The notes under the pieces: model-generated
What the model was told of the DNA's origin: nothing
The model's database searches: none
The model's input: only the letters and a program-made list of their open reading frames with translations
Made by a program: the position numbers and the translations under genes
NCBI GenBank assembly: GCA_903843285.1
Contig: CAIMPC010000057.1
Span: 6,456 to 70,455 of the forward strand
Direction: 5' to 3'
Length of the DNA: 64,000 nt
Origin: Candidatus Omnitrophota bacterium
Lineage (GTDB): Bacteria; Omnitrophota; Gorgyraeia; 2-01-FULL-45-10
In this document: one piece after another, positions 1-64,000 of the stretch
How positions within the stretch are numbered: the stretch's first letter is position 1
Layout of the letters: every line of letters begins with the position of its first letter

Positions 1-271
1 CGACCTCGCATCCTTAGCGGCATTGCCAAAATAATATTCACCTACATCGTAAACGGACGCCAACATAGCGCTCTCTGAGAATAGAGACTGCTGGAATCGA
101 GCAATCTGGTCATTGACCGGCTGCTGCTGGAGTAGGGACGGAACAGCTAATGTAGAATTCCCGGCATTATGCTCGGGAGGATAAGCGTAGGCAATGTCGA
201 GGGTCAGGAAGGTTATGATTAAAACAAATGATATGCACTTAAATAGACGTGAATGTTTTATTCTATCCATA
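1..271 (-). CDS. Partial CDS (N-terminal about 90 aa, continues past the window start). Predicted signal-anchor or secreted protein.
   Basis: ATG at 269-271 (minus) is preceded by an AAGGAG Shine-Dalgarno 7 nt upstream. Translation is MDRIKHSRLFKCISFVLIITFLTLDIAYA..., with a hydrophobic N-terminal segment. The frame is open to the window edge. Confidence 0.35.
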
Positions 272-515
272 TGTGTGGCTCCTTTAGTTTTCGAAAGAGA
301 CTAAATCCATTTCAAATATCTTTAATATGCCAGAGACACTTGTAGCCCACCCCCGTCATTGAATAAACGTTGATAGGCTACTGATAAATAAGAAAGTCAG
401 CTACTAACTTTCTATTTGTACTGTAAGTTAGTATAAAGCATATCTGCTACTTTGTCAATGGTTAATAACTGAATTTTTGATACTTAACGGGATACGCGAG
501 TAATAGTGTGCATGC

Positions 516-603
516 GTCATTCTGAGGAGGGCTTTAGCCCGACGAAGAATCTAAAAACGAGATCCTTCGCCCGCCACCAATACTTCGGCGGGCTCAGGAT
601 GAC
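516..603. repeat. Hairpin repeat element copy 1 (GTCATTCTGAGG...GAAGAATC / ...CTCAGGATGAC arms). Sits just downstream of the giant ORF stop.
   Basis: Shares the GTCATTCTGAG/GAAGAATC and complementary CTCAGAATGAC arms with 8 other copies in the window. Confidence 0.5.
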
Positions 604-632
604 AGAAGTAGATTTCCTTCTTTACGACACGT

Positions 633-3600
633 TTACGCGGCGGAGCGGATCACGGTGATCGCATTTCTGTAGGTCTCGATCTCCTTACCATAGTCGATCG
701 GTAACACCCTGGGCAGATACTTAAAGATACCATCGGCATACGTAACACCAGCCGGTAATCTGCCTTCGGCTACTAATTGATCCAGCAGATCATTCGGCAT
801 GGTGACCATATTTAGAAGCGTCTGATAGTAGTTAATCGAGGCGATCTCTGTCTTCCCGCTTCCCACATCCACCGATTGAACCTCGAGGAGTTTTTCCCCG
901 CTGACAGGTCTAACACTATCAAACTCGCCTTTAGCGTAGGCTATGCCGATATTATTGATATTGATACTGCGATTATCACCGATCTCTGTGATAAGTTCTT
1001 CATACGGTATGCGGAGACTGCCGTCTGCATTAAAGCCATTCACAAACCTGATAGCATTAATATCTCCCTCATATCCGGAGGCCCTGATGAATGCTTTGGC
1101 TTCATCAGACGTCTTAAACTCTTTACCGTATATGAAGCAGTTAACCACACCCATCGCATTGGCCTTACTCATATTATCAGCGAAGAACATGTTAGAGGAT
1201 GCCACTGCCTCGGTCGTCGCCACCGCGTATGTCTTCTCGGCAAACGCGGGATTATCAGCCAGAGGCGCATTATATGCAAATCTTATTCCTTCTCTTCTTA
1301 CATTAATAGCAATCTTTAGCGCTTCTTTTCGCTCATTCAGCCATGATGTTTGCAACTGATATTTAAATTTCTCATCAAGGTTGTATTCTTCTATCCGTTT
1401 AAGCTGTCGGCGTATTTCTGTCAATATCTTCACGAGCTCTTCTCTGGTCTTCGAGCTTACAATGACGCTGGAAGCATCTTCTACGACCTGACTCAATGCC
1501 GGAGTAAGCACGTTGTAAGCACCTTGGCCCAGCATACTGTTATCGATAAATACACCATTATATTTACCGGCGTCTACATCCGCATTAAACTCATTCAAGT
1601 CGAGGGTAACTATATCGGCTCCATGGATAATTCCGGGTTGCGGCATTAAGCTAATAATGGTTTTGACGCGGGCCATGTTCTGCGCATCTGCCTCGGCGTT
1701 ATCTGGACCGCTTTGTTTCTGCAGAGCTATAATAAATTTCTTTCCACTTGGAACATGCACGCGAGCTATATTCTCTTTTGCCCTGACCTCTGCCACGCGC
1801 ATAGCAAAGAAGCCGGAGATAAGCGGCATGGTCCCTAACATAGCCGTCAGCTCACTCTTAAAGGTCTCGTGCAATACTATCAGATTCCTGGCGCTCTCAA
1901 GGAAACCGTTTCTATATAGAATTGAATCAGCTATAGATTCTGTATATATTGCCGCGGGAATGGTACCTCTTAAGGGAGATTCTTCGGTCGACCTTTGGCC
2001 TACCTCAGAATGACGTAATTGGATCTTCTCAAATCCCTTAAAGAATTCTATCCTTACCCTGCCCTCGCTATCGATGGTCCGGCGCGAGAGATCAGGCAGT
2101 TTCATTATAATGTCTACACCATCAAATCCCACACCGTAATATTCTCTGAAATACTTCCCAAAGGCTTCTGTTATATGGCTATTTAGATACCATAGCCTGA
2201 TAGCCATTGCCGTCGCTTCGAGGCCTGCCGTAAGGCCCACAGCCGCTCCTATTAATGGCAATATGTCATGGGTTTGCGATGCGGCTATCGATAGTAATAT
2301 CATACTTACAGCGCCCAATGCACCCAGCGCGGCAAACCCTGCAGACCACCACATGGCAACTTCGACATTAAAAGGATGCGCGACTTTCCTCGGCAATGCC
2401 CTTACGCGGGCTCTGGTAGCTGTTATCGCGCTGGGCCGGGGGGCATTATTAATCGCATCTATAACGCAATTGATTACCTTATAACCGGGTTTCCAATATC
2501 CACTGCCTGCGATAAAATACAGCTCTTCAGCGCTGATACCCAGTAGTTTGTTTATGTTCACGGGGAGCTCCAGATCTATGTCTTTCATAGTCCTGGATAC
2601 CGCTCGCTCTCCACGGTTAATCTTACCGGGATCCATAAAGATCTTTTTCGGTTCGAGGCTATTACAGCGTCTTTCGAGCTCCAGCGCTGTTTTGGGCCTT
2701 ATGACTCCGGCGACATATTCGCGGGTATTACTAAAGGTGACTCTACTTAATAGTAAGTCCTTCTCATCCGGACTTGGTATTAAACATTGTCCCGTCTTTA
2801 GCTCGGCTCTTTCATCTAACTTCTTCAAATCCTTCTTCAAAGCTTCTTCGGACAATTGTTTCTGTATTCTTTCCTCTATGTCTTGTCTTGGGTCACCTTT
2901 TAATAGTGGGATAAAGCCTTTGTAGTCGCCCAGATTATTGCCCATCGTAACGGCTAAATCCAGGGGCCTGGCTGATACCGGCAGTTCCACTGCCTGCATA
3001 TGCACCTTACCCTGCATATTCAAACCAAAATAGACTACATAGACACTATCTTTTAAGAAATCCAGTGTGCTGTTAAAATATCTGGTGTAATCACCGTAAA
3101 TAGGTTTAGTTGCCTTGAATACGGGGTAATTATGGCCAAACAAGCTCTGAGTAGGTTCCAAGTGCAGTAATTTATAGATCCAATGAGGTATAGGAGTCTT
3201 TGGCCCTGCGAGATACACGCCATTTTGATAGCTCACATAATTTTCTTTGGTCATCAACATCATTTCGATCGGGACCTCAGATCCAATCTGCCTTTTGCCT
3301 GAGGCGTCCATAGTTATTCGCGCGCACTGGAACGTAATATGCACAGCTTCATAGCCTCTTTTATGTATCGTAGGCGAGTCCGGATCGACCAAGCCGTCTC
3401 CAACCCTCATTCTTCCACTACTAAGAATTCTGGTAGATTCACATAATTTGCGAGCAATGAGGTCGCGAGTATCCTTAGTTTGAGTAACTACACGAACCCC
3501 GAGGATATCCTCTACCTTATATCCTTGTTTACCACCCTTTTCCGGATTAATGAATTTCTTATAGCAGCTGTAAACATTCTTAGGACGATATTCGACTGTG

Positions 3601-6600
3601 ACGTCCTCATCTTTAGGTATTAAACCGTTTCGCTTGGCAAGCCTTACATATGCTTCCAATCTCCCCGCTGCCAATACTAATACTTCTCTGAGGGTTTTTT
3701 TGTTTACATCGATGCCATTTAAGGCGACTGTCATCTGGCTGAGGGTCCATTTATAATTTCCCGGATATGCGGCCTTAAAAGCCTCATCGATAATATCGCT
3801 GGCTACTTCGTATAGGCCCAGCCTTTCAGCTACCGGCGAATAGATATATTCGACTTCTTTAAAAGCCTTTTGTTTAGCATTTTCCGGAGCACTATAAACA
3901 GAATCCAGTTTATAGGCCAGCAGTAACAGCATGCTATTCAGTGATCCCGTCAGCTGGATCATCATATTCATGTAAAACTCCAGAGTATTTTCTCCCCTGA
4001 GGAACTCTGCAAAATCTTTTTCTTTGGTGGAATCGAGAGTCTCGATTGCTTTTATAATATCTTCTATTTTTCCCGTACCCTTATAATTAGGGATCGTATC
4101 GAGCATCGCTCGTAAATTCTTCCGATCAATATTATGCAGTAACGCGGCGACGATCAAACGCTCATCTCCTATACCCCAACGAGCCAGGCTAGCCGCCATG
4201 TTAATAGAATGGCGATTGCCCGCGGCCATTTCGAATGCCGCCGTTATGCTATTCTCGGCAGAGACGACTTCTGCGCTGGAGAGCGTACTCTTCGCCCTGA
4301 ATAAGTTTATTATATTCCTAAGAGCCCTATTCGAGGCATTGATATCAGAGACGGATGTCAAATCCTCACTGATCGTTATCATATGCTTCTGGAGCAATTT
4401 ATAAAATTCTTCGTCACCCTGCTCGAACGCAACCCTCTCAGCCTTTGCCTGTAACTCTCTCTGGCTTCTGATAAAAGCTCCGAGAACCAATCCAAGCGGA
4501 TTATTCTTCTCGCTGTTATCAGTTTTATGATAGATAAATATCCTGTTATTACGGACAGTGGCCACTAAATTTGCGTGTGTGCCGCGCGGAGTTAACGCCT
4601 CCAAGGCTTCGTGCAGAATATACTCCTGGATAAGATTTCGCCTATACTTATTAATCATGGCATCGGATAATCCCGGGTAGCCAATGATAGTTCGCAGATC
4701 GCATGTCAATATAAACCTGACGACTTCCGGTGATAAACCGATCTTAAATTGGTGTTTGCCGTTAGCATCTACTTCCGAGCGAACCTTAGCCAGGCCCAAC
4801 AGGTGACCGGTATCGGGGGCTACTAAAGGCTCGAAGAAGAATATGGCTGATTTGTCTGATAATAGATCTACCGCGGCCTTAACGCGCGACGGGACGTTGT
4901 GCGCCGACACCACTCCGCCGACACTCTGCTGTAATCCTTCGGATATATCTCTAAGGGCTTTAGTCGAAGTCTCCAATTCTGTGATTTCAGGGCCATACTC
5001 TGCGGTCGGGTCGCTGATAATGCGCAGTAACTTCTCCTCTTGGCCTTTTTCGTTCATCCTTACTAATGCTATCGCCGTTTCGTAGTCAGGCGCATTTATT
5101 ACGTCCGCTATGGCCTTCTGTGCTCCGACAACCTCATTGCCCGCATGCCCGATCGCGCCGCCGAGCGGGGCGGGTGGGTTCTCGGTAGGTGGATTCTCCA
5201 AAGTAATAATCTTATTACCTTTGGCATCTGTGACCAGCTTGGAATCTACGGTTGATACCACAGGTGTCTGCGGTACGGCCGTTAAAGCAGCGGTCCTGAT
5301 GCCGCCCTTACGCTTTATAAAATCGATAATACTAATCAATACAGGATTCTCTGTTGCATAAAGAGCACTTTCACACACACGTATTTGGCATAGCTCATTA
5401 ACCTCCGTATACAGAGATTGCTGGGCTTTAGTAATGTTCTGGTTATTGATGTCGAGAAGAATTGATTGTTCCTTGGGTTCCAGGGAATCCCATATTGTTA
5501 TTGTTAATTCGGATTTGGCCTTATTAGCTACTTGCAATTCTTCATCATTTTGAGCTTTGGCTAGAGCAAAACGCACATCTCTGAGAGAATCAGCAAATCT
5601 CTTTGCGAGGGATAATGCCTTATTGGATAGGGCTTTATAAGCTACTGCCTTAAATTGTTCAAAACTCAGGTCATTTACCCTATCATATAGAACGGTGGAG
5701 GCCTTATCTCCATAAACAGCCTGAATATCCTTTCTATTATTATCGGTGAACCTATTGGATTGCCACATATCATTGGTTAATTGATCTTTTGCCTCATTAG
5801 CTGATTGCAATTCTTCATCATTTTTAGCTTTGGCTATAGCAGAACGCACATCTCTGAGAGAATCAGCAAATCTCTTTGCGAGGGATGGTACTTTCTTAGA
5901 TAAAATCTCATCGACTGCCTTCTTTAATTCTGCTAAGTTTAGCTCATTTACCTTGTCATATAGAGTGTCAGAGGCTTTATCACCATAAATATATACGAGT
6001 GCTGATTGCCCTTCAGGTGTCAGGGACTTAAATAGATTTTCTACCAGTGCGGATTTGGCCTTATTAGCTGATTGCAATTCTTCACCATTTTGAGCTTTGG
6101 ATAGAGTAAAACTCACATCTCTGATAGAATCAGCAAATTTCTTTGCGAGGGATGGCGCCTCATCTGCTAATACGCTATTTGCTACTCTCATAGATATTGC
6201 CAGGCTCAGCTCATCGACCCTCTTATATAGAGACTCCCGGACTGTAGTAATGTCCTGGTTATTGATGTCGAAAAGAATTGATTGTTCCTTGGCTTCCAGG
6301 GAATCCCATATTGTTATTGTTAATTCGGATTTGGCCTTATTAGCTGATTGCAATTCTTCATCATTTTTAGCTTTGGCTAGAGCAGAACGCACATCTCTGA
6401 GAGAATCAGCAAATCTCTTTGCGAGGGATGGCGCCTGATTAGACAGGATCTCATTGACTGTCTTCTTTAATATTGTCAGATTTTGCTCATCGACCTTATT
6501 ATATAGATACTCCCGGGCTTTAGTAATGTCCTGATTATTGATGTCGAGAAGAATTGATTGTTCCTTGGCTTCCAGAGAATCCCATATTGTTATTGTTAAG

Positions 6601-9600
6601 GCGGCCTTATCGCTACCAGCATTGGCTTCGCCCTTGCCTATGGAGATGCGGACGGTTATTAATTGTGAGGAGAATTGTTTTGCGAGGGATGGCACTTTCT
6701 TAGATAAAATCTCATTGACTGTCTTCTTTAATATTGCCAGGCTTAGGTTATTTACTATATCATACAGAACGGCGGGGGCTTTATCACCATAGCTATCTAC
6801 GAGCGCTGATCGTCCTTCAGGTGTCAGGGAATTAAATAGAACTTCTACTAGGTCGGATTTTTCTTTATCAGCCCTTTCTTTAATAGCGTTTGCTTTAACG
6901 CTATTGGTTTCTTGCTTGGCTTTCTCTATTAAGCTACGGACAGCTATTAATTTTAAGGAGAATTGCTTTGCGAGGGATAGTGCCTCATTGGATAGGATCT
7001 TATCGACTGCCTTCTTTAATTCTGCTAAGTTTAGCTCATTTACCTTGTCATATAGAATGCTTTTGGCGGATTTTTCATCACCATAAACATCGGTGAGAGC
7101 TAATTGTTCTTCAGGTGTCAGGGAATTAAATAGAACTTCTACTAGGTCGGATTTTTCTTTATCAGCCCTTTCTTTAATAGCGTTTGCTTTAACGCTATCG
7201 GTTTCTTGCTTGGCTTTCTCTATTAAGCTACGGACAGCTATTAATTTTAAGGAGAATTGTTTTGCAAGGGATAGCGCCTCATTGGATAGGATCTTATCGA
7301 CTGCCTTCTTTAATTCTGCCTGGCTTTGTTCATCGATCTTCTTATATAGATACTCCTGGGCTTTAGTAATGTTCTGGTTATTGATGTCGAGAAGAATTGA
7401 TTGTTCCTTGGGTTCCAGGGAATCCCATATTGTTATTGTTAAGGCAGATTTGGCCTTATTAGCTACTTGCAATTCTTCATCATTTTGAGCTTTGGCTAGA
7501 GCAAAACGCACATCTCTGAGAGAATCAGCAAATCTCTTTGCGAGGGATAATGCCTTCTCAGATAAGATCTTATCTGCTACTATCTTAGATTCTTCCAGAC
7601 TCAGGTCTTTTACTTTCTTATATATAGCCTTTTTGGCTTTAACTTCATCATAATCATACTTATCCAGAAGCGCCCGCTTCTCGTGACTGTGTAGCGCATT
7701 CCATATATATTCTTGATCGATTGTATTCCGATTACTCTGCACTTCATCTGCATTAACACTGCCTGGACGGATAAACCAGCCAATCCAAGGCACCAAACAG
7801 GCGACCAGCTCTCCATAGCCTGCATAATGCGTATTCTCGTGAAACTCAATATATCGCCGTATAAGTTTGTGTAAGACGTCGAATCCCGATGACTTCTTTA
7901 TTTCTCGCTTATTATCTAAGGAGATCTCAACCCACGCAATAGGCCCTGCACGTCCATGCATTGCCTTATTAATTTGTGCTAATGCTATCGCCTTTATTAA
8001 TGCATGGATCAAAAGATAACTACATAATACGCCAACTGCTACAAATACTCGGAACGTTATGTCCTGCCAACCATAACTTAGTGCCGCTATACTAAAAAAT
8101 CCAGCGCCAAAAAGCGCCTCAAAAATAGCCGTACGTACGATGAGATTCTTATCAAATGGCTGAATCCTTCCACCAAATTGATTTATTAATCTCTTGGCTA
8201 TTTCCTTCAGTACTTTATCTTGAGTCTTAGATAAGTTTGGCCGAGCGCCACCCGCAAAAACTCGACCCAATATTACAAAATATATCTCGTAAATTATACC
8301 TATAATACTAGCAAGGATACCAATTACAGCACTGCTTGTTACCATGGAGGCAAAAAATACAACAAATTTTGTGGGCAATCTCATCTGTCCCTGCCACGAT
8401 AGCGTGCTCATCACTCCACTAAATCCGCCATCACTCATAGGAACTGTAAAAGGTATAACACCCACTAAATGCCTCAGGACATCCACGGGGAAGAATGATA
8501 CCCATATGCTTATTATTAATATTCCAACACCAATCCCATATGTCCACCATTCCACACCTCGGGTCTCGTAATATTTCCCATTAACTTGCTTGCCTATTCC
8601 GAGCATCCAGCTCCATCCCGCAGCAAACATAAATGAGGCTAAAATGCTGGAAGTGCGCCACACGGCATTTGTCGATATAAATCCTGAGAACGATAAGGCA
8701 AATATGACAGGGATGGTATAAGTAACTATCTTTAATGCGGTATCAAATTTCTTAAATTCCGATGGCCATTTCTCCTTATCGGCACCATTTTTGATGGCAT
8801 AAATATACATAGCAATATTCGCAGTTATAATGGTTGCGATTATACCGCAACTTAATACAAAGTACGTTCCATTTAACTGAACTGCCAAGGAAGCTATATA
8901 GGGAATATATGACACGTACGCAGACAATATAACGCTGAGTGAAATAAGGATCGTCCACTTGAACATCTTTAGATAATAACTAATCATCGGATTGCCCTCA
9001 CCAACTACGGCGGCATTCCATACCAATGTGGGAGGCTTAACGTCCGGCAAAAATATATGATAGTATACAATCTTTAGGACCACGGGTAGTTGTCCAACCA
9101 GTAGAATTGGTTTAGTTACAATCTTCGTCAGGAAAATAGTGGTCGAGGCAACGAATTCGACCAGTCCTTTTAATAATTGCAAAACAAACAGGCAAGTTCC
9201 CTTTATACGCCCGTGCTCTTTGTATATCTGATTTCGCTCGGACGTGAATAAGCTTTTCAGCTTCGCTAAAGCAGGGAAAAATTTTGGACTGGTTAACAAT
9301 ATAATTATTGTTAAGAACGCAAATTCCCCGATTAATGGAAATAACATATCGAGGCTACCCGGTATAAACATAGCCTTAAACATGAGCACTAATTGAATAA
9401 GCCATATAAACTCTCCTAAAAGCCCTCTCACCACAAGATCTGACTCGTATCTGTGCCCCGGAGATAATCTGGGAATCCACATCTCGCCTGATGCTTCTCT
9501 AGCATTAATCCTATTACTACCTTCTTTAAATAACGATCTCAGAAGTAGGGTGCTTACCACCGCTCCTCCGAAGCACCATCCGATCATCCACAGCAGGGAC

Positions 9601-12600
9601 GTACCTATCAAGCCTACTATTACGGCCATTGGAATAGCGCCTGCTAAAATAGCGGCCGTCACCGGATAGTCTCGAATAAATGGTACAATCCTAATTACGA
9701 ATATCTGCGGCAGATCGAATACGTACATCCATCGAGTTGCTTCTCTGCGAGCCTCCTGACCATAGTTAAACATCGGATCTTCTTCGATGACGACTCTATC
9801 TAAATATTTGCACTTACCGCTCAATATAGTCAATACTTCGTCTTCGCTCTTGGGTAGTATATCATCAGTAGCTTTGAGATAGTTATAGTATGCCCATACC
9901 TTTTGGTAGGCATTAGTCGTGATCATGTCTCTGTAAAAATCCTCATTTCGGTAAGCATATTTACCGGGGGCGCGCAGTGAGTCTTCGATGATATATTGAG
10001 CCTGCGCAACATGCCCCAACATCGTCTGAGGAAAATCTTTCATAATATTAGAATGTATTGTGGCGTGCACATCGCTATAGATCATTTTTCCACGGAAGAA
10101 AGATTCCGTATTACGCCTATCGGCCATTACAGAAACTAGATACAAAATTCCCTCGCCTTTATGATCAGCCCTTTCGGCATAGCTTATTAAGTTACCCGGA
10201 TCGTATACAAGAGTATTTTTAATTCTACTTTTGCGCATTAGAGGAGGTATGCTCTTATCATTGATACTCTCTTGTCGTATATTCCTCAAATCATCAGGGT
10301 CGGCAGGATCGCCGCCCAATGTTTCGACTATAGGATTCATCCACTCATTATTCAAAGTAGGCTGATCCTTATTTTTAGCTTTTGAAATATCAGGGTCTAC
10401 ATTATATCTCGGATCGATCTTACAATATTCATCATCATCTTCGCGGAGCCATCTCTGCACAGAGTAGTGAGTAGGCGGTTTGGTCATTTTTTGTCTACGC
10501 AGATGTACGTAAACGCGTTTACGTACATGCTCAGGCATGGCATCCAAACGTTCTTGCACGAGCTTTAGTGTTGCCTTATAATGCTCCTCACCCTCTGTAC
10601 CAGATCCGCCAAAGACCTGAATCAATAAATCAAAATATAGATTATAATCCCTATTACCGTTGGGATCGCGCGCCTCTTCCATCATTTTCTCTACAGCCCC
10701 GATTCCTTCAGCGGTACCATCACCCATAACAGAATTGAAATTAGGCATATCTTTCAAAACCCCTGTCGCCAGATCTTTCTCCTTTCTCATCGGGAACGCC
10801 ATATGGATCATGGTCTTCTCGTCATCTGGAATTTTGCCCTGCTCTGTTATGTCGGTGCGCCTAAACTCCGGTTCCAATAGAGATCTGCCAGGCTTCACTA
10901 CATTATTGAATAACATGATACCCGCAGATGACAAATACACGCCCGGAATGATAGCTAAAAGCCACCAGGTTGTAACTGTATACAGAATAAGGTTTGAGGC
11001 CATAAAATTATTATAGTTATAGCAGGCCAGGATAGTAAGCACGAGGGCCGCCGTAACTACTGTGTTGAACCAATGATATAGAAAATGCTTTTGTGTTATT
11101 GCCAGCGACTCTACCACATTCTCCAGCCTTCTCTCGGCTTCCACCGGATCCAGCAATCTGGCGACCTCGTTCATCTTAAGATGCTTGGTAAGCAGTTCTT
11201 CATCTGCCGGCGGCTCTGCAGGTTTCGGCTTCAGTCTGGCAATAATCCCATCATTATAGCGTTTCTTGCCTAATCCCGTTATATATGTGCCGACAACCAC
11301 TAAGACCGTTAACACGAAAACAGAATTAAGATTGCCCCATCTGAACTTTTCCCAAAGATATTGTCTGAACTTTTCGAATTTCGACCAGTTTTTTTCTCTA
11401 ACGTATTTTGGGACCCCTCCTTCTGACACCTCTCCCCTAAGTCTGCCTTCCACTCTCTGTCTATCCATCGCGTTTATGGGGCGGGTAACGATCCTTTCAA
11501 AGGAATCCCTGTCATATTTAAGTGTTTCGAGACTGCCCAGGGTGTTAGTAGCTCCCATGACCGCATTTTCATCGAGGTATGTAAAGAGTTGCTTCGTTGT
11601 TATTTCCTGCGCAATATCATAGAGACTCCTCGGGGAGCTTGTCGGATTTTGCACTGACTTCGCGTTCTCTATTCTGACGGCTTCCGCTATTTCATTTTTT
11701 AAAGCAATGGCCCGCGCCGTCAACATCTTCACCACCGTCGGATTAATATCTTTCCTTAATATCTCGTGAGCGATATCCGCAATCTCTTTATCGTTCGCAA
11801 TGCCGACTCTCTTCAGCTCCGGTTTAATAATCGCGATTATGCCCGATATGCGAATATTATGGACGCATAACTCCGTTATAATCCTCTCGGATATCTCCTG
11901 AGCGTCGGCCTTAAGACCGTCCTCCTTCATCAGGGCTTTTTTCACATCGTCTATACTGTTTATTCTGTTCCCGAGACTGTCTCTGATTCTGGTAGATACT
12001 TCATTCACGCTGGCATCTTCCACTATGGAAGGCTCGACACGGCTAAGATAAGGACGAATAGCCGATGCTATAGGCACAGTATCGTATTCATCTACCACCA
12101 TATCGATTTGCGCGGGAGCCGAAATTATATGGTGCGCTGAAAGTTCCGCGGCTATATTATGGATAACTGACTTGTCTATGCCTATCCCCTCCAAGCGCGG
12201 GGCAATAGACTGGGCCAAGGCATCAACCTGAGAAGCATCTCCAATTTTAAAGGTATCAGATTTTTCAATAAGCCCTACTTTGAACCACGTATCCACCAGA
12301 TATAGAACATCCTGCATGTCTACCTTCGGATCTACTATGCGGGCGGATGCAGTTGCATCCATTATCATTTTATACGTATCTTTAGTTCTATCTACGAGAT
12401 TCCTTATATCATCCTCTCCGAGGCCACTCATAACAGCGTTCGTTGCCAACTTACGCGTCTCATCGTCAGTAAGATATATGCCCAGTTCATTAAATTGGTC
12501 CTTCGTAAGGCGAGATAACCTGAGAACTTCTTCCAGTAGATTCATCTCGATCCCGATATGGTTTTTGAAGGACCATAGACCAGCTTCATTCTTCAAGTCC

Positions 12601-15600
12601 TCAAGCCCCCGCTTCCTTTCCGGACTTAAACCGGGGACCTTTAACTTTGCGGCAATATAATCTATCTTCTCCTTGCGTATGCTACGTTCCATGTCTTCTC
12701 TATGCCGTGAATACATAAAGACCGCCTTCTCGCCGATGCTCTCGGCGAGAGTGGATATATTAGATTTATCATCTGTTGTTAATTGAGCGTCCCCCTTGCC
12801 ATAGGCTTTCTTATATATCTCGCGCACCTTTACCGGTAACACCTCGTAAACAAGTATAACGCCGTCTTCATCATATCCCAACCCCGTCATCTTATGTAAT
12901 AGTATCCCCGCTTCATCTTCATCTATCGGAACATCCAAAAGCCGCGCCTTTTCCATCAGACTTTTTAAAACTCTCTCTTTGCGCGCAGGATCCTTCTCGA
13001 TTACGATAGCCTCCTGTATCTTTTCCTTCCTCTCATCATTTACCTTGCGCTCGTAATCGACTAATACGGAATGCTTCGCGTTAAATCTAACATATATATC
13101 TTCCACCGCCTCTTTCTTCCGCAGTTCCGCCGCGATAAGGAACGTTCGTAGGCTTGGAGTAATAACTTTGTCTAATTCTTCGCATTTAGTATCGATAACG
13201 CCCAGCGCCTGTTCCATTGCTATGGATGGATTTCCATCACAGATAATGCGTCCAAGAAACCCCCTAAACGACTTAGAGACACTTGACTGCCCTTCAATAA
13301 GCTCACCTTTCTTCGCCGCCACCTGAGCCGGAGTCAACTTAAACGGCATCAGATCGGATGTCAATGCTTCAAATTCTTTTAATTCCGAAACCGCTCTTCC
13401 GGGAGAAGGAAATCTTCCAAAATCGATCCGCCATTTTCGTAATATAAACGCTATATCATCGTATCTTTCCGATCCCAAAAACAGCCCCATAAATGCCAGG
13501 TCTGCTTTGAACGCAGTCTCAAATTTTTTATGGGCCTGGAATTTTTGCACCCAAGTCATCAATTCATCGCTCTCAAGCCTTAATTGAGAGAGTACAGGAA
13601 ATATATTTTCCCATCCGATAAATGTCTGCATGTTCGCATAATTTTCTCCCTGCGCCCATGCTATATCCTCAAATGTGTCTTTGATCCATTTAATATCATT
13701 AAACCCCTTCCCTGCCTTCCTGGATTCCAGCGCTTTAATATACATACGCGCCACAAAGCCTCTCCTTTGTCCCGGAGTGGAAAGAGGTAGAGCTGCTTTT
13801 ATCTTATCGACCAAGCCGGTGCGTATCTTGCCTTCAACGTCTACTCGTTTAAGGTTATGGTATCTATCAGCATACCCAGATATCCTAATGTTGCTCAATC
13901 CATTTACATCCATCAGATTATCGACAAGAGTTCTCGTATCAAATACGGGCTGTGTCATCAAATACAGGAAGGCTTTTAACCTGTCATCAGAAAGTTTCCC
14001 TATATAATCCTTCATCAAACCATCCGCTATAACAGACGGAAGCTCCTTCTCCTTTTTCGTGTAGAGGGATTCGTTCAATATAAACGATCCCATAACTTCC
14101 TTTTGGTACCTCTCTCTTTCGGCCGTTTCCACAAGGTTAGACGCATCGGACATATTCAACCTTACAGGAGCTCCCAGTTCATCTCTATTATGTAGCATAT
14201 ACACAGCCTGAAGGTACATCTCTGCTGCCGTTTCACGCACCAACCCCCTGGTATCGATAGTATATCTCTTTCTGAACATGTACTTCATACCTTGCGATAT
14301 AGCCTCTCCAAAGGTGACATCTTCATTCATAAGGCCTTCTGTGGCCTTACCTTTCGGGCCTATATTCGATCCGTCAGAAGCTTTGGGGAGGCCTTTGATG
14401 TAATCATAGGCGGTAATAGCATCTTCTTTTTCCACTCCTGCCCCATCATGTATTTTTATTTTCACTGTCTCGCATGCATTATCCCTAAGACGGTTGGGGT
14501 GTCGGCTATGATCAATTTCATTGAGCAATTCCTGGCCGGCTATCAGGCGTATTTTCTTAGCATAAGCCACGTTTTCAAACAAGGCATCGACTGTTAAAGC
14601 TTTCCCGGTTGCGAGCTCATAACGAGGCCCATATTCTCTGATGGCTTTTCGTACCGCCTTTGAGAAATACGATAGTCCTTTTGCGTACACCCACACATTT
14701 ACATCATACTCTTTGCTCCATTTTCGCGAGGCGTCATGGACCTGCTCCCGCAGTGAAAAGTCTTCATCCCTGTATGCTTCAATCTTTTCCTTTAAAGCAC
14801 TGAAATCAATAATTCCATTATTGAAATTGTCAATATCTCCCTTTAGTTCGTCTGCATCGATAACTTGTATGGCAAAATATTTAGCCTCAGCCATCGCCGC
14901 GCCTTTTTGGAATATCTCTTCGGCGCTCTCTAACATATACCACGTATCTATATGCTTAAGGAATTTCTGTATGCGCTCCATACCTCTATCTGTAGCAACA
15001 GCCTGGAATAGTATCCGCACAAGGAGTTTGTTTACGGCATTTCCATTCGAATCAAAGAAGTCCTTCCAGCTTTCCGGCTTTACTGTAATGACCCTTCCGA
15101 TAGCCATTAGAATTCCGTTCTTCTCTCCTTCATCGAGAGGAAGATACTCCCCTACACTCCGTTCTAGATTAGGCATTACTATAGTATATAACTTTACTAA
15201 ATTCCTGCCGCTGGCTTCATCCGGCACTTTTCCATTTCTGTCGAAATAGCCTGCCCACGTCCTGGGTTTAACCATAAGATCGATCGCAATAGCTATCCTG
15301 CGGCCCTGGGCATCAGGATCATCGCCTATAAGTTCTTTTATCCCTAACTTTGTAGCCTCTAATTCGATCGTATGCTCACACTCATATATCTGGTTAACAG
15401 CTTCCGGATTTATAATTGCCCCTGTCATCTGAATCCACTTATTCTTTACCCACGCGGATTTTTTCTTCTTCGCCTCCATATCCATGGACGCGGACATTCT
15501 GCGGCCTTCTGATACAGGATCATCGCCCTTGAACTTCTCAACGTTGCATCTTACGGCTTCCAGAGCAAGCTTATCCGTAACGCCATAAATGTGGTTTACT

Positions 15601-18600
15601 TCACCGGCATTTATTGTGATAGGTTTGCTGGGCCTGGATTCATCTTCATATATCCATTTATTCCTCACCCAGACCGACCTCTGGGCCTTTGCGACTATAT
15701 CCATAGCCGTAGTGATCCTGCGCCCCTGGACTATCGAACTGTTCCCGGCGAGTCTATGAATATTCTTATTCTTCGACTTCGCCAACTCTGCTAACTCAGC
15801 ATTGATACGTAATATATGATTAACGGCATCGGCGTCTATAATTATAGGTTTGCCCGGCCTGGATTCATCTTCATATATCCATCTGTTCTTTATCCATGCG
15901 GACTTCTTCTTATTCGCTTCCATGTCCATAGCTATAGACATCCTGATACCTTTAGAAGTAGCATCTCTACCTAATAGCCCCGGAATGCGCTTTGCTCCGG
16001 GCAAAACAGCTTGCGTAGCGATATCGCCGGCTACTTTGAATATATGCTTGACAGTTATCGCATCTATCTTTATGGTCCTGGCATTGCCATAGGCCGCCAC
16101 TTTGATCCATCCGTTCTTTATCCACGGGCTCTTCGCCTTATTTTCCACCATATCTCTCGCCATTGCCATCGCATTATCTTTTATCTCTCGCCTGGTAAAA
16201 CCAGACTTCTTGAGGGCAAGTTTCAGGCTCGGTAATACGCTCTTAAACAACTCGTTAATATTACCAATGTTTCTTATTCTACCATCGCTGTTAAAGAAAT
16301 TTTTCCAAACAGAAGGATCGACCACCAGATCTCTCGCTATAGCTGTCGCGTAGTCATTTATCTCTTTAGGACTCAGCCCTACCGAGGCAAGCGATCCCTT
16401 TAGATTTGGCAGCACTGTTCCAAATAGTTCAACAACGTTCGCTTTCTGCGCAGGCGTATTTATATTGCCCTCTTTGTCAAAGAAATCTTTCCAGGCCACA
16501 GTCGCATCGGGATCCCCCATGAGGCCAAAGATTGTGGCTGTGATAAAGCCCTGAATTTCGGGATCCCCAGGATTTAAGGGATTCATATTCGCTTCTCTGA
16601 GCGTCCTATTTATATTACTGAAGAACTTATCAAATTTATCACGAAGCGTTATTATTTCCGATGCGCTCAAATTATTATCGCGACCAAACTTAGTCCAGTA
16701 GAGCGAATCTCCGATAGTTCTTATGCTTTCAAACCTTCTCTTCTCATCTCTTATGTGACCCTCTATGAGGGCGCCCATCCCGGGACGTCGATTTATTCTG
16801 TTATTCTCCTCTGCGAGCAATGTATCCAGCCAATTAACCATGTTAGCTTCAGGTAGCACAGATAACTGGTTATCGGACAGGTGCTTATACATTTCACGTT
16901 TAGGATCGCTACTATCAGCCCTAAGATTTAAGTCCTCTTTTAAAGTAACCAGTAAAGATGTTATTTCATCGAGTCTCAATCCAAGTTCTTTTCTGAATTC
17001 CGGATCCTTTGCGGCCTGACGAAAATCCTCTATACTAATCCACTTATTCAACATAAACTGCCTTGCAAGGGAATTAAGCAGGCCTATGTCTTCTCCATTA
17101 TCGCTCGTGGAGACCTTTCTACTATGAAGCCTCTCGGCCACAGGCTGTAACAGTTCTCTCGTAAAAGGCTCCAGATCCTTATCCAGTTTACCCCACTCAT
17201 ATCTATCGTTGTCCCGATAGAAACTGATCCACCATGAAGTGAATTCGTTACGCGCGATGCCGCTTCGCCTGACCATGTCGGCGACAGCATTCGGAGTTCC
17301 GGCCTTGCATAAATTCTTATACCAAACAAAATATTTCTTATCAGACTGGAACTTACCTAACACCTCTTTTCTTGCATCCGCCACATCTATTGCGGTCATC
17401 TTAGCGGATGGGGATACATAGTGAGGGCTTTGTAATGTGGTGCTCATTCTGGCATAATTACTTAACAATCCCATCAGACTGGGATCGACCGCACCTGCCA
17501 TCCCGAGATTTGGATCAAAGAATCTGGAAAACTCTCTGGGTAGCTTACCGTTACCGCCAATCGCTCTCCTCACCCGGGGTAGCACGCTTTCACAGACAAA
17601 TATATACTCATCCAGATACTTCAGGCTCTCTTCTTCGTTTAGGTTCGCCGTAAGCCTATAAGCCTCAAAGCAGGCCGCCAGAGCCTTTATTTTTTCAACG
17701 TCCTTGCCGATGCCGAGGGGCTTCGCTATCATTTCGGATCTTTCGAGAAGCCTGGAGACATAATTAGAATTAACTCTGCTGACAATATCTTCCCATTTTA
17801 GAAGATTTTTACCTGAGGCATCTTCGTTACTTACGATAGTGGATATTTTATCCACCAGAGCGGCCTTTTTGACTGGGATAGCTCTTAATTTTTTAGAATC
17901 TGAATCTGCGCGCTCCTGGCGGCCGACTTCTTCCCACTCAGCATATTTCCTAATCCATTCCGCTCTGGCTTGTTCCGATTTCTCGCGCTTCAACGACTCT
18001 GCTTTTACATCATCGTCGATCGACACTGTGGCGACTCTTATACCATCTGCCTTTTTATCTAAACCAAACCATCTTAGATATGTAATAAGCTCTTCGCTCT
18101 TATGTTTAAACATACCCAGATTCTTATCAAAGTCAGCTTTTGCCTCAAGCCAGTCGAGCCATACCCTGTTATACTTCTCCATGCTCACAGTAGGAGGATT
18201 ATGCTCATACTGATCTCTGATCTGCTGAAGCTCGGCCCATGCTATCTCTTTTCGTTCTCCGGATGATAAAGTTGCGCGATACTGAGCGCTCCAATCATCC
18301 GTTAAGAGGCGCATGTAACTCCTTAAACGCTCACGCGCTAATACGAGCTGGCCGCCGCTCTGATCCGGGGCAAGAGTTTTGGAGTCTATCTCCAGAGAGA
18401 TATCACTATCCTCCGCTCTATCCATGTTTATCTCCGTAACCTTAGGGACATTTTGCGCTTTTGGCTCGTTCAAAAGCTGTAGAATAAACTCAGCGCCTCC
18501 GGATGTCTGTAGTTTCATTAGCATGCTATACGCCAGATCGCTACATACACGCTCGGCTTCAATCTTCTTCTCTTCCAGGTTTCTGATTACATCTATCGTA

Positions 18601-21600
18601 AACTTATAAGCATCGCTCTTTTCCTTAAGCGGCTTTTGCCCTACGGCATCGAGCATCTCTATCTTAATCTTCTCGCTCCTTGCCTTCTCCAGGTCATTAT
18701 TTATATTTTCAATATTCGCCTTAGCCGTACGATAACGGCTGAATAGCGATGCCCAGTCAGCCCTCTCGCCCAGCTCAACCAATCTGGACAATAGCGGAAA
18801 ATTTTCGTCCCGTCTGGCATTCTGTAAATTCTGCCCGTACACTACGCTATCCATGTATGATAGCATCCCGCTTAAGCCGCTGAAACCTGCTTCATAGGGT
18901 AAGCCATCCAGCATATTTATATAGCTTCCCGGGGTATTAAATCGTTTAAACCCGAAGATCTGATTTTCATTAATCTCGACAGCCGTACCGCGCCTCATGG
19001 CCTCTGCCTTATTGTTAACAAGGTAGGCAAGGGCCTTCATCTCATCCGGAAGATTCGTCGCATTCGCCACATTGGTTAATCCGGTAAGCGCATTCAGATC
19101 CAGCCCTGCCAAAGCAAAGCTTTCCTCTAATCGAAGCTTATCTTTTTCAGCTACAGCAAGCCTCTCCTCTTTATCTTTAAGCTCAACGTCGGCTTTTATC
19201 CTGTCGCTTTCCGGCAGACTTTTCTTATCCTTTATCTCATCAAGCTTTCTCCGTGAATCATCACGTTCTTTTACGATTTCAGCTATGGCACGGTTAGCTC
19301 CGGTGAGATTAACCCACTCGCGCTGATACGTGTTTATCATATCTATCAATAAGTTGCGGGATTCTTTAATAGCCTGATTCAGATCGTTTCTCGCAGAGAC
19401 TATAGAATCAGGATCTGCAGGACCCAGCTCCATGAACTCAACAAGGCCTCCACCTGCCTGAGCCACTTTAACCCTCGTCGCAAGGCCGATGATACGGCTC
19501 CTTATAAACCAAATCTTCGCATCGCCATCGTGCCCCCTGGGGAAGAACTTACTCAGGTGATATTTCATATCTTTAAGCGAAAAATTCGGTACCTTAATCT
19601 CGTCTATTGTGATGCTGTATGGGGCCAATATCTCCCCGAGCACCATTTCATTCACTCTATTCTCTTTCTCAGCGGCCTGCAAATCTGTCTTCATACGTTC
19701 TATATCTTCGGTGACGCGAAGTTCATCTCTTAGGCCGGTGTCAAACTTCACTTTAAGATCTAAGTTCTGTTCTTTTATAGCCCTTAGCAATTCTTCTGCC
19801 TTTATCAGCTTATCCTTTATTTGCTTTAGCCTGGTTCTCGATGCCGAATATTCCAGATACTGGCGAAGTATCTGATCATATCTATTACTTAGGGCTATAT
19901 CCTTTTGGGCCTTGGCAACCTCGACATCCTGCCGCATGACTTCAATTTGATCTACAGGCAGGTTAATCCCTCTGGCGCGCACATTATCATACAGTAGCTG
20001 TTTCAGCTCCAGTCGTATACTAGCCCTACTGGTAGCGGCATCGTAATTAAATAAAAGATTCCCGAAGTCACTAATATTTCCCTGATTAGCTACATGGGCA
20101 CGTAATGCCTGCAGTAATTCCGGCGGGTTGACACCATTTTTACGCAAAACCGGCAAATCATGACTTAATCTGTTTTCGATAGCCCTGGAACGCTCAAAGA
20201 CCATCATTTTGTCATTTATCTCTTCGGGCCTGAGTTTTCTGGCATCGATTCCAGCCTTGCCCAAGTCCAAAATAAATTTGTCTTTCCTATTTAAAAGATC
20301 ATTCAATCTGGCCCTTGCCTGCTGAAGTTTATCCACAAGCAATATTTCATCTTCCTGGGAAATAAATTTTTCATCATTACCTTTGATATCCAGTTCGGCC
20401 TGGAGACTTGCGATATACTTATTGGCCGCGGCGATCTCTTCCTGGATATATTTCAGCTGGTACAGGGATATATGGATATTTAAGCCAAATTCATACAAGC
20501 TCTGCTGATAATTTACATATATCGCTTTCACGACATCCGGCGGCTTAACATCCAAACCCCACCCATTCGGCAAATAACCGAATATCTTATTGAGCTCCAG
20601 CTCGGGAGTGCCTGACAGGCCATCGCTGAGGAGATTTTCGAATAGTGATCTATCCTGGTCTGTCTTCCTAATATCTATAGTAAGGCCTGTAGATAAGCTT
20701 TCTCCTCTTAATGCTTTTATAAGCTTCAGGCATTCCTGTTTTTTAAACTTAGCTTCTCTCAGCTTATCTTTAGCGGCAGAGAGCATCCTGGTCGCCTTAT
20801 AACGCACTGCATCAGACGATCTGTGATTTTTGTACATTTCATCGCATCTGGTCTGAAGATCCCCGGCCAGGGCCGTATTTGCAACTTCATCTCTTTCCGA
20901 TTTCTCATATTCCTGATATGCCGACATCATCGCACAGATCAAATCGTTTTCGGCATGCTTACGCAATGCCTCTTCGGGTATGGAACCAATCTCCTGCTCA
21001 GGCATCAGAACGGTTCCGGGGGTAGCCTTGATTAGCGTTACTGTGCCAAGACCTGCATTTGTATATGCCGCATACGGGTCACGGTTACGTTCAAATAGGT
21101 CTACAAAGCCCGGGACGGTCAGCTTATAGTCCCTCATTGCAGTCGCGACCCTGGCTCGAAGATTCTCTGATCTGGGCCGGCCTTGCTCTGAAGATGCAAC
21201 ATTTCTCATAGCATACGTAATGGATTCGTTAAGCATCTGCATATTGGATGCGTTCATTGCAGAGGCCTGATACCGTGATGGATAGGTCACTGAAGGTCTT
21301 TGAGTCAGTGGTGCGACATTCGGCTGAGCTGAGGGCATCGCAACCGGTAATCTAACCGACGGCTGTGCTGATGGTGCTATCCGACTCACCACCGGCACCG
21401 CCTTTAACCCGTCTTTATTGACGACGAGATTGCGGTTTAGCGCGATTTTCTGGCCTTTTTTCATCGGATCTTTTAGGCCGAGAACGGCGTGTAAGAAATT
21501 GGATTGCATATCGGTGGCCGGATTCACATCCTTCTTCATCGTTAGATCTGATGTTAAGCTTATGGATATACTATCTCCTGCCGGCTTAAGTATCATCCTG

Positions 21601-24600
21601 ATCGTGCCGGTGTAGTGCTCGGTATCTACATTAAAGAATATCTGGTAGACGGATTGTCTGATCTTACCTATAGAAGCCTGAGTTATCGTGCCTATGTTCA
21701 TATTTGCACCCACGCTCAAGCCTCTGGCGATAAAAGTCATGTGACCATTACCATCGAAGGCTAATATCTCAGCGCCAGAGAATGTCCTTTGACCAGTCGC
21801 TTTATGGAAGATCTGGATCTGCCCCATATCGTGGCCATTGCGATGCTGGAACCGCGTATATTTTTCAGCTTTATTATTGTAGATTAGTAACGGAATGGGC
21901 ACATTATGATCGGGATCGGATGGTTTAGACTGAACCAGCCAGTCAATGTCAGGATATACAATGTCGGTAGCGTACCCTTGAAGATTCGGTGTTTGCTCTA
22001 CCTTTTGCGTAGATACAGTAACGACCGGTGCCGTTGGTACCCTGGCCGATGCCGCAAGCTTTGCCAGATACCCTGACTGACTATAGCCTGGCGAGCTGAC
22101 TATCGCCTCCAGGCGATTCATGTACCTTTCATTTTGCAATTTCTGATCTGCTACAGGAATATGCTCGTAATCGGAGAATAATTTTCTTAGTGCGCCGTGA
22201 TCTAATATTTTGTCCAGGGCATCAGCCGGTGGTGCGCGTTCTCTCTGCGGCTTCGCCTGCGCCACTTCTCTTGGCGCGGCCGCCACCGTGGTAATGATCC
22301 TGCCATTCGCAGCCTCGTCTACAACATTACCGACATTTCGACCAAGCGTTCTCCATCCATTCGCTCGTTGTGACGAATCTCTCATACGACTGATAGCCGC
22401 AGTAACAGCGGCCGGATCGACCTTTTTACCGCTTCCGATCTCGCCTAAAACTTTCTGTCCTTCCTGAGCATATGCGACCACCGGATAGACCACCATGGGC
22501 ACGGCAATCGCAGACGCCACGGCTACTTTTCCCAGCATGCCTGAGAAATACTCCGAAGTAGCCCGCCCCATCATCTTCTCTATATTCACTCCGTATTTAT
22601 TTATTAGAATCGCCGTCACGCCGATAGCGCTGACAAATAACGCCGTCTGCATCACGCCGCTAAATATCACAAACGCCGCAGGTATCGCCATGGCATACAT
22701 CAATATGTTTCTCGAACTCGGAATAAATGATTCGGCGAAAGTGCGCCAATAGCTCTGCTTGGCAGAGAGTGCCTCCTGCCCTAATTTGGCCGCCTGTACA
22801 AACTGAAATATTATAGCCAGTACACCTATAACTGCCATCGGAACCGATATTAAAGGTGCCACAGAGATTGAGGACAACATACCCGCGGAGCCGAATAAGG
22901 ATGATAAGGTTACGAGTCCTGCGCCTACTATAATGCCGAGGGCGTTTCCTATATACATAGGCCACCTGGCCCTAAAGAAGCCGCGCTCCGCCTCCCTACC
23001 GACGACATTGGCCGCAAGTGATGAAATAGCTATCGCGCCTAATGACACGCTCGTGATAAATAGAGACCCTCCGGCTATCTGTATGGCAAAGAGCACGCTT
23101 ACCGATATCACCATCGCCCTGACGAGGGAGTTCACTCCGGACTCAAAACGAGTGGGAGTTACATCAGTGACTTTACTCAGGTCTTTCCTGAACAAGCCTA
23201 TTAGAATAACATTCGCCAGAAATGCCATAACTGCCGCGCCAAATGCCAGTGGTATTGCAGGAAGGGCCAGAGATCCTACTGCTATCACGGGGTGCGCGAC
23301 TGCCGCTATCAGCGTTCCTGCGGCAGTAAACAAGCCCGGCCCTGCGAGAAGCTGAAGAGCCATGACACCTGTCCATCTAATCAAGGCATTTAAGAAGCTC
23401 CCCTTTCCTACGCCGGCGGTGAACCTCATGAAATCGGTCGTAGATGTATCGAGCTGTCCTATCTTCTTTCCGTAAATCTGGCTAAAATATACCGTTATGA
23501 TGAGTAGCGATGCGGTTGCAACACCTGCGATCACAGGCTGTGAGATAAGAGACTGAATTATCGGATCTAAGAGCTCCTTAGTGAATGATGAGAGGCCATA
23601 TCTGGCAAACAATGTCCCTATACCAAGCACCAGTATTATCGATGCCGCCGTCTTTACAAAACCTTCCGATAGTAAATTCGTAAATGAGTACGGCCTTGTC
23701 TCCTGAATATTTTCAACCTCGCTACCCATGGCGGAGGCCACAATAACGGTGATGAAATCTTTTATATCGCTGATTTTGTTATTGAAATTGCGTGCAAGAA
23801 ATGCCGCATTGGACAGCTCTTTGTCGAACTGGACGAAAGCCCCTTTTAATCCGACCCGAGACTGGCTCGCCAGGTACTCCAGACGTTTTCTCGTGGATTG
23901 CTGTTCCGTCTGAAACTTGCTAAGTTCATCAGTAAGTTTTTTCTGTATAAGGACTTGTAAGTCTGCGATCTTACTATCTAACTCGCTGTCACTCTTCACA
24001 CCGGCTCTGAGACCCTCGTATGAACCCGTCTCTCTTAAGAACTTTACAAATTCATCCTTCGAGGCTGTCATACTAAGGAGATTCAATACCTGCTGTTGGT
24101 ATAAAAACACCTCCTGCTCGTACGCACGTCTCTTCTCATCGCTTCTATTCTTCTCGCTTGCGATCCTATCCCTGACCTCTGCTGTCAGGCTCTCGACGAG
24201 CTTCGTATCGGATCTTTCAATAGCGCCCCTCAACCCTGCTAATTGCTGGTTCAGGAGCTTGGCGTGCTCTTTAAGTGTATTCTCATCGAGCGAGAATAGG
24301 CCCTCCCACGATCCTTTGTTAGTTCCTCTGTCACCGCGGCCTTGAGTCTGAATTTCAAATGCCTCTGATTCATCGAGATATGCAGATATTACATGCAGTC
24401 CTGGAGCTAATTGATCGAGAGGTGGAACTTCCTCTCCTTCCGAACCATCCTTATTAAGGAAACGCCCTCTTATAGTAATATCTATTCCACGGTGCGCAAT
24501 ATTTGTGGTTATCGTAAGTATGTTGCCATAACCGGCAATGCTTATAGCGCGATTAAACTCTTCGGCATTGCCTCCATTAGCTTCATTAATTATTATTCCA

Positions 24601-27600
24601 CACTCGGCTAATTTGGCTTCGCAATTCTCCTCTATATAATTTCTTAACTCTTTTACTTCCGCGTCTGATTCAACCTTAAGCAATATAGGCTGTCCATTAC
24701 CCAGTCTTTTATTCAACCTTTCGGCCAGCATAGTCCATTTATCTTCCCTCGTCTTAAAACCCGTATGCCCTGCGCTCTTATCCAGAGTCTGGGACAAACC
24801 GGCTATAGTCCTGACCTCTTTGCCGGGGTATATGCTCTCAAAACGTTTCGCCTCCATAGTTCCACTGGCGCCGGCGTAGTCGGTAATGAGATCTCTATTC
24901 TTCTCAAACTGTTCTATCGTCATCGACGCAAGCGTATATGTCTCTGGGCTAACTTCATCTACACCTGCCATTATCTCTATGGCCTGCTGTAACCCCTCAC
25001 CAAAATTCATTCCTACTTTCTTCGCGCCCGTATGTTCATCTCGAACATATACTTTGCCGTCTTCAAAATAGTACTGAACACCTATCGAATAAAAAAGATG
25101 GGCTTTAAGGGCATCTATCGCGAAATTCTCCGAGTTTTGATTAATCAGCTCGGCAAGCTTCGGGTTATCTTTTGCATATTTACCTACGGCATTTCTGAGG
25201 GCGCCATGAGCTTTATCGGTCAGGGATACTTCCTTGGAACCCTCCGGCACATAAAACATACTCTTGTCCGTTAGTAGCGTGTCCCTGACTATTTCGTCTA
25301 TGGCCCTTCGTACAACTATTCTATCCTGCCAATCCTCTAACTTATCGCCCGAGATTACGCAGGGGGTAGCTGAGCCAAACACCAGCATTAGATCGGTCTC
25401 GTCACTCAGTGAGAAATATTTATGGTTATTCATAGCCTTTCGACCGATGCCGAGGCTCTCTTTCAGATGACGATGAACGAACCTGTCCCACTTCCCATAT
25501 ATAATGGCGCATCTATCAAAGACCTCGTCTGCCGTAGTCTCTTTTCTGACGCCATTCTCAAATATAACGCCCATTTCTTCGACCTTACCATCATCTGTAA
25601 CGTGCGGAAGTATAAACCCAGTGACAACATCCTCCCCGCAACGGCTCAATACATCTCCGATATTATCCTTTTCCATGGCCTGCGTGGTCAGCGCATCTTC
25701 GTGTGTCTTTATAATTACCCTTTCGCCCCTCTCTCTGAATCTCGATAGCGCCGCTCCAGCTAAAGTGATAGTCTTGCCACCGCCCGTCCTTAATTCTGTA
25801 AATCTGCCTTCCTTTAGCTCCCTCATTGCCTCGATCTGACCGGGCCTGTAATTAGAATATCCTGTTTCTTGAAGTAATCTGGTTTCGATTTCGTTAGGGG
25901 TTAATTCGATGGGCTTTACGGCCTCTGGAATGATTTCTTTCGGTTGCGCTTTAGCTTTAGGCGGGGCAAGGATACGAGCGGTGGTTCTTTGGGCATTCAA
26001 TAATAACCTCGCGATCCCGTCATAAAGCTTGATGCCGGCTATAACAAGTCCTGCCATAGCTGTACCTATCGCCGTGGCTAGCGGGAAGTAGCTTATCACC
26101 GCGCCAATGCTCGTAACTAACGGCGCGGCCACTAACGCTAACACAGCCAGACCTGCGGCGCCGAACAATACGAGGCCGACATTACCAAATCCCCTATCGC
26201 CCCTGCCTCGGCTTCTTGAAATGTAACGACCAGGCGTTCGTGCGGGAGTTTGCTTTGCCCTGAGTGCTTGCACAGCCTTAACCGCAAAGAACGGTAGAAG
26301 CAATAAAGCAATTGATGTAATCCACGTAACGGCACTAATGAAGGATAGAGTCCAGCGTTGATTGAGATATGCGATGCTGAGATTCTTAAGCGGCACATTT
26401 ATACGTAATACTTCTTTATAGAATTTGCCTTCAGCTTCAAACGTAGCCCTCTCAAATGACGGAAGATCTCTAAAGATCTCTGTAAGATACCCGAGAAGTT
26501 TCAGATATAACTCTCCATAGCCTTTGGCAACATCTCCCCTTCTATGGTGTACGGACTCGTGGACCAGAACCCCTATATTACTTACCGTACTGTTCTCTTT
26601 TCGTAGCTCTATCTTCGCTCCACGCGGGTCTTTAGCTATCCATCCGAAGAAACTGTCACCGCTCGTAGCCCCGGAAAACCAGTTAGTGCTTACCAGTAAT
26701 ATGGCTACATTATTTTTCTCGAGGTATAAGTAGGTTTCCGGATCGAATACCGATGTGGCAAAAAGAATCTTTTGGAGTTCTTTGTTCGACTTAGATTTTA
26801 TGTAATTTGGCAGGCTTGCCTTATCAACATTTTCCCATACGCTACTGACAATGTCGCTAAACTTCTCGATTCTATTTTGTGGCATATTTCTAAGGCTAAA
26901 ATCATCATTATCTCTCAACACGAGTGTGCCGTTCACTATAGCTGAACTGAGAAGTAGCGGATCGGCAGAGGTATCGCCTTTGATCTTAAACTTTTTGGCG
27001 ATATCCTGAAAATAGTCCTTATTTGCCATATCTGCGAAGTATTTATTTGCGGCGTCGCTGAGCTTCTTCTGATCGAGGGCAAACTGACCCGAAGAGATCG
27101 GAATGTTCGCCTTTGATTCATCGTGACTAAGAACGGTTTCTTTGGAAATTGCCGTAGGCGTGGCTTCGACTTCGCCGATCTGTGTCTTTTCGCGCGTAGG
27201 GCCTGCCATCGCTTTGGCGGTATTATAAGAGGAAGCTACTTGGGAGGTTGAACCGCAACCGGAGATAAAAAGTGTCGCTCCGATAACCATAGCAAGAAGT
27301 AGGGTATGGGACTGTTGCGAAATGCCAAATTCCGCGTCATTCTGAAGCGAAGGGGCCGAAGGGTGAAGTAAAGAGCGTCCGTCATCCTGACGAGCAGAGC
27401 GAGGAAGGATCTCGTTTTTAGATTCTTCGGTCGACCGTTGGCCTTCCTCAGAATGACGGAAGTTGTCTTTCGCAACAGTCCCCGGATTGAGAGCTGTGCG
27501 CTCAAAAGTAGCGACTTTCTCATCAATGTATTCTTTTGTCCGGGCTTCCAATTCTAATTTAGTCTTAAGTTCTTCAGCAGTACTAGGCGGATCTGCTATC

Positions 27601-30600
27601 CAATCTCGTAGATGTAAATACTCGTCTTCACGTATACTAAATAACTGTGGGGATTGAGATGACTTGGCTAATTTATCAAGCAGATCCAAAATATTTTCCA
27701 ACCTTTTTAGATTGCTATCAATTTTAGTAAAATAATCAGAGTCATCCACAAAGCTTATATCTGCGTAGCCTATAAGAACAGCTAGGGCGTTGGGTACATC
27801 ATAATATGATTTGCCCAGCTTATTAAGCGACTTATACAACGCTTTTTTATATCTGGGTAAGTCTTCAGACACAACCTTCTCTCTTACAGGTATACCCCTT
27901 ACTATAAGAAGTATTTTATCTTTATAAACGTTCATTTCTTTTAGTAATTTTTCTATTTCCTCCGCCTTTTTCTTGCCATCCCGTTTTTCCAGTGCTAATC
28001 TTATGTCCCCCACTACTTTACGCATGTCTAACACGGGTTCTCGCAGATCCTTAACTAATCCCCGTGCCAACTCTCGCAAACTATCAACTTCTGCGGCCTC
28101 TTTCGATACTGTCTGACTCGAAGATGGCGGCAATTTCACCTCTGGCGCCGATGGTTCTCCTGCCGCTGATACAGACGCTCCTACGAGCACAGGCGCTGGG
28201 GCAATAGGTGTAACCGGTACAGGGGCTTCGACCGACACCGGCGCCGCCGAGGTAACTGTCTGAACAGAAACTAACGGCTGTATTACCGGTGACTCCACAA
28301 CCACGTTAAAGTCAGTTGCTCCAAATACGGAACCGCACATAGTCATTTCTACTAATCTCGCAACACCATCAGGCGTCATCGCCGCACCCTGAGGGAACTG
28401 AGATGTCGGCGCGATCTTTCCGTCACCAATGCCAAGCTCTTTTTTTACAGCAGACTTAACGCTTTCCTTATCATTACCATTTATGCCTTTTCTCCTGGCA
28501 ACCCTATTAAATTCTTCATCGAAATTACCTTTAGCCTTGGCCCGATTCATCGTCTCTGCGATATCGACTGCGACCGAGTGGAGTACTAGGTTACGCGTAG
28601 CCTGGTTAGAATTCTCGAGCTCAGCCAGGCGATCTTCCACCGTCTTAAGATTAGATATTTTCTTACCGTTACCGGATTTTGAAATTAGATATTCTTCTAT
28701 CTCGCGGCTCGTCGACGGTCTCGTCTTAATATTTGCTATATTGCCATCCTTATCACGCTCTGCCGAAACCGTGGTGTATATAAAATCTGCCTGATCGGCC
28801 ATCGTCTTAGTCTCGATGGCTACATCTTCGGCCTTTATAATGCCCTTAGCCCTAAGCTCTTCGTAGGCATTCCGATAACTCTGAATCCAGAGCTTCTTCA
28901 CGCTCTCGACATCCTTCTTCTCCATCACCGCCTGGGCGAGGCTCGTGGCTACTATATCCTGTATGAAAGACGTCACCTTTCCGGGATTCGCCGCTTCGTC
29001 GCCGAGATACTTATCCGTAGCTACCTGATACTTGCCGCTATCTATCAGATCCGAATAAGGCTCGGTCTTATTAGTCAATATCGCTACATACGGCCTCTCG
29101 CCCTTAGATGCGTCAAACTTCGGCAGGATTACTATGTAAGATGTCTTACTCTTTCTTAGCAGTTCTGTGATGCCCTGCGAGTGATAACCACCGGTGATGA
29201 GCGCCGCCACATTCTGCCGGCGATCCTTCATGGTCGCGATCGTATTGGCCAGTATGGTGTGGTTTCTCTTCTCGGCCGTCTTATAGAAATCCAGCGCCAC
29301 AGGCACATCATTAAATATCTTCTCGAGGTCATATCCTGCGCCGATGGTGACGTTATATTTGATGGAGGCATCGCGTATGAAAGACGCCACAGAAGTAGCA
29401 TTGCAACGATCAATATTTGTAGCGAGGTATCCGAAGTCGCCGTTAGTGAGCTTAAGATCAAACAGGTCTTTTACGAACTCCACGCACTTCATAATATCGT
29501 AAAGTTTCCGCTGGTCATCGCCGGTAAATAACTTCTCTTTTATCTGGTCCTCAAAATTCTTCACTTCTTCAAATATAGCGGTGAGGTCTATGGACTCATA
29601 CAGGGTGATATAGTCGGTGTAGGCTATCAGATTCTTATATGGCTCGGCGTCGATGTGGACTCTCTCTGCCTCTTCCTGCAGGAAGACATAATATTCACTG
29701 TTAGAGATCTTGCCCGTTTTAAACGACAGAGACTTCAGGACTATCTGCTCGAGGTCCTGCTTGGCAGCCTTTTTGCTCAGTGCATCTATAAGCGCATCTC
29801 TCTCCTTATTCGCCCTGTCAAAGCTTATCGTCTTCTCGAGCTTCAGCGACTCTACCAGTTTCGTCAGATTTTCAAAATTCTTATAGTCGACGCCGGTCTT
29901 TGCGGCCAACTCCCTCACCAGGGCCCATCTCTGGGTAAAGGTGATCTTACCATTCTTGTGAAGAACTGAATTTGTGGTAAGATCCTTTAGTTCCTGGGAA
30001 TAGATCTTATCACGAAGGCCGGCCAATGCAGTAAGCAGGTTATCGATATCGCCCTTAATCTCGTTATTTGCTTTATATACAGCCCTGAACTGATCGAGGT
30101 TCTCCCGGTATAGCGGCTTATTTTCTATACCGTATAGGGCGATAGACTTATTGGATGTGATAGCGAAAAATTCGCCTGCTGATAATTTACCGGCGCCCAT
30201 GAAGTGCCTGGCCGTATTCTTTTTAATATTATCGTCAGGGAATGTCCTGAGGATGGATGTATCGACATAGCCCGAAGATCCTTCTATGGCTACGAGATTG
30301 ATGTCATAATTTGTTACCAGCGAATCGAGGACGGAAGCTATCGATTCCTGGGCACCGAGTGACGCGTGGGCATCCTGGATATTGATGATCGTCCTGTCGC
30401 CGGGCGCGGTGTAGACTTCTTTCGTTACAGCGACGTCTTTGGGGACGTTAATGGGGCTATTTACATTGACGGGAGTCTTAAAATTCGGGGTGGCATTCTG
30501 AGCCTTTGACCATATGGGCGAGCCATTCTGCGCCCAGATAAGATCTTGATTTACAAATGTAACGACGAGGAGAATCGCTATCGAGCGTATCCAGATCTTA

Positions 30601-30692
30601 TGCCGAGGACTTTGTAAGTCCATGATTAAAGGTCTGGAACCAGGCTCTTCCCTCATAGAGTCAATATCCTGTCTGACATCCAATGTCTTCAT
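633..30692 (-). CDS. Giant multidomain protein (10,019 aa single ORF). Membrane-anchored, with Tiki/TraB-like, lipobox, HExxH, SecA-like ATPase, multi-TM blocks, tandem repeats, coiled coils and an RSH (RelA/SpoT) domain.
   Basis: The six-frame track shows one uninterrupted frame. Antisense ORFs are only short. Recognisable motifs include TGGGKT and TNIAHRGIDI (SecA-like), LVHESVHH, RPKNVYSCYKKF / GYEAVHITF / VPIEMMLMTKENY (RSH synthetase) and AALLHN (degenerate HD). Two embedded copies of the intergenic repeat family suggest possible fusion or assembly issues. Confidence 0.6.
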   Translation of the reverse strand: MKTLDVRQDIDSMREEPGSRPLIMDLQSPRHKIWIRSIAILLVVTFVNQDLIWAQNGSPIWSKAQNATPNFKTPVNVNSPINVPKDVAVTKEVYTAPGDRTIINIQDAHASLGAQESIASVLDSLVTNYDINLVAIEGSSGYVDTSILRTFPDDNIKKNTARHFMGAGKLSAGEFFAITSNKSIALYGIENKPLYRENLDQFRAVYKANNEIKGDIDNLLTALAGLRDKIYSQELKDLTTNSVLHKNGKITFTQRWALVRELAAKTGVDYKNFENLTKLVESLKLEKTISFDRANKERDALIDALSKKAAKQDLEQIVLKSLSFKTGKISNSEYYVFLQEEAERVHIDAEPYKNLIAYTDYITLYESIDLTAIFEEVKNFEDQIKEKLFTGDDQRKLYDIMKCVEFVKDLFDLKLTNGDFGYLATNIDRCNATSVASFIRDASIKYNVTIGAGYDLEKIFNDVPVALDFYKTAEKRNHTILANTIATMKDRRQNVAALITGGYHSQGITELLRKSKTSYIVILPKFDASKGERPYVAILTNKTEPYSDLIDSGKYQVATDKYLGDEAANPGKVTSFIQDIVATSLAQAVMEKKDVESVKKLWIQSYRNAYEELRAKGIIKAEDVAIETKTMADQADFIYTTVSAERDKDGNIANIKTRPSTSREIEEYLISKSGNGKKISNLKTVEDRLAELENSNQATRNLVLHSVAVDIAETMNRAKAKGNFDEEFNRVARRKGINGNDKESVKSAVKKELGIGDGKIAPTSQFPQGAAMTPDGVARLVEMTMCGSVFGATDFNVVVESPVIQPLVSVQTVTSAAPVSVEAPVPVTPIAPAPVLVGASVSAAGEPSAPEVKLPPSSSQTVSKEAAEVDSLRELARGLVKDLREPVLDMRKVVGDIRLALEKRDGKKKAEEIEKLLKEMNVYKDKILLIVRGIPVREKVVSEDLPRYKKALYKSLNKLGKSYYDVPNALAVLIGYADISFVDDSDYFTKIDSNLKRLENILDLLDKLAKSSQSPQLFSIREDEYLHLRDWIADPPSTAEELKTKLELEARTKEYIDEKVATFERTALNPGTVAKDNFRHSEEGQRSTEESKNEILPRSARQDDGRSLLHPSAPSLQNDAEFGISQQSHTLLLAMVIGATLFISGCGSTSQVASSYNTAKAMAGPTREKTQIGEVEATPTAISKETVLSHDESKANIPISSGQFALDQKKLSDAANKYFADMANKDYFQDIAKKFKIKGDTSADPLLLSSAIVNGTLVLRDNDDFSLRNMPQNRIEKFSDIVSSVWENVDKASLPNYIKSKSNKELQKILFATSVFDPETYLYLEKNNVAILLVSTNWFSGATSGDSFFGWIAKDPRGAKIELRKENSTVSNIGVLVHESVHHRRGDVAKGYGELYLKLLGYLTEIFRDLPSFERATFEAEGKFYKEVLRINVPLKNLSIAYLNQRWTLSFISAVTWITSIALLLLPFFAVKAVQALRAKQTPARTPGRYISRSRGRGDRGFGNVGLVLFGAAGLAVLALVAAPLVTSIGAVISYFPLATAIGTAMAGLVIAGIKLYDGIARLLLNAQRTTARILAPPKAKAQPKEIIPEAVKPIELTPNEIETRLLQETGYSNYRPGQIEAMRELKEGRFTELRTGGGKTITLAGAALSRFRERGERVIIKTHEDALTTQAMEKDNIGDVLSRCGEDVVTGFILPHVTDDGKVEEMGVIFENGVRKETTADEVFDRCAIIYGKWDRFVHRHLKESLGIGRKAMNNHKYFSLSDETDLMLVFGSATPCVISGDKLEDWQDRIVVRRAIDEIVRDTLLTDKSMFYVPEGSKEVSLTDKAHGALRNAVGKYAKDNPKLAELINQNSENFAIDALKAHLFYSIGVQYYFEDGKVYVRDEHTGAKKVGMNFGEGLQQAIEIMAGVDEVSPETYTLASMTIEQFEKNRDLITDYAGASGTMEAKRFESIYPGKEVRTIAGLSQTLDKSAGHTGFKTREDKWTMLAERLNKRLGNGQPILLKVESDAEVKELRNYIEENCEAKLAECGIIINEANGGNAEEFNRAISIAGYGNILTITTNIAHRGIDITIRGRFLNKDGSEGEEVPPLDQLAPGLHVISAYLDESEAFEIQTQGRGDRGTNKGSWEGLFSLDENTLKEHAKLLNQQLAGLRGAIERSDTKLVESLTAEVRDRIASEKNRSDEKRRAYEQEVFLYQQQVLNLLSMTASKDEFVKFLRETGSYEGLRAGVKSDSELDSKIADLQVLIQKKLTDELSKFQTEQQSTRKRLEYLASQSRVGLKGAFVQFDKELSNAAFLARNFNNKISDIKDFITVIVASAMGSEVENIQETRPYSFTNLLSEGFVKTAASIILVLGIGTLFARYGLSSFTKELLDPIIQSLISQPVIAGVATASLLIITVYFSQIYGKKIGQLDTSTTDFMRFTAGVGKGSFLNALIRWTGVMALQLLAGPGLFTAAGTLIAAVAHPVIAVGSLALPAIPLAFGAAVMAFLANVILIGLFRKDLSKVTDVTPTRFESGVNSLVRAMVISVSVLFAIQIAGGSLFITSVSLGAIAISSLAANVVGREAERGFFRARWPMYIGNALGIIVGAGLVTLSSLFGSAGMLSSISVAPLISVPMAVIGVLAIIFQFVQAAKLGQEALSAKQSYWRTFAESFIPSSRNILMYAMAIPAAFVIFSGVMQTALFVSAIGVTAILINKYGVNIEKMMGRATSEYFSGMLGKVAVASAIAVPMVVYPVVAYAQEGQKVLGEIGSGKKVDPAAVTAAISRMRDSSQRANGWRTLGRNVGNVVDEAANGRIITTVAAAPREVAQAKPQRERAPPADALDKILDHGALRKLFSDYEHIPVADQKLQNERYMNRLEAIVSSPGYSQSGYLAKLAASARVPTAPVVTVSTQKVEQTPNLQGYATDIVYPDIDWLVQSKPSDPDHNVPIPLLIYNNKAEKYTRFQHRNGHDMGQIQIFHKATGQRTFSGAEILAFDGNGHMTFIARGLSVGANMNIGTITQASIGKIRQSVYQIFFNVDTEHYTGTIRMILKPAGDSISISLTSDLTMKKDVNPATDMQSNFLHAVLGLKDPMKKGQKIALNRNLVVNKDGLKAVPVVSRIAPSAQPSVRLPVAMPSAQPNVAPLTQRPSVTYPSRYQASAMNASNMQMLNESITYAMRNVASSEQGRPRSENLRARVATAMRDYKLTVPGFVDLFERNRDPYAAYTNAGLGTVTLIKATPGTVLMPEQEIGSIPEEALRKHAENDLICAMMSAYQEYEKSERDEVANTALAGDLQTRCDEMYKNHRSSDAVRYKATRMLSAAKDKLREAKFKKQECLKLIKALRGESLSTGLTIDIRKTDQDRSLFENLLSDGLSGTPELELNKIFGYLPNGWGLDVKPPDVVKAIYVNYQQSLYEFGLNIHISLYQLKYIQEEIAAANKYIASLQAELDIKGNDEKFISQEDEILLVDKLQQARARLNDLLNRKDKFILDLGKAGIDARKLRPEEINDKMMVFERSRAIENRLSHDLPVLRKNGVNPPELLQALRAHVANQGNISDFGNLLFNYDAATSRASIRLELKQLLYDNVRARGINLPVDQIEVMRQDVEVAKAQKDIALSNRYDQILRQYLEYSASRTRLKQIKDKLIKAEELLRAIKEQNLDLKVKFDTGLRDELRVTEDIERMKTDLQAAEKENRVNEMVLGEILAPYSITIDEIKVPNFSLKDMKYHLSKFFPRGHDGDAKIWFIRSRIIGLATRVKVAQAGGGLVEFMELGPADPDSIVSARNDLNQAIKESRNLLIDMINTYQREWVNLTGANRAIAEIVKERDDSRRKLDEIKDKKSLPESDRIKADVELKDKEERLAVAEKDKLRLEESFALAGLDLNALTGLTNVANATNLPDEMKALAYLVNNKAEAMRRGTAVEINENQIFGFKRFNTPGSYINMLDGLPYEAGFSGLSGMLSYMDSVVYGQNLQNARRDENFPLLSRLVELGERADWASLFSRYRTAKANIENINNDLEKARSEKIKIEMLDAVGQKPLKEKSDAYKFTIDVIRNLEEKKIEAERVCSDLAYSMLMKLQTSGGAEFILQLLNEPKAQNVPKVTEINMDRAEDSDISLEIDSKTLAPDQSGGQLVLARERLRSYMRLLTDDWSAQYRATLSSGERKEIAWAELQQIRDQYEHNPPTVSMEKYNRVWLDWLEAKADFDKNLGMFKHKSEELITYLRWFGLDKKADGIRVATVSIDDDVKAESLKREKSEQARAEWIRKYAEWEEVGRQERADSDSKKLRAIPVKKAALVDKISTIVSNEDASGKNLLKWEDIVSRVNSNYVSRLLERSEMIAKPLGIGKDVEKIKALAACFEAYRLTANLNEEESLKYLDEYIFVCESVLPRVRRAIGGNGKLPREFSRFFDPNLGMAGAVDPSLMGLLSNYARMSTTLQSPHYVSPSAKMTAIDVADARKEVLGKFQSDKKYFVWYKNLCKAGTPNAVADMVRRSGIARNEFTSWWISFYRDNDRYEWGKLDKDLEPFTRELLQPVAERLHSRKVSTSDNGEDIGLLNSLARQFMLNKWISIEDFRQAAKDPEFRKELGLRLDEITSLLVTLKEDLNLRADSSDPKREMYKHLSDNQLSVLPEANMVNWLDTLLAEENNRINRRPGMGALIEGHIRDEKRRFESIRTIGDSLYWTKFGRDNNLSASEIITLRDKFDKFFSNINRTLREANMNPLNPGDPEIQGFITATIFGLMGDPDATVAWKDFFDKEGNINTPAQKANVVELFGTVLPNLKGSLASVGLSPKEINDYATAIARDLVVDPSVWKNFFNSDGRIRNIGNINELFKSVLPSLKLALKKSGFTRREIKDNAMAMARDMVENKAKSPWIKNGWIKVAAYGNARTIKIDAITVKHIFKVAGDIATQAVLPGAKRIPGLLGRDATSKGIRMSIAMDMEANKKKSAWIKNRWIYEDESRPGKPIIIDADAVNHILRINAELAELAKSKNKNIHRLAGNSSIVQGRRITTAMDIVAKAQRSVWVRNKWIYEDESRPSKPITINAGEVNHIYGVTDKLALEAVRCNVEKFKGDDPVSEGRRMSASMDMEAKKKKSAWVKNKWIQMTGAIINPEAVNQIYECEHTIELEATKLGIKELIGDDPDAQGRRIAIAIDLMVKPRTWAGYFDRNGKVPDEASGRNLVKLYTIVMPNLERSVGEYLPLDEGEKNGILMAIGRVITVKPESWKDFFDSNGNAVNKLLVRILFQAVATDRGMERIQKFLKHIDTWYMLESAEEIFQKGAAMAEAKYFAIQVIDADELKGDIDNFNNGIIDFSALKEKIEAYRDEDFSLREQVHDASRKWSKEYDVNVWVYAKGLSYFSKAVRKAIREYGPRYELATGKALTVDALFENVAYAKKIRLIAGQELLNEIDHSRHPNRLRDNACETVKIKIHDGAGVEKEDAITAYDYIKGLPKASDGSNIGPKGKATEGLMNEDVTFGEAISQGMKYMFRKRYTIDTRGLVRETAAEMYLQAVYMLHNRDELGAPVRLNMSDASNLVETAERERYQKEVMGSFILNESLYTKKEKELPSVIADGLMKDYIGKLSDDRLKAFLYLMTQPVFDTRTLVDNLMDVNGLSNIRISGYADRYHNLKRVDVEGKIRTGLVDKIKAALPLSTPGQRRGFVARMYIKALESRKAGKGFNDIKWIKDTFEDIAWAQGENYANMQTFIGWENIFPVLSQLRLESDELMTWVQKFQAHKKFETAFKADLAFMGLFLGSERYDDIAFILRKWRIDFGRFPSPGRAVSELKEFEALTSDLMPFKLTPAQVAAKKGELIEGQSSVSKSFRGFLGRIICDGNPSIAMEQALGVIDTKCEELDKVITPSLRTFLIAAELRKKEAVEDIYVRFNAKHSVLVDYERKVNDERKEKIQEAIVIEKDPARKERVLKSLMEKARLLDVPIDEDEAGILLHKMTGLGYDEDGVILVYEVLPVKVREIYKKAYGKGDAQLTTDDKSNISTLAESIGEKAVFMYSRHREDMERSIRKEKIDYIAAKLKVPGLSPERKRGLEDLKNEAGLWSFKNHIGIEMNLLEEVLRLSRLTKDQFNELGIYLTDDETRKLATNAVMSGLGEDDIRNLVDRTKDTYKMIMDATASARIVDPKVDMQDVLYLVDTWFKVGLIEKSDTFKIGDASQVDALAQSIAPRLEGIGIDKSVIHNIAAELSAHHIISAPAQIDMVVDEYDTVPIASAIRPYLSRVEPSIVEDASVNEVSTRIRDSLGNRINSIDDVKKALMKEDGLKADAQEISERIITELCVHNIRISGIIAIIKPELKRVGIANDKEIADIAHEILRKDINPTVVKMLTARAIALKNEIAEAVRIENAKSVQNPTSSPRSLYDIAQEITTKQLFTYLDENAVMGATNTLGSLETLKYDRDSFERIVTRPINAMDRQRVEGRLRGEVSEGGVPKYVREKNWSKFEKFRQYLWEKFRWGNLNSVFVLTVLVVVGTYITGLGKKRYNDGIIARLKPKPAEPPADEELLTKHLKMNEVARLLDPVEAERRLENVVESLAITQKHFLYHWFNTVVTAALVLTILACYNYNNFMASNLILYTVTTWWLLAIIPGVYLSSAGIMLFNNVVKPGRSLLEPEFRRTDITEQGKIPDDEKTMIHMAFPMRKEKDLATGVLKDMPNFNSVMGDGTAEGIGAVEKMMEEARDPNGNRDYNLYFDLLIQVFGGSGTEGEEHYKATLKLVQERLDAMPEHVRKRVYVHLRRQKMTKPPTHYSVQRWLREDDDEYCKIDPRYNVDPDISKAKNKDQPTLNNEWMNPIVETLGGDPADPDDLRNIRQESINDKSIPPLMRKSRIKNTLVYDPGNLISYAERADHKGEGILYLVSVMADRRNTESFFRGKMIYSDVHATIHSNIMKDFPQTMLGHVAQAQYIIEDSLRAPGKYAYRNEDFYRDMITTNAYQKVWAYYNYLKATDDILPKSEDEVLTILSGKCKYLDRVVIEEDPMFNYGQEARREATRWMYVFDLPQIFVIRIVPFIRDYPVTAAILAGAIPMAVIVGLIGTSLLWMIGWCFGGAVVSTLLLRSLFKEGSNRINAREASGEMWIPRLSPGHRYESDLVVRGLLGEFIWLIQLVLMFKAMFIPGSLDMLFPLIGEFAFLTIIILLTSPKFFPALAKLKSLFTSERNQIYKEHGRIKGTCLFVLQLLKGLVEFVASTTIFLTKIVTKPILLVGQLPVVLKIVYYHIFLPDVKPPTLVWNAAVVGEGNPMISYYLKMFKWTILISLSVILSAYVSYIPYIASLAVQLNGTYFVLSCGIIATIITANIAMYIYAIKNGADKEKWPSEFKKFDTALKIVTYTIPVIFALSFSGFISTNAVWRTSSILASFMFAAGWSWMLGIGKQVNGKYYETRGVEWWTYGIGVGILIISIWVSFFPVDVLRHLVGVIPFTVPMSDGGFSGVMSTLSWQGQMRLPTKFVVFFASMVTSSAVIGILASIIGIIYEIYFVILGRVFAGGARPNLSKTQDKVLKEIAKRLINQFGGRIQPFDKNLIVRTAIFEALFGAGFFSIAALSYGWQDITFRVFVAVGVLCSYLLIHALIKAIALAQINKAMHGRAGPIAWVEISLDNKREIKKSSGFDVLHKLIRRYIEFHENTHYAGYGELVACLVPWIGWFIRPGSVNADEVQSNRNTIDQEYIWNALHSHEKRALLDKYDYDEVKAKKAIYKKVKDLSLEESKIVADKILSEKALSLAKRFADSLRDVRFALAKAQNDEELQVANKAKSALTITIWDSLEPKEQSILLDINNQNITKAQEYLYKKIDEQSQAELKKAVDKILSNEALSLAKQFSLKLIAVRSLIEKAKQETDSVKANAIKERADKEKSDLVEVLFNSLTPEEQLALTDVYGDEKSAKSILYDKVNELNLAELKKAVDKILSNEALSLAKQFSLKLIAVRSLIEKAKQETNSVKANAIKERADKEKSDLVEVLFNSLTPEGRSALVDSYGDKAPAVLYDIVNNLSLAILKKTVNEILSKKVPSLAKQFSSQLITVRISIGKGEANAGSDKAALTITIWDSLEAKEQSILLDINNQDITKAREYLYNKVDEQNLTILKKTVNEILSNQAPSLAKRFADSLRDVRSALAKAKNDEELQSANKAKSELTITIWDSLEAKEQSILFDINNQDITTVRESLYKRVDELSLAISMRVANSVLADEAPSLAKKFADSIRDVSFTLSKAQNGEELQSANKAKSALVENLFKSLTPEGQSALVYIYGDKASDTLYDKVNELNLAELKKAVDEILSKKVPSLAKRFADSLRDVRSAIAKAKNDEELQSANEAKDQLTNDMWQSNRFTDNNRKDIQAVYGDKASTVLYDRVNDLSFEQFKAVAYKALSNKALSLAKRFADSLRDVRFALAKAQNDEELQVANKAKSELTITIWDSLEPKEQSILLDINNQNITKAQQSLYTEVNELCQIRVCESALYATENPVLISIIDFIKRKGGIRTAALTAVPQTPVVSTVDSKLVTDAKGNKIITLENPPTENPPAPLGGAIGHAGNEVVGAQKAIADVINAPDYETAIALVRMNEKGQEEKLLRIISDPTAEYGPEITELETSTKALRDISEGLQQSVGGVVSAHNVPSRVKAAVDLLSDKSAIFFFEPLVAPDTGHLLGLAKVRSEVDANGKHQFKIGLSPEVVRFILTCDLRTIIGYPGLSDAMINKYRRNLIQEYILHEALEALTPRGTHANLVATVRNNRIFIYHKTDNSEKNNPLGLVLGAFIRSQRELQAKAERVAFEQGDEEFYKLLQKHMITISEDLTSVSDINASNRALRNIINLFRAKSTLSSAEVVSAENSITAAFEMAAGNRHSINMAASLARWGIGDERLIVAALLHNIDRKNLRAMLDTIPNYKGTGKIEDIIKAIETLDSTKEKDFAEFLRGENTLEFYMNMMIQLTGSLNSMLLLLAYKLDSVYSAPENAKQKAFKEVEYIYSPVAERLGLYEVASDIIDEAFKAAYPGNYKWTLSQMTVALNGIDVNKKTLREVLVLAAGRLEAYVRLAKRNGLIPKDEDVTVEYRPKNVYSCYKKFINPEKGGKQGYKVEDILGVRVVTQTKDTRDLIARKLCESTRILSSGRMRVGDGLVDPDSPTIHKRGYEAVHITFQCARITMDASGKRQIGSEVPIEMMLMTKENYVSYQNGVYLAGPKTPIPHWIYKLLHLEPTQSLFGHNYPVFKATKPIYGDYTRYFNSTLDFLKDSVYVVYFGLNMQGKVHMQAVELPVSARPLDLAVTMGNNLGDYKGFIPLLKGDPRQDIEERIQKQLSEEALKKDLKKLDERAELKTGQCLIPSPDEKDLLLSRVTFSNTREYVAGVIRPKTALELERRCNSLEPKKIFMDPGKINRGERAVSRTMKDIDLELPVNINKLLGISAEELYFIAGSGYWKPGYKVINCVIDAINNAPRPSAITATRARVRALPRKVAHPFNVEVAMWWSAGFAALGALGAVSMILLSIAASQTHDILPLIGAAVGLTAGLEATAMAIRLWYLNSHITEAFGKYFREYYGVGFDGVDIIMKLPDLSRRTIDSEGRVRIEFFKGFEKIQLRHSEVGQRSTEESPLRGTIPAAIYTESIADSILYRNGFLESARNLIVLHETFKSELTAMLGTMPLISGFFAMRVAEVRAKENIARVHVPSGKKFIIALQKQSGPDNAEADAQNMARVKTIISLMPQPGIIHGADIVTLDLNEFNADVDAGKYNGVFIDNSMLGQGAYNVLTPALSQVVEDASSVIVSSKTREELVKILTEIRRQLKRIEEYNLDEKFKYQLQTSWLNERKEALKIAINVRREGIRFAYNAPLADNPAFAEKTYAVATTEAVASSNMFFADNMSKANAMGVVNCFIYGKEFKTSDEAKAFIRASGYEGDINAIRFVNGFNADGSLRIPYEELITEIGDNRSININNIGIAYAKGEFDSVRPVSGEKLLEVQSVDVGSGKTEIASINYYQTLLNMVTMPNDLLDQLVAEGRLPAGVTYADGIFKYLPRVLPIDYGKEIETYRNAITVIRSAA
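1978..2015. repeat. Partial (half-arm) copy of the hairpin repeat embedded in-frame in the giant ORF. Translates as ...LRHSEVGQRSTEESPLRG....
   Basis: GATTCTTCGGTCGACCTTTGGCCTACCTCAGAATGACG matches the 3' arm of the other copies. Confidence 0.4.
3200..4450 (-). other. RSH (RelA/SpoT homolog) region inside the giant ORF. A degenerate HD domain (about 4100-4450) is followed by a (p)ppGpp-synthetase-like nucleotidyltransferase domain (about 3200-3600).
   Basis: HSINMAASLARWG...AALLHNIDRKN resembles an HD domain with the HD motif changed to HN. YRPKNVYSCYKKF, EDILGVRVV, RGYEAVHITFQ, VPIEMMLMTKENY and IPHWIYK align with the RelA/SpoT synthetase motifs GRPKHIYSIYRKM, DxxGxRxI, NGYQSxH, EIQIRTxxMH and AHWxYK. 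Confidence 0.5.
5400..7620. repeat. In-frame tandem repeat array inside the giant ORF, about 8-9 units of about 270-290 nt (about 93-98 aa each).
   Basis: Near-identical about 170-nt blocks start at about 5447, 6253, 6545 and 7385. The motif CAGCAAATCTCTTTGCGAGGGAT recurs about every 275 nt. Protein repeats are of the form LSLAKRFADSLRDVR...AELKKAVDKILSNEA. Confidence 0.6.
15260..16700. repeat. Second in-frame tandem repeat array inside the giant ORF, about 5 units of about 230-250 nt (about 77-83 aa each).
   Basis: Repeated KSAWIKN[RK]WIYEDESRP[GS]KPI.I.A..VNHI protein units. Nucleotide repeats GGCCTGGATTCATCTTCATATATCCAT occur at about 15645 and 15860. Confidence 0.55.
24300..25900 (-). 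other. SecA-like / SF2 DEAD-motor ATPase domain inside the giant ORF.
   Basis: Walker A ELRTGGGKTITLAGAA at about 25770-25800 resembles the SecA M(K)TGEGKTL motif. ILTITTNIAHRGIDITIRG at about 24440-24500 resembles SecA VTIATNMAGRGTDI (motif VI). Confidence 0.45.
26541..26566 (-). other. HExxH zinc-metalloprotease-type motif (LVHESVHH) about 245 aa after the internal lipobox.
   Basis: Reverse complement of CTATGGTGTACGGACTCGTGGACCAG encodes LVHESVHHR. A hydrophobic segment follows. Confidence 0.35.
27254..27290 (-). other. Internal Met followed by a lipoprotein-type signal / lipobox (MVIGATLFISGCGSTSQ), immediately downstream of the embedded repeat copy. Possible start of a second ancestral gene.
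   Basis: ATG at 27288-27290 (minus). L-F-I-S-G-C fits the L-x-x-C lipobox. It is located directly after element copy 3. The n-region is short and uncharged, and no in-frame stop separates it from upstream codons, so the call is tentative. Confidence 0.3.
27308..27483. repeat. Full-length hairpin repeat element (copy 3, with both about 35-nt terminal inverted repeats) embedded in-frame in the giant ORF.
   Basis: Flanked by GGGACTGTTGCGAAATGCCAAATTCCGCGTCATTCTGA and TCAGAATGACGGAAGTTGTCTTTCGCAACAGTCCC. The internal GATTCTTCGGTCGACCGTTGGCCTTCCTCAGAATGAC arm is homologous to the 34697-34838 and 60304-60445 copies. Confidence 0.6.
29150..30400 (-). other. Tiki/TraB/GumN-like domain in the N-terminal part of the giant ORF.
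   Basis: The N-terminal QDAHASLGAQES motif resembles GTAHVS, and ITGGYHSQGITELL is a G-G-x-H motif. The same motif set occurs in the stand-alone ORFs 40954..41643 and 42409..43047. Confidence 0.3.
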
Positions 30693-30968
30693 CAGGAATT
30701 ACCCCTTACCATATGTTATCGATATGTGTAGTGACGATATTTATGAACGTCGCGCCGTCTGTATTTATTGAATTGTCATTCATCATCAGCTACCTTTTTA
30801 TTGATACTTACATATTAAGTGTATCATAAATTTAGGTTTTGTCAATAGGTAATGACTAACTTTTTTAGCTTTTAATTTTGCTATAACTTACTGCTTCACA
30901 ATATGTTATGTAAACTAAAATTTGGAATAAAAAATGCCCTCTTTCCGTAGGGCCAAAAAACTATTAAT
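30693..30968 (-). promoter_or_regulatory. AT-rich 276-nt leader/promoter region of the giant gene, also downstream of der.
   Basis: Non-coding, strongly AT-rich spacer between the der stop and the giant ORF start. AAGGGG Shine-Dalgarno about 8 nt upstream of the ATG at 30692. Confidence 0.25.
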
Positions 30969-32264
30969 TTATCTGTATCTGACTCTTAATGGCACACCTT
31001 TAAACTCGTAAGCCTTCCTTATATAGTTCTCGACGTATCTCTGCATATCTCCCGTCATTACTTTAATGTCGGCTACGCCTATAATAAAACCCGGAGGAGC
31101 CGAACCCTCCTGTATAAGGCACTTAAACTTTATTCTCTTACTCGTTATCTGACGGGAATTATTCAATGCCTTGAGCGTTTCATTTAATTTTTCACTCGAT
31201 ATCGTCGTCCTGGACCTGTCGTACACTTCCGAAATGGTATCCAGGCTGTCTTTCACATTTCTACCGCTCTTACATGACATAAAAAGGATCGGTATGTTTC
31301 TTATAACGCTGGCTTCAACCACCAGCGCATCACAATATTTCGACATCTCTATCCCTTTGACCAGGTCCCACTTATTTACAGCTATCACGAGCGGACGACC
31401 CTCCTTAAAGCATAGGTCGATCATGCGCGCATCGTCTTTCTTTAACCCCTCACTACCGTCGATCAACATCATGGCCACATCGGAACGCTTTATAGCTTCC
31501 TGCGAACGCACCCCTCCATAGAAATCGGCCGCACGCTTTATCTTAGGATTGTGCCTGATACCTGCGGTGTCGATAAGAACATAATCTTTATCCTTATAAC
31601 TGAAGTTTACGTCTATCGCGTCTCGCGTAGTGCCTGCCGTCGGATGAACTATGACCCTATCTTCATTGATTAGCATGTTCAAATATGATGATTTACCTAC
31701 GTTGGGCCGTCCTATTATGGCAACCTTTATAAAGCTACCACCCTCCTGCTCGACTGACTTTTCCATATCTTTGACCAGGTCGCCGCATAATTTGTCAATA
31801 CCCTTGTCGTTTAGGGCTGAGACGGCATAGGGTTCGCCGAGGCCGAGCTCAAAAAAATCCATTACACGCCCCGACTGAGATTCATTATCTATTTTATTCA
31901 CAACCAAATATATCTTTTTCGAGGTCTTTCTCAGCATCGATGCCAGATCTCTGTCTAATGGGGTAATGCCCTCCATGCCATCCGTGACAAACAGCATGAT
32001 ATCTGACTCTTCAATGCCTTTCCGGATCTGCTTTATGACTAGTTCCGACATACCATCGGCCGGAATATGCTCAAATCCGGCCGTATCGACCAGAGTAAAG
32101 CCTTTGCCCTTCCACTTTACATCAGCAGATATCCTATCGCGCGTAGTTCCACCCTCAGCCTCCACGATCGCCTTCCTCTGGCCGTGAATAGCATTAAATA
32201 GAGACGACTTTCCAACGTTGGGCCGTCCTACAATAGCAACTTTTGCCTGATTAATCTTATCCAT
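30969..32264 (-). CDS. der: Ribosome-associated GTPase Der/EngA (two tandem GTP-binding domains plus KH-like C-terminus).
   Basis: GRPNVGKSSLFN and GRPNVGKSSYLN Walker A motifs in two G domains, DTAG motifs and NKxD. The start is placed at the ATG at 32264 with a GAGAGG Shine-Dalgarno. The longer ORF to 32282 would begin with TTG inside the repeat element. Confidence 0.85.
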   Translation of the reverse strand: MDKINQAKVAIVGRPNVGKSSLFNAIHGQRKAIVEAEGGTTRDRISADVKWKGKGFTLVDTAGFEHIPADGMSELVIKQIRKGIEESDIMLFVTDGMEGITPLDRDLASMLRKTSKKIYLVVNKIDNESQSGRVMDFFELGLGEPYAVSALNDKGIDKLCGDLVKDMEKSVEQEGGSFIKVAIIGRPNVGKSSYLNMLINEDRVIVHPTAGTTRDAIDVNFSYKDKDYVLIDTAGIRHNPKIKRAADFYGGVRSQEAIKRSDVAMMLIDGSEGLKKDDARMIDLCFKEGRPLVIAVNKWDLVKGIEMSKYCDALVVEASVIRNIPILFMSCKSGRNVKDSLDTISEVYDRSRTTISSEKLNETLKALNNSRQITSKRIKFKCLIQEGSAPPGFIIGVADIKVMTGDMQRYVENYIRKAYEFKGVPLRVRYR

Positions 32265-32313
32265 TTCGCCTCTCGACTCCAACGTGATAGTTTATCCAAG
32301 AGAAGGAAACTTA

Positions 32314-32400
32314 CTTCGTCATCCTGAGCGAAGCCCGATAGGGCGAAGCGAAGGATCTCGTTTTTAGATTCTTCGGCCCCTTCGCCCTCAGAATGACGAG
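32314..32400. repeat. Hairpin repeat element copy 4 (intergenic, between the GT-C/TPR gene and der).
   Basis: CGTCATCCTGAGCGAAGCCC...GAAGGATCTCG...AGATTCTTCGG...CTCAGAATGACG. Confidence 0.55.
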
Positions 32401-32566
32401 GGGGAACTTTCTCACGCTAATCTATTACACTCTAGCTACTGTGGGCTTCGTAGGAATAGGTCCTTCGAAGCTCCATTACGGTCTAACTTCAGTAGCGAAG
32501 AAGACCATTCTACTTCGCCTCCATAAGGGAGCGTATTTTACCATGGCGGTGTGCGTTAGGGAAGAT

Positions 32567-34069
32567 TTATTTCTTTTTAAGATTTCGTAATAGCTCTTTG
32601 GCTTCTTTTTGTTTTCCCCGGCGCATATATAGATTGGCCAGGTTCATGTAGGCACTTTCATAGTACGGTGCGATCTCTATCTCCTTAACATATTCCGATT
32701 CCGCCTGGTTTGGCAACCCTCTATATTCGTAAATGCACCCCAGACTATTATGCGCATACCTCTGGTGAGGATTTAGCTCAAGCGCCTTTTTATATTTGGC
32801 CTCGGCATCCCGATCCCTGCCCTGGGCCCCATATATCCACCCTAAATTATACTGTGCTACAGATGAATGCGGGGATCCTTTTACGGCATACTCCCAAAAT
32901 GTGACCGCATTCTGAAAATGATTCGCATAAGCCATGCTAATGTAAAATAGCGCAACTGTGATCATTGCCACAAAGCCGGATTGGCGGATATCTTTTAGAG
33001 AGAGGGCCTTTATAAAATCTATCTCTCCCAGAATGATGAATATTCCCAATATGGGCAGGTATATCCTCGATTCCATAAATATTGCAGATTCGCCCGATAT
33101 TGGTTGAATGAAGGTCGGCAGTAGAAATGCTATGAACCATATCGCACCAAATATTACAAATCGATTCCGTTTTGCTTTAGATAAGGCCAGGCCTGACACT
33201 ATCAGTACTGCCGCTACCATGCCATAGACGAGCGTCGAATCTTCGATCGTAGGAATTATCGATAGATTAAATGGAAATATTACTTTGCCTAAGTATATTA
33301 GTATTGCGGGAGTGGATAAGGTTAAATCGCGCGCTATGGCAGAACCGCATAATATAACGGGATTATGCGTCAGCGCAAACCCCCGGAGGATAAACCAGAT
33401 CGTAAGCGTAAAAATCCATCCGACTGATAGCGCCGTCCATATTCGCAGTGATTTTATTTTATCGGGAATGATTACACAGTAACATCCGCTTACGATAATA
33501 AGCGCTATCGCGGATTCCTTAGTGAATAGCGCCAGCATTAAGAAAAATATATGCGCTGCGCAATATCTCCATCTCCGGCTCGCGAGGAACTTAATGAGAG
33601 ATATGAAGCTCATGAGCGCAAATATTGCTAGGAGCGAGTCGTTCCTGCCGGGGATCCAGGCAACTGCCTGAGTCAGGACCGGATGGACGGTGAATATAAG
33701 CGCTATGAAGAAAGCGAGCGATCTGGGGTATTTCAGTTTCAAAAATAGTAGAAACGCCAGGCAGGATGTTATTATGTGAAAAATAATATTGGTGAAATGA
33801 TAACCGAGGCCGAGATATTTATCGAAGTGCGCGTCAATGATAAAAGAGGCTGTCAGCAGCGGTCTGTAGGCGGCGTCATATTCGCCCAGCACATGAAAGA
33901 CGCTCTGTCTGAACGCCTCTGTAATATTTGAGAGCTTACTTATGAACTCATGGTTATCGAGTATTAGGACATTGTCATCGAGGTAACTTAACCCGAAGAA
34001 TGACGCCCCCGCATAGAGCAAAAGACCGATAAGAATTATAAGTAGGTATGGACGCGCACCGCCCAGCAT
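32567..34069 (-). CDS. Polytopic membrane protein with C-terminal TPR repeats (GT-C / PMT-like glycosyltransferase fold candidate).
   Basis: At least 10 hydrophobic helices, followed by a TPR-like AEAKYKKALELNPHQRYAHNSLGCIYEY...AYMNLANLYMRRGKQKEA. The start is set at the ATG at 34069 (GGAG 6 nt upstream). The longer ORF to 34159 starts with GTG and overlaps rubrerythrin. Confidence 0.6.
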   Translation of the reverse strand: MLGGARPYLLIILIGLLLYAGASFFGLSYLDDNVLILDNHEFISKLSNITEAFRQSVFHVLGEYDAAYRPLLTASFIIDAHFDKYLGLGYHFTNIIFHIITSCLAFLLFLKLKYPRSLAFFIALIFTVHPVLTQAVAWIPGRNDSLLAIFALMSFISLIKFLASRRWRYCAAHIFFLMLALFTKESAIALIIVSGCYCVIIPDKIKSLRIWTALSVGWIFTLTIWFILRGFALTHNPVILCGSAIARDLTLSTPAILIYLGKVIFPFNLSIIPTIEDSTLVYGMVAAVLIVSGLALSKAKRNRFVIFGAIWFIAFLLPTFIQPISGESAIFMESRIYLPILGIFIILGEIDFIKALSLKDIRQSGFVAMITVALFYISMAYANHFQNAVTFWEYAVKGSPHSSVAQYNLGWIYGAQGRDRDAEAKYKKALELNPHQRYAHNSLGCIYEYRGLPNQAESEYVKEIEIAPYYESAYMNLANLYMRRGKQKEAKELLRNLKKK

Positions 34070-34101
34070 ATATTCTCCGGAGGATACAAGGATGTTTTCT
34101 T

Positions 34102-34680
34102 TTAAAAATTTTCCGCCAATATTTCGTAATAGCTCTGCGGGTGTTTGCAGGCGGGGCACTCATTCGGAGCTATCATTCCCTCTACCACATAACCGCAATT
34201 AATGCAGTGCCACTTCACTGCCGCCTTCTTCTTAAAGACCTCGCCATTAGCGACGTTATTGATAAGCTTTCTATAGCGCGATTCGTGGAATTTTTCTACT
34301 TTCGATATCTGCTCGAACGAACGTGCGACGTCTGAAAAACCTTCATCCTTAGCAGTCTTTGCAAAATCAGAGTATATCGTCGTCCACTCCATATTCTCAC
34401 CCGCCGCCGCAGCTTCGAGATTGGACCGTGTATCCTTTATAGCGCCCGCAGGATAGATCGCCGTTATCTCTACGTCCCCGCCCTCGAGATGTTTAAAAAA
34501 TACCTTCGCATGCTCCTTCTCGTTCTCGGCTGTCTCGAGAAATATATTGGCTATCTGCTCAAAGCCTTCCTTCTTCGCCGCTGACGCAAAGTATGTATAC
34601 CTGTTTCTCGCCTGAGATTCTCCGGCAAACGCCGCTAACAGATTCTTCTCCGTCCTACTGCCCTTAATAGATTTTGTCAT
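34102..34680 (-). CDS. rbr: Rubrerythrin (ferritin-like diiron domain plus C-terminal rubredoxin-like CxxC...CxxC).
   Basis: Ferritin-like EKEH/EGG motifs. C-terminus is WHCINCGYVVEG...CPACKHPQSYYE. Confidence 0.85.
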   Translation of the reverse strand: MTKSIKGSRTEKNLLAAFAGESQARNRYTYFASAAKKEGFEQIANIFLETAENEKEHAKVFFKHLEGGDVEITAIYPAGAIKDTRSNLEAAAAGENMEWTTIYSDFAKTAKDEGFSDVARSFEQISKVEKFHESRYRKLINNVANGEVFKKKAAVKWHCINCGYVVEGMIAPNECPACKHPQSYYEILAENF

Positions 34681-34696
34681 CTCTCCTCCATATCTT

Positions 34697-34838
34697 GGGA
34701 CTATTGCAAAATGACAAATTCCACGTCATTCTGAACGAAGCCCAAAGGGCGAAGTGAAGAATCTCGACGGTAAATAGATTCTTCGGTCGGCCGATGGCCT
34801 CCCTCAGAATGACGGAAGTTGTATTTCGCAACAGTCCC
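34697..34838. repeat. Hairpin repeat element copy 5 (full length with terminal inverted repeats), between rpoN and rubrerythrin.
   Basis: GGGACTATTGCAAAATGACAAATTCCACGTCATTCTGA ... TCAGAATGACGGAAGTTGTATTTCGCAACAGTCCC. Confidence 0.6.
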
Positions 34839-34908
34839 ACCTTTTATATCATTATATATTAACTTTGCATCGTTTGCAATTTCACCTTTAAAGTTTCCAT
34901 TTTTACTT

Positions 34909-36213
34909 TTATTCACATCGTGACTTAGAAGAGGGCATCCTGATTTGGCCTCGATATTTGGCTATGGTTCGGCGAGCAACGGAAATTCCTTCTTTTTTGA
35001 AAAGGTTAACAATCTTCCGGTCAGTCAGAGGTTTTTCTTTGTTTTCATTTTCTATCAGGTTTTTCATTCTTGATTTAATAGCCTTGGATGATAAAAATCC
35101 TCCATCCTTCTGCTTAACTCTCGGGCTCAAAAAAGACTTCAATTCGAAGATGCCCTGGGGTGTCTGAAGATATTTTCCGGTCACAGCCCTGCTTATTGTA
35201 GATTTGTGCTTACCGATTCGTTTGGCAATCTGATCTAAAGTCATCGGCTTAAAATCTGTGGCTCCATTCTCGATAAACCCATTCTGAATAGACGCGATTG
35301 TCTCTGTCACCTGTCGGATCGTCTCCCTTCGTCTACTTATAGCATTGATCAGCGAACGGGCGGCTTTAAGCCTTTCGTTTAAATAGGCCTTCGTATCATC
35401 GGGCGCATCCTTCTGCCTTAACATTTTTTTGTATTTCTCATTAAGAGTAATGCGTGGCAATTCCCAATCATTGGGTATAAGCTCATATCCGTCTATATTT
35501 TTTCTGATTAGCGCATCCGGTATTAAATAGACGGGTTTCTCTGTGTTAAAAGCCCTGCCCGGTTTGGGTTCCATGCTTGCTATCTCTTTCATCGCCTCTT
35601 TAATCTTTTCAACGGAAATCCCCATCTTCTTCGAGATGTAATCATATCTTTTATTTTGAAGAACGGGCAAATATCTATCTACAATTTTATAAGCTAATGA
35701 ATCATTTCGGTCCTTTGCTATTAATTGCAATAATAGACACTCTCTTAAATCCTTCGCCCCAACACCGACAGGATCAAAAGTTTGAATTAATGACAATATT
35801 TTCCCGATTTCGGATCGCGTAATTTCACCGGAATTAGATTTTATCTCTTCTATCGGGCATCCAAGATAGCCATCATCGTTTATGTTGCCTATAATCAGTT
35901 CTCCAATTTCCCTGACATTATCAGAATCAGCGAGCAGCTGTAATTGCGACGAGAGATGATCCTGGAGCGTGGCAGGTTTGACTATCAGGCTTTCTCTGTA
36001 ATCTTGTTCTTCTTCACTGCAAAGATTGTAATTTACTTCTTTAGGCGGTTTCACGATTTCCATATTTAATAAGGGATTTTCTTCCACCTGTTTTTCGATG
36101 AATTCCTTTAATTTAACAAGAGGCATTTGTAAAAGATGAATGGATAAACGCATCTGGGGAGTTAGTCTGAATTTATAGGTTAACTTATTAGCAGGTTTTA
36201 GCGATAGTTCCAT
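34909..36213 (-). CDS. rpoN: RNA polymerase sigma-54 factor (short form, 434 aa).
   Basis: Gln/Leu-rich region I (LTPQMRLSIHLLQMPL). C-terminal HTH and RpoN box ISVARRTIAKYRGQ. Confidence 0.85.
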   Translation of the reverse strand: MELSLKPANKLTYKFRLTPQMRLSIHLLQMPLVKLKEFIEKQVEENPLLNMEIVKPPKEVNYNLCSEEEQDYRESLIVKPATLQDHLSSQLQLLADSDNVREIGELIIGNINDDGYLGCPIEEIKSNSGEITRSEIGKILSLIQTFDPVGVGAKDLRECLLLQLIAKDRNDSLAYKIVDRYLPVLQNKRYDYISKKMGISVEKIKEAMKEIASMEPKPGRAFNTEKPVYLIPDALIRKNIDGYELIPNDWELPRITLNEKYKKMLRQKDAPDDTKAYLNERLKAARSLINAISRRRETIRQVTETIASIQNGFIENGATDFKPMTLDQIAKRIGKHKSTISRAVTGKYLQTPQGIFELKSFLSPRVKQKDGGFLSSKAIKSRMKNLIENENKEKPLTDRKIVNLFKKEGISVARRTIAKYRGQIRMPSSKSRCE

Positions 36214-36264
36214 AACGCGCTCTTTTCATCTACAGCGTTTAGCCAGACAGAAGCTTAGTATAAG

Positions 36265-36338
36265 GGGCTGTTGCGAAATACAACTTCCACGTCACTCTGA
36301 ACGAAGCCATCGGCCTCCCTCAAAATGACGGAAGTTAC
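36265..36338. repeat. Hairpin repeat element copy 6 (short form), between the activator gene and rpoN.
   Basis: GGGGCTGTTGCGAAATACAACTTCCACGTCACTCTGAACGAAGCCATCGGCCTCCCTCAAAATGACGGAAGTT. Confidence 0.5.
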
Positions 36339-37726
36339 TTGATTTGAAATTCTTTTATCTTTGAATAAAGTGTCGTACGGTCTATTTTAAGGAAACTGGC
36401 GGCCTTAGTCTTATTGCCACCGGCTTTAACCAGGGCCTCTTTAATCATCTTCTCCTCAATCTGTGATGAGGACTTTTCCTTCACCTCTTTAAGAGAATCG
36501 CCTTCTTTAGTATCAGATATTGGCATGCCGGGGGACTGGGAAGCTTGTGCGGAGCAGGTACATTCGTTTAAGGAGAGGCATGCCGGGGTGATCTCTTTGG
36601 AATCGGCCAAAAGAACCGCCCTTTTGATCACGTTTTTCAGTTCCCGGACATTGCCCGGCCAGGGATAATCGATAAGAAGCCTCACGGCTTCACTCGAGAC
36701 ACCACCCACATTTTTACCAAGATCCCCATTCGATTCATTCACAAAGTATTTAATTAAAACGGGCAGGTCTTCCTTTCTTTCTCTTAAAGGCGGGAGATTG
36801 ATATTAAACTCGTTTAATCTATGGAACAGGTCATCTCTAAATTTGCCCAGCCTTACAGCCTCTAAAAGATTAATATTAGTTGCCACTATTATCCGCACAT
36901 CCACACTTATATTGGTCTTGCCGCCTAAATGTTGAAATTTTCTTTCCTGAACGGCTCTTAATAGCTTCATCTGTATGCTATTAGGGATATTGGTGATCTC
37001 ATCGAAGAATAGAGTGCCGCCATTTGCCTGCTCAAATTTGCCATCTTTGCGCTCTTCTGCTCCGGTAAAAGCGCCCTTCTCATAACCAAATAGTTCACTC
37101 TCAACCAGTGTATCCGGTATAGCACCGCAGTCTATCGCGACAAAAGGATTGTCTTTGCGCAGACTCTTTTCATGTATCAACTTCGCTATCACTTCTTTCC
37201 CCGTGCCGCTCTCTCCCTGAAGCACCACGGTCATATTCGTGGCCGCGATTATATCAACATGTTTCAAGACCTGCCTTATCCTGACGCTCTCTCCCATTGC
37301 CTCTTCTATCGGCGCGAACGTCTGGCCCAATTTCTTTCTTAAATGCTCCACTTCCCTGCATAAGTACTGGGTATGAAGGGCTTTTTTGATGATAAGGATC
37401 AGTTCCTCATCATCAAACGGCTTTGTAATGTAGTCATATGCGCCCAATTTCATTGCCTTTACCGCGCTCTTCACGTCACTGTTCGCGGTCAACATGATAA
37501 TGGGTAAGTTATTCCATTTCCTTTTTATCTCCTGCAATAATTCGACCCCGTCCATCCCCGGAAGTTTAATATCCAATAAGACCAGATCCGGGGAGCTTTT
37601 ATCAATGACCTTTATCGTCTGTTTTCCATCCGAAGCGGCGATTACCTCGTGGCCTTCCTCTCTCAAGACAGCTGAAAGATTAAAACGCAAATCCTTATCA
37701 TCGTCTACAATAAGAATTCTTTTCAC
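36335..37726 (-). CDS. Sigma-54-dependent two-component response regulator (REC + AAA+ sigma-54 activation + Fis-type HTH). NtrC family enhancer-binding protein.
   Basis: MKRILIVDDD...DIKLPGMDG receiver domain. GESGTGKE Walker A, the GAFTGA loop (EKGAFTGAEERK) and a C-terminal HTH. Confidence 0.85.
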   Translation of the reverse strand: MKRILIVDDDKDLRFNLSAVLREEGHEVIAASDGKQTIKVIDKSSPDLVLLDIKLPGMDGVELLQEIKRKWNNLPIIMLTANSDVKSAVKAMKLGAYDYITKPFDDEELILIIKKALHTQYLCREVEHLRKKLGQTFAPIEEAMGESVRIRQVLKHVDIIAATNMTVVLQGESGTGKEVIAKLIHEKSLRKDNPFVAIDCGAIPDTLVESELFGYEKGAFTGAEERKDGKFEQANGGTLFFDEITNIPNSIQMKLLRAVQERKFQHLGGKTNISVDVRIIVATNINLLEAVRLGKFRDDLFHRLNEFNINLPPLRERKEDLPVLIKYFVNESNGDLGKNVGGVSSEAVRLLIDYPWPGNVRELKNVIKRAVLLADSKEITPACLSLNECTCSAQASQSPGMPISDTKEGDSLKEVKEKSSSQIEEKMIKEALVKAGGNKTKAASFLKIDRTTLYSKIKEFQIK

Positions 37727-38349
37727 TTTGCTCCGGCAGTAGAAAGTTCTTTTATATTCTTCAATATATCCTCTTCGTTAAAAGGCTTATCTATGAAACT
37801 GTGGGCACCCAATCTCCTCGCTTCGTTTCTAGCTTCTTCGCTGCCATAGGCGGTGACCATACTTACTATTGTGCGAGGGCTCATCGATCTGATACTGGAA
37901 AGGATCTTCATGCCGTCACCATCAGATAATCTTAAATCGCAAAAGACCATGTCGGGGGCCTGCGTTCTTAAACTGTTCATAGCCTCTTTCTTGGTATGAA
38001 CAGATTTTACATTATAGCCATGAAATCTCAGGACGTCCCCTAAAAGCAAACAAAGATCTTTTTCGTCATCGATTATTAAAATGCTCTTTATAGGAGTTAT
38101 TTCTACCGCTGCTTTCTTCCTCGTTTTTCTTATTTTCAGCTTTCTTAATTCGGCTCTTTCATGGCGTCGAAAGTAAGGGCTAAGCTCCTCGAGATCTTCG
38201 GGTTTCCGCCAACCGGAAAATCCGCTGCGTATGACCACCGCTTCGCCGCGTTTTACCTTACCTGTGCAGATCCATAACTTTAAGCGGTTATGGAATACTT
38301 GTCGATAAATATCCGCACCTCTTTTAATATCCCATTGTACGTTTTTCAT
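37723..38349 (-). CDS. Response-regulator receiver (REC) domain protein with an uncharacterised about 90-aa N-terminal region.
   Basis: C-terminal ILIIDDEKD...VFCDLRLSDGDG...KPF receiver motifs. The start is chosen at the ATG at 38349 to avoid a 71-nt overlap with the upstream kinase. The longer ORF runs to 38433. Confidence 0.6.
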   Translation of the reverse strand: MKNVQWDIKRGADIYRQVFHNRLKLWICTGKVKRGEAVVIRSGFSGWRKPEDLEELSPYFRRHERAELRKLKIRKTRKKAAVEITPIKSILIIDDEKDLCLLLGDVLRFHGYNVKSVHTKKEAMNSLRTQAPDMVFCDLRLSDGDGMKILSSIRSMSPRTIVSMVTAYGSEEARNEARRLGAHSFIDKPFNEEDILKNIKELSTAGAK

Positions 38350-38362
38350 AAACTTTTTCCGG

Positions 38363-40744
38363 CTACTCTCTCCGTGTGTGTTCAATAGGTAGCGAAAGGA
38401 TGAAAGTAGTTCCTTTTCGCCACTTACTCTCAACCTCTATCGTGCCACCATGACTGACAATAATTCCATAACAGGTGGTGAGCCCTAAACCAACGCCTTG
38501 AGGCTTGGTGCTAAAGAATGGGTCAAATATTTTGATAACATCTTTTTCAGGGATACCAATTCCTGAATCCTTAACCTTTACCAGAAAAAAGCCTTTACTT
38601 ATCTCTGTACTGATCGTAAGATTGCCGCCTTTGGGCATAGCGTCAATAGCGTTGGTGATTAAGTTCAACAGAACGCGTCCCATATATTCTTTATCAATTG
38701 TTAAAATAGAGGGTTTAGCGGTAAGGATCTTAATCACTTTTACCTTTTGCGACTTGATCTTACCTTTATCGGTAATCAATGCGTCTTTAATCACCCGGTG
38801 CATATCACAGGGCGCCGGATGAAGTTTTGCAGGACGTGCGCAGTTTAATAGCTCCGTAATTAAAAAATTGATCCTTCCTACGTTTCTCTCGATGATATCG
38901 CTATGTTTAATGCCCTCGGGTTTTATCCTGTCACCTTTCTTAAGCTGCCGCACAGACATGGAAACGTTAGTCAGGGGATTTCTTATCTCATGGGCAATGC
39001 TCGCGGCGATTCGACCGGTATAGGCAAGTTTCTCGGAGCGTACCAGATCATCCTTACTCGCCTTTAGTTGTGCGTAAGAGACCTTGAGCTCTTCCTGGGA
39101 GCGAGTTGTTTTATCAATCAGCTCTTTAAGTTTTCGCTCAGATTCTTTTAACGCCTCCTCAGTCTTCTTGCGCTTGGTAATGTCACGGGCATAAAGATTT
39201 GCATATCCGGACTCTTTTACAGGCATAATCATAATTGAAAAGATTTTGCCTTCTTCTTCTTCTTCTTCTTCTTCTTCTTCTTTTCCTCCTCCTGGTCCAG
39301 TCTCTCCGGAATTAAACTTCGCCTTGATCAAATCGCACCACCTGCCAGGAGCCTTATCCCCAATTTCAGCGCCCCACCTGGCAAGCAGACTCAACCCTCC
39401 TTTGTTACTATATAGGATTGTGCCATCTTTGGCTATGCGCAGGACAGGGTTGGGATTTTCTGCTGTAAATTTTGAAAGGTTTACTACTTCCTTTTCCGCG
39501 CGTTTTCGCTCAGAAATATCAATAAATGAGGCCATCATACCTATAGCGTTAGAGCTTGAGTCTAATATAATATTGCCGACAAACTGAACGGTTATAGCAG
39601 AGCCATCTTTCCTTCTTGCATTCACCTCTCCGGTCCATTGCCCTCTTTGTCGTAACGCATTGGCGACAACGTGCGACGCAGCCTCATCATCCCAAAACAT
39701 AGTATAAGGCTTGCCGATAACATCATCTTCTTTGTCATACCCACAAAGATTGAGAAAAGAATCGTTGACATACGTCAGATTACCGGCCGAATCAGCGATG
39801 GCAAACGCGTTAATGGATGAAGCGATTGCAACATCCTTTATCCATAGCTCTTCCTCCATGCTCTTGCGCTCGGTGATGTCCCGCATAAAAACCACAACTT
39901 GCCCGCCCTCGACAGGCCGGTATTGGATGCTGACCTCAATGTCAAAAAAACTCCCATCCTTTCGGATGTGCCGGGATTCGAAACGATCCTCACCCTGAGC
40001 TATAGCCTTTTGCATATGGGCGGCTATGTCATCACCGGTTTCGAGAGCCCTCAGATCGGTAACGCTCATGGACAGCAGTTCCTGCGTGCTATAGCCGCTC
40101 ATCCGGCAATAGGCCTCGTTGACTTCCAGCAGATGCCCTTGCAAATCCATCAGCCAAAAGCCGTCCATAGCCGTACGGAGAATCGTCCGATATCGTTCCT
40201 CGCTCTCCAGCAGTGCTTCCTCCGAGCGCTTGCGCAATGTAATGTCTTGCACCATCCCGTTAAAAACAATTTCATTTTTACGTGGCGATGGATTAGAATT
40301 TCCGGAAAACCAGATTCTCTCTCCCGTTGGTTTTTGCAGCATACCTTCATATTTCCACTCACATGACTCCCTGGCCGCCTTCTCAATTGATTTTATAAAA
40401 CTTTCCCTGTGTTCAGGAATGACAAGCTCTGTGAAACGCTCAAAATATCCCTCTATATCAGGCTTTAGACCAACGACTTGTTCCGACCTGCCGCTCACGT
40501 AATAAAATCCAACTTCTCCGTTCGGCCTGACATAGAACTGATAGATTACGCCGGGGACATTAGTTGTCATATCAAGCAACAGGATTTCACTCTCCCTCAG
40601 CACCCTCAGCTGCTCTGCCATGCGCTGTTCCAGGTCATTGCATACCGGCCGCAGCATCTCCTGTGCGCGATCGTTCTCGGTGATGCTATTAACATCGATC
40701 TTAACATAATTATCCGGCGATTTAGGCTCGCTCATTCTCAGCAC
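38363..40744 (-). CDS. Multi-PAS sensor histidine kinase (cytoplasmic; 3-4 PAS/PAC + HisKA + HATPase_c).
   Basis: Repeated PAS/PAC blocks. H-box IAASIAHEIRNPL. G-boxes DSGIGI and GVGLGL. Internal E10 tract. Confidence 0.85.
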   Translation of the reverse strand: MLRMSEPKSPDNYVKIDVNSITENDRAQEMLRPVCNDLEQRMAEQLRVLRESEILLLDMTTNVPGVIYQFYVRPNGEVGFYYVSGRSEQVVGLKPDIEGYFERFTELVIPEHRESFIKSIEKAARESCEWKYEGMLQKPTGERIWFSGNSNPSPRKNEIVFNGMVQDITLRKRSEEALLESEERYRTILRTAMDGFWLMDLQGHLLEVNEAYCRMSGYSTQELLSMSVTDLRALETGDDIAAHMQKAIAQGEDRFESRHIRKDGSFFDIEVSIQYRPVEGGQVVVFMRDITERKSMEEELWIKDVAIASSINAFAIADSAGNLTYVNDSFLNLCGYDKEDDVIGKPYTMFWDDEAASHVVANALRQRGQWTGEVNARRKDGSAITVQFVGNIILDSSSNAIGMMASFIDISERKRAEKEVVNLSKFTAENPNPVLRIAKDGTILYSNKGGLSLLARWGAEIGDKAPGRWCDLIKAKFNSGETGPGGGKEEEEEEEEEEGKIFSIMIMPVKESGYANLYARDITKRKKTEEALKESERKLKELIDKTTRSQEELKVSYAQLKASKDDLVRSEKLAYTGRIAASIAHEIRNPLTNVSMSVRQLKKGDRIKPEGIKHSDIIERNVGRINFLITELLNCARPAKLHPAPCDMHRVIKDALITDKGKIKSQKVKVIKILTAKPSILTIDKEYMGRVLLNLITNAIDAMPKGGNLTISTEISKGFFLVKVKDSGIGIPEKDVIKIFDPFFSTKPQGVGLGLTTCYGIIVSHGGTIEVESKWRKGTTFILSLPIEHTRRE
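39249..39292. repeat. (TTC/GAA)n trinucleotide microsatellite (about 11 units) encoding a poly-Glu tract in the PAS kinase.
   Basis: TTCTTCTTCTTCTTCTTCTTCTTCTTCTTCTTTTCCTCCTCC. The protein reads GGGKEEEEEEEEEEGK. Confidence 0.7.
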
Positions 40745-40953
40745 CTTTTTTTATCAACTTAGGCGTACTTTCGCCCCAGCCTCACATACAAACAGCCTGG
40801 CATAAAACTGCCAGGCTGTCCGCTAAATCTTCTTGCGCTAAATTATTTTTCTTCCGAAGAGTTTCAAGGTCTATTCCAAGCATAAACTCTCTTTCGTTAG
40901 GAATCAATATTCTGCTCCATTTTGTTAACATTGTCAATATTTTTCGTCTACTA

Positions 40954-41643
40954 CTATCGGAGCACCTCCACTTTAGAAGTAATATACCCACCTAATTTCT
41001 CAAATCGCTCCTTATACCTATTGCAAAAAGGAAGCAATGTCTGATATTCTTTTACTTTCTGCGCATTCTTTATCTCCCTGACACAAATATTTTTCACGAG
41101 CCTTTTTTCTATATTGTGATAGGCGCCAATAAATATAACTCCCGTTTCACCGGGGCATAGGGATTCATCTATTCTTTTTGCGATAAATCTATCTCTTTTG
41201 CTCAGAAGCCTGCCTTTAGCTAATTTATACTTTATAAATATAATTATTTTACGCGTAATTGACATGGCTTGAGTTAGAGCAACTAGCCTATCCCTCTCCT
41301 CCTTAACAAGCTTGAAATCTTCTGTCTTGACTAAAATGGCTCCTCGCTTAATAAGCCTGGCAACCAATTCGTAATTCCGGCTTCCTGCCTTCGCGCTTTC
41401 CTGAACAATCCTCTGCCCTACCTCGCCATCCGCTACCATGCCATCCTGAAATATTTTCACTCCTGACACATTTATGGAATCGAAGTAACTCGAAATACAA
41501 TCCCAAAACTTTTCAACCGTCGCCTGGTGCCTCTGCCAAACATCTTCTCCTAAGTCAGCTATCCCTCTATTAGTCACATCTTGCGCTAAAGACCCGAGGT
41601 CAGCGCTCGTATGGATAACAGGGACTACTATCAACGTTCTCAT
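40954..41643 (-). CDS. Tiki/TraB/GumN-like protein (paralog 1).
   Basis: N-terminal VVPVIHTSADLG (GTAHVS-like), a central RDRFIAKRI (RDxxMA-like) and a C-terminal GAYHNIEKRL (GxxH). Paralogous to 42409..43047. Confidence 0.45.
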   Translation of the reverse strand: MRTLIVVPVIHTSADLGSLAQDVTNRGIADLGEDVWQRHQATVEKFWDCISSYFDSINVSGVKIFQDGMVADGEVGQRIVQESAKAGSRNYELVARLIKRGAILVKTEDFKLVKEERDRLVALTQAMSITRKIIIFIKYKLAKGRLLSKRDRFIAKRIDESLCPGETGVIFIGAYHNIEKRLVKNICVREIKNAQKVKEYQTLLPFCNRYKERFEKLGGYITSKVEVLR

Positions 41644-42416
41644 GGTTTTTCCTTCATTTCCCCTATAATTATTTCGAGTATTCCCTTTTCCACCAACGCC
41701 GCATTCGCTGATGAGAGATAATCATTACCTTCCCAACCATAACAGGCCTTGATCGTCTCTTTGAGTATTAGGGCTTCGTTTATAAGCTCCTCGGGAACAA
41801 CCTTTTTGAACAGCCCTGCATATTTACCGGATATCAAATCTTCAATGGTGGCGCCTTTGGCGAGCCGACCTTCCTTGTCAACCAGGCCCAGACTTAAAAG
41901 CTTTTTGAGCATTGCCGGCATCCTGGGTTTAGCAAGCAGGGTTTTCAAGACACCTTCTATCATGATTTTAATCCTCCGCTGGATCTCCTTCGTAATGAAA
42001 GAGGTAAGTATCCGGTTTATCTCTTCCTGCATCTTTTCGTTATACCGTGAACCCTTCCTTGCAAACGCGGCGTTTCGCAATACCTCCGCCGGACATATAT
42101 TAATGGGTAATGACATTAATTCCTTCCCTTTGTCTTTTATCAGGTAGTGTATTTCAATGGTCACGCCTTCAAGGTCATTAACCAATCTTTCTCTTTTTTC
42201 CGGCGCAATCGATGCGATCAGTCTCTGGGAATGCCTTTCCATATCTAAGAGGAGAGTTACGATGCTAGGAACCATATTGGGGAAAAAAATGCTGGTGAAT
42301 TCATATAGAGCAAATGGCTTATTGGTATTCGCTATATCCGCGTTTATACGGATGGGGGAAAATAGCGTGGAGAAATCTTTGCTCAATAGCGAGGGCTTTT
42401 GGGATCGATCAGACAT
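41640..42416 (-). CDS. Hypothetical protein (258 aa) sandwiched between the two Tiki/TraB-like paralogs.
   Basis: Start/stop overlaps of 4 and 8 nt indicate translational coupling. No recognisable motifs. Confidence 0.5.
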   Translation of the reverse strand: MSDRSQKPSLLSKDFSTLFSPIRINADIANTNKPFALYEFTSIFFPNMVPSIVTLLLDMERHSQRLIASIAPEKRERLVNDLEGVTIEIHYLIKDKGKELMSLPINICPAEVLRNAAFARKGSRYNEKMQEEINRILTSFITKEIQRRIKIMIEGVLKTLLAKPRMPAMLKKLLSLGLVDKEGRLAKGATIEDLISGKYAGLFKKVVPEELINEALILKETIKACYGWEGNDYLSSANAALVEKGILEIIIGEMKEKP

Positions 42417-43047
42417 TATAGATATCTTTGACCTTTTTAAACGGCAGACGATAGATAATATAATTGATTACAAAAGCACCCTGAAGCAGTTTTTCCAATT
42501 CGTGGCGCACGCCCATGAAGACCAAAGGCGTCTCACCTTCTTTCAAGGTGCTTTTAATTCTTTCGGAGATAAAGGCATCCCTCTGTTTCATCAATTTCGC
42601 GCCCTTTTCTCTATATTGATTAAGCGCGTCTCTATAGCTCTGTACGGAAGCGCCGGCCTTACCGATCAACCGGCTTAAGTTGTCATATTCTTCGATCAAT
42701 AAATTCGGGTCTTCGGTCCCTTCCAAGCTGGCGCCATTTTTCAGCAAATCCATGATCAGTCGGTGATTGCGACTGGCCTTTTGGGCTAAAGTTTCGGCTA
42801 TCTCTTTTTCCCTTCCGCAAACAGGCATGGCATCCTGATAGATCCGCATTGTCGGGTACGAGACATGCGTATTCTGAATTTTTTCATATATGCCATCCCA
42901 CATCTCCTTTACGGATTTCTCCTGTTCAGCGGATGAAGCATCGGCAGGCTTTTCGGATTCATCTCCTTTTAAGGAGAGAAGAATTTCGCCCGATTCCTTC
43001 TGAGTATGCAAAACGGGCACATATATCAGGGATCTGATATTATTCAT
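42409..43047 (-). CDS. Tiki/TraB/GumN-like protein (paralog 2).
   Basis: YVPVLHTQKESG, RDAFISERI and GVRHELEKLL mirror the motifs of 40954..41643. Confidence 0.45.
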   Translation of the reverse strand: MNNIRSLIYVPVLHTQKESGEILLSLKGDESEKPADASSAEQEKSVKEMWDGIYEKIQNTHVSYPTMRIYQDAMPVCGREKEIAETLAQKASRNHRLIMDLLKNGASLEGTEDPNLLIEEYDNLSRLIGKAGASVQSYRDALNQYREKGAKLMKQRDAFISERIKSTLKEGETPLVFMGVRHELEKLLQGAFVINYIIYRLPFKKVKDIYNV

Positions 43048-43441
43048 CCTTACCCTTAGAAGCAGCGGCGTCTTTTATTGTCATCATTACCGTTTCGTTA
43101 TTAAATGGCTTGGCCATATACTCATAAACATTCAGATCGGCGGCGTCTCTGATCGTCGCGGCATCACCGTATCCTGTGATAATAATTACTATAACACCGG
43201 GATCTTTTTTTCTGATACGGCGCAGAGTCTCTATACCATTTATTCCCGGCATCTTAAGATCCAGGAGGATGATATCGGGATCTCTCTTCTGGTTTATTTT
43301 TATTCCATCATATCCATTCTGTGCGGTAAAAACAGTATAGCCCTCGGGCTTTAGTATATTTTTAAAAAGCAAACACAGATCCTCCTCATCATCGATTATT
43401 AGAATTTTGGTTTTATTCACAGTCATTATATTTCTCCTCAC
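43040..43441 (-). CDS. Single-domain CheY-like response regulator receiver.
   Basis: KILIIDDEEDL...DIILLDLKMPGING...KPF. 133 aa. Confidence 0.8.
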   Translation of the reverse strand: MRRNIMTVNKTKILIIDDEEDLCLLFKNILKPEGYTVFTAQNGYDGIKINQKRDPDIILLDLKMPGINGIETLRRIRKKDPGVIVIIITGYGDAATIRDAADLNVYEYMAKPFNNETVMMTIKDAAASKGKDE

Positions 43442-43569
43442 TTATTATTTTTTCGATAAGCCAGTTAACCCTTTATACCTGGCATCACCATATCGATAAA
43501 CGCAATATCATATTCCTTTATCTTTACTTTTTCTATGGCTTTAGCCCAATCGCCATAACTCATCTTTTG

Positions 43570-45825
43570 TCATACAGAATCTGCCGCCCAGTGAGGAATC
43601 TTGATTATAAAAGAGGCGCCCTTATTTTTGCCGTCGCTTTTCGCTTCGATAGATCCTCCATGCCTTTTCATTATACTATAACTTATGGATAACCCAAGGC
43701 CGACGCCCTGGCCGGGTTCTCGGGTAGTAAAAAACGGATCAAATACACGAAGGACACTATCCTCTCCTATGCCTATGCCCGTATCCTTAAATTCGATCAG
43801 CGTGAAATCGCCTTCCGACCAAGTCCTTACGATGAGCTCCCCTCCGTCCGGCATGGCGTTCTGCGCGTTAGCGATGACATTTATAAATACCTGCATCATC
43901 TGATCCGTATCAATACTTACATTGCGCGAATTCTTTTCATATCTTTTAATGACTTTAATATTTTGAGCAATTGTCCGATATTCAACAAGCGCTAAGGCAT
44001 CATCTAAGAGACCGTCTATGTCGTGCTCCTGTCTATGGAGCTCTTTGGCCCTGGCGAAATTCAGAAGATTACTTATAATAACTTTGCATCGTTCGGCATT
44101 TTTTAAAACTATCTTTAGATCATGCGCTATTTTTTCCGGGGCAATTCTTTGATTCTTTAAATCCTGCAGCGTTGCCTCTGTAAAACCCACTATTCCGGCT
44201 AAGGGGTTATTAATCTCATGCGCCGCCCCGGCGCTAAGTTGGCCCAGAGATGCCAGTTTACTTGTCTGGAATAGCTGCTCCTGAGTCTCTTTCAGCATCT
44301 CATCCGCCTTCTTGCTCTCGGTGGTGTCGGTGAAAAATCCCACAAGGCACTTACGGCCGTCTAGTATTACCGGAGCAGCGCTGACGTTAGCGTAAAATAA
44401 AGCGCCATCTTTGCGCAAACACGGAAGGTAAAACGCTAACTTCTTTTCACCGCGCAACTGGGCCTCGAACTCTGCCCACGCCGTGCCTAAGAACTCCTTT
44501 GGATGAATATCCTCTACCCCTAAGCGTATTAATTCTTCTTCCGTGTATCCAAACATTCTGCACGCAGACGGGTTGACATAGCGGAATTGCCTCGTCTCAG
44601 AATCGGTCGCGACTATTCCCTCTGCGGCGCTGGCAAAAAGCGCCTTGTATTTGGTTTCTGATTCCCGCAGCGCCTCCTGCGCCTTCTTGCGCTCAGCAAT
44701 CTCTGTAATAAGGCTTTCGATGGAGGTAGTTGACTCCTTTAAATGTTGCGTCATTGTGTCGAATGCACGCGAGAGCTGTCCCGCCTCATCTTTTGTGCCG
44801 ATGTCCACCTTATGGTCTAAATTGCCGGTGCCAACTATTTCTATACCTTTGCGCAAGCGTCTAAGCGGTGCGGTGATTAGCCTGGCGATGAATATGCCTA
44901 ATAGCCAGCCGGCGATGGGCACGATAAATAAAATCATAAGAAAAACCATACTTACCTTAGCTAAAGGCGCAAATATCTCTTTCGCATCTATCTCGGCTAA
45001 GACCGTCCACTGCGTCTGGGGAATGCATTCATTTGCCCCCAGAACCTGCACGCCGCGATAATCCAGATAAAGACCCACCACTCCATTGTGCTCTCTGCCC
45101 TTATACAGCCTGTCTTGCCTTACATTCTCTGTTTCTATCTTTCGATTTAGGGCCGCGCCTTTTTCAAATTTGGACGGAGTGATCATGCATCCACGCTCAT
45201 TAACAATATAAATCTTGCCGGTCTTGCCCATACCGACTTCACTTGTGGTAATATTATTCAAATCCGTTAATCTCACTCTTGCCGTAAGCACGCCCAATAA
45301 TTCACCCGTCTGGCTTTCTAATATTGGCGCGGATACGGCCATTAAAGACTCTTTACGTTCTTCGGAATAATAGAGATCCTTGATGAAGACACCTTTTTGG
45401 GCGCCGAGAAAAATAGAATCCACGGATTTATCTAATCCGATACTGCTTTCGTTGCTTGCGGCTACTACCAAGCCCTTTTTATCCATAAGCAGAAATTCCG
45501 CTATCGCTGGGTTGGCCTCTTCAATCCTCCCAAGCCTTTTCATCGCCAACTTAAAGGCCTCATTGCGCTCAGGGCTTTCTTTATCGCTTATTTTTAGAGA
45601 ATCCTCCAAAATGCCGCTTTTTGATAATTGCTCCACATAAACGACCAGCATTTTAAGGTAGGTTTCGATGTGATCACATCGTGAACTAAGCACGCCGGAT
45701 AGATTAGTATATATAGACTTCTGCAGATTATTTTTCAAGGTTAAATAAAAGACGCTTCCCGCGATACTCATGAGAATTAGACTAACGATCAGAAATGAGA
45801 GGCTTATTTTATTTACAATCTTCAT
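43570..45825 (-). CDS. Membrane sensor histidine kinase (periplasmic Cache-like sensor, HAMP, PAS, HisKA, HATPase_c).
   Basis: Two TM segments flank an about 250-aa extracytoplasmic domain. HAMP (GNLDHKVDIGTKDEAGQLSRAFDTM). H-box GAAHEINNPL. G-boxes DTGIGI and GVGLGL. Confidence 0.85.
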   Translation of the reverse strand: MKIVNKISLSFLIVSLILMSIAGSVFYLTLKNNLQKSIYTNLSGVLSSRCDHIETYLKMLVVYVEQLSKSGILEDSLKISDKESPERNEAFKLAMKRLGRIEEANPAIAEFLLMDKKGLVVAASNESSIGLDKSVDSIFLGAQKGVFIKDLYYSEERKESLMAVSAPILESQTGELLGVLTARVRLTDLNNITTSEVGMGKTGKIYIVNERGCMITPSKFEKGAALNRKIETENVRQDRLYKGREHNGVVGLYLDYRGVQVLGANECIPQTQWTVLAEIDAKEIFAPLAKVSMVFLMILFIVPIAGWLLGIFIARLITAPLRRLRKGIEIVGTGNLDHKVDIGTKDEAGQLSRAFDTMTQHLKESTTSIESLITEIAERKKAQEALRESETKYKALFASAAEGIVATDSETRQFRYVNPSACRMFGYTEEELIRLGVEDIHPKEFLGTAWAEFEAQLRGEKKLAFYLPCLRKDGALFYANVSAAPVILDGRKCLVGFFTDTTESKKADEMLKETQEQLFQTSKLASLGQLSAGAAHEINNPLAGIVGFTEATLQDLKNQRIAPEKIAHDLKIVLKNAERCKVIISNLLNFARAKELHRQEHDIDGLLDDALALVEYRTIAQNIKVIKRYEKNSRNVSIDTDQMMQVFINVIANAQNAMPDGGELIVRTWSEGDFTLIEFKDTGIGIGEDSVLRVFDPFFTTREPGQGVGLGLSISYSIMKRHGGSIEAKSDGKNKGASFIIKIPHWAADSV

Positions 45826-45940
45826 AGAATTTTTTTAAGAAATTAATACCCTTCATTTAATATCTCTTTTAATTTTTCTTTCAGGCGTTTCGGCTTAAAC
45901 AGCTTGAGGATATATCCATGGACTCTTTTGGAGCTCTCTA

Positions 45941-45996
45941 TCAAAATGAGGCCTGGCCAGATTAGACCTCGCATCGGATCTAACCTGGCCAGATCT
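45941..45996 (-). terminator. Possible intrinsic terminator after the gvpJ-like gene. Imperfect hairpin flanked by an ATCTGGCCAGG direct repeat and followed by a short U-run.
   Basis: On the minus strand: gATCTGGCCAGGttagatccgatgcgaggtctaATCTGGCCAGGcctcattttga. Confidence 0.3.
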
Positions 45997-45999
45997 GAC

Positions 46000-46305
46000 T
46001 TATTTCGCCTTTATCTTCGCTTCCAGATGATCTAATCTCTTTTTCAGCAGCACATTCTCTTTTGCTATCTCATTGTCCTTTGCTTTTGAAGACAGGTAGG
46101 AATCCTGCTGCCACCAATTTATCCCCATCTCCATTGCCTTATCAACTGAGGCGACCAATAACCTTATCTTAATATTGAGAAGATCAATATCGGCAATCTG
46201 GATCTTTATGTCCCCGGCGATCACGATCCCTTTATCTAATACCCGCTCTAAAATATCCGCCAGATTTGTAGCATCGTTGGCATGTATCATCTTTGTGTTA
46301 GGCAT
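46000..46305 (-). CDS. gvpJ: Gas vesicle protein GvpJ-like (GvpA-family core with a C-terminal extension).
   Basis: LADILERVLDKGIVIAGDIKIQIADIDLLNIKIRLLVASVDKAMEMG matches the GvpA/J hydrophobic core. Confidence 0.75.
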   Translation of the reverse strand: MPNTKMIHANDATNLADILERVLDKGIVIAGDIKIQIADIDLLNIKIRLLVASVDKAMEMGINWWQQDSYLSSKAKDNEIAKENVLLKKRLDHLEAKIKAK

Positions 46306-46325
46306 AACACATTCTCCTTTTCTGT

Positions 46326-46607
46326 TTATGCTAGCTTTTTCACTTTTATAATTATATCCGCCGCCCTCTTGCGTAAGCTCGCTATATACCGGCAGTTTTC
46401 ACAATCAATGTTTGCGCTCTTATAGTCCTGGCAGGCAAGCAGTACATCCGCCTCTTTCCGCAGCTCTTCGGCAAATACCGCTTTTCCCACCACTCCCTCG
46501 ATCGCATTGATCTTATTCGTGATATCTTTTATCACCGCCTCCTGCTTTTGAAATATAGCACAGTTTACCTTAGCGCCGTCTTCACGATCCATATTTTCTC
46601 CTCTCAC
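46326..46607 (-). CDS. Small hypothetical protein in the gvp cluster (93 aa, Cys-containing).
   Basis: Tightly packed between gvpJ and gvpK. No recognised motif. Confidence 0.45.
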   Translation of the reverse strand: MRGENMDREDGAKVNCAIFQKQEAVIKDITNKINAIEGVVGKAVFAEELRKEADVLLACQDYKSANIDCENCRYIASLRKRAADIIIKVKKLA

Positions 46608-46939
46608 ATTAAATCTCCTAAGGGCCCTAAATTAATGTTCAATTCCTCATCCTTAAGCCCGAAGATCTCTTTCAAATCCTTCATTTTGTTCTCTAACTTC
46701 ATCAATGTTTCACCGATCCGCTCGACCTCCTCGTCGGTAAGAGAACCCGCCTCTACCCTTCTCATCGCCTGTTTTTCCATTAACTTCCGAATCAGTTCTA
46801 TGAGAGTAAGAACCAGCTTCGCCAATCCCTTCTCCACGTTTTCAGGATTTGCCTCGATCTTTTTAGGCAGCGCATCCTTAACTTTTTCCATCTCGCCGGC
46901 AAAAATCTCGAGAGAATCCGTCTCGATTGTTTTACTCAT
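46604..46939 (-). CDS. gvpK: Gas vesicle protein GvpK.
   Basis: GLAKLVLTLIELIRKLMEKQAMRRVEAGSLTDEEVERIGETL...LNINLGPLGDL matches the GvpK consensus. Confidence 0.8.
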   Translation of the reverse strand: MSKTIETDSLEIFAGEMEKVKDALPKKIEANPENVEKGLAKLVLTLIELIRKLMEKQAMRRVEAGSLTDEEVERIGETLMKLENKMKDLKEIFGLKDEELNINLGPLGDLM

Positions 46940-47739
46940 AGCTGCCTACCATCCTTTTCTTCCGGATATTTGTGTTGCAATATAGTTTCGATCAAATCAG
47001 GCCCGCCAAACTTCCTATCCCCGGAATGACTTAACGTGATAAAATTATACGCCGGCCACGGGCCGCTGAGCATATACTTAAGATCTCCTCCGGAAGAGCG
47101 CAATTCCTCGAACGCTTCCATAAAGTCATCTTTCTTTTTCCTGTCCACCAGATAGGCGGCGCTTAGGAGCAGATTGTCGGTCTTTAATTTTTCGAGTTTT
47201 TTTTCGGAGACGTACCTGTTCAAAAACTCATCTACGATAGAGATGCATCTATCCGCCTCTTCTTCGAACTCTTTGTCTATCTTGTACTTTTCGAACTTCT
47301 CTTTCATGAATTTAGCTCCTGACTGCACGGCGTTCACCGGAGCGCTTTCGTCCTTATGGGCACTTGCTATTCTATCTTTTATGACATTGCCCGCCCAAAT
47401 AACCTTTATGCCGAATTCGCACTTACCGTACACCCGGTCTAAGTTCTCTGTAAAATCCTCATAATGATCTTTCACCCTTAAAAGCATCTCTTCTTTTCCT
47501 GCAAAAACCGTATATAGTCTCATCGGCAGAACGGTGAATCTGTCCATCAGCGCTTCCACGATTTCCTCGTGCTTTAAAACAGACTCTTCGGTTTTGATTT
47601 GGACCTGGGGATCGAGATTACTCACCACTATTCCGATATCGCGATAAGGGATACTATAAATAGGGGCCTCGCATAGTCCCTTATTGGATTCGTCCATCTC
47701 CTTATTAGAATCGATTATGGCATAGACATATAATCTCAT
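46936..47739 (-). CDS. Gas vesicle protein GvpF/GvpL family (paralog 1).
   Basis: YVYAII...GIVVSNL...VLPMRL... and C-terminal SGPWPAYNF. Confidence 0.75.
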   Translation of the reverse strand: MRLYVYAIIDSNKEMDESNKGLCEAPIYSIPYRDIGIVVSNLDPQVQIKTEESVLKHEEIVEALMDRFTVLPMRLYTVFAGKEEMLLRVKDHYEDFTENLDRVYGKCEFGIKVIWAGNVIKDRIASAHKDESAPVNAVQSGAKFMKEKFEKYKIDKEFEEEADRCISIVDEFLNRYVSEKKLEKLKTDNLLLSAAYLVDRKKKDDFMEAFEELRSSGGDLKYMLSGPWPAYNFITLSHSGDRKFGGPDLIETILQHKYPEEKDGRQL

Positions 47740-47742
47740 CTT

Positions 47743-48036
47743 TTACGTCGGCTCCTCGGTTGCGCCAGGCATAGGAGCTCCTCTTAAGTGCTCCATCGTC
47801 TCTACTGAGCTCAAGAGAACCCTTAATCCTAAATATACAAGATCCACATCAGCTACGGAAATAACTATATCTCCGGATATGACTACGCCCTTTGTCAGAG
47901 CCCTATCCAGGATCTCTAAAAGCGTGACCCTTTCCTTCTTACGAAGATCTAAATAGCTTTTCTTATCCTGCGTGGTTTTTATCGGATTATCCATCGTGCA
48001 TCCTTTTATTGTAGGGCAGGCTTTAACTTGTCCCAC
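47743..48036 (-). CDS. GvpA/GvpJ/GvpM-family small hydrophobic gas vesicle protein.
   Basis: LLEILDRALTKGVVISGDIVISVADVDLVYLGLRVLLSSVETME. Confidence 0.7.
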   Translation of the reverse strand: MGQVKACPTIKGCTMDNPIKTTQDKKSYLDLRKKERVTLLEILDRALTKGVVISGDIVISVADVDLVYLGLRVLLSSVETMEHLRGAPMPGATEEPT

Positions 48037-48115
48037 TATCTAATAACCCGAACTGTAGCGCACATTTAAAGATGCGCCACTTCTCACTACATTGAGAGTT
48101 TACAAAAAAAGAAGG

Positions 48116-48919
48116 TTAAATCTGACTTACCTGCTTACAGAAATTATAAGGCGGCCAGGGGCCCGTGCAGTCAAATATCAGCCCCTTATCCGCATATTTA
48201 GCCTTGAGACATGATATAACATTTTCAAACTCTTTGATCCGCTTGCTGCTTATCAAAAACGCGGCGTTTAACACCATATCCTCTTTCTTTTCCGTTACCT
48301 CTTTAGGTAATATATTATTAATCTTAGCATTCACAGCGACTATTTTTAATCTTTCAAAACAGTCCTTTGTGTATTCAGAGATCTTTTCGTTAATGATATC
48401 TTTTACTATCTCTTCCTTTTTCTTCTTTAAAAAGAATGCCTTGCCCGGGCCGGCGGCGAGAATTTCTTTGTCTTGCGCTATGATCCGTTCGTTCTTTGAG
48501 CAAAGGGTATCTTTAAAATATTCACTGCTACAGTATATCTTAAGGCCCCGCTCCTCTTTACCCTCCAGAAAATCCAGCACAGTCTTAAACTCGAGATTAT
48601 TTGCTTTAAGCAATTTTTCTACATTCGCTTTGCACTCAAAAACCGTACCGAATTTAAAAGGCAGCACGGTTTGCTCTTTCATGATCTTCTCTATCACCTT
48701 CTCGTGAAGCCGGATATTTCTCTCCACCCAACTCATGTCGGTCAGATGCCTTTTTAGATTTATCTCACTAAAGTCTTCGGGCGAGACGCTGCTGATAACC
48801 GCGTAAGTCCCCTGAAAATAAACAAGCTCGACCTTAACCCCTAAATCCGCAAAATCATAAGATGGAAGACTATCCTTTGTAACACAGTACAAATAGAGGA
48901 GCTCTTTCACCGCGATCAT
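48116..48919 (-). CDS. Gas vesicle protein GvpF/GvpL family (paralog 2).
   Basis: LYLYCV... and C-terminal TGPWPPYNF. Confidence 0.75.
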   Translation of the reverse strand: MIAVKELLYLYCVTKDSLPSYDFADLGVKVELVYFQGTYAVISSVSPEDFSEINLKRHLTDMSWVERNIRLHEKVIEKIMKEQTVLPFKFGTVFECKANVEKLLKANNLEFKTVLDFLEGKEERGLKIYCSSEYFKDTLCSKNERIIAQDKEILAAGPGKAFFLKKKKEEIVKDIINEKISEYTKDCFERLKIVAVNAKINNILPKEVTEKKEDMVLNAAFLISSKRIKEFENVISCLKAKYADKGLIFDCTGPWPPYNFCKQVSQI

Positions 48920-49179
48920 TCTCCCGGGCTAAGAGTCCCTTTGCGCTCGTAGGATTCTACCTCCAGGTCACCGCTTAGTTTAAGGGCGTATATATTCCTG
49001 TCCTGCACTTTCGTAGAAAGCCCGAGAGACTTGATAAATGAACTCGCTTCAAAAACCTCTGCTTCACATTCCCACCCATCGCCAACCTTTGAGACCTTGA
49101 TCACTGTTACGTCCTTGACGCTGAGGGTCTTCCTTAAAAAATCTATAACCTCTTTTTTCGCACCTTCTATATTGGCCAT
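48916..49179 (-). CDS. Small hypothetical protein in the gvp cluster (87 aa).
   Basis: Translationally coupled (4-nt overlap) with the downstream GvpF/L gene. Family not recognised. Confidence 0.45.
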   Translation of the reverse strand: MANIEGAKKEVIDFLRKTLSVKDVTVIKVSKVGDGWECEAEVFEASSFIKSLGLSTKVQDRNIYALKLSGDLEVESYERKGTLSPGE

Positions 49180-49181
49180 TT

Positions 49182-49424
49182 CTATTCTCCCTCTTCCTCT
49201 TTTGCTTTTCTGATAGCGTCCAATCGCGCCAAAAGTTCCGCTTCCTGTTTATTAAACTCTTGCTCATTGATCTTATCCAGCTCAAATCGCATCTGTAGTT
49301 CCATAAGTTTCTCTTTTATGAGCCCTTCATCAGAAAATTCCTTTTCCACCACATTATCGATCTTTTTAGCCAGCCAAATTATGCCATTTAATGGCGCGAG
49401 TAATATATCATCCAGTAAAAACAT
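49182..49424 (-). CDS. gvpG: Gas vesicle protein GvpG.
   Basis: MFLLDDILLAPLNGIIWLAKKI...LMELQMRFELDKINEQEFNKQEAELLARL matches the GvpG consensus. Confidence 0.75.
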   Translation of the reverse strand: MFLLDDILLAPLNGIIWLAKKIDNVVEKEFSDEGLIKEKLMELQMRFELDKINEQEFNKQEAELLARLDAIRKAKEEEGE

Positions 49425-49425
49425 T

Positions 49426-50196
49426 TTAGTATCCCATCGTTTCGATCACGAGGTTCACAAAATTAAAGGGAGGCAGTGTTCCCACATATTTAAATTTTAT
49501 CTTGTCATCATATTTATCCGCGAGGATCTGAACATTCCGGTCAAATTCCGTTTCATTCGCATTCTCTACCAGAAATGCGGCGCTTATGATCATCAGCTCA
49601 CCATAAGGATTGTTGACCTTCGTATCTTTCGCCAAAGGCGATAGCGTCTCTAAAATCTCCTTCTTGTACATATCCTTCTGTTCCTGCAGGGCGGCTTCGA
49701 CTTTCCTGCCGGCCTCCATACGCAGATAGTAGGTCTTTGCCGGCGGCTCGGATGACAACGCTTTTTTAATTTTCTTAATATCTTCGTAATTCTCCGCTAT
49801 CTCTTTATATATTACGTCTTCCTTGAATATAGCGCGTAAACCCAGTTCTTTTTTACCTTCTATATTTTTTAGCATGCCGGTAAATTTATCATGCTCTTTT
49901 TCCAATATCTTTTTTACTTTATTTTCATCCTGGGCAATGGTGCAAAATCGTACCGGCAAAACCGTATATTTTTTCATTATCTCCTCTATCGCCTTCTCAT
50001 GGGCAAGCATATTCTCTCTCGAGACTGCATAGCTTATTATCGGAGAATTACTGACTACGGCCGCGATATCCTTATAAAGGATGGAATGCAGTTCATCACC
50101 TCGTCCGCCAATCCCGAGAGCTCCAAAGGATTCGGCCTCTTTTGACGCGATAATACAATATATATACTTACCTTCTTTTCCTGCAGTATCCTTCAT
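49426..50196 (-). CDS. Gas vesicle protein GvpF/GvpL family (paralog 3).
   Basis: KYIYCIIAS...AAVVSNS...VLPVRF... and GTLPPFNFVNLVI. Confidence 0.75.
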   Translation of the reverse strand: MKDTAGKEGKYIYCIIASKEAESFGALGIGGRGDELHSILYKDIAAVVSNSPIISYAVSRENMLAHEKAIEEIMKKYTVLPVRFCTIAQDENKVKKILEKEHDKFTGMLKNIEGKKELGLRAIFKEDVIYKEIAENYEDIKKIKKALSSEPPAKTYYLRMEAGRKVEAALQEQKDMYKKEILETLSPLAKDTKVNNPYGELMIISAAFLVENANETEFDRNVQILADKYDDKIKFKYVGTLPPFNFVNLVIETMGY

Positions 50197-50970
50197 CTAC
50201 TTCTCCCACTCCTCAGGATATATAACGATATTGACGAAGTTAAATACGGGTAAAGGTCCCGTATACATAAATTTCACTCTTCTCCCATGCTGTTCGCCCA
50301 GATCGCACATTATATTATCAAACTCTTTCTCCCTGCCTTTATCCACCAAAAACGCGGCGTTCATGAACATCTCATCGCCCACAGTCTTATTGAGCTTATG
50401 ATCAAAGGCTGTCCTCCTCAGCGCTTCTACAATGCCTTCAGCCTCTTTATCTTTCTTCTTTTCCAGAGCCCTCTCCACCATCTTACCTATTTCATTTTTG
50501 GCCTGAATATTTTTTTTACTATTATCTTTCAGAAGCTTCTTTTTTAACAGCTCAATCGCTTTATTCTCATCTACAATTTCTTTGAATATAGCGGGCATAT
50601 TATTCCATATGCCTTTAACACCCAATTCTACTTTATGATCCACGTCACGTAACGCACTCTTAAACTCTCTGTATCTTTTGCTTAGGAGATTTCTTATTTC
50701 ATCGGCGTTTGACGCGATAGTCCCGAACCTTACCGGAAGCACACCGTCAAACTCCTTCATCACTGCCTCGATCACCCGTTCATGTGTAAGCATATTCTCT
50801 GAGTTAACGGTTAATTTAGATAGAGGGTGACTGCTCACGACCATGCTTATGTCGTCATAGCCTATGGTTGAGACATCGTCACCTCTTTCACCTATTCCTA
50901 TAGGCCCGAAACTTCTCTCCTGCGACGAAGCTATAACGCAATATATATACCGTCCTTCCTTCTGTATCAT
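50197..50970 (-). CDS. Gas vesicle protein GvpF/GvpL family (paralog 4).
   Basis: RYIYCVIAS...SMVVSSH...LPVRFGTI... and TGPLPVFNFVNIVI. Confidence 0.75.
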   Translation of the reverse strand: MIQKEGRYIYCVIASSQERSFGPIGIGERGDDVSTIGYDDISMVVSSHPLSKLTVNSENMLTHERVIEAVMKEFDGVLPVRFGTIASNADEIRNLLSKRYREFKSALRDVDHKVELGVKGIWNNMPAIFKEIVDENKAIELLKKKLLKDNSKKNIQAKNEIGKMVERALEKKKDKEAEGIVEALRRTAFDHKLNKTVGDEMFMNAAFLVDKGREKEFDNIMCDLGEQHGRRVKFMYTGPLPVFNFVNIVIYPEEWEK

Positions 50971-52019
50971 TCTCTTACCCTCACCAATATAGGATCGTTA
51001 TTTTGACCTGCCTGCCCGACTGATAATGCTGCATCGGTCAGGCGGGCCTGGTTAAGAGCCGTGCAGTATTCTGTAAGTATTCTGTATGCCCTGTTCACCT
51101 CATCAAATTCTTTTCCGGCGCTGAATGAACCCGGGTTTCTGTCCGGGTGAGTGAAAACCGCCTGCCTCTGATAGGCTTTTTTGACCTCGTCCTTGCTTGT
51201 AATATCGCTTAAGATCCCCAGCCTTTTCTTCGCCCAACCTATATCTTCATTACTTATACTATTCGTCTCGAGGGTATAAAAGCTATAAGGCGGAAGAGGG
51301 CCGATGCACCTGAAATTCAGTCGTTCATTGAATTTGATATTTAGCTCTTCCACCTTCATATCAAAGTCTTTATGCTTAGCTTTATCAATTAGAAAAGCTA
51401 TATTAATTACCATCTTATCATCCATGGGCTCATGTACTTTTAAGGCCTGGCTTACGCTTTTAAGGGTATCTTGTATCTGCTTAGAATACAACTCCCTATC
51501 TCTATCCAACGCGTCTTTGACCATAAGCCCAATCTTCATCTGGTCATCCACGGTTACGCCTCCGGGTGAGGATAAAAGCCGATCCTTAAATTCCCGGATC
51601 TCCTTGCTTTCCCCTATTCCTTTAATGATCGAATAGAAGTCACCCCAAATGGCCGTTACGTCAATCTCGATCCTGTCAGATATTTTAGTGAAGACATCTT
51701 TAATTACAGTATAACCGCATGCCAATATATGTTTAACCTCATCCTCATCTTTGGCAAAGATCCCCAACCTCATAGGAATGATTGTATGGTTCAAACTCAT
51801 GATCTTTTCGATAGCCTTTTGATGTCTCACTAAAAACATAGCTAAAACGTCTTTGCGCATCCGCGTATAATCAACTATTTCAGAATCGCTCACTACAGCC
51901 GAAATATCCCGATAAGAAACGGTATAGACCTCTTCGCAGTCAGTAACCCCGTAAGAGCCAAAGAATACCTCTTTATCAGAATTTAAAACTCCGTAAATAT
52001 ATTTACCGCTATATTTCAT
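50967..52019 (-). CDS. GvpF/GvpL-family domain fused to a C-terminal DnaJ J domain (paralog 5).
   Basis: The N-terminal about 265 aa is GvpF/L-like (KYIYGVL..., IGPLPPYSF). The C-terminus WAKKRLGILSDITSKDEVKKAYQRQAVFTHPDRNPGSFSAGKEFDEVNRAYRILTE has J-domain helices II/III and the HPD motif. Confidence 0.7.
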   Translation of the reverse strand: MKYSGKYIYGVLNSDKEVFFGSYGVTDCEEVYTVSYRDISAVVSDSEIVDYTRMRKDVLAMFLVRHQKAIEKIMSLNHTIIPMRLGIFAKDEDEVKHILACGYTVIKDVFTKISDRIEIDVTAIWGDFYSIIKGIGESKEIREFKDRLLSSPGGVTVDDQMKIGLMVKDALDRDRELYSKQIQDTLKSVSQALKVHEPMDDKMVINIAFLIDKAKHKDFDMKVEELNIKFNERLNFRCIGPLPPYSFYTLETNSISNEDIGWAKKRLGILSDITSKDEVKKAYQRQAVFTHPDRNPGSFSAGKEFDEVNRAYRILTEYCTALNQARLTDAALSVGQAGQNNDPILVRVRE

Positions 52020-52171
52020 GATACCTGTCTTTCAATGCGTGATTCAATTTCACTCGACATCCATAAAAGGCCTAAGCTATTTTTATTCCGGAGTTTTCGT
52101 CTTTTTCCTTAGTACGCCGACTAATAATTTCTTAAAACTGTCCACCAAACCCTTGATTAGGCTTGCCATGC

Positions 52172-54349
52172 TTAAGCCTCCCTTTTCTTTATTATCTTCA
52201 CGGCTTCATCGAAGAATTTTTTCTTTATGGTAAAAGTTTTTAACTTCTCTTCGCTGATCTTGCCTTTTTCTTTTTCCAGAAAATCCCTCATCGAAAGGAT
52301 CGAAGCGCTCCTTACTACCGATTCTATATCCGCGCCGGTAAAATTATCCGCTTCAATCGCTAATTTTTTAAGATCAACGTCGCTGTCCAGAGGCTTTTCT
52401 TTTGTGTGTATTTTATAGATCTCCAGCCTTGTTTTCTCGTCGGGAAGAGGAAGCTCTAAAAGCAGATCGAATCTTCCCGGCCGCAATACTGCTTTGTCAA
52501 CAAGATCCACTCTATTGGTAGCCCCAAGGATAAGCACTCCTTTTAGCTCTTCTATTCCATCCATTTCGGTCAGGAACTGACTGATAACCCGTTCGGATAC
52601 ATGGGAAGCATCTCCGCCGCTTCTGAGAGGGACTATGGAATCCATCTCATCAAAAAATAATATGCAGGGCGATGCCTGTTTTGCTTTACGAAATATCTCG
52701 CGGATTCCTTTTTCGCTCTCGCCAACGTATTTAGACACCAGCTGAGGCCCTTTAATAGAGATGAAGTTAACCCCGCTCTCGCTGGCCACTGCCTTAGCCA
52801 ATAACGTCTTTCCCGTGCCCGGGGGGCCATAAAGCAGGATCCCTTTAGGCGGGTTAGTGTCGGCTTTCTTAAAAAGTTCGGCATATTTTAGCGGCCATTC
52901 CACGGTCTCCATCAGCCGCTTTTTTATATCTTCCAGGCCTCCTACGTCGCTCCATTTGACATCCGGCACCTCCACAAAAACCTCTCTGATCGCCGATGGC
53001 TCAATCTCTTTCATCGCTTCTAAAAAATTATTCATGCCCACTTCCAGCTTCATCAGTGTCTCGTAGGGGATCTCCGCCATTTCAAAATCTATCTTGGGCA
53101 GGATCTTTCTTAAGGCTGACATAGCCGCTTCCCGCGCCAAGGCCTCCAGATCCGCGCCTACGTATCCATGTGTAATCTCAGCCAGTTTCTCAATGCTTAC
53201 GTCTTCCGCTAACGGCATGCCCCGCGTGTGAATCTGGAGTATCTCCAATCTTCCGTTTTTATCGGGGATAGGAATGGACATTTCCCTGTCAAATCGGCCC
53301 GGACGCCTCAGAGCGGGGTCTATTAAGTTAGGTACGTTTGTCGCCGCCATAACAATAACCTGTCCTCTGGATTCCAATCCATCCATCAAAGACAGGAGCT
53401 GAGCTACCACTCTGCGCTCAACCTGTTTCTCCGCGCCCATATCCTCTCTTTTTGGAGCGATGGATTCAATTTCATCTATAAAGATTATTGCCGGGGCATG
53501 AGCCTTAGCGTCTTCAAATAGCGAGCGAAGCCGCTGTTCCGCCTCACCGTAAAATTTCCCCATGCACTCGGGTCCGCTCATACTGATAAAATATGCGTCG
53601 GTCTCATTGGCTACCGCGCGGGCGATTAATGTCTTTCCGCAACCCGGAGGCCCGTAAAAAAACACTCCCTTAGGCGGCTGGATTCCCAGCCTCTCAAATA
53701 CTTCAGGAAATCTTAATGGAAGTTCAACCATTTCTCTGATCCTTTGGATCTGAGTGCCCAGCCCGCCAATATCTTCGTAGGAAATTTTGGCATGTTTACC
53801 TTCCGCCGCTTCTTTATCGTCCGATGCTCTCCCTTTCGTCTCCATCCTTATCAGAGTAGAAGAACCTATTATAACTACTCCGCCGGGGATGGTATCCTCT
53901 ACTTTAAAATCGCACGCCTTGGTCCCGAAGAGAGTAGCCCTGATTTTATCGCCTTTCATAACCGGCAGTCCTGCGACAAGTGACCCGATATACTTAGTAT
54001 CTTGATCTCCCCGCAGCGCAGTGGATGCTGTCAGAGAAGAGAGCGTAATCTTATTGGCAGGCTTAGAATCAACCTTGCGGATCTTCACCTTATCATCCAA
54101 TCCGATATCCGCGTTATCCCTGGCTATCCCATCTATCTGAATGATCTTTTTCCCTCGCTCATCAGCATAACAGGGCATCAGTTTCGCCGCGGTCTTCCTC
54201 TTCCCTTCAATCTCAACGATCTCCCCGACTTCCAGCCCTAAGATTTTTAAATCCTCCGGGTCGATCCGGGCGATTACCCTGCCGACATCTTTTGGCAGAG
54301 CTTCTTTTACTTTCAGAGTCAAGCCCTTATCGTCTTTTTTCGTCGTCAT
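52172..54349 (-). CDS. CDC48/VCP-like AAA+ ATPase (N domain plus two AAA+ modules) embedded in the gvp cluster.
   Basis: Two Walker A motifs GPPGCGKTL and GPPGTGKTL. Walker B DEID/DEMD. SRH regions. An N-terminal double-psi-barrel-like segment. Confidence 0.85.
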
Positions 54350-55284
54350 TGGAATAACCTCCCGGTATATTTATCTAACGCCTCAATGCCTCTAATCTCA
54401 CTGGCTTGTAATGGCAAAATAGTAGTCTTTAAACCGCTAAATTTTCTTCGTATCTGTTTTATATGTTCTTCCTGGGCATCACTTCTTTCCCGGCAAAACT
54501 GACAATCTCTCGACTCTAAACAATTATTCACCAATAACTGTTTTACTCTTATGCCATACCCGTTTAAATCATTTACCAATCTCTCTGTTTCTAAAATTGC
54601 CATATCTTCAGGGATAGTAACTGCCACAAACTCACATCTTTTCCGATCCTTAAGCAGGTCCTCTATCTTTTTCACTGTCTTCTTCATCTCCATCAGAAAA
54701 TCATCGCCTTCGTCAGGATTATACTTGCCGGAAAAACTTTCTACCATGTATCTGTATTTCCATCGCATCTTCGCTAAAACCTTGATCCACTCATCCAAAA
54801 GCTGCGGCAGAGTCAAAAGTCTTAATGCGTGGCCTGTAGGCGCCGTATCCACAATATATTTATCAAATTTTGCCTCATCTATTAAATCTACAATGGTCTT
54901 AAAACCCATAACCTCATCTATGCCAGGGATAGGTAAAGCGAACATAGAATCAACATCTTCCTGGTCTAGATAAGTAGAGGTGTCAAAAATCTTTTTTATT
55001 TGACCCTCGTATTTTATCTTAAATTGTGAAAGAGCTTTTTTTGCGTTTACTTCCAGGGCGCTTAAATTTTTTACCCCTTTTATTTCTCTTATCTCATCTC
55101 CTACTCTTTGGCCTAAGCTATCTGAAACTGAATGCGCCGGATCGGTGGAGATAACTAATGTCTTAAAACCGTTCTTAGCCAAATAAAGACCCGCGCTCGA
55201 GGCGCAGGTCGTCTTTCCCACTCCGCCCTTTCCGCCAAATAATATTAATTTCAACGCGGCTTCTTTTAATCCTGTTAATGCCAT
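54346..55284 (-). CDS. ArsA/Get3-family P-loop ATPase.
   Basis: Deviant Walker [11 protein letters not shown]. ArsA signature [13 protein letters not shown]-terminal CxxC ([10 protein letters not shown]). Confidence 0.8.
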
Positions 55285-55287
55285 CCA

Positions 55288-55857
55288 CTACTTCTTTATC
55301 TTGATCTCTAGCATACCATTGGTATAGGCTGAAGTCATGTTTTCCGTTTTTAACTTCATGGGGAGCAATACCTCTTTATGGTATTTTCTATCGCCGCTGT
55401 GGGCGGATATATCCAGGATGTCTTCTTTTAAATCTAATTTTATATCCTCCTGACTTACCCCCGGCATCTCAGCGTAGATCTTAACATCTTCTTTTTCATC
55501 AAAGAGATCGGTAATAGGCTCTCTCTCCTCATCAATTTTAGGGCCTTTAGGGGTCTTCTTTATGTTGCCGAACGGCTCTACAATGGGCTTGCCGCCTACC
55601 GCGCTCTTTACAGAAAAACCAAACACGCCTTTCATCCCTTTTTTAAGATGACTTAGATCTATTTCGCCTTCTTGTTTGATTTCACCACCCGATTCTTTTA
55701 GCTTTGTAGCGAAGTCGACCAGTTTCTCTATGCCGCTAAATAGCCCTCCTAAACCTATTTTACCCATGCCAAAATCAATATCTAGACCCTCTTTTTTCTT
55801 CTCTCCATCACCATTCGGGCCTCTATTCGATTGTTTCTTATATTTCTCCATTTTCAT
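55288..55857 (-). CDS. Hsp20/alpha-crystallin-domain small heat-shock protein (GvpH-like position in the cluster).
   Basis: ACD C-terminus ...KYHKEVLLPMKLKTENMTSAYTNGMLEIKIKK (A-x-x-x-NG-x-L-x-I). Gly-rich N-terminus. Confidence 0.7.
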   Translation of the reverse strand: MKMEKYKKQSNRGPNGDGEKKKEGLDIDFGMGKIGLGGLFSGIEKLVDFATKLKESGGEIKQEGEIDLSHLKKGMKGVFGFSVKSAVGGKPIVEPFGNIKKTPKGPKIDEEREPITDLFDEKEDVKIYAEMPGVSQEDIKLDLKEDILDISAHSGDRKYHKEVLLPMKLKTENMTSAYTNGMLEIKIKK

Positions 55858-55877
55858 TCCCCCCTTTTATTATACGC

Positions 55878-56258
55878 TTATTTCTTTGGTACAACGCCCT
55901 TCCCTCTACAGGTCAAGCAGGGGAGGTCCGATCCCTTTTCTCTACCTCTGCATTTACATGTCAAACAGGGTTCGGTATCTTCACTGTTTACACTTATCAC
56001 GCCTTTTCCTTTGCAGACAATACACGCAAGAGCCCTATTCGAGAGCGAACGACCTTCCCCGTTGCAATAAGCGCAAATAACCGCCGGCGATGAAACCCTT
56101 ACATTTCCGGCGCCTGAACAGGCAGAACATTGTGTGCTTTTTTTAGAGGGTATAAGCCCCATCCCTTTACAAAATGCACATCTATAGCTCGTCCTATAAA
56201 GAACTTCTCCTCTTTGACCTACTTTCTGGCTTTTCCAATCAAATGTCTTCCAAATCAT
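55878..56258 (-). CDS. DnaJ-type CxxCxGxG zinc-finger (CR-domain-like) protein.
   Basis: At least five CxxC units: CAFCKGMG, CSACSGAG, CAYCNGEG, CIVCKGKG, CLTCKCRG and CLTCRGKG. Confidence 0.65.
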   Translation of the reverse strand: MIWKTFDWKSQKVGQRGEVLYRTSYRCAFCKGMGLIPSKKSTQCSACSGAGNVRVSSPAVICAYCNGEGRSLSNRALACIVCKGKGVISVNSEDTEPCLTCKCRGREKGSDLPCLTCRGKGVVPKK

Positions 56259-56271
56259 TAAAAAATACCCA

Positions 56272-56577
56272 TCAGTACTGCACAGATAGTTTTTTCATGG
56301 GTTTTGAGGGGACTCTTTTACAAGTCTTGACAGTCTGATCCTCACGCACTTCAAATTGCAATTTTTCAATCCGCCTGCATACGGAATATAAAAGTTTTTG
56401 TGCGGTGGTAATCCTTTTGTTCAATACATAGATCTCTTTCTCGAGCCTATCCTTTTCTCTCCCGCTCACATACAATTCCAGGTAAGCGGATCTTTGCGCT
56501 TTGGGCACAGAACTGCCCCCTATAGAATGTATGCTCTTAATATCCCTAACGCTTATTACCCGCTGTATCCCTTTCAT
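56272..56577 (-). CDS. Hypothetical coiled-coil protein (101 aa) in the gvp cluster.
   Basis: Tight spacing between gvpN and the Zn-finger gene. No recognised motif. Confidence 0.45.
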   Translation of the reverse strand: MKGIQRVISVRDIKSIHSIGGSSVPKAQRSAYLELYVSGREKDRLEKEIYVLNKRITTAQKLLYSVCRRIEKLQFEVREDQTVKTCKRVPSKPMKKLSVQY

Positions 56578-56610
56578 ACGGCCTATCTCCCTTCATATCC
56601 GGGAATCTCT

Positions 56611-57678
56611 TTAAACAGCAACAGCTTCTTTTTTTAACTTCTTACTTGCGCCTACAGTCTTTTTGCCGGCGCGTATAGTCTTCTTATTAACTCTACCGGT
56701 TTCTCCATCAGATCCGGAGGCCTTTTTGGCAATACTGATAGTTTTGCCGGAGCTGACTTCTTTTTTAACTAGCTCTTTCACTATCTCTTTCACCCTATCC
56801 TGATTAGTCTTTGAACCGACTCTGCTTGTCTCAGAAGCCAATATGTCCTGACACATCTGCGTAAAAGCCCCATCGGAGCTTTTTATAGGGGTAACGCCCT
56901 GAACTTTAAGGGTCTTGGCGATCATAATACAGCCGCGGACGGTGGGAGCAAATTCACATTTTCCTGACTCTCTTAAACCCCTCACAATATTGACGATCGC
57001 CCCGGAGTGTTGCCTCGAAAGCTTGGACTTTGCCTGAGTGATAGCCACCTCTGTCTCATAGTCAAAGTAGTCCAGGTCCATGGTGATCATTCTGTCCCTT
57101 AATGCGTCCTGGCTCCTGTGAACGCCGGCATACTCTTCGGGATTAGATGTAAATATAGCGTTAAAGTTCGGATCAACCTTTAAATAAGGCTCTTCTCCGC
57201 CTCTGCCCACAGGCAAATCCATCATCTTCTCCTGTAGGATAGAAAGAAGTATGTTATTCGCCTCAGGCCGGGAACGGGTGAACTCATCATAAATCAATGT
57301 GAATCCGTACTTACAAGCGACGGTCAGTCGATTATCCACCCAGTGCTTTACCATATCTTCTTCAGTCTTTAAGACCCTGGAGATAAACCGGTCCACAACC
57401 TTCTTTATCCTGTAACCGTATTCGCCTCCCACCAGATCGGAGGTGGTGAACTCTTCGTCTCCGTGGATCATAACCACAGGCCTTCCGAGCTTACTTGCTA
57501 TATGCATAGCCAGTGTTGTTTTACCGGAGCCGGATATCCCTCTAAAATGGACAGGGAAACCCGCCTTTATATAGGCAAGTGCCCTGACTGTGATATCCTT
57601 TATATAGCCAGTATCCACGAAGTCCGGTAAAGGACTGGGGTCTAATACTGTGGTCATTTCATCAATCATTTTTTTCAT
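56611..57678 (-). CDS. gvpN: Gas vesicle AAA+ ATPase GvpN (CbbQ/NirQ/GvpN family) with a Lys-rich C-terminal tail.
   Basis: GISGSGKTTLAMHIASKLGRPVVMIHGDEEF.... Walker B LIYDEF. C-terminal KKTIRAGKKTVGASKKLKKEA. Confidence 0.85.
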   Translation of the reverse strand: MKKMIDEMTTVLDPSPLPDFVDTGYIKDITVRALAYIKAGFPVHFRGISGSGKTTLAMHIASKLGRPVVMIHGDEEFTTSDLVGGEYGYRIKKVVDRFISRVLKTEEDMVKHWVDNRLTVACKYGFTLIYDEFTRSRPEANNILLSILQEKMMDLPVGRGGEEPYLKVDPNFNAIFTSNPEEYAGVHRSQDALRDRMITMDLDYFDYETEVAITQAKSKLSRQHSGAIVNIVRGLRESGKCEFAPTVRGCIMIAKTLKVQGVTPIKSSDGAFTQMCQDILASETSRVGSKTNQDRVKEIVKELVKKEVSSGKTISIAKKASGSDGETGRVNKKTIRAGKKTVGASKKLKKEAVAV

Positions 57679-58009
57679 CCCTCTTCCTGGATGTTAATGT
57701 TTTATTCATTGCACTCCAGAGCCTATTTGCTTCAACTAAATCGGCACGGATACCCTTTTCCTTCTTCCTGAAATCATCCCTTAAAGAAGAGACCTTTTTG
57801 ATCAGTTCAATTCTATCTTCGCAAAGTCCCGTCTTTAAGGATTTGGTCATCTCCTTATGAACTTTTCTACAGTGGTCCACAAACTTCCTGGCATTGTCCC
57901 TAATGGTTTCTGCCTGCTGCCTTAAATCCTCCATACTTTTCTTTCTATCCTCACGAGCCGTGGTAATGTTGTCACAAAGAGACTTCATACCACTCGATAT
58001 ATTGCTCAT
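57662..58009 (-). CDS. Small coiled-coil protein (115 aa) sharing an N-terminal motif with the two GvpC-like proteins upstream.
   Basis: The N-terminal MKSLCDNITTAREDRKKSMEDLRQQAETIRDNARKFV motif parallels the MKSITENIISSYDARVKGLTDL...ILGNARSAVKGF motif of 58025..58804. Confidence 0.5.
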   Translation of the reverse strand: MSNISSGMKSLCDNITTAREDRKKSMEDLRQQAETIRDNARKFVDHCRKVHKEMTKSLKTGLCEDRIELIKKVSSLRDDFRKKEKGIRADLVEANRLWSAMNKTLTSRKRDEKND

Positions 58010-58024
58010 ACTTGATCTCCTTTA

Positions 58025-58804
58025 CTAGCTCTTTTTTCTTCCTTTTTTCTTTCCGGCCTTTTTCTTGCTCTTCTTCTCGATGGTCTTCTCAACTGAAACT
58101 ATCTCGTCTCCGGCCTCGATTTTAGGCATTACCCCTGTCCCTCTGGATTTGGCCAGACTGGAAGACATACCCTGCCATGCCGATTTTGCCTTTGCTATAT
58201 CCGAGCCATACTCACCCATGAGTTTACGCGTATCACCCAAAAGTTTTCTGACATCGCCGGATATATTACCGACATATTTTGCCAGGCTGCTTCTTAAGGC
58301 ATCTGACATCTCGTTATGAGCCTCGTCAAATTCCTTCAGTTTCTTTTGAGTATAACCTTCTATATCCTTTACCGATTTAGCAAGAGCTGACCTCGTATCC
58401 TCCAACATCTTCTTCTGATCAGCCGACATCTTTTCCCGATCCGCATGTATGACCTTTAACTTCGCGGCAGTGTCCTTTAACTGTGAGGCCACATCTTTCG
58501 CTATGGCCTTAACAAAAGCTGCCAAGTTTGCGGCCTGCTTTTCACTCATCTCTTCATGGTTCGCCTGAAACCCTTTGAGCATGGAGCCCACATTCTTTTC
58601 CAGATCATTGACAAAACCCGCGAGGTTGCCCGCCAGTTCACCGGCCATCTTCTTCCTGTCCTGGGCAAAACCTTTTACTGCCGATCGGGCATTTCCTAAT
58701 ATACTATTCGTATCGGCTGTTAAATCAGTTAATCCTTTCACCCGCGCATCATAAGACGAGATAATGTTCTCGGTGATGCTTTTCATGCTATCAGCTATTC
58801 CCAT
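58025..58804 (-). CDS. GvpC-like repeat protein (about 33-aa F-x3-H-x2-M-S...V repeats) with a poly-Lys C-terminal tail.
   Basis: Units include KGFQANHEEMSEKQAANLAAFVKAIAKDV, KVIHADREKMSADQKKMLEDTRSALAKSV and KEFDEAHNEMSDALRSSLAKYVGNISGDV. Tail is KKSKKKAGKKKGRKKS. Located directly downstream of gvpA. Confidence 0.55.
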   Translation of the reverse strand: MGIADSMKSITENIISSYDARVKGLTDLTADTNSILGNARSAVKGFAQDRKKMAGELAGNLAGFVNDLEKNVGSMLKGFQANHEEMSEKQAANLAAFVKAIAKDVASQLKDTAAKLKVIHADREKMSADQKKMLEDTRSALAKSVKDIEGYTQKKLKEFDEAHNEMSDALRSSLAKYVGNISGDVRKLLGDTRKLMGEYGSDIAKAKSAWQGMSSSLAKSRGTGVMPKIEAGDEIVSVEKTIEKKSKKKAGKKKGRKKS

Positions 58805-58876
58805 TTTGATACCCTCCTTTTTTATCCTTCGACGCGCTTCGCTTTCTCAGGATTAATCCTGAGTTTGTCGAAGGGT

Positions 58877-59662
58877 TTAGCTCACCTGGTTATTTTGTTT
58901 TTTATCGATCTTCGCTTCATCTATATCAATTGTCTTTGGCGAAAAGGCAAGTTTTTGTCTCTGCTTTCCAAAATCCTGGAGCATTTTGGCAACCTCTTCC
59001 TTCCTTTTCTTCTGCAAGCTTATTCTTTCCACGCGTTGGGACTTAATCTTACTGATCATTAATCTAAAGTCCTTTATCCGAAGATTTTCGCCCTTTGCTA
59101 CAAGATCTGTAAGTTGACGAGGTATCTCTTTTTGTTCGCCCTGAAACTCTCTTAATCTGGAAACAATCTCACTCTTTTGCTTTTCCTGTTTGGTGAAAAT
59201 GGTTTTTAGCGCTGACTGCACATGTCTGATTTTTTCTATTTCTCCCCTGGCAATGGCCTCCTTACATTCTCTCAGAGCTTCCTTTAATACTATAGCGACA
59301 CTCCTCTCCTCGGTAAAATATTCCCTTATTAAGTCTTTCACCTCTTCGGCGCATTCTTCCTGGAATGACAGCACGCTAGCCATTATCTTATCGTAATCCT
59401 TCTTCCTCAGGCTGTCATTTTTGGCGAGAAGATCCCTGAGCTGGCTATTAATCTTCTCCTTTTCCGGATTGTTGCCAAGAAGGGACTCCGGAAGGCAATC
59501 AATTAGTGATTGGGAAACCTCAAATACAGAGCTAAGATTCTCTATTCTGGTTTCATAGGAAGCGAGGATATTCTCTACTGTTTCTTTTGTTCCTTTCAGA
59601 TCTGTCACTTCCTGCATAGCTTTATCCACTCCTCTCTTAGAAGGAACTCCTTGGCTAACCAT
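58877..59662 (-). CDS. Coiled-coil protein, third member of the GvpC-like/N-motif family, immediately downstream of gvpA.
   Basis: VENILASYETRIENLSSV motif. The start is set at the ATG at 59662 with an AGGAG Shine-Dalgarno 6 nt upstream. The longer ORF to 59701 begins with TTG. Confidence 0.5.
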   Translation of the reverse strand: MVSQGVPSKRGVDKAMQEVTDLKGTKETVENILASYETRIENLSSVFEVSQSLIDCLPESLLGNNPEKEKINSQLRDLLAKNDSLRKKDYDKIMASVLSFQEECAEEVKDLIREYFTEERSVAIVLKEALRECKEAIARGEIEKIRHVQSALKTIFTKQEKQKSEIVSRLREFQGEQKEIPRQLTDLVAKGENLRIKDFRLMISKIKSQRVERISLQKKRKEEVAKMLQDFGKQRQKLAFSPKTIDIDEAKIDKKQNNQVS

Positions 59663-59724
59663 GCTTTCTCCTGTTTTTACAGGATGAGGATGGCCGGGCA
59701 AGAACCCCTCTTCAACCTTATCCT

Positions 59725-59940
59725 TTAGGCTGCTGTTGCTGTTAAACCAATAGCCTCAGCATACTTCAGATAAGTCTCGACTGACGCCACTACAACTCTG
59801 GCTTCAACCGCGAGGATCTCTATACCAACTAGAGACACCCTTACCCAAGCATCAACCACCACGCCCTTATCCAGTATACGGTCAATAACTTCGACCAAGC
59901 TGGACGAACCAATCGTTTTCTCGACTGCCATGTGAATCAC
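59725..59940 (-). CDS. gvpA: Major gas vesicle structural protein GvpA.
   Basis: [54 protein letters not shown] is the canonical GvpA sequence. GGAGG Shine-Dalgarno upstream. Confidence 0.95.
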
Positions 59941-60034
59941 CCCCCTCCTTCTACAGAATATGCCACTTTTTTACTGGTGAGGAGCGGCCAACCTCCAAAC
60001 CTCCAAACATCCAAAAACTGCTTCTTAAACGTCC

Positions 60035-60226
60035 TTATGTGTCATTAACCCTATCGAGCCAGCTGGACCAACTGGACTTGTTTCTGCTGTCATCCAAAGC
60101 CGCACCGTTTCTTTGCGAATTATGGCTTTGATATAGCTCGAAATTATTCGTGTCATAGTCTTTGCGGCGACTTGCCGCTTTTTTTAATTCACTTCCTTGT
60201 GATCGCTTCAAATTTATTATATGCAT
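60035..60226 (-). CDS. Small hypothetical leader ORF (about 63 aa) between the sigma-54 promoter and gvpA.
   Basis: ATG at 60226 with a GAGGTG Shine-Dalgarno 8 nt upstream. Polar, low-complexity product. Could be non-coding leader instead. Confidence 0.3.
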   Translation of the reverse strand: MHIINLKRSQGSELKKAASRRKDYDTNNFELYQSHNSQRNGAALDDSRNKSSWSSWLDRVNDT

Positions 60227-60275
60227 ACTAAACACCTCTGTTGCCCTTGGACTCCCGACTACATCTTATATACAT

Positions 60276-60291
60276 AGCAACAAGTGTGCCA
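60276..60291 (-). promoter_or_regulatory. Sigma-54 (RpoN) -24/-12 promoter, TGGCAC-N5-TTGCT, oriented toward gvpA.
   Basis: Minus-strand sequence is TATGGCACACTTGTTGCTATG, with the GG and GC dinucleotides at the canonical 10-nt spacing. rpoN and an NtrC-family activator are encoded in the same window. Confidence 0.6.
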
Positions 60292-60303
60292 TACGTGCAT
60301 CAA

Positions 60304-60445
60304 GGGACTGTTGCGAAATGCAACTTCCGTCATTCTGAGAGAGGCCATCGGCCGACCGAAGAATCTGTTTACCTTCGAGATTCTTCACTTCGCCCTTCGG
60401 GACTCGTTCAGAATGACGCGGAATTTGGCATTTCGCAACAGTTCC
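60304..60445. repeat. Hairpin repeat element copy 7 (full length, both terminal inverted repeats), immediately upstream of the sigma-54 promoter.
   Basis: GGGACTGTTGCGAAATGCAACTTCCGTCATTCTGAGAGAGGCCATCGGCCGACCGAAGAATC...GATTCTTCACTTCGCCCTTCGGGACTCGTTCAGAATGACGCGGAATTTGGCATTTCGCAACAGTTCC. Confidence 0.65.
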
Positions 60446-60601
60446 ATACAAGTAGAGCTATAGTCCAAGCTACTAGAAATATGTAGGAATATTTCAACAC
60501 TTTTGTGGGAATTTGCTTACGATTTTTAATATGCTGCGGGGTTCCCGCGTTTATTCGGATCTGTCAGGACAATTAATCGCTTCAGATGTGAATCTAATCG
60601 G

Positions 60602-60934
60602 CTACCACGTATCGCTCTCCAGGAAATATTCGGGGTCTGTCAGTATTGGCTTGTACTGGTCCGGAAACGGTATGGGGAAAGTAACGATCTCATATACACC
60701 CACCACCGCGCGGAATACTATCATAACGGCTCCCACAATCGGCCCGTATGTTACCGCGCCGACGGCACCGCTGTTCTCGTTGGCCTTCTTTACCTGCGAT
60801 ACACCCTCCCCCCAGCACGTTAATACGTTAGCGGCTCCCCGCCCTAATTTGATAAGAGGCGTGTCGCAATATCCGGCCCCTGACACGCATGACAAAAATA
60901 CCGCTATCATTATCACAGAAATGAATCTCTTCAT
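60602..60934 (-). CDS. Small secreted protein resembling the exosortase-system-associated TIGR04073 family.
   Basis: Signal peptide MKRFISVIMIAVFLSCVSGAG. LGRGAANVLTCWGEGVSQV and VVGVYEIVTFPIPFP motifs recalled from that family. Confidence 0.4.
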   Translation of the reverse strand: MKRFISVIMIAVFLSCVSGAGYCDTPLIKLGRGAANVLTCWGEGVSQVKKANENSGAVGAVTYGPIVGAVMIVFRAVVGVYEIVTFPIPFPDQYKPILTDPEYFLESDTW

Positions 60935-60953
60935 GCTATAGTATCCTCCCGGG

Positions 60954-61705
60954 TTATCTATAAATCTTGACTGGGGTAAGGGATATGTCGTCGGAGCTCA
61001 CCTTATCTCCCGCGGCGGCCTTTATTGTTACGCTGGAGGGTAAATAAAAACCTTTGGATTCAATATACTGTATCTCCATTTCGGTCTTTATCTCCTGCGC
61101 CACTATAATGCTTCTTTTCACCAGTCGTAATATATATTTGTTCTCGTATACTTCGAATAGCAACCGCGTGATTTCGTACAATTTTCCGTGCCTGAAAACT
61201 TCTTTCCTGTAAAGCCTTAAGTCTTTACCAAAATAGAGGATCTCTTTGCTATCCGCAGATTTATTTAACATCTCTATGGTGATGACCTTATCACTTCTTT
61301 TAATAGATATTTTAACGCCCCTTACTCGCTTTATGAGGATATCCGTAGCGGGGGCCATCATATCTAAGATATCTTTTATCTCGGCCTTCATTGCGGAGGC
61401 GGCCTTATCGAGGGATGCGTTCGAACCATATTTTTCCGATCCGACGGCCCTGGTTCTGGAGATAGCGGCGGGCTTGCCGGGCTTCCACCGGAGGATGAAT
61501 TCGACGTTACGGGCCTTCTCGCTTCTGCACTGAAAATCTATCTGCTTAATCTTGTGCTCGGCTAAATTATAATATTTACTGTTTATCTGCTCTATCAGTT
61601 CTCTCTCTTCTTTTGTCTGGCCATCATTAATAAGGCCGCACGAGACGAGCGACAGGCATACCCCAACCATCAAAAGAGACGCCAACACTGTCTTAAGCTT
61701 GCACA
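60954..61705 (-). CDS. Predicted lipoprotein (about 250 aa).
   Basis: Start at the ATG at 61705 (GGGAGG Shine-Dalgarno) gives MCKLKTVLASLLMVGVCLSLVSCG (lipobox LVSC). The longer ORF to 61808 merely reads through the upstream repeat element. Confidence 0.55.
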
Positions 61706-61730
61706 TGGATATAACCTCCCAGTCTAACTT

Positions 61731-61838
61731 TACGTCATTCTGACCCTGAGCGGAGCGCACTCCGTCATTCTGAGGGAGGCCATCGGCCGACCGAAGAATC
61801 TCGCTCATTAGATCCCTCGGCTACGCCTCAGGATGACG
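61731..61838. repeat. Hairpin repeat element copy 8 (two GTCATTCTGA arms plus a CTCAGGATGAC arm).
   Basis: CGTCATTCTGACCCTGAGCGGAGCGCACTCCGTCATTCTGAGGGAGGCCATCGGCCGACCGAAGAATCTCG...CCCTCGGCTACGCCTCAGGATGACG. Confidence 0.55.
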
Positions 61839-61861
61839 TAATTCATGTTTCCCAACATTCC

Positions 61862-62395
61862 CTATAAGAGAATCCTCGTTACAACTATCGACGCCTTAAC
61901 ACCTTTACTATCTTTTTCCTGCGAGCCGAATCGCACCCGCGTTGTCCTGAGTAATAACGGTGATGTATTTATCTGATACAGAAAATTCGCTATAGACTCC
62001 GGATCGCCCTGTATCTCCAGGTCCATCGTGTACTCGGTATAAAAATCGACCTGCTGAGGCGAGCGCGTCTTCACATCTATCATGGAGACATGCGCCTTGC
62101 GCGCTAAACCTTCGATCTCGTCTAGGGTCTTCGAGACCTCTTCCTCGTCCGATTCGGTCTTCCTTATATTTTTTTCATATTTCTGGTATTCCGCCAATAC
62201 TGCGTCCTTTTGATTCAGGTTACGCAGGCCGAGAACAAGCCTCTTTTCATCCGTCTTAATATCGTGATTCAGTTTACGGAAACTGGACGCTATCGGAGAA
62301 ATAATCAGCCTGTCGAAAGCGGCTATCGAAATGATGAGGACCGCGATATATAAACCCTTCTTCTCTTTAACCGACAGCTTTGAAAAAAACTCCAT
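61862..62395 (-). CDS. pilO: Type IV pilus / T2SS inner-membrane assembly protein, PilO/GspM-like.
   Basis: N-terminal TM (LYIAVLIISIAAF) followed by a coiled coil and a periplasmic domain. Immediately downstream of the pilM-pilN fusion gene. Confidence 0.55.
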   Translation of the reverse strand: MEFFSKLSVKEKKGLYIAVLIISIAAFDRLIISPIASSFRKLNHDIKTDEKRLVLGLRNLNQKDAVLAEYQKYEKNIRKTESDEEEVSKTLDEIEGLARKAHVSMIDVKTRSPQQVDFYTEYTMDLEIQGDPESIANFLYQINTSPLLLRTTRVRFGSQEKDSKGVKASIVVTRILL

Positions 62396-62401
62396 CTATT
62401 T

Positions 62402-63904
62402 TTACCCCTTCTGAAAAGAACAGACTATCTCAAACTCCGCGTATTCCGTCTCATCCTCTTTCTTTGTGGTGGTATAGGTCGTCTTTACATTCTCGAACAA
62501 AACCGAATTTTCCAGCGTCGTCACATACTTAAAGACGTCGGACATCTTTCCCCCGCGGCCACGCAGGACAAGCCTGCGGCCCTCGTCTATATCTACGTTG
62601 GTGAAATATATCTCCCTGGGCGTTATCCTATATAGCTCGGCGAGTACGGTTATGCACGAATCCTTAGTGTCCATGCGGCTTCTGATCAGATCGACAGCTG
62701 AGCGCATCTTCTCAACCTTTATCGAGTCGCTCTCTACCCTGGCGATAGCTGACTTAAGGCTTGCCCTGTACGTGTTCTTCACCTGTATTCTGACAAGCAC
62801 TAATAATGATGCCATCGTAATGATGGCCGCGATAAGCACGCCGGTAACCATCAGCTCCTGCCTCTTAGCGTCGACGATCTTTTTGATGCGCAGTTCGAGC
62901 GGCGTCAGGTCTATGCTCGGATCTTTTCCGGAGAGCGCCATTCCCACCAGCGGCGTAATGGATACATGGTTAGAACTCTGACTGTCGATTACGCTGCGGT
63001 CGCACTTGCCCTCTACCCCTTTCGTGGGATCGGTATACTCCACCGGAATTCCCAGCTTGGCCGATAGGGCGGAGTCGAGGTCCTTTATATTCCGCGCCGC
63101 TCCGCTCAGGAACATCTTTTTTATTTTAACGCCCCGCTCATCGCTCTGGTAGCGTTCCAGGGAACGCGTAAGCTCCTCTATAAATTTGTCCCGCCATCCT
63201 CCCGGCGGCGGATCATCCATAAGATGATTTGCGCCGATAAATATGCTCTTCGTGAACGCAAGGCAGTCCTTTGAGACAGCTATCAGGTCGGAGTAATTAG
63301 AGTCTATATCCAGATCCAGGAGAAGCTCTTCCTCCATCTTCGCCAGATCCAGCTGACTTGCATAGGCGTTATTGAACCAGTTATAAACGCCCTCCGAGCT
63401 TACGGCGACCGTCTTAATCGCTATGCCGGCCTTACGCAGTGTATCGACGCGCTCCGTTACGAGGCTGCGCTGAACTATTACCAGCAGGACTTTCGCATAC
63501 CCTTCCCGAGACGATGGGTTTATCTTATATCCGGATATTATCTCTTCCTTAGAGTATGGCGTCTGTTTTCCGATCTGAAGATTTATCATGTCGTCTATCT
63601 CTTTTGGATCGGTCGAAGGAAGTTCGAGGTTTCTGGCAGTGACAAGATGCCTGGGGATATACATTATGACGGGCTCTTTGCCGATATGCAGATCTTTAAA
63701 TATATGCTCCAGCACTATTGAAACGTTATCTTTTATATCCGCGAGCTTTGTAAGGCTTATCTTTTTGATCGCTTTGGCGGACTGGGAATGGTCCTTCTGG
63801 GCCACCTTCAGCCAATCATTGCCTATCTCCACAATGACCATAGATCTTTTGGCATCCGGTTTTTTAGGAAGCATTGCTTTTATTTTATCGAATAGTTTGA
63901 ACAC
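62402..63904 (-). CDS. pilM: Type IV pilus assembly PilM (actin-like ATPase fold) fused to PilN (TM + periplasmic domain).
   Basis: N-terminal MVIVEIGNDWLKVAQ actin-like fold. Central TM LMVTGVLIAAIITMASLLVLV. PilN-like C-terminus. Confidence 0.65.
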   Translation of the reverse strand: MFKLFDKIKAMLPKKPDAKRSMVIVEIGNDWLKVAQKDHSQSAKAIKKISLTKLADIKDNVSIVLEHIFKDLHIGKEPVIMYIPRHLVTARNLELPSTDPKEIDDMINLQIGKQTPYSKEEIISGYKINPSSREGYAKVLLVIVQRSLVTERVDTLRKAGIAIKTVAVSSEGVYNWFNNAYASQLDLAKMEEELLLDLDIDSNYSDLIAVSKDCLAFTKSIFIGANHLMDDPPPGGWRDKFIEELTRSLERYQSDERGVKIKKMFLSGAARNIKDLDSALSAKLGIPVEYTDPTKGVEGKCDRSVIDSQSSNHVSITPLVGMALSGKDPSIDLTPLELRIKKIVDAKRQELMVTGVLIAAIITMASLLVLVRIQVKNTYRASLKSAIARVESDSIKVEKMRSAVDLIRSRMDTKDSCITVLAELYRITPREIYFTNVDIDEGRRLVLRGRGGKMSDVFKYVTTLENSVLFENVKTTYTTTKKEDETEYAEFEIVCSFQKG

Positions 63905-63920
63905 TCAAACCTCTTTCACT

Positions 63921-64000
63921 GTCATTCTGAGGTAGGCCATCGGCCGACTCTGTCATTCTGAGCGAAGCGAAGAATCCAGATCCTTCGTCGCTTCGCTCCT
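63921..64000. repeat. Hairpin repeat element copy 9 (runs to the window edge).
   Basis: GTCATTCTGAGGTAGGCCATCGGCCGACTCTGTCATTCTGAGCGAAGCGAAGAATCCAGATCCTTCGTCGCTTCGCT. Confidence 0.5.

Follow-up and report, generated by a model that had tools for sequence, protein, structure and literature searches.

Analysis of the window (the whole stretch of 64,000 nucleotides that was analysed) indicated that its minus strand carries one giant ORF (Table 1), whose 30,060 nucleotides contain no stop codon according to the ORF listing and the translation. All peptides quoted in the first-pass annotation were recovered from a single frame of this one ORF, while the plus-strand ORFs of the flagged interval code for 80-111 amino acids and are all nested within it. 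A hydropathy scan revealed that the product is a multi-pass membrane protein with its hydrophobic helices in five clusters. Pfam and NCBIfam searches of the 10,019-aa protein identified a C-terminal RelA/SpoT region and no glycosyl hydrolase, dockerin, C39 or S8 peptidase; nothing in Pfam, NCBIfam or the PDB matched the N-terminal cassette domain. No type II secretion cluster was found in the genes immediately upstream of the giant ORF, and the scanned ORFs of the window included no SecY2 or Asp gene.

Table 1. Features of the giant ORF, with positions in the window
Feature	Residues (aa)	Window	Strand	Basis or remark
Giant ORF, ATG start	1-10,019	633..30692	minus	ORF listing and translation
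N-terminal cassette domain	30-620	28833..30605	minus	37-75% identity to P0017, P0018, P0021, P0024, P0029, P0034, P0092, L001
TM helix 2, ends in LFISGC	1131-1146	27255..27302	minus	hydropathy peak 1.84
LFISGC, lipobox-like	1141-1146	27255-27272	minus	232 aa upstream of HExxH
Orphan HExxH domain	1200-1449	26346..27095	minus	9-sequence alignment, AlphaFold2 model
LVHESVHH	1376-1383	26544-26567	minus	peptide located in ORF
HESVH	1378-1382	26547-26561	minus	
PSFE		26451-26462	minus	holds invariant Glu1414
TM helix 3	1450-1476	26265..26345	minus	hydropathy
Strongly basic loop after TM helix 3	1477-1502	26187-26264	minus	charge counts
TM hairpin 4-5	1503-1556	26025..26186	minus	hydropathy peaks 2.54, 1.83; tethers N-terminus of SecA-like module
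SecA-like ATPase motor (NBD1, PPXD, NBD2)	1604-2137	24282..25883	minus	Pfam, PDB phmmer, hhalign, motifs
ELRTGGGKTITLAGAA	1633-1648	25749-25796	minus	peptide located in ORF
Walker A TGGGKT		25770-25787	minus	
Walker B SDETD		25392-25406	minus	
TPCVISG motif		25347-25367	minus	
PPXD (preprotein cross-linking domain), insert in NBD1	1798-1906	24975..25301	minus	Pfam SecA_PP_bind
GASGT motif		24858-24872	minus	
ILTITTNIAHRGIDITIRG	2058-2076	24465-24521	minus	peptide located in ORF
TNIAHRGIDI motif		24477-24506	minus	
QGRGDRG motif		24324-24344	minus	
All-helical C-terminal region of module	2138-2320	23733..24281	minus	low-confidence model, family alignment
Family-specific polytopic block	2343-2745	22458..23666	minus	hydropathy; alignment of 10 relatives

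By sequence criteria, residues 1604-2137 are a genuine, highly divergent SecA-family ATPase with predicted ATPase activity. Three SecA-specific Pfam domains scored over their gathering (GA) thresholds, namely SecA_DEAD (40.0 bits, GA 24.6), P-loop_SecA (31.9 bits, GA 27) and SecA_PP_bind (42.9 bits, E 8.2e-11, GA 23.5), while generic DEAD and ResIII matches stayed under theirs. All 25 matches of a PDB sequence search with phmmer were SecA or SecA2 (best E. coli SecA, E 1.4e-27), as were the top 36 Foldseek matches; NCBIfam SecA models matched at E 6e-38, and hhalign of the motor family against canonical SecA gave E 2e-54 and a probability of 100% over 483 columns. The earlier reading of the motor as SecA-like rather than as a generic SF2 helicase thus agrees with the domain scores and the PDB matches, and the SecA preprotein cross-linking insert is present, its region also aligning to the PPXD of SecA. 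The motor is orthologous to neither SecA nor SecA2, since it reached 130 bits against a SecA cutoff of 814; SecA2 NCBIfam models gave 70-113 bits (cutoffs 725-1,100).

The Walker A, Walker B and motif III, V and VI residues were kept in 12 motor-family members sharing 27-51% identity. Outside the nucleotide motifs many SecA-conserved residues were swapped, TVNDYL for THEDAL, IDEARTP for VFGSATP and ERHESRRIDNQ for AYLDESEAFEIQ. Of the two SecA profiles suggested by the first-pass annotation, SecA_DEAD was recovered and SecA_SW (wing/scaffold) was not. SEC-C (zinc-finger tail) likewise had no Pfam match in the module, which is without the N-terminal lipid-binding segment and the C-terminal zinc-finger tail of SecA. 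About 185 helical residues after the motor take the place of the SecA scaffold, wing and two-helix finger. This region (aa 2138-2320) is family-conserved, for example in its FQTEQQ motif, and its model shows one long helix (~73 residues) together with short helices and a helix-loop-helix, the loop reading SRVG and being followed by GLKGAF. Its hhalign comparison with the SecA C-terminal region was not significant (E 0.17-0.46), the best local matches being collinear, and it may represent a degenerate helical scaffold plus two-helix finger. The predicted structure of the module was of low confidence (pLDDT 54), so that the geometry of clamp and finger is not readable from it. The module is covalently tethered by the TM hairpin upstream and the orphan block of 11 TM segments downstream.

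The HExxH domain is a new, previously undescribed accessory domain whose HExxH…E signature resembles that of zinc proteases. Residues H1378, E1379, H1382 and, 32 residues downstream, E1414 were invariant in nine homologues sharing 21-50% identity and make up four of the 13 invariant columns among the 286 of the alignment; MPxxR (aa 1270-1274) and LPxY (aa 1294-1297) were further invariant motifs. HExxH occurs twice in the 10,019-aa protein against 0.10 expected by chance from composition; its invariance in such diverged homologues is the stronger sign, and the motif is a conserved, probably functional site. The AlphaFold2 model (pLDDT 87.3, pTM 0.83) predicts, in order, three short strands, the HExxH helix, a helix, the Glu helix and a TM helix, a zincin-like arrangement. 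Searches of Pfam and NCBIfam, including M48, M56 and other peptidases, gave no match up to E 10, and Foldseek of the model against the PDB gave none (best E 1.0). The sole PDB profile match, to the M12B metalloproteinase 3hdb, was not significant (E 0.74) and aligned in register. Since neither a peptidase model nor a solved fold was matched, a metalloprotease fold is not demonstrated. Of the membrane-tethered zinc protease proposed earlier, the invariant HExxH and Glu, a confident model and the TM flanks therefore stand, while the match to M48, M56, another peptidase or a solved fold does not; the hydrophobic helices described downstream of the motif correspond to TM helix 3 and hairpin 4-5.

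The putative lipoprotein start could not be maintained. LFISGC is internal, the supposed start falling 1,134-1,146 residues into an uninterrupted ORF, and the hydrophobic helix at this position was kept in relatives while its Cys was not conserved; TM helix 2 is a membrane anchor ahead of the HExxH domain. On their cytoplasmic side, TM2 and TM3 have basic flanks (K+R/D+E 3.6/1.3 and 11.2/4.6), and the flanks toward the HExxH domain were neutral (2.1/1.9 and 2.2/2.1). The loop after TM3 is read as cytoplasmic on its 11.2 K+R against 4.6 D+E, averaged over nine relatives. The positive-inside rule would place the HExxH domain, between TM2 and TM3, in the periplasm, probably facing outward, and the SecA-like module in the cytoplasm; this orientation reading is based on hydropathy and charge counts only and applies beyond the first 1,130 residues. 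The polytopic block consists of five helical hairpins and an 11th hydrophobic segment, with basic loops alternating with short uncharged ones, and has no PDB or Pfam relative, no SecY match and no match to a known channel. We infer that the ~3,700 residues past the 11th TM segment are extracytoplasmic.

Partial giant proteins of Candidatus Omnitrophota genomes are the closest relatives; they share 40-54% identity and form a small family with the present protein. At E<1e-30 an exhaustive HMMER search returned 18 proteins, of which those bearing SecA scored 213-766 bits; canonical SecAs began at 111 bits, and by these scores the motor family is a clade distinct from canonical SecA. Among ten relatives whose NCBI names were checked, six were Candidatus Omnitrophota/Omnitrophica and one PVC group. 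Over aa 1-564 the N-terminus of the giant ORF aligned collinearly, at 75% identity, with the beginning of a homologous giant ORF in the Ca. Omnitrophota MAG JAHJHP010000089.1; L001 is an Omnitrophota MAG. The conserved cassette runs from the N-terminal domain through the HExxH domain, where present, to the SecA-like module and the TM block. In P0017, P0021 and P0092 the HExxH domain is absent while the N-terminal domain and SecA-like module are both kept, and some relatives have the HExxH domain without SecA. An obligatory pairing of protease and motor is therefore not supported, and the motor cannot depend on the HExxH domain for its task.

Taken together, a built-in SecA-like export motor with an outward, optional gluzincin-like peptidase appears to us the best explanation, held with modest confidence. 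The module would be a membrane-anchored, ATP-driven, polypeptide-pushing motor dedicated to its own giant protein, moving the protein's very long extracytoplasmic segments to the far side of the membrane by way of SecYEG or, possibly, of the neighbouring TM block, while the HExxH domain would trim or process exported segments or external substrates. Self-export by the module is something we infer from sequence, and the self-contained secretion or processing device envisaged in the first-pass annotation is a reasonable hypothesis. A strictly cis, co-translational mechanism is disfavoured as a general rule because the SecA domain of other giants is reported near the C-terminus. The two-helix finger is needed to push substrate into SecY, and the lack of significant scaffold or finger similarity in aa 2138-2320 counts against the export motor, as does a TM block unlike SecY or other known channels. 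The same lack, together with the missing SecA_SW and SEC-C matches, the residues replaced outside the nucleotide motifs, the very long branches reported in the literature and the RelA/SpoT region in the same protein, would fit an ATPase that no longer translocates and serves in the cytoplasm as an ATP-dependent clamp, chaperone or regulator, which might hold or remodel giant-protein segments, gate the 11-TM block for some other cargo or, with the RelA/SpoT domain, link its nucleotide state to signalling. We consider this unlikely, though it merits weight: PPXD, SecA's polypeptide-binding clamp domain, is over its Pfam threshold and family-conserved, in every case the module is located at the membrane, flanked by TM segments and followed directly by the polytopic block, and the very long predicted extracytoplasmic segments would need a motor.

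The HExxH domain might not be a peptidase but a novel fold in which the conserved His/Glu residues bind metal in a structural or regulatory role, or build the active site of another hydrolase. This appears a serious though somewhat doubtful possibility; the empty Foldseek search despite a model of pLDDT 87, the peptidase searches and the insignificant profile match speak for it, while HExxH with a helix-start Glu 32 residues on is the classical gluzincin signature, invariant at such low identity, the three short strands lie directly ahead of the HExxH helix, like those of zincin cores, and the weak PDB match lines up strands and helix, in register, with those of a metzincin catalytic domain. 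Far less probable is that the region holds an ordinary SecA/SecA2 orthologue or generic DEAD/DEAH helicase preceded by a separate lipoprotein gene, with the giant ORF a read-through artefact. LFISGC upstream of the domain and the weak DEAD and ResIII matches suggest it, but they are set against an ORF free of stop codons and collinear with its Omnitrophota homologue from aa 1 through aa 2812, a non-conserved Cys, DEAD and ResIII scores below threshold beside three SecA-specific domains above it, and low scores with the best SecA equivalog (housekeeping-SecA) and SecA2 models, the latter at 113 bits (cutoff 1,085). It is effectively refuted.

The HExxH domain resembles the M48 (HtpX/Ste24) and M56 (BlaR1) gluzincins and minigluzincins in its helix-borne HExxH, its Glu on a later helix and its adjoining TM helices, and differs from them in its search results and in forming a ~300-aa loop, predicted to face outward, that joins two TM helices. 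Like canonical SecA (E. coli 2fsf/5k9t, B. subtilis 1m6n, T. maritima 3din), the motor has NBD1 with a PPXD insert followed by NBD2, and shares Walker A, Walker B, TPxxISG, DExTG, GxxGT, TNxAxRGxDI and QxxGRxxR. It is, however, only 22-25% identical and far below the equivalog cutoff, has no detectable HSD/HWD (Pfam SecA_SW) or SEC-C tail, and carries a TM hairpin and linker in place of the N-terminal ~85 residues; canonical SecA is a soluble or peripheral 100-kDa protein, while the module forms one part of a 10,019-aa chain. Accessory SecA2 proteins are SecA paralogues dedicated to particular surface proteins, many of them very large. The motor is likewise a second, divergent SecA paralogue, plausibly for one special cargo rather than general secretion, and SecA2 structures (6sxh, 6t4h, 4uaq) were among its top matches; unlike SecA2, it falls far short of the SecA2 model cutoffs, has no SecY2/Asp genes among the scanned ORFs of the window and is fused to its presumed cargo.

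Most Omnitrophota giant proteins are reported to carry divergent SecA_DEAD and SecA_PP_bind without scaffold or wing, with very long branch lengths, and their genomes to keep a normal SecA and SecYEG; in other giants the SecA domain is reported near the C-terminus, after TM anchors, and self-export by these domains has already been proposed (West-Roberts et al. 2023, bioRxiv 10.1101/2023.11.21.568195). The PF07517 architecture cluster was found again (Nielsen & Lui 2026, 10.64898/2026.06.07.730766). The SecA-like motor is thus an already reported feature while the HExxH domain, with 0 occurrences in the text of bioRxiv 10.1101/2023.11.21.568195, is the new part. Unlike the giants of that preprint, the present protein has its module near the N-terminus (aa 1600-2340 of 10,019) in a conserved cassette, a RelA/SpoT region instead of glycosyl hydrolase, dockerin or C39/S8 peptidase domains, and immediate upstream genes other than a type II secretion cluster. 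Likened by domain content, it agrees with them in an ORF of >10,000 aa, many TM helices, Omnitrophota lineage, SecA DEAD and preprotein-binding domains without Pfam wing/scaffold, TM segments adjoining the module and a proposed role in exporting the giant itself.

The interval 24300-26570 was found to encode residues 1375-2131 of a single uninterrupted ORF on the minus strand and no separate genes, the short plus-strand ORFs of the interval being embedded in it. This giant ORF (window 633..30692 (-)) starts with ATG and codes for a protein of 10,019 aa, whose hydropathy profile indicated five TM clusters and a weak first hydrophobic segment at aa 33-53. The base composition of the giant ORF and its neighbours is uniform, and an Rfam scan of the whole window gave zero matches. 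All the peptides quoted by the first-pass annotation are present within the giant ORF and are listed in the table with the other features. The annotation had also named a putative lipoprotein start; the lipobox-like LFISGC is internal, has no basic n-region before it and ends in a cysteine, Cys1146, which is missing in all seven relatives spanning that position. Since Cys1146 is not conserved and the motif lies 1,141 residues inside the ORF, LFISGC is taken as a chance match ending a TM anchor (TM2, aa 1131-1146). The reading as a lipoprotein or a separate gene is ruled out by the unconserved cysteine and by the homologous locus L001, which is collinear with the giant ORF from aa 1 through aa 2812; the lipoprotein interpretation was wrong.

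Features of the giant protein and of the window
Feature	Residues (aa)	Window	Strand	Remark
N-terminal domain	30-620	28833-30605	(-)	cassette BLAST
Lipobox-like LFISGC	1141-1146	27255-27272	(-)	
HExxH domain	1200-1470			cassette BLAST; TM helices follow
LVHESVHH	1376-1383	26544-26567	(-)	quoted by first-pass annotation
SecA-like module	1600-2330			cassette BLAST
ELRTGGGKTITLAGAA	1633-1648	25749-25796	(-)	quoted by first-pass annotation
ILTITTNIAHRGIDITIRG	2058-2076	24465-24521	(-)	quoted by first-pass annotation
Polytopic TM block	2343-2745			last cassette element
Degenerate W(I/V)(K/R)N(K/R/G)WI… repeats	~4855-5110	~15363-16130		seen by eye
Second HExxH, HENTHYAGYGE	7618-7628	7827-7841	(-)	
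Tandem repeats	~7780-8430	5408-7350	(-)	units 276-294 nt, 92-98 aa, 69-92% matches
RelA/SpoT-type region	8827-9145	3258-4214	(-)	HD hydrolase + synthetase
Regulatory block		34909-45825 and 61862-63904	(-)	upstream of giant gene
Three consecutive ORFs		40954-43047		no family match
Gas-vesicle gene cluster		46936-57678	(-)	
Dispersed repeat, three copies		1977-2015, 27420-27458, 34776-34814	(-)	39-nt core
Dispersed repeat, two copies		60328-60366, 61763-61801	(+)	39-nt core

Comparison with protein families indicated that the ATPase is SecA-like, as first proposed. The Pfam model SecA_DEAD (PF07517) scored 40.0 bits against a gathering score (GA) of 24.6 over aa 1604-1948, P-loop_SecA (PF21090, NBD2/IRA2) scored 31.9 bits against 27 over aa 1979-2078, and SecA_PP_bind (PF01043), the preprotein cross-linking domain (PPXD) inserted within NBD1, scored 42.9 bits against 23.5 over aa 1798-1906. 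The PPXD insert, a check suggested by the first-pass annotation, is thus present, and PDB sequence search and profile comparison both align this region with the SecA PPXD. Generic DEAD and ResIII matches stayed under their Pfam thresholds while a phmmer search of all PDB sequences gave 25 matches, every one a SecA or SecA2 (best E 1.4e-27, E. coli SecA), which rules out the generic helicase reading. Alignment with ten canonical SecAs revealed 22-25% identity and retention of the SecA-typical motifs TGxGKT, DExD, TPxxISG, DExTG, GLxQxxE, GxxGT, TNxAxRGxDI, GLHVI and QxxGRxxR. Walker A (TGGGKT, aa 1636-1641) and Walker B (SDETD, aa 1763-1767) are kept in 12 relatives, and the motif V/VI region carries TNIAHRGIDI and QGRGDRG, conserved in the family. 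A profile of 12 family members matched a profile of 28 canonical SecAs with a probability of 100% and E 2e-54 over 483 columns covering NBD1, PPXD and NBD2. The AlphaFold2 model of the module was poor (pLDDT 54), and the top 36 Foldseek matches of this model in the PDB were all SecA or SecA2. Because the Pfam, PDB, alignment, profile and Foldseek evidence is specific to SecA, assignment to generic DEAD/DEAH helicases fails, and the SecA interpretation of the ATPase is correct.

NCBIfam SecA and SecA2 models matched the module at E 6e-38 to 6e-19, yet with only 68-130 bits against cutoffs of 725-1,493; the best SecA equivalog model reached 130.4 bits (cutoff 814) and the SecA2 models 70-113 bits (cutoffs 725-1,100). 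The module is an orthologue of neither SecA nor SecA2. The profile check proposed earlier was borne out for SecA_DEAD, and SecA_SW (PF07516; scaffold, wing and two-helix finger) had no Pfam match in the giant protein. The SEC-C zinc-finger tail (PF02810), frequent but not universal among SecAs, had no Pfam match either, and its columns are empty in the alignment with canonical SecAs. Where SecA has its first ~85 residues, the module has a TM hairpin (aa 1503-1556) plus a linker, and at the C-terminal end a helical region runs straight into TM helices. Several stretches that are invariant in SecA and lie away from the nucleotide site have been altered (TVNDYL to THEDAL, IDEARTP to VFGSATP and ERHESRRIDNQ to AYLDESEAFEIQ), the new versions being conserved within the family.

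Following NBD2, ~185 helical residues (aa 2138-2320) occupy the position of the SecA scaffold, wing and finger. A low-confidence model of this region comprised a ~73-residue helix, two short helices and a helix-loop-helix, and the family keeps FQTEQQ as well as a loop signature, G-φ-(R/K)-G-x-(F/L), resembling the SecA finger loop GLRGY. Alignment by hhalign of sub-regions of this tail with the SecA C-terminal region gave E values of 0.46, 0.25 and 0.17, none significant, the best local match in each run being collinear, at the scaffold start or the finger loop. We see here a hint that a degenerate scaffold and finger may persist after NBD2, which suggests that the reported 'loss' of these parts in Omnitrophota giants may represent divergence and not deletion.

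Alignment of nine HExxH-domain sequences (21-50% identity) revealed that 13 of 286 columns are invariant, including those of H1378, E1379, H1382 and E1414, the last lying within P-x-(Y/F)-E, 32 residues past the second His; judged by composition, the entire giant protein would hold 0.10 HExxH motifs by chance. The AlphaFold2 model derived from a small HExxH alignment was confident (pLDDT 87.3, pTM 0.83) and showed an N-terminal helical part, three short strands, the HExxH helix (model residues 170-186) and another helix, then helix 213-230 with the invariant Glu at its start and finally the helix of TM3 (aa 1450-1476). The order of these elements in the model resembles that of a gluzincin core. 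A Foldseek search with the model gave no match among solved structures (best E 1.0), and the sole PDB profile match, a non-significant one (E 0.74), was to a snake-venom M12B metalloproteinase, aligned in register across the strands and the HExxH helix. Members of the domain matched no Pfam or NCBIfam family, and peptidase models of these databases, M48/M56 included, had no match in the giant protein or eight relatives at E up to 10; the M48/M56-like possibility raised by the first-pass annotation was not upheld.

The HExxH domain is optional: it is missing in the homologous proteins P0017, which is without any HExxH motif, P0021 and P0092, all of which combine the N-terminal domain with the SecA-like module. 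It also occurs without the SecA-like module, in P0034 (locus L002; 5,101 aa) and in P0036 and P0047 (~550 aa), the neighbours of the standalone P0036 being unrelated metabolic genes. The HExxH…E domain family is new, overlooked by current protein-family databases, and is seen here only in Omnitrophota and other PVC-group bacteria. Further motifs of this kind were noted elsewhere. The second HExxH of the giant protein, directly behind the second large TM cluster, follows the HExxHxxGxxE pattern with metzincin-like spacing, Glu replacing the third His, and its counterpart in P0032 is LHEKTHLAGFDEF. L001 and the proteins P0025 and P0031 carry YHE(K/R)LHDLLRGHR exactly 217 residues after the first HExxH. 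P0034 (L002 / L006: CAYSJU010000005.1, Ga0163203_1000010), labelled 'Planctomycetia', has the N-terminal and HExxH domains, no SecA-like module and four later HE(A/L)xH motifs, e.g. TPFHELGHLL, suggesting repeated peptidase-like sites.

An exhaustive HMMER search of 1.84 billion representatives gave 18 proteins at E<1e-30. The SecA-bearing family members show 31-54% identity with scores of 213-766 bits, canonical SecAs beginning only at 111 bits, and nearly all members are pieces of giant proteins cut short by contig ends, the longest measuring 5,423 aa. Only this search found the family; a word-index homologue search returned nothing but canonical SecAs for aa 1150-2340 and no match for the HExxH domain alone. 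A locus scan with a four-sequence HExxH alignment gave two loci in genomes and one in metagenomes. NCBI names of ten relatives included six Candidatus Omnitrophota/Omnitrophica and, for one standalone HExxH protein, "PVC group bacterium". The closest relative in the genome scan, L001 (Omnitrophota MAG JAHJHP010000089.1), is collinear throughout, with 75% identity over aa 1-564, 49% in the HExxH domain and 51% in the SecA-like module and TM block.

When the relatives were compared with the giant protein by BLAST, the cassette order was seen to recur, the N-terminal domain being followed by a variable spacer and then by the remaining elements in the order of the table. The TM block has conserved motifs of its own and no PDB or Pfam relative; a SecY-like identity was unsupported by PDB profile search and Pfam. 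The N-terminal domain is the best-conserved part of the family (75% to L001, 37-63% in six other relatives) and has no Pfam, NCBIfam or PDB relative; a TraB/Tiki-like identity, suspected from motifs in aa 60-620, was dropped for want of a match in the same three databases.

Across the relatives, the flank ahead of TM2 is basic (K+R 3.6 vs D+E 1.3) and the loop behind TM3 strongly so (11.2 vs 4.6), while the flanks on the HExxH-domain side are neutral. From this charge pattern and the positive-inside rule we infer that the HExxH domain is extracytoplasmic and the SecA-like module cytoplasmic, as is required of an ATPase. Successive loops of the TM block are alternately basic (net +0.9 to +3.7) and reduced to very short uncharged turns, which indicates five hairpins and an 11th hydrophobic segment, beyond which the sequence is slightly acidic. 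This arrangement predicts that the ~3,700 residues after the block (aa 2746-6452) are extracytoplasmic.

The most economical reading, and we infer it as a whole, is that a PPXD-containing SecA-like motor would be anchored to the membrane through covalent TM tethers standing in for the lipid-binding N-terminus and the SecB/ribosome-binding tail of SecA. The motor would hydrolyse ATP, as its intact motifs suggest, and would move very long segments destined for outside the cytoplasm, from its own polypeptide or from sister copies, across the membrane through SecYEG or the adjoining orphan TM block. The HExxH domain would serve as an accessory peptidase on the outer face, in processing or degradation. 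The main alternative for the motor is that the SecA-like module is a non-translocating ATP-dependent clamp or regulator. For the Zn protease of the first-pass annotation, the HExxH and the downstream-helix Glu proved invariant but no known fold or peptidase family was matched; a protease is plausible and the domain is probably, though not securely, a true zincin-type peptidase, the main alternative being that the conserved HExxH and Glu form a non-peptidase metal site.

A further reading joins these parts, the cassette being an autonomous SecYEG-independent translocon in which the degenerate helix-loop-helix would act as the finger of the TM-tethered motor and push the giant protein's own chain through the TM block, with the outward-facing HExxH domain processing the polypeptide as it emerges. 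We regard this joint reading as improbable; if true, the orphan 11-TM block would be a new kind of protein-conducting channel, and a self-contained export-and-processing machine would be encoded within its own cargo. The earlier idea of a self-contained device is a reasonable hypothesis and is already published for the motor part.

Omnitrophota commonly carry giant ORFs (Seymour et al. 2023, PMC10066038). Most Omnitrophota giants carry divergent SecA DEAD and preprotein-binding domains without scaffold/wing, which form their own long-branched clade alongside normal SecA/SecYEG and may export the giant itself (West-Roberts et al., bioRxiv 10.1101/2023.11.21.568195), and a PF07517 architecture cluster was reported among 916 long proteins (Nielsen & Lui, 10.64898/2026.06.07.730766). 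The core finding, a divergent SecA module in a giant protein, is therefore of an already published kind. Our protein shares with the West-Roberts giants a very long ORF, many TM helices, SecA_DEAD and SecA_PP_bind without SecA_SW, and an Omnitrophota origin, judged from the names of the relatives and the best genome locus. Unlike them, it has its SecA-like module at the N-terminal and not the C-terminal end, no glycoside hydrolase, dockerin or C39/S8 matches, and a RelA/SpoT HD-plus-synthetase region near the C-terminus; directly ahead of the giant gene, the type II/IV secretion-like cluster of those giants is missing here. An HExxH/metalloprotease module beside the SecA domain is unmentioned in the texts of West-Roberts et al. 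and Nielsen & Lui. New here are an N-terminal cassette with defined limits, the orphan HExxH…E domain and the orphan 11-TM block, together with the proposed topology and the hint of a persisting degenerate scaffold and finger. A SecA-derived motor built into its cargo is the main published clue to how tiny-celled, small-genome bacteria make proteins of 10,000 to >100,000 residues and insert and export them. The locus is a compact version with clear boundaries: a conserved cassette of ~2,800 residues that keeps its ATPase motifs intact, has a predicted topology, includes a putative processing domain and is small enough for expression and testing.

The genes immediately upstream of the giant gene code for a Der GTPase, a TPR protein, a rubrerythrin, sigma-54, NtrC-type/two-component regulators, sensor kinases and a gas-vesicle cluster; PilM/N/O genes occur only ~31 kb upstream. 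The ORFs scanned in the window included no SecY gene. The regulatory block comprises sigma-54, an NtrC-type response regulator, a second receiver protein and two PAS/Cache histidine kinases, and a PilM-PilN fusion and PilO lie at the window edge. The gas-vesicle cluster contains six GvpL/GvpF paralogues (one fused to a DnaJ domain), GvpG, GvpA, a CDC48-like double AAA ATPase, an ArsA-type ATPase, an Hsp20-like protein and an AAA_5 (GvpN-like) ATPase; a search of the Omnitrophota paper PMC10066038 turned up no reference to gas vesicles. The RelA/SpoT region of the giant protein matched Pfam HD_4 and RelA_SpoT just under GA and NCBIfam spoT_relA at E 7.7e-22; a (p)ppGpp enzyme within a giant membrane protein is unusual. 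The dispersed repeat, with the core CGTCATTCTGAGGnAGGCCAnCGGyCGACCGAAGAATCT extended to ~90 nt in three copies, is present five times in the window against zero expected by chance. Two copies lie in frame inside the giant ORF as RHSE(E/V)GQRSTEES (aa 1079-1092 and 9560-9573), and two others are intergenic. The repeat has no Rfam match and resembles REP or MITE-like elements inserting in frame into genes.

Follow-up and report, generated by a model that had tools for sequence, protein, structure and literature searches.

Gas vesicle gene clusters linked to arsA and hsp20 were described in 2010 by Castillo and Saier, whose passages on them give five L/F genes for Polaribacter irgensii and four for Pelodictyon luteolum (PMC2963123). 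In Bacillus megaterium, GvpA2, GvpF, and GvpG form one subnetwork, and the interaction of GvpL depends on GvpS, GvpK, and GvpJ (PMC11445434). GvpF has monomeric GvpA as its partner, and GvpL, which binds GvpJ/M, serves as a platform (PMC9501494). In-frame deletions of GvpF homologs are among the mutants of Serratia sp. ATCC 39006 that were complemented for vesicle failure (PMC4982088), which provides an experimental precedent for non-redundant GvpF paralogs. The operon described here is a new example of the known and widespread ArsA/Hsp20-linked type, the five-gene layout of which had already been noted in 2010. We consider it best explained, with a probability of about 0.8, as a complete operon of this type that combines five ancient GvpF/L orthologs with an embedded proteostasis set.

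Gene content and extent of the operon

The window, i.e., the whole stretch of 64,000 nucleotides that was analyzed, carries 21 co-directional, tightly packed genes on the minus strand between bases 46000 and 59940 (Table 1), and every open reading frame listed for this cluster by the initial annotation is present. The gaps between the genes range from -17 to +152 bp, and seven junctions overlap, six of them by 4 bp and that between the 115-aa protein gene and gvpN by 17 bp. This packing, together with a terminator-like hairpin that likely marks the 3' end, points to a single operon. By its gene content, the gas vesicle operon is real and complete.

Table 1. Features of the gas vesicle operon in order of transcription
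Feature	Position	Strand	Evidence
gvpA, major shell protein	59725..59940	-	PF00741 E 3.9e-15
GvpC-like helical repeat protein, paralog 1 (274-aa ORF)	58877..59701	-	HHalign to 259-aa neighbor, 99.5% probability
GvpC-like helical repeat protein, paralog 2 (259 aa)	58025..58804	-	HHalign to Nostoc GvpC
Small protein (115 aa)	57662..58009	-	Shares N-terminal region with GvpC-like proteins; overlaps gvpN start
gvpN, AAA+ ATPase	56611..57678	-	TIGR02640 336.8 bits (cut-off 266.8); PF07728 E 1.2e-18
Conserved 101-aa protein after gvpN	56272..56577	-	Tentatively GvpV-like
Stand-alone DnaJ-type zinc-finger protein, CxxCxGxG repeats (126 aa)	55878..56258	-	PF00684 E 1.5e-10, 41.6 bits (cut-off 32.7)
Small heat-shock protein, Hsp20/alpha-crystallin	55288..55857	-	PF00011 E 1e-7
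Get3/TRC40/ArsA-family ATPase, single-domain (312 aa)	54346..55284	-	PF02374 E 9.6e-83
CDC48/p97-type double-ring AAA+ ATPase (725 aa)	52172..54349	-	TIGR01243 933.7 bits (cut-off 802.65)
GvpF/L paralog 1, GvpF-type, C-terminal J domain	50967..52019	-	PF06386 E 2.3e-55
GvpF/L paralog 2, GvpF-type	50197..50970	-	PF06386 E 2.4e-62
GvpF/L paralog 3, GvpF-type	49426..50196	-	PF06386 E 2.2e-66
gvpG	49182..49424	-	PF05120 E 1.4e-19
GvpO-like small protein (87 aa)	48916..49179	-	Weak PF05800 match, E 0.006
GvpF/L paralog 4, GvpL-type	48116..48919	-	PF06386 E 3.7e-55; 89 bits GvpL vs 56 GvpF
GvpA-family minor protein, closest to GvpM/S type	47743..48036	-	PF00741 E 6.5e-15; best NCBIfam halo GvpM E 2.5e-10
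GvpF/L paralog 5, GvpL-type, most divergent	46936..47739	-	PF06386 E 1.8e-51; 70 bits GvpL vs 40 GvpF
gvpK	46604..46939	-	PF05121 E 7.5e-36
Conserved small Cys-containing protein (88-93 aa)	46326..46607	-	Homologs in matching position, few close relatives
GvpA-family minor protein, GvpJ type (101 aa)	46000..46305	-	PF00741 E 7.3e-17; best NCBIfam halo GvpJ E 9.6e-14
Terminator-like hairpin, 17-bp stem	45952..45993	-	Directly 3' of last gene (GvpJ type)

Profile searches bore out the earlier assignments of gvpN (TIGR02640), gvpG (PF05120), gvpK (PF05121), and three GvpA-family genes, all of which match PF00741. The gvpA product scores 131.9 bits on the NCBIfam GvpA model NF006874, above the 100-bit cut-off. 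The likely start codons are the ATG at 59931 for gvpA (68 aa), the ATG at codon 15 for the GvpM/S-type gene (83 aa), and codon 6 for the gene of the small Cys-containing protein (88 aa), each matching the start called for that gene on identical metagenome contigs.

Two GvpC-like genes and a small N-motif protein had also been proposed, and profile-profile comparison and internal repeats support them despite the lack of any match to Pfam GvpC among the three. The family profile of the 259-aa protein aligned with Nostoc GvpC in HHalign at 92.9% probability and an E value of 3.7e-7, compared with no more than 0.4% for controls that were reversed or shuffled, and its 33-residue internal repeat scores 59 where no shuffle exceeds 41, suggesting that it is a distant GvpC homolog. 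The 274-aa ORF, which matched no Pfam family, has an internal repeat at lag 109 that scores above its shuffles and 61 homologs in matching position in related loci. The 115-aa protein, with no match in Pfam or NCBIfam, aligns through residues 3 to 92 with the 259-aa protein (97% HHalign probability). The conserved protein encoded after gvpN matched no Pfam family, has 26 homologs in matching position in related loci, and is tentatively GvpV-like, its HHalign match being a 104-aa "gas vesicle protein" of Nostoc sphaeroides p4 (87.8% probability). The GvpO-like protein aligns with the GvpO proteins of Halobacterium (87% probability) and Octadecabacter (64%), and its gene lies after gvpG, in the position of the annotated gvpO of Octadecabacter. 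The small Cys-containing protein retrieved no Pfam or NCBIfam family and no known Gvp in HHalign.

Five GvpF/L paralogs and their orthogroups

All five ORFs assigned to the GvpF/L family are true members, since each covers PF06386 (GvpL_GvpF) over its full length with E values from 1e-51 to 1e-66, and none falls in an unrelated family. They share a C-terminal G-P-x-P-x-[YF]-x-F motif, in which the G, the second P, and the F are invariant in a five-way alignment, and, in the same alignment, are only 28-43% identical to FL3, the reference paralog. A profile of the five matches the GvpF structures 4QSG and 6L5D (E 1e-31 to 1e-33). Of the NCBIfam models, that for cyanobacterial GvpF gives the higher score for paralogs 1-3 and that for GvpL the higher score for paralogs 4 and 5; none of the five reaches the equivalog cut-off of either (350 bits for GvpF and 200 bits for GvpL), so that the labels F-type and L-type are based on how the two scores compare, on where each copy falls in the tree, and on the order of the genes. 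In gene order, the three GvpF-type copies lie just upstream of gvpG, and the two GvpL-type copies are interleaved with the gvpJ/M-like genes and gvpK.

For comparison, we assembled 36 GvpN-centered loci from different GTDB species, each carrying both gvpN and gvpK. The gene at a given position elsewhere best matches the window paralog at that position in 16/16, 17/17, 16/17, 16/17, and 13/14 cases for positions 1 to 5, respectively. In a neighbor-joining (rather than maximum likelihood) tree on 254 columns, the five positional orthogroups received bootstrap values of 100, 100, 89, 99, and 74, and paralogs 1-3 separated from paralogs 4 and 5 at 97. A phylogeny against known GvpF and GvpL sequences, as proposed earlier, recovers the five orthogroups and the split between the two sets but places the references weakly: cyanobacterial GvpF joins the side of paralogs 1-3 in 54% of bootstraps, and Halobacterium GvpF joins that of paralogs 4 and 5 in 85%. 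On these sequence comparisons, the five genes appear to be ancient, positionally conserved orthologs and not a local expansion.

The order of the 20-odd genes recurs in metagenome-assembled genomes labeled Bacteroidota, Chlorobiaceae, Planctomycetota, and others, with inconsistent taxon labels, so that the apparent spread across many phyla may in part reflect mislabeling or horizontal transfer. All 36 loci have three to five GvpF/L copies (five in 13, four in 16, and fewer than three in none). The initial annotation regarded five as an unusual expansion over the two copies typical of characterized clusters. Two is the number in Halobacterium, Nostoc/Anabaena, and B. megaterium (F plus L), and Serratia has three; five exceeds the two or three of these studied clusters but is not unusual for clusters of the present type. 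In keeping with its further suggestion, specialized and non-redundant roles are plausible, given the divergence of the paralogs from FL3 and the conserved orthogroup to which each belongs across labeled phyla. Some close relatives (L008, L009, L016, L018-L020, and L025) lack paralog 3 and/or 5, indicating that not every copy is indispensable.

The embedded chaperone set and its predicted role

The less-described and more interesting content of the operon, which goes unmentioned in the initial annotation, is the chaperone set, including the J-domain fusion. Its separate genes lie between gvpN and the GvpF/L block, with junctions that overlap or span 3-20 bp. The Hsp20 protein scores 138.2 bits on the NCBIfam archaeal Hsp20 model, slightly under its 140-bit cut-off. 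The Get3/ArsA ATPase scores 285.9 bits on TIGR00345 (cut-off 135) and has the P-loop GKGGVGKT and a CQFC motif. The CDC48-type ATPase combines CDC48_N, CDC48_2, and two AAA domains, with two Walker A and two Walker B motifs. The zinc-finger protein is conserved at 176-199 bits in two related loci (L024 and L006). Its gene is uncalled in the metagenome records. GvpF/L paralog 1 has a C-terminal J domain (PF00226 E 1e-11) whose HPD motif, at residues 291-293, is kept in 118 of 120 database homologs and in 51 of 51 loci. An AF2 model of this paralog (pLDDT 89.7) matches GvpF (6L5D/4QSG) with TM scores of 0.80-0.82 and the J domain of DnaK-bound DnaJ (5NRO_B) with 0.77. Among the 36 complete related loci, Hsp20 and CDC48 are each retained in 34, the J-domain fusion in 31, and ArsA in 24; the fusion is also present in the cultured Octadecabacter arcticus 238.

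What the sequences show are the genes present, the families to which they belong, the conserved synteny, the orthogroups, and an intact J domain; from these we infer all functional roles, the pairing of paralogs with clients, and vesicle production itself. The GvpL-type pair, GvpK, and the two minor GvpA-family proteins would build the nucleation seed, and the three GvpF-type proteins, together with GvpG and the GvpO-like protein, would hold monomeric hydrophobic GvpA and deliver it to the growing shell. GvpN may power growth, and the GvpC-like repeat proteins may stiffen the shell exterior. The J domain of paralog 1 is predicted to recruit host DnaK/Hsp70, and together with the zinc-finger protein, Hsp20, the Get3-like ATPase, and the CDC48-type unfoldase it might keep aggregation-prone shell proteins competent for assembly and also clear misassembled material.

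A different arrangement, which we regard as less likely, is a single hetero-oligomeric GvpF/L ring or platform in place of a separate client for each paralog. The stoichiometry or geometry of the nucleation complex would then account for the number of copies, and the J domain would simply tether Hsp70 to that complex. Haloarchaeal GvpL makes contact with almost every Gvp, including an interaction with GvpF (PMC9501494); the fold-defining motifs are common to all five paralogs, and five paralogs for three GvpA-family clients argue against strict one-to-one pairing. However, the F-type copies adjoin gvpG and the L-type copies adjoin gvpJ/M/K, matching the two subnetworks of B. megaterium (PMC11445434), and a fixed hetero-pentamer is hard to reconcile with relatives that presumably function on three or four copies.

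It is improbable that the cluster is cryptic or has a role unrelated to buoyancy, as has been suggested for gvp clusters in Streptomyces, with the chaperones being ordinary stress genes nearby. Unlike the Streptomyces clusters, which have no known vesicle phenotype (PMC4982088), the window includes gvpN, genes for GvpC-like proteins, and a GvpA of canonical type. While most gvp clusters gave no vesicles in E. coli (PMC10344784) and a literature search for the phylum and gas vesicles found nothing specific, leaving vesicles unreported for this probable Omnitrophota lineage in the works searched, the chaperone genes lie inside the operon in a position kept in 24-34 of the 36 loci, and the J domain forms one polypeptide with a GvpF paralog. 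Relatives of like layout are labeled Chlorobiaceae, and the passages of the 2010 study place a four-L/F, arsA/hsp20-linked cluster in Pelodictyon luteolum, a green sulfur bacterium (PMC2963123).

A recent lineage-specific tandem expansion yielding copies that are largely redundant or serve dosage, as the three directly adjacent genes (50967-49426) and the two or three copies of model clusters might suggest, is effectively refuted by the orthogroup analysis, given the low identity to FL3, the position-matched orthologs in Bacteroidota-, Chlorobiaceae-, and Planctomycetota-labeled loci (bootstrap 74-100), and the five- and four-copy clusters in the passages from 2010 (PMC2963123).

Comparison with described gas vesicle clusters

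The GvpF proteins of Microcystis aeruginosa (4QSG) and Anabaena PCC 7120 (6L5D) share the fold of the window paralogs at 22-25% identity but lack the J domain of paralog 1. With the B. megaterium cluster (gvpA2-R-N-F-G-L-S-K-J-T-U), the window shares the core order F-G-L-S-K-J, GvpN, and the GvpA-family minor proteins, and its layout looks like that core with F tripled and L doubled, i.e., three F and two L genes against one of each. The operon falls into two blocks that correspond to the B. megaterium subnetworks, one of A2-F-G and the other of L with S/K/J. Of the two clusters, only that of B. megaterium has GvpT and GvpU, whereas the genes for Hsp20, Get3/ArsA, CDC48, the J domain, the zinc-finger protein, and the GvpC-like proteins occur only in the window.

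The cluster of Serratia sp. ATCC 39006 has three copies (GvpF1, GvpF2, and GvpF3) against five, is divided into two operons with the regulators gvrA/B/C, and has no reported J-domain fusion or CDC48/Get3. Plasmid pOA238_160 of the alphaproteobacterium Octadecabacter arcticus 238 resembles the window in having Hsp20, GvpG, GvpO, and GvpK, and one of its four annotated GvpL/GvpF proteins (against five), WP_015497776.1 (360 aa), combines GvpL_GvpF and DnaJ domains and groups with window paralog 1; this plasmid-borne cluster differs in lacking ArsA and CDC48.

The window host, probably a member of Omnitrophota, belongs to another, uncultured lineage than Polaribacter irgensii and Pelodictyon luteolum, the latter a member of a gas-vacuolate genus. 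As in the window, the clusters of both, as given in the 2010 passages, have an arsA homolog and hsp20 within a gvpN-L/F-G-J-K-M cluster (PMC2963123). The gvp-linked ArsA in those passages has two domains and about 600 aa, whereas that of the window and most related loci has a single domain and about 311-326 aa; the CDC48 ATPase, J-domain fusion, and zinc-finger protein of the window go unmentioned in the same passages (PMC2963123). Loci labeled Bacteroidota and Chlorobiaceae have the gene order of the window throughout, down to CDC48 and the fusion with the J domain.

Operon organization and distribution

The gas vesicle genes of the window form a run of 21 ORFs (46000-59940), every one on the minus strand, in which neighboring genes are at most 152 bp apart, the widest gap preceding GvpF/L paralog 1; seven junctions overlap, one of them by 17 bp and the other six by 4 bp. 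Profile searches recovered the whole conserved accessory set described for gas vesicle clusters, namely, gvpF, gvpG, gvpK, gvpL, and gvpN and two further GvpA-related genes (PMC9501494). By its gene content, the operon is a gas vesicle cluster with a putative capacity for vesicle formation. A literature search combining Omnitrophota or Omnitrophica with gas vesicles returned nothing on point.

Features of the gas vesicle operon and its surroundings
Feature	Position in window	Strand	Evidence or remark
Region upstream of gvpA	59941-60601		~660 bp
GvpA	59725-59940	-	PF00741, E 3.9e-15; NCBIfam GvpA subfamily, 131.9 bits (cutoff, 100)
GvpC-like protein, 274 aa	58877-59701	-	
GvpC-like protein, 259 aa	58025-58804	-	
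Small protein before gvpN, 115 aa	57662-58009	-	
GvpN		-	TIGR02640, 337 bits, exceeding cutoff
101-aa conserved protein, tentatively GvpV-like	56272-56577	-	Between gvpN and GvpF/L block; HHalign, 87.8% to Nostoc gas vesicle protein
DnaJ-type zinc-finger protein, stand-alone	55878-56258	-	CxxCxGxG; 176-199 bits in relatives
Hsp20	55288-55857	-	Between gvpN and GvpF/L block; profile search
Get3/TRC40/ArsA-family ATPase, single domain	54346-55284	-	TIGR00345, 285.9 bits (cutoff, 135)
CDC48-type double AAA+ ATPase	52172-54349	-	TIGR01243, 933.7 bits (cutoff, 802.65)
GvpF/L paralog 1 (GvpF-J)	50967-52019	-	C-terminal J domain
GvpF/L paralog 2	50197-50970	-	
GvpF/L paralog 3	49426-50196	-	
GvpF/L paralog 4	48116-48919	-	
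GvpF/L paralog 5	46936-47739	-	
GvpG		-	PF05120
GvpK		-	PF05121
GvpA-family protein, nearest GvpM	47743-48036	-	PF00741
93-aa protein	46326-46607	-	
GvpA-family protein, nearest GvpJ	46000-46305	-	PF00741
Terminator-like hairpin	45993-45952		17-bp stem; immediately 3' of last operon gene
Histidine kinase	43570-45825	-	dCache-HAMP-PAS
10,019-aa ORF	633-30692	-	30 kb

The region upstream of gvpA, which is unusually long and lacks a convincing gene, probably holds the operon promoter and regulatory sites; a simple sigma-70 promoter scan gave 22 hits against 27.4 expected, not above chance, and neither Rfam nor tRNA searches across the full window gave a match, which leaves it with no RNA marker for taxonomy. 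Directly past the terminator-like hairpin, on the same strand, the histidine kinase is followed by a response regulator, and this pair may control the operon. The single giant ORF, 15 kb downstream and again on the same strand, shows Pfam matches to a SecA-like segment (SecA_DEAD, SecA_PP_bind, and P-loop_SecA; residues ~1600-2080) and, weakly, to an HD domain near the C-terminal quarter, the remainder being without a family match. Giant genes are characteristic of Omnitrophota.

Of the genes following gvpA, those for the helical 274- and 259-aa proteins had been labeled GvpC-like, and that for the 115-aa protein, before gvpN, a small N-motif protein. The GvpC-like label is fair as to distant similarity but does not extend to the curated Pfam GvpC family, which none of the three proteins matched. 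Using family profiles built from homologs in related loci, we found that the 259-aa protein matches Nostoc GvpC (HHalign probability, 92.9%; E 3.7e-7; reversed and shuffled controls, at most 0.4%) and contains 33-residue internal repeats with scores exceeding those of all shuffles; its profile did not match Halobacterium GvpC. The 274-aa protein is a paralog of the 259-aa protein (99.5%), and the 115-aa protein has an N-terminal region in common with it (97%), with both being negative when compared directly with GvpC. Similar HHalign comparisons of the 93-aa and zinc-finger proteins with all of the annotated Gvps of Halobacterium, Nostoc, and Octadecabacter were negative.

We used the single-copy GvpN as an anchor (66 diverse sequences aligned) in a scan in which each GTDB species was represented by a single genome. 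A GvpN relative is encoded in at least 599 stretches, and the best 80, with up to 10 kb on each side, were analyzed by translating their ORFs and annotating them with an iterated GvpF/L HMM and the window's own proteins. Among these best 80 of at least 599 loci, the gene order of the window is repeated almost in full: GvpA, two GvpC-like genes, GvpN, Hsp20, ArsA, CDC48, and the J-domain-fused GvpF/L, followed by two GvpF/L genes, GvpG, a GvpO-like gene, GvpF/L, a GvpM-like gene, GvpF/L, and GvpK. It is found in metagenome-assembled genomes (MAGs) labeled Bacteroidales, Chlorobiaceae, Planctomycetota, and Chlamydiota, among others. GvpN sequences 79-90% identical to that of the window (L005-L016 and other comparison loci) carry widely differing NCBI labels (Chrysiogenales, Patescibacteria group, Pirellulales, Nitrospirae, Elusimicrobia, and delta proteobacterium), which suggests either mislabeled MAGs or horizontal transfer of the cluster.

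In 36 loci from the same best 80, the window included, gvpN and gvpK lie on one contig; these have three (7/36), four (16/36), or five (13/36) GvpF/L copies and never two, a distribution that describes this GvpN clade rather than all gvp clusters, as only the closest 80 GvpN loci were taken. The initial annotation had called the set of five unusually expanded. This interpretation is partly supported: it is true relative to characterized systems, which have two copies (Halobacterium and Nostoc) or three (Serratia; PMC4982088), but not of the family at large, where all 36 loci have three to five. Castillo and Saier 2010 (PMC2963123) had already described arsA/hsp20-containing gvp clusters, the one in Polaribacter irgensii carrying five L/F paralogs and the one in Pelodictyon luteolum four. 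The window conforms to that type in having an arsA homolog and hsp20 within gvpN-L/F-G-J-K-M and, with its five L/F paralogs, in falling within the range of four to five, and the RefSeq annotation of Octadecabacter arcticus 238 likewise has four GvpL/GvpF genes, one with a J domain. The operon is a further case of a known, widespread type, and its paralog count, by itself ordinary for the class, has been in print since 2010.

The five GvpF/L paralogs

All five ORFs match PF06386 (GvpL_GvpF) with 176-225 bits against a cutoff of 23.6 (E 1.8e-51 to 2.2e-66), over the full length of the profile (positions 1-2 to 244-245 of 245), and share a GPxPxYxF motif in which the G, P, and F are invariant. 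The observation of five GvpF/L genes in a packed, codirectional cluster therefore stands, and the concern that some might belong to unrelated families proved unfounded. A profile search against the PDB recovered the GvpF structures 4QSG and 6L5D (E 4e-33 and 5e-31), and an AlphaFold2 model of paralog 1 alone (pLDDT, 89.7) superposes on the same crystals with a TM score of 0.80-0.82. None of the five reached the cutoffs of the cyanobacterial GvpF equivalog NF052351 (350 bits; best, 105.7, paralog 3) or the GvpL equivalog NF045778 (200 bits; best, 89.2, paralog 4). Judged from sequence, these are members of the family, and none is an equivalog of GvpF proper or GvpL proper. In relative scores, the cyanobacterial GvpF model favors paralogs 1-3 and the GvpL model favors paralogs 4-5.

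The paralogs are conserved by position. Across five-copy loci, the gene at a given position best matches the window paralog of the same position in 16/16, 17/17, 16/17, 16/17, and 13/14 cases (positions 1-5). The phylogeny against known GvpF and GvpL sequences that the initial annotation had proposed was built by neighbor joining from 14 five-copy loci and reference proteins, with groups defined by gene position. Each positional group is monophyletic (bootstrap 100, 100, 89, 99, and 74 for paralogs 1-5), and the deepest split separates paralogs 1-3 from 4-5 (97%). The reference proteins attach weakly: cyanobacterial GvpF falls on the 1-3 side in 54% of replicates, and the 4-5 side also takes the second Nostoc paralog and Octadecabacter paralogs c and d. 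Because Halobacterium GvpF joins the 4-5 side as well (85%), the haloarchaeal names do not map cleanly onto this division.

PMC11445434 explicitly poses as open the question of why gas vesicle operons retain more than one assembly protein of the same family when each is essential. Clusters of the present type provide a natural means of resolving the GvpF/L family into five conserved subroles. Some relatives lack paralog 3 and/or 5, suggesting that some of these subroles are dispensable or can be merged. In two comparison loci (L055, 16499-18205; L061, 11216-11987), GvpF/L genes are broken into two or three short ORFs, which may be frameshifts, pseudogenes, or assembly errors.

Chaperone genes within the operon

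The specialist interest of the operon is the conserved chaperone line inside it, above all the fusion of paralog 1 to a J domain (GvpF-J) and a bacterial CDC48. The initial annotation had covered the genes between gvpN and the GvpF/L block by the term "accessory proteins." Within the accessible literature, a search combining J domain, DnaK, or CDC48 with gvp returned no paper discussing a GvpF-J fusion or a gvp cluster CDC48. The C-terminal J domain of paralog 1 matches PF00226 (45.2 bits against a cutoff of 27.8; E 1e-11), and its model superposes on the DnaK-bound J domain of DnaJ (5NRO_B; TM score, 0.77; rmsd, 1.9 A). The HPD motif (residues 291-293) is invariant across a 65-sequence homolog alignment and is kept in 118/120 of the best database homologs and in 51/51 fusion proteins of related loci. 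Identical GvpF-J proteins with the same neighbors occur in several samples, on at least 17 metagenome contigs in all, and the named homologs (56-75% identical) come from Candidatus Omnitrophica/Omnitrophota MAGs. On the strength of these names and of the neighboring 10,019-aa ORF, the host is probably a member of Omnitrophota, the NCBI labels of the closest genome hits being inconsistent. A DnaJ domain just over the cutoff (28 bits) in WP_015497776.1, encoded on Octadecabacter arcticus 238 plasmid pOA238_160 (comparison locus L085, 15763-16845) and bearing no annotation beyond "GvpL/GvpF family gas vesicle protein," indicates that the fusion exists in a cultured alphaproteobacterium.

Of the 36 loci, 34 have Hsp20 and 34 have CDC48, while 31 have the J-domain fusion and 24 have ArsA. 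The chaperone genes keep their positions across related loci, and we therefore reject a chance association with the operon. [quoted passage not shown] The Get3-like ATPase has a deviant Walker A (GKGGVGKT, residue 18) and a CQFC motif (residue 261); its score against the arsenical-pump ArsA model (136 bits) is so far below the cutoff (650 bits) that it is not an arsenite pump subunit. On Nostoc sphaeroides plasmid p4 (L087, 7657-11440), a two-domain ArsA (634 aa) directly follows the gvp genes together with a 613-aa double-AAA ATPase without the CDC48 N domain, extending the pairing of ArsA and AAA ATPases with gvp to cyanobacteria.

The zinc-finger gene, although strongly conserved in relatives, is uncalled in public metagenome records of the identical cluster, whose tables pass from the 101-aa gene to Hsp20. 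Many relatives have a second, different CxxCxGxG protein between the GvpC-like genes and gvpN (L006, 7803-8132; L017, 3853-4194; L024, 9350-9778; L070, 9425-9745); the window has the single copy after the 101-aa gene.

A proposed assembly pathway and its relation to known systems

We suggest, tentatively and with a probability of roughly two in five, that in this class of clusters, which is large and crosses phyla, gas vesicles are assembled by way of a client-specific chaperone pathway. The client would be the extremely hydrophobic, amyloid-like shell protein, and a GvpF paralog would replace the substrate-binding part of an Hsp40. GvpA (or the seed complex) would be the binding partner of GvpF-J, whose J domain, physically connecting a GvpF paralog to the Hsp70 system, would recruit host DnaK and load the client onto it. 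The other members of this dedicated proteostasis line would be the zinc-finger protein, the Hsp20 holdase, the Get3-like shield of hydrophobic segments, and the CDC48 unfoldase. In Escherichia coli, assembly fails for most native gvp clusters (PMC10344784), and gvp expression reportedly causes proteotoxic stress (PMC12848028). The cluster type could thus be of practical use, as chaperones supplied by the operon itself might make for better acoustic-reporter constructs.

In haloarchaea, GvpF is the sole accessory protein that binds monomeric GvpA, and GvpL serves as a platform that binds GvpJ and GvpM (PMC9501494). In Bacillus megaterium, GvpA2, GvpF, and GvpG form one subnetwork, and contact between GvpL and GvpA2 needs GvpS, GvpK, and GvpJ, the proposed seed (PMC11445434). 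The two GvpF/L blocks of the window mirror these GvpF and GvpL subnetworks, and it is from this likeness that we infer the roles of the paralogs: by analogy, delivery of GvpA would fall to the three GvpF-type proteins together with GvpG and the GvpO-like protein, and nucleation of the vesicle to the two GvpL-type proteins together with GvpK and both minor GvpA-family proteins. Read together with gene order, the tree and the relative scores indicate that the window has the same F-G-L-S-K-J core as B. megaterium, with F tripled and L doubled.

What the first reader, a model, noticed from the sequence alone, without database searches (positions are those of the whole stretch)
50967..52019. GvpF/L-family protein fused to a DnaJ J domain
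The C-terminal 70 aa carry the J-domain hallmarks. These are helix II, the invariant HPD tripeptide (FTHPDRN) and helix III (EFDEVNRAYRILTE). They are appended to a complete GvpF/L fold. A J domain recruits and activates Hsp70, so this fusion would target DnaK activity to nascent gas-vesicle assembly sites. I am not aware of this architecture in characterised gvp systems.
Basis: partly seen in the sequence, partly recalled or inferred. Interest (0 to 1): 0.7.

Follow-up and report, generated by a model that had tools for sequence, protein, structure and literature searches.

The report
Gas-vesicle GvpF fused to J domain
A gas-vesicle assembly protein (GvpF) carries an intact Hsp70-recruiting J domain at its C-terminus; this is one member of a large fusion family found in many bacterial phyla that I found described in no paper, and it always sits next to a Cdc48-like unfoldase, pointing to a chaperone system dedicated to building or recycling gas vesicles.

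Summary
The ORF at 50967-52019 (minus strand, 350 aa) has a full GvpL/GvpF domain (Pfam E=2e-55; Foldseek TM 0.83 to Anabaena GvpF). This is followed by a J domain above Pfam's cut-off (45 bits; 1.4 A rmsd to the E. coli DnaJ J domain bound to DnaK).

HPD is kept in 118/118 close homologues, 115/115 Chloroflexota homologues and 129/136 representatives of 50%-identity clusters, down to 28% identity.

The fusion is not a rarity. More than 1,000 database proteins have it, from MAGs and genomes labelled Omnitrophota, Planctomycetota, Bacteroidota, Chloroflexota (Oscillochloris, Ca. Chloroploca) and others. The fusions form one clade within the GvpF paralogues.

A Cdc48-family AAA+ gene lies upstream in 52/55 loci. 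Most loci also carry a Get3/ArsA ATPase, an Hsp20 and a DnaJ-type zinc-finger protein. No Hsp70 gene lies nearby.

Best reading: a class-C J-domain co-chaperone that brings the host DnaK to GvpA-family clients or to the gas-vesicle nucleation complex. This is inferred, not shown.

Databases already auto-annotate both domains. No paper I could search describes the fusion.

The parts
50967..52019 (-). gvpF-J gene: 350-aa GvpF/L-family protein with a C-terminal J domain. Its stop overlaps the start of the next gvpF paralogue by 4 nt (ATGA).
   Evidence: ORF list; Pfam; identical protein P0001 seen on 17 public contigs.
51276..52007 (-). GvpL/GvpF domain (residues 5-248)
   Evidence: PF06386 E=2.3e-55 over the full profile. 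Foldseek to Anabaena GvpF 6l5d_B gives E=4.9e-17 and TM 0.83; Microcystis GvpF 4qsg gives TM 0.77.
51060..51251 (-). J domain (residues about 257-320): helix I 257-267, helix II 276-290, HPD loop, helix III 301-326
   Evidence: PF00226 at 45.2 bits against a cut-off of 27.8. PDB sequence hits to DnaJ J domains at about 1e-7. AF2 secondary structure. 1.4 A rmsd and 41% identity to 5nro_B.
51141..51149 (-). HPD tripeptide (H291-P292-D293)
   Evidence: Located at 51149. Invariant in alignment A1. 96-98% conserved in 136 cluster representatives.
50970..51059 (-). Conserved C-terminal tail (residues 321-350). It ends in the motif NxILV[KR]V[RK][ED], predicted as a beta-strand (344-348; pLDDT of the last 10 residues about 89).
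   Evidence: Alignment A1; tails of 82 loci; AF2 model. Its function is unknown.
52172..54349 (-). Cdc48-family double-ring AAA+ ATPase (725 aa), directly upstream of gvpF-J
   Evidence: Pfam CDC48_N, CDC48_2 and 2x AAA. TIGR01243 at 933.7 bits, above its cut-off of 802.65. Upstream on the same strand in 52/55 loci. Also adjacent in Chloroflexota and Bacteroidota.
54346..55284 (-). Get3/TRC40/ArsA-family ATPase (312 aa, single domain)
   Evidence: PF02374 E=1e-82. TIGR00345 at 285.9 bits against a cut-off of 135. Present in 33/37 loci with at least 7 kb upstream.
55288..55857 (-). Hsp20/alpha-crystallin small heat-shock protein
   Evidence: PF00011 and PF17886. Present in 36/37 loci.
55878..56258 (-). 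Stand-alone DnaJ-type zinc-finger protein (126 aa, six CxxCxGxG-like motifs)
   Evidence: PF00684 at 41.6 bits against a cut-off of 32.7. Translation. Homologue in 26/37 loci. Not called as a gene in the public records of this contig.
56611..57678 (-). GvpN AAA+ ATPase
   Evidence: TIGR02640 at 336.8 bits against a cut-off of 266.8.
49426..50970 (-). Two further GvpF paralogues (50197-50970 and 49426-50196), immediately downstream. They lack a J domain.
   Evidence: PF06386 E=2e-62 and 2e-66. 30-35% identical to the fusion's GvpF domain. Present in 54/54 loci.
46000..49424 (-). Rest of the distal gvp block: GvpG, a GvpO-like protein, GvpF/L, GvpJ/M, GvpL/F, GvpK, an unknown ORF, and a GvpA/J-family protein
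   Evidence: Pfam.
59725..59940 (-). gvpA (major shell protein), the first gvp gene of the cluster
   Evidence: PF00741 E=3.9e-15.

Best explanation
The gene encodes a class-C (type III) J-domain co-chaperone whose client- or site-binding module is a GvpF fold. Shown: it is a complete GvpF domain joined to a sequence- and structure-canonical J domain, with HPD and the F47- and Y25-equivalent residues conserved. It is one orthologous lineage of GvpF, conserved across several phyla inside gvp clusters. It is almost always encoded directly after a Cdc48-like AAA+ ATPase, and usually with a Get3/ArsA ATPase, an Hsp20 and a DnaJ-type zinc-finger protein. Inferred: the GvpF part binds GvpA/J/M-family hydrophobic shell proteins or sits in the nucleation complex, as haloarchaeal GvpF binds GvpM. 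The J domain docks ATP-bound housekeeping DnaK and triggers its ATPase, so that DnaK clamps onto Gvp clients at that site. This would keep GvpA-type proteins soluble and hand them on for insertion into the growing shell. It may act together with the cluster's holdases and the Cdc48-like unfoldase.
For: Domain identity: Pfam hits for both domains are above their cut-offs. PDB sequence hits to DnaJ J domains. AF2 model with pLDDT 90.3. Foldseek gives GvpF 6l5d/4qsg at TM 0.77-0.83 and the DnaK-bound DnaJ J domain 5nro_B at 1.4 A. Selection on the J domain: HPD is present in 118/118, 129/136 and 115/115 sequences. In 136 representatives down to 28% identity, H/P/D are 96-98% conserved, F305 (equivalent to DnaJ F47) 86%, and A282/Y283 82/76%. 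The helix II consensus, EIKKAYRRLAKKYHPD, is canonical. Mean column conservation of the J domain (0.43-0.52) equals that of the GvpF domain (0.44). Breadth: all of the best 150 of 2,929 50%-cluster representatives align through the J domain. All 120 listed hits carry PF00226+PF06386 in the Chloroflexota and Bacteroidota searches, and 118 of 120 in the first search, where the other two are truncated. In 82/82 genome loci the J domain is on the same ORF. Single origin: in an NJ tree of GvpF domains only, the J-bearing proteins form one clade. Context: a conserved chaperone-rich gvp block. Literature: GvpF binds GvpM, and accessory Gvp proteins are proposed to keep GvpA soluble (PMC6107691). GvpA over-expression is proteotoxic (PMC12848028). 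Gas-vesicle collapse induces dnaK, a J-protein and clpB in Dolichospermum (bioRxiv 10.64898/2026.05.31.729101).
Against: No biochemical data exist. No Hsp70 or GrpE gene lies in the window or within 10 kb in any of the 86 loci held when the flanks were scanned, so the partner has to be a distant housekeeping DnaK that I could not verify in these genomes. The DnaJ K26-equivalent is Q284 in this protein, whereas R is commonest in the family. Canonical helix IV is not matched. The J domain appears tethered at both ends, because the C-terminal strand is predicted to pair back into a sheet; this could restrict docking. Seven of 136 representatives lack HPD. One has QPD and one has lost the motif; several of the others look frameshifted. 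The strict pairing with Cdc48 rather than with any Hsp70 gene leaves open a different partner or role.
Confidence: 0.6

Rival explanations
1. The parts are the same but the job differs. GvpF-J, DnaK and the adjacent Cdc48-like unfoldase would act mainly in quality control: extracting, disaggregating or recycling GvpA from mis-assembled or collapsed vesicles, like the DnaK/DnaJ-ClpB bi-chaperone, rather than in primary assembly.
For: A Cdc48-family gene lies upstream on the same strand in 52/55 loci (directly adjacent in 49). It is the only partner retained in the most distant (Chloroflexota) branch. [quoted passage not shown]
Against: The gene sits in the middle of the assembly genes and is translationally coupled to the next gvpF. 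GvpF/L proteins are assigned to early nucleation in the studied systems. Nothing here separates assembly from recycling.
Confidence: 0.2
2. The J domain does not work through Hsp70. Instead it contacts a cluster-encoded ATPase (the Cdc48-like N domain or the Get3/ArsA protein) as an adaptor.
For: Tight synteny with Cdc48 and ArsA, and no Hsp70 gene in any locus scanned.
Against: As far as I know, every characterised HPD-bearing J domain acts on an Hsp70 (general knowledge). The residues conserved here are exactly those of the Hsp70 interface: HPD, basic helix II and the F47 equivalent. Synteny is equally explained by a shared pathway.
Confidence: 0.08
3. The J domain is a structural remnant (a J-like domain) that only stabilises or oligomerises GvpF and has no co-chaperone activity.
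For: Helix IV is missing and both ends appear anchored to the GvpF body. A few lineages have lost HPD.
Against: J-like domains typically lose HPD. Here it is 96-98% conserved down to 28% overall identity, and the J domain is as conserved as the GvpF domain.
Confidence: 0.07
4. The fusion is an assembly or gene-calling artefact: two genes merged by a frameshift or a chimeric contig.
For: None found.
Against: The identical protein is on 17 independent contigs. The same single ORF is present in 82/82 species-level genome loci and in hundreds of database clusters from different sequencing projects.
Confidence: 0.01

Closest known systems
Cyanobacterial GvpF (PDB 4QSG Microcystis; 6L5D Anabaena) and haloarchaeal GvpF/GvpL
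   Same: Same two-lobed alpha+beta fold (TM 0.77-0.83), same Pfam family over the full length, and the same placement inside a gvp cluster. Haloarchaeal GvpF binds the GvpA-family protein GvpM.
   Different: The solved GvpF proteins are 242-244 aa with no extension. This protein has about 100 extra C-terminal residues forming a J domain plus a conserved tail. Sequence identity is only 22-24%. It scores below NCBIfam's GvpF and GvpL equivalog cut-offs.
Class C (type III) J-domain proteins with a dedicated client- or site-binding module, such as HscB (Fe-S scaffold IscU), auxilin (clathrin lattice) and Mycoplasma TopJ (terminal organelle assembly)
   Same: The logic is the same: a J domain joined to a module that recognises one structure or client, so that Hsp70 acts there. 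NCBIfam's TopJ model is hit through the J domain (E=2.8e-6). The analogy with HscB and auxilin is from my own knowledge.
   Different: The targeting module is a GvpF fold, which I did not find described for any J protein. The J domain is C-terminal and followed by a strand that seems to fold back. Hsp70 dependence is untested.
E. coli DnaJ (class A Hsp40), J domain as in PDB 5NRO/1XBL
   Same: 41% identity and 1.4-2.0 A rmsd over about 54 residues. HPD and the Y25, R27 and F47 equivalents are present.
   Different: There is no G/F region, no zinc-finger and no C-terminal substrate-binding domains in the same chain. A DnaJ-type zinc-finger domain is instead encoded as a separate 126-aa protein five genes upstream. 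The K26 equivalent is Q. Helix IV is not matched.
gvp clusters with ArsA and Hsp20 genes (Polaribacter irgensii, Pelodictyon luteolum, Geobacter uraniireducens; Castillo & Saier 2010, PMC2963123)
   Same: An ArsA homologue and an Hsp20 are embedded among gvpN/L/F/G/J/K/M, with four or five L/F paralogues, as here.
   Different: That paper describes two-domain (~600 aa) ArsA homologues and mentions neither a J domain nor Cdc48. Here ArsA is single-domain (312 aa). I could not check whether one of their L/F paralogues carries a J domain.
DnaK/DnaJ/GrpE-ClpB bi-chaperone disaggregase
   Same: A J protein paired with a double-ring AAA+ unfoldase. Chaperones of this system are induced by gas-vesicle collapse in Dolichospermum.
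   Different: The AAA+ partner here is Cdc48-family, not Hsp100/ClpB. No physical or functional coupling has been shown.

Membership tests
J-domain proteins (Pfam PF00226 DnaJ) | Profile match above the curated gathering score | tested here: met
   45.2 bits against a cut-off of 27.8, E=1e-11, residues 267-316.
J-domain proteins (Pfam PF00226 DnaJ) | HPD tripeptide in the loop between helices II and III, conserved in orthologues | tested here: met
   H291-P292-D293 lies between helix 276-290 and helix 301-326. Conserved in 118/118, 129/136 and 115/115 sequences.
J-domain proteins (Pfam PF00226 DnaJ) | Helical hairpin fold (helices I-III, plus IV) | tested here: inconclusive
   Helices I-III superpose on 5nro_B at 1.4 A over 54 columns. 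Helix IV is not matched by the profile (positions 55-63), and the model shows one long helix III instead.
J-domain proteins (Pfam PF00226 DnaJ) | HPD-dependent stimulation of Hsp70 ATPase | not testable with these tools
   Needs biochemistry. No Hsp70 gene is in the window or in the loci scanned.
Class A / class B Hsp40 (DnaJ, CbpA type) | N-terminal J domain followed by a G/F region, with (class A) or without (class B) a zinc finger, and C-terminal client-binding domains in one chain | tested here: not met
   The J domain is C-terminal. No G/F, zinc-finger or CTD Pfam hits occur in this protein. By exclusion it is class C.
GvpL/GvpF family (Pfam PF06386) | Full-length profile match and GvpF fold | tested here: met
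   Profile positions 1-244 of 245, E=2.3e-55. TM 0.83 to 6l5d_B.
GvpL/GvpF family (Pfam PF06386) | Encoded within a gas-vesicle gene cluster | tested here: met
   GvpA, GvpN, GvpG, GvpK, GvpJ/M and four further GvpF/L genes lie on the same strand at 46000-59940. The same holds in related loci.
GvpL/GvpF family (Pfam PF06386) | Binds GvpA/J/M-family proteins and is needed for vesicle formation | not testable with these tools
   Known only for haloarchaeal homologues (PMC6107691).
NCBIfam equivalogs GvpF (NF052351, cyanobacterial) and GvpL (NF045778) | Score above the equivalog cut-off | tested here: not met
   85.3 bits against 350, and 55.6 against 200. It is a separate orthologous lineage.

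The most novel reading that the evidence does not exclude
A large class of bacterial gas-vesicle clusters encodes its own organelle-dedicated proteostasis machine. In this reading GvpF-J marks Gvp clients or the vesicle shell and fires the cell's DnaK there. DnaK then cooperates with the always-adjacent bacterial Cdc48-like unfoldase, and with the Get3/ArsA-like ATPase, Hsp20 and DnaJ-type zinc-finger holdases. Together they would relay the extremely hydrophobic GvpA into the growing shell, or pull it back out of collapsed vesicles. That would be an Hsp70-Cdc48 (not Hsp100) bi-chaperone in bacteria and an Hsp70-to-Get3-like hand-off for a non-membrane client.
Probability: 0.3. Interest if true: 0.8.

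Novelty: new variant of a known kind. Interest (0 to 1): 0.6.

Why it matters
How gas vesicles are nucleated, and how the very hydrophobic GvpA is kept soluble and inserted, is still unresolved. The roles of the GvpF/L proteins are largely guesses.

A GvpF orthologue that carries a conserved, canonical J domain gives a concrete and testable link between vesicle biogenesis and Hsp70. It also identifies which GvpF paralogue is the likely client adaptor.

The conserved neighbours are a Cdc48-like AAA+, a Get3/ArsA ATPase, an Hsp20 and a DnaJ zinc-finger protein. Together they suggest a portable chaperone module.

This is practically relevant. Heterologous gas-vesicle expression, used for acoustic reporter genes, is limited by GvpA proteotoxicity (PMC12848028). 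Such a module, or simply J-domain tagging of GvpF, might relieve that.

It is also a rare case of a bacterial Cdc48 homologue with a clear genomic context.

Tried and rejected
- **Hsp70/GrpE search.** I looked for Hsp70 and GrpE motifs in all six frames of the window, and for Hsp70 motifs in the flanks of the loci held at the time. No Hsp70 motif was found. One loose GrpE-pattern match fell inside the giant ORF and I discount it. A cluster-encoded Hsp70 partner is therefore rejected.
- **Literature.** I searched these term combinations: GvpF + J domain; gas vesicle + J-domain, DnaJ, Cdc48, ArsA, Omnitrophota or Omnitrophica; and GvpF + Hsp20 + chaperone + gene cluster. No paper describes the fusion. 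The only relevant prior work is Castillo & Saier 2010 on ArsA and Hsp20 in gvp clusters. The library lacks most subscription journals, so absence is not proof.
- **NCBIfam.** There is no dedicated model. The fusion scores below the GvpF and GvpL equivalog cut-offs.
- **Names of distant representatives.** The listing of cluster members was nearly uninformative; one member is named 'DnaJ-domain-containing protein 1'. The two extra homology searches, with P0258 and P0280, gave the taxonomic anchors instead.
- **Artefact or chimera.** Rejected.
- **Multiple independent fusions.** Rejected provisionally by the NJ tree, which has no bootstrap.
- **Not possible here.** I could not read model coordinates, so the pairing partner of the C-terminal strand is unknown.
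- **Caveat on taxonomy.** Taxon labels of MAG records (for example Nitrospirota, Patescibacteria, Actinomycetota) are as deposited and some are probably wrong.
Full report
**What is there**

The interval 50967-52019 is one ATG-to-stop ORF of 350 aa on the minus strand. Pfam places a full-length GvpL/GvpF domain at residues 5-248 (profile positions 1-244 of 245, E=2.3e-55). It places a DnaJ J domain at residues 267-316 (E=1e-11, 45.2 bits against a gathering score of 27.8).

The C-terminal 98 residues alone hit solved J domains, including E. coli DnaJ (1bq0, 1xbl, 5nro_B), at E about 1e-7. An AlphaFold2 model built on 60 homologues has mean pLDDT 90.3 and pTM 0.84. Foldseek matches its body to the crystal structures of GvpF from Anabaena (6l5d_B, E=4.9e-17, TM 0.83) and Microcystis (4qsg, TM 0.77). 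It matches its C-terminal part to the DnaJ J domain bound to DnaK (5nro_B, 1.4 A over 54 columns, 41% identity).

The model's helices are I 257-267, II 276-290 and III 301-326, with HPD (291-293) in the II-III loop. Canonical helix IV is not matched. After a poorly predicted stretch (331-339) the chain ends in a confidently predicted beta-strand (344-348). DSSP assigns a strand only where a pairing partner exists, so the tail folds back onto a sheet and the J domain is probably held at both ends. I could not read the coordinates to see which strand it pairs with.

The minor correction is that the J domain is followed by a conserved 30-residue tail.

**Is the J domain maintained?**

Neither occurred.

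- A search of 5.8 billion proteins gave 1,150 hits. Of the 120 listed (52-100% identity), 118 carry both Pfam domains and the other two are truncated.
- HPD is present in 118/118 full-length sequences.
- A filter-free search of 1.84 billion 50%-identity representatives gave 2,929 hits. All of the best 150, down to 28% identity, align through the J domain.
- Of the 136 representatives at least 320 aa long, 129 keep HPD. Exceptions include one QPD and one outright loss; several others look frameshifted.
- In an alignment of those representatives H, P and D are 96-98% conserved. F305 (equivalent to DnaJ F47) is 86% conserved, A282/Y283 (A24/Y25) 82/76%, and K280 70%.
- The helix II consensus reads EIKKAYRRLAKKYHPD, which is canonical.
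- Mean column conservation of the J domain (0.43-0.52) equals that of the GvpF domain (0.44). Both halves are therefore under comparable constraint.
- In the window protein the K26 equivalent is Q284.

**Distribution and origin**

A scan of one genome per GTDB species found 161 relatives, of which 80 loci were kept. In all 82 loci that reach the J region, it lies in the same ORF as the GvpF domain and has HPD. These 82 are 78 of the scan loci plus four fetched earlier; two contigs end before the J region.

Record labels include Omnitrophota (the closest, which suggests the window is from that phylum), Planctomycetota (many Pirellulales and Phycisphaerae), Elusimicrobia, Ignavibacteria, Latescibacter, Desantisbacteria and others. 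Some MAG labels are probably unreliable.

Two further homology searches anchored distant branches. One is Chloroflexota, including Oscillochloris sp. ZM17-4 and Ca. Chloroploca asiatica, both gas-vacuolate phototrophs. The other is Bacteroidota, including Mangrovibacterium and Marinifilaceae, and one 7.6-Mb contig. All 240 listed hits in those searches carry both domains.

Source names such as 'GvpL/GvpF family gas vesicle protein', 'J domain-containing protein' and 'DnaJ-domain-containing protein 1' show that pipelines already see both domains.

The window has five GvpF/L paralogues, 23-43% identical to each other. A neighbour-joining tree of GvpF domains only, taken from ten loci, puts every J-bearing protein in one clade, including Chloroploca. 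That clade is sister to the two paralogues that follow it in the operon (no bootstrap). The fusion therefore most likely arose once and defines an orthologous GvpF lineage. NCBIfam has no model for it, and it scores below the GvpF and GvpL equivalog cut-offs.

**Context**

The gene lies in a 14-kb, single-strand gvp cluster (46000-59940). The gene order is:

- gvpA
- two or three unknown or coiled-coil genes
- gvpN
- an unknown 101-aa gene
- a 126-aa DnaJ-type zinc-finger protein with six CxxCxGxG-like motifs
- Hsp20
- a single-domain Get3/TRC40/ArsA ATPase
- a Cdc48-family double-ring AAA+
- gvpF-J
- gvpF
- gvpF
- gvpG
- a GvpO-like gene
- gvpF/L
- gvpJ/M
- gvpL/F
- gvpK
- an unknown gene
- a GvpA/J-family gene

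. The gvpF-J stop overlaps the next gvpF start (ATGA).

This block is conserved. Among 55 loci with at least 2.5 kb upstream, a Cdc48 homologue lies upstream on the same strand in 52, and directly adjacent in 49. Among 37 loci with at least 7 kb upstream, the counts are Cdc48 36, Hsp20 36, GvpN 36, the 101-aa protein 36, ArsA 33 and the zinc-finger protein 26. The two downstream gvpF paralogues are present in 54/54 loci.

The Bacteroidota locus has the order Hsp20-ArsA-Cdc48-GvpFJ-GvpF-GvpF-GvpG. In Chloroflexota, Pfam detects no ArsA, Hsp20 or zinc-finger protein among the called genes, but Cdc48-GvpFJ adjacency persists. Cdc48 is thus the most faithful partner.

No Hsp70-like ORF is present in the window or in the flanks of any of the 86 loci held when the flanks were scanned.

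**How it most likely works**

What is shown is the architecture, its conservation, its single origin and its neighbourhood.

What is inferred is this. The protein is a class-C J-domain co-chaperone whose targeting module is GvpF. Haloarchaeal GvpF binds the GvpA-family protein GvpM, and accessory Gvps have long been proposed to keep GvpA soluble (PMC6107691). Excess GvpA is proteotoxic in heterologous hosts (PMC12848028). A GvpF-tethered J domain would fire the housekeeping DnaK exactly where GvpA-type clients are bound, as HscB does for IscU or auxilin for clathrin (my own knowledge).

The neighbours add holdases (Hsp20, the zinc-finger protein), a Get3-like ATPase and a Cdc48-like unfoldase. 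In eukaryotes Get3 receives hydrophobic segments downstream of Hsp70 (my own knowledge).

The main alternative uses the same parts for a different job: quality control or recycling of mis-assembled or collapsed vesicles. [quoted passage not shown]

Less likely alternatives are a non-Hsp70 partner for the J domain, a vestigial J-like domain, or an artefact. The last is excluded.

I put 0.6 on the DnaK-recruiting assembly adaptor, 0.2 on the recycling version, and small values on the rest.

**Comparison with what is known**

As a GvpF, it meets the family and fold tests but is a lineage separate from the cyanobacterial GvpF and GvpL equivalogs. As a J protein, it meets the profile, HPD and helix I-III tests. 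Helix IV is unclear and ATPase stimulation is untestable here. It fails the class A and class B architecture, so it is class C.

ArsA and Hsp20 in gvp clusters were reported in 2010 (PMC2963123). That paper mentions neither a J domain nor Cdc48. Eight literature searches found no description of a GvpF-J fusion or of Hsp70 recruitment in gas-vesicle biogenesis. The library lacks many subscription journals.

**Verdict**

This is a real, strongly conserved and widespread feature. It is visible to annotation pipelines but, as far as I could find, undiscussed. I rate it a new variant of known kinds (J-domain co-chaperone; GvpF) with interest 0.6. It turns the question of how GvpA is chaperoned into the shell into experiments with clear controls (HPD mutants, a Cdc48 knockout). 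It is not a categorically new mechanism.

Noticed in passing
window 633-30692 (-): A single giant ORF of 10,019 aa fills almost half of the window. I did not analyse its domains.
   Followed up: no
window 60276-60291 (-), with 34909-36213, 36335-37726, 38363-40744 and 43570-45825: The only perfect sigma-54 -24/-12 consensus in the window (TGGCACacttgTTGCT) lies on the gvp strand, about 340 nt upstream of gvpA and just before a 63-codon ORF. Downstream of the cluster lie rpoN, an NtrC-type sigma-54 activator, two PAS/Cache histidine kinases and response regulators. A relative (L003) also has a sigma-54 activator and rpoN beside its gvp cluster. The cluster may be sigma-54 dependent.
   Followed up: partly
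window 55878-56258 (-): A 126-aa DnaJ-type zinc-finger ORF with six CxxCxGxG-like motifs is left uncalled in the public gene calls of this same contig, which show a 420-nt gap there. It has homologues in 26/37 related loci and is called in L003. It is probably a real, under-annotated gene. Together with the J domain on GvpF it looks like a DnaJ split over two proteins.
   Followed up: partly
window 50970-51059 (-); tails of L003-L084: The tail after the J domain is conserved across phyla: S-F-x-E-E-x-F-x-K-N-A-I-L-V-K-V-R-E, or ...AVLVTTMG in the Planctomycetota-labelled loci. It is predicted as a beta-strand that pairs back into the protein. A hydrophobic core flanked by basic residues also resembles a DnaK-binding peptide (my own knowledge). 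Its role is unexplained.
   Followed up: partly
window 52172-54349 (-): This is a bacterial Cdc48-family ATPase (TIGR01243, above its cut-off). Its C-terminus (...[10 protein letters not shown]) has no hydrophobic-Tyr-X motif of the kind used for proteasome docking, so it probably acts as a free unfoldase. A gvp-linked clade of bacterial Cdc48 would merit its own study.
   Followed up: partly
L004 12327-13373: In one relative, a volactin/MreB-like actin-fold protein (348 aa) and a 172-aa unknown are inserted between the gvpF paralogues, and the ArsA gene is missing.
   Followed up: no
window 56272-56577 (-), 48916-49179 (-), 46326-46607 (-), 58877-59701 (-): Several small or medium ORFs in the cluster have no significant Pfam or NCBIfam family; one has a sub-threshold GvpO hit. 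The 101-aa one is conserved in 36/37 loci. They are candidate new Gvp accessory proteins.
   Followed up: no
L085 (Oscillochloris sp. ZM17-4): In this locus the region after Cdc48-GvpFJ looks decayed: a 43-aa GvpL/F fragment, then gvpK, then unrelated genes. This possibly marks a degenerating gvp cluster that still keeps the Cdc48-GvpFJ pair.
   Followed up: no
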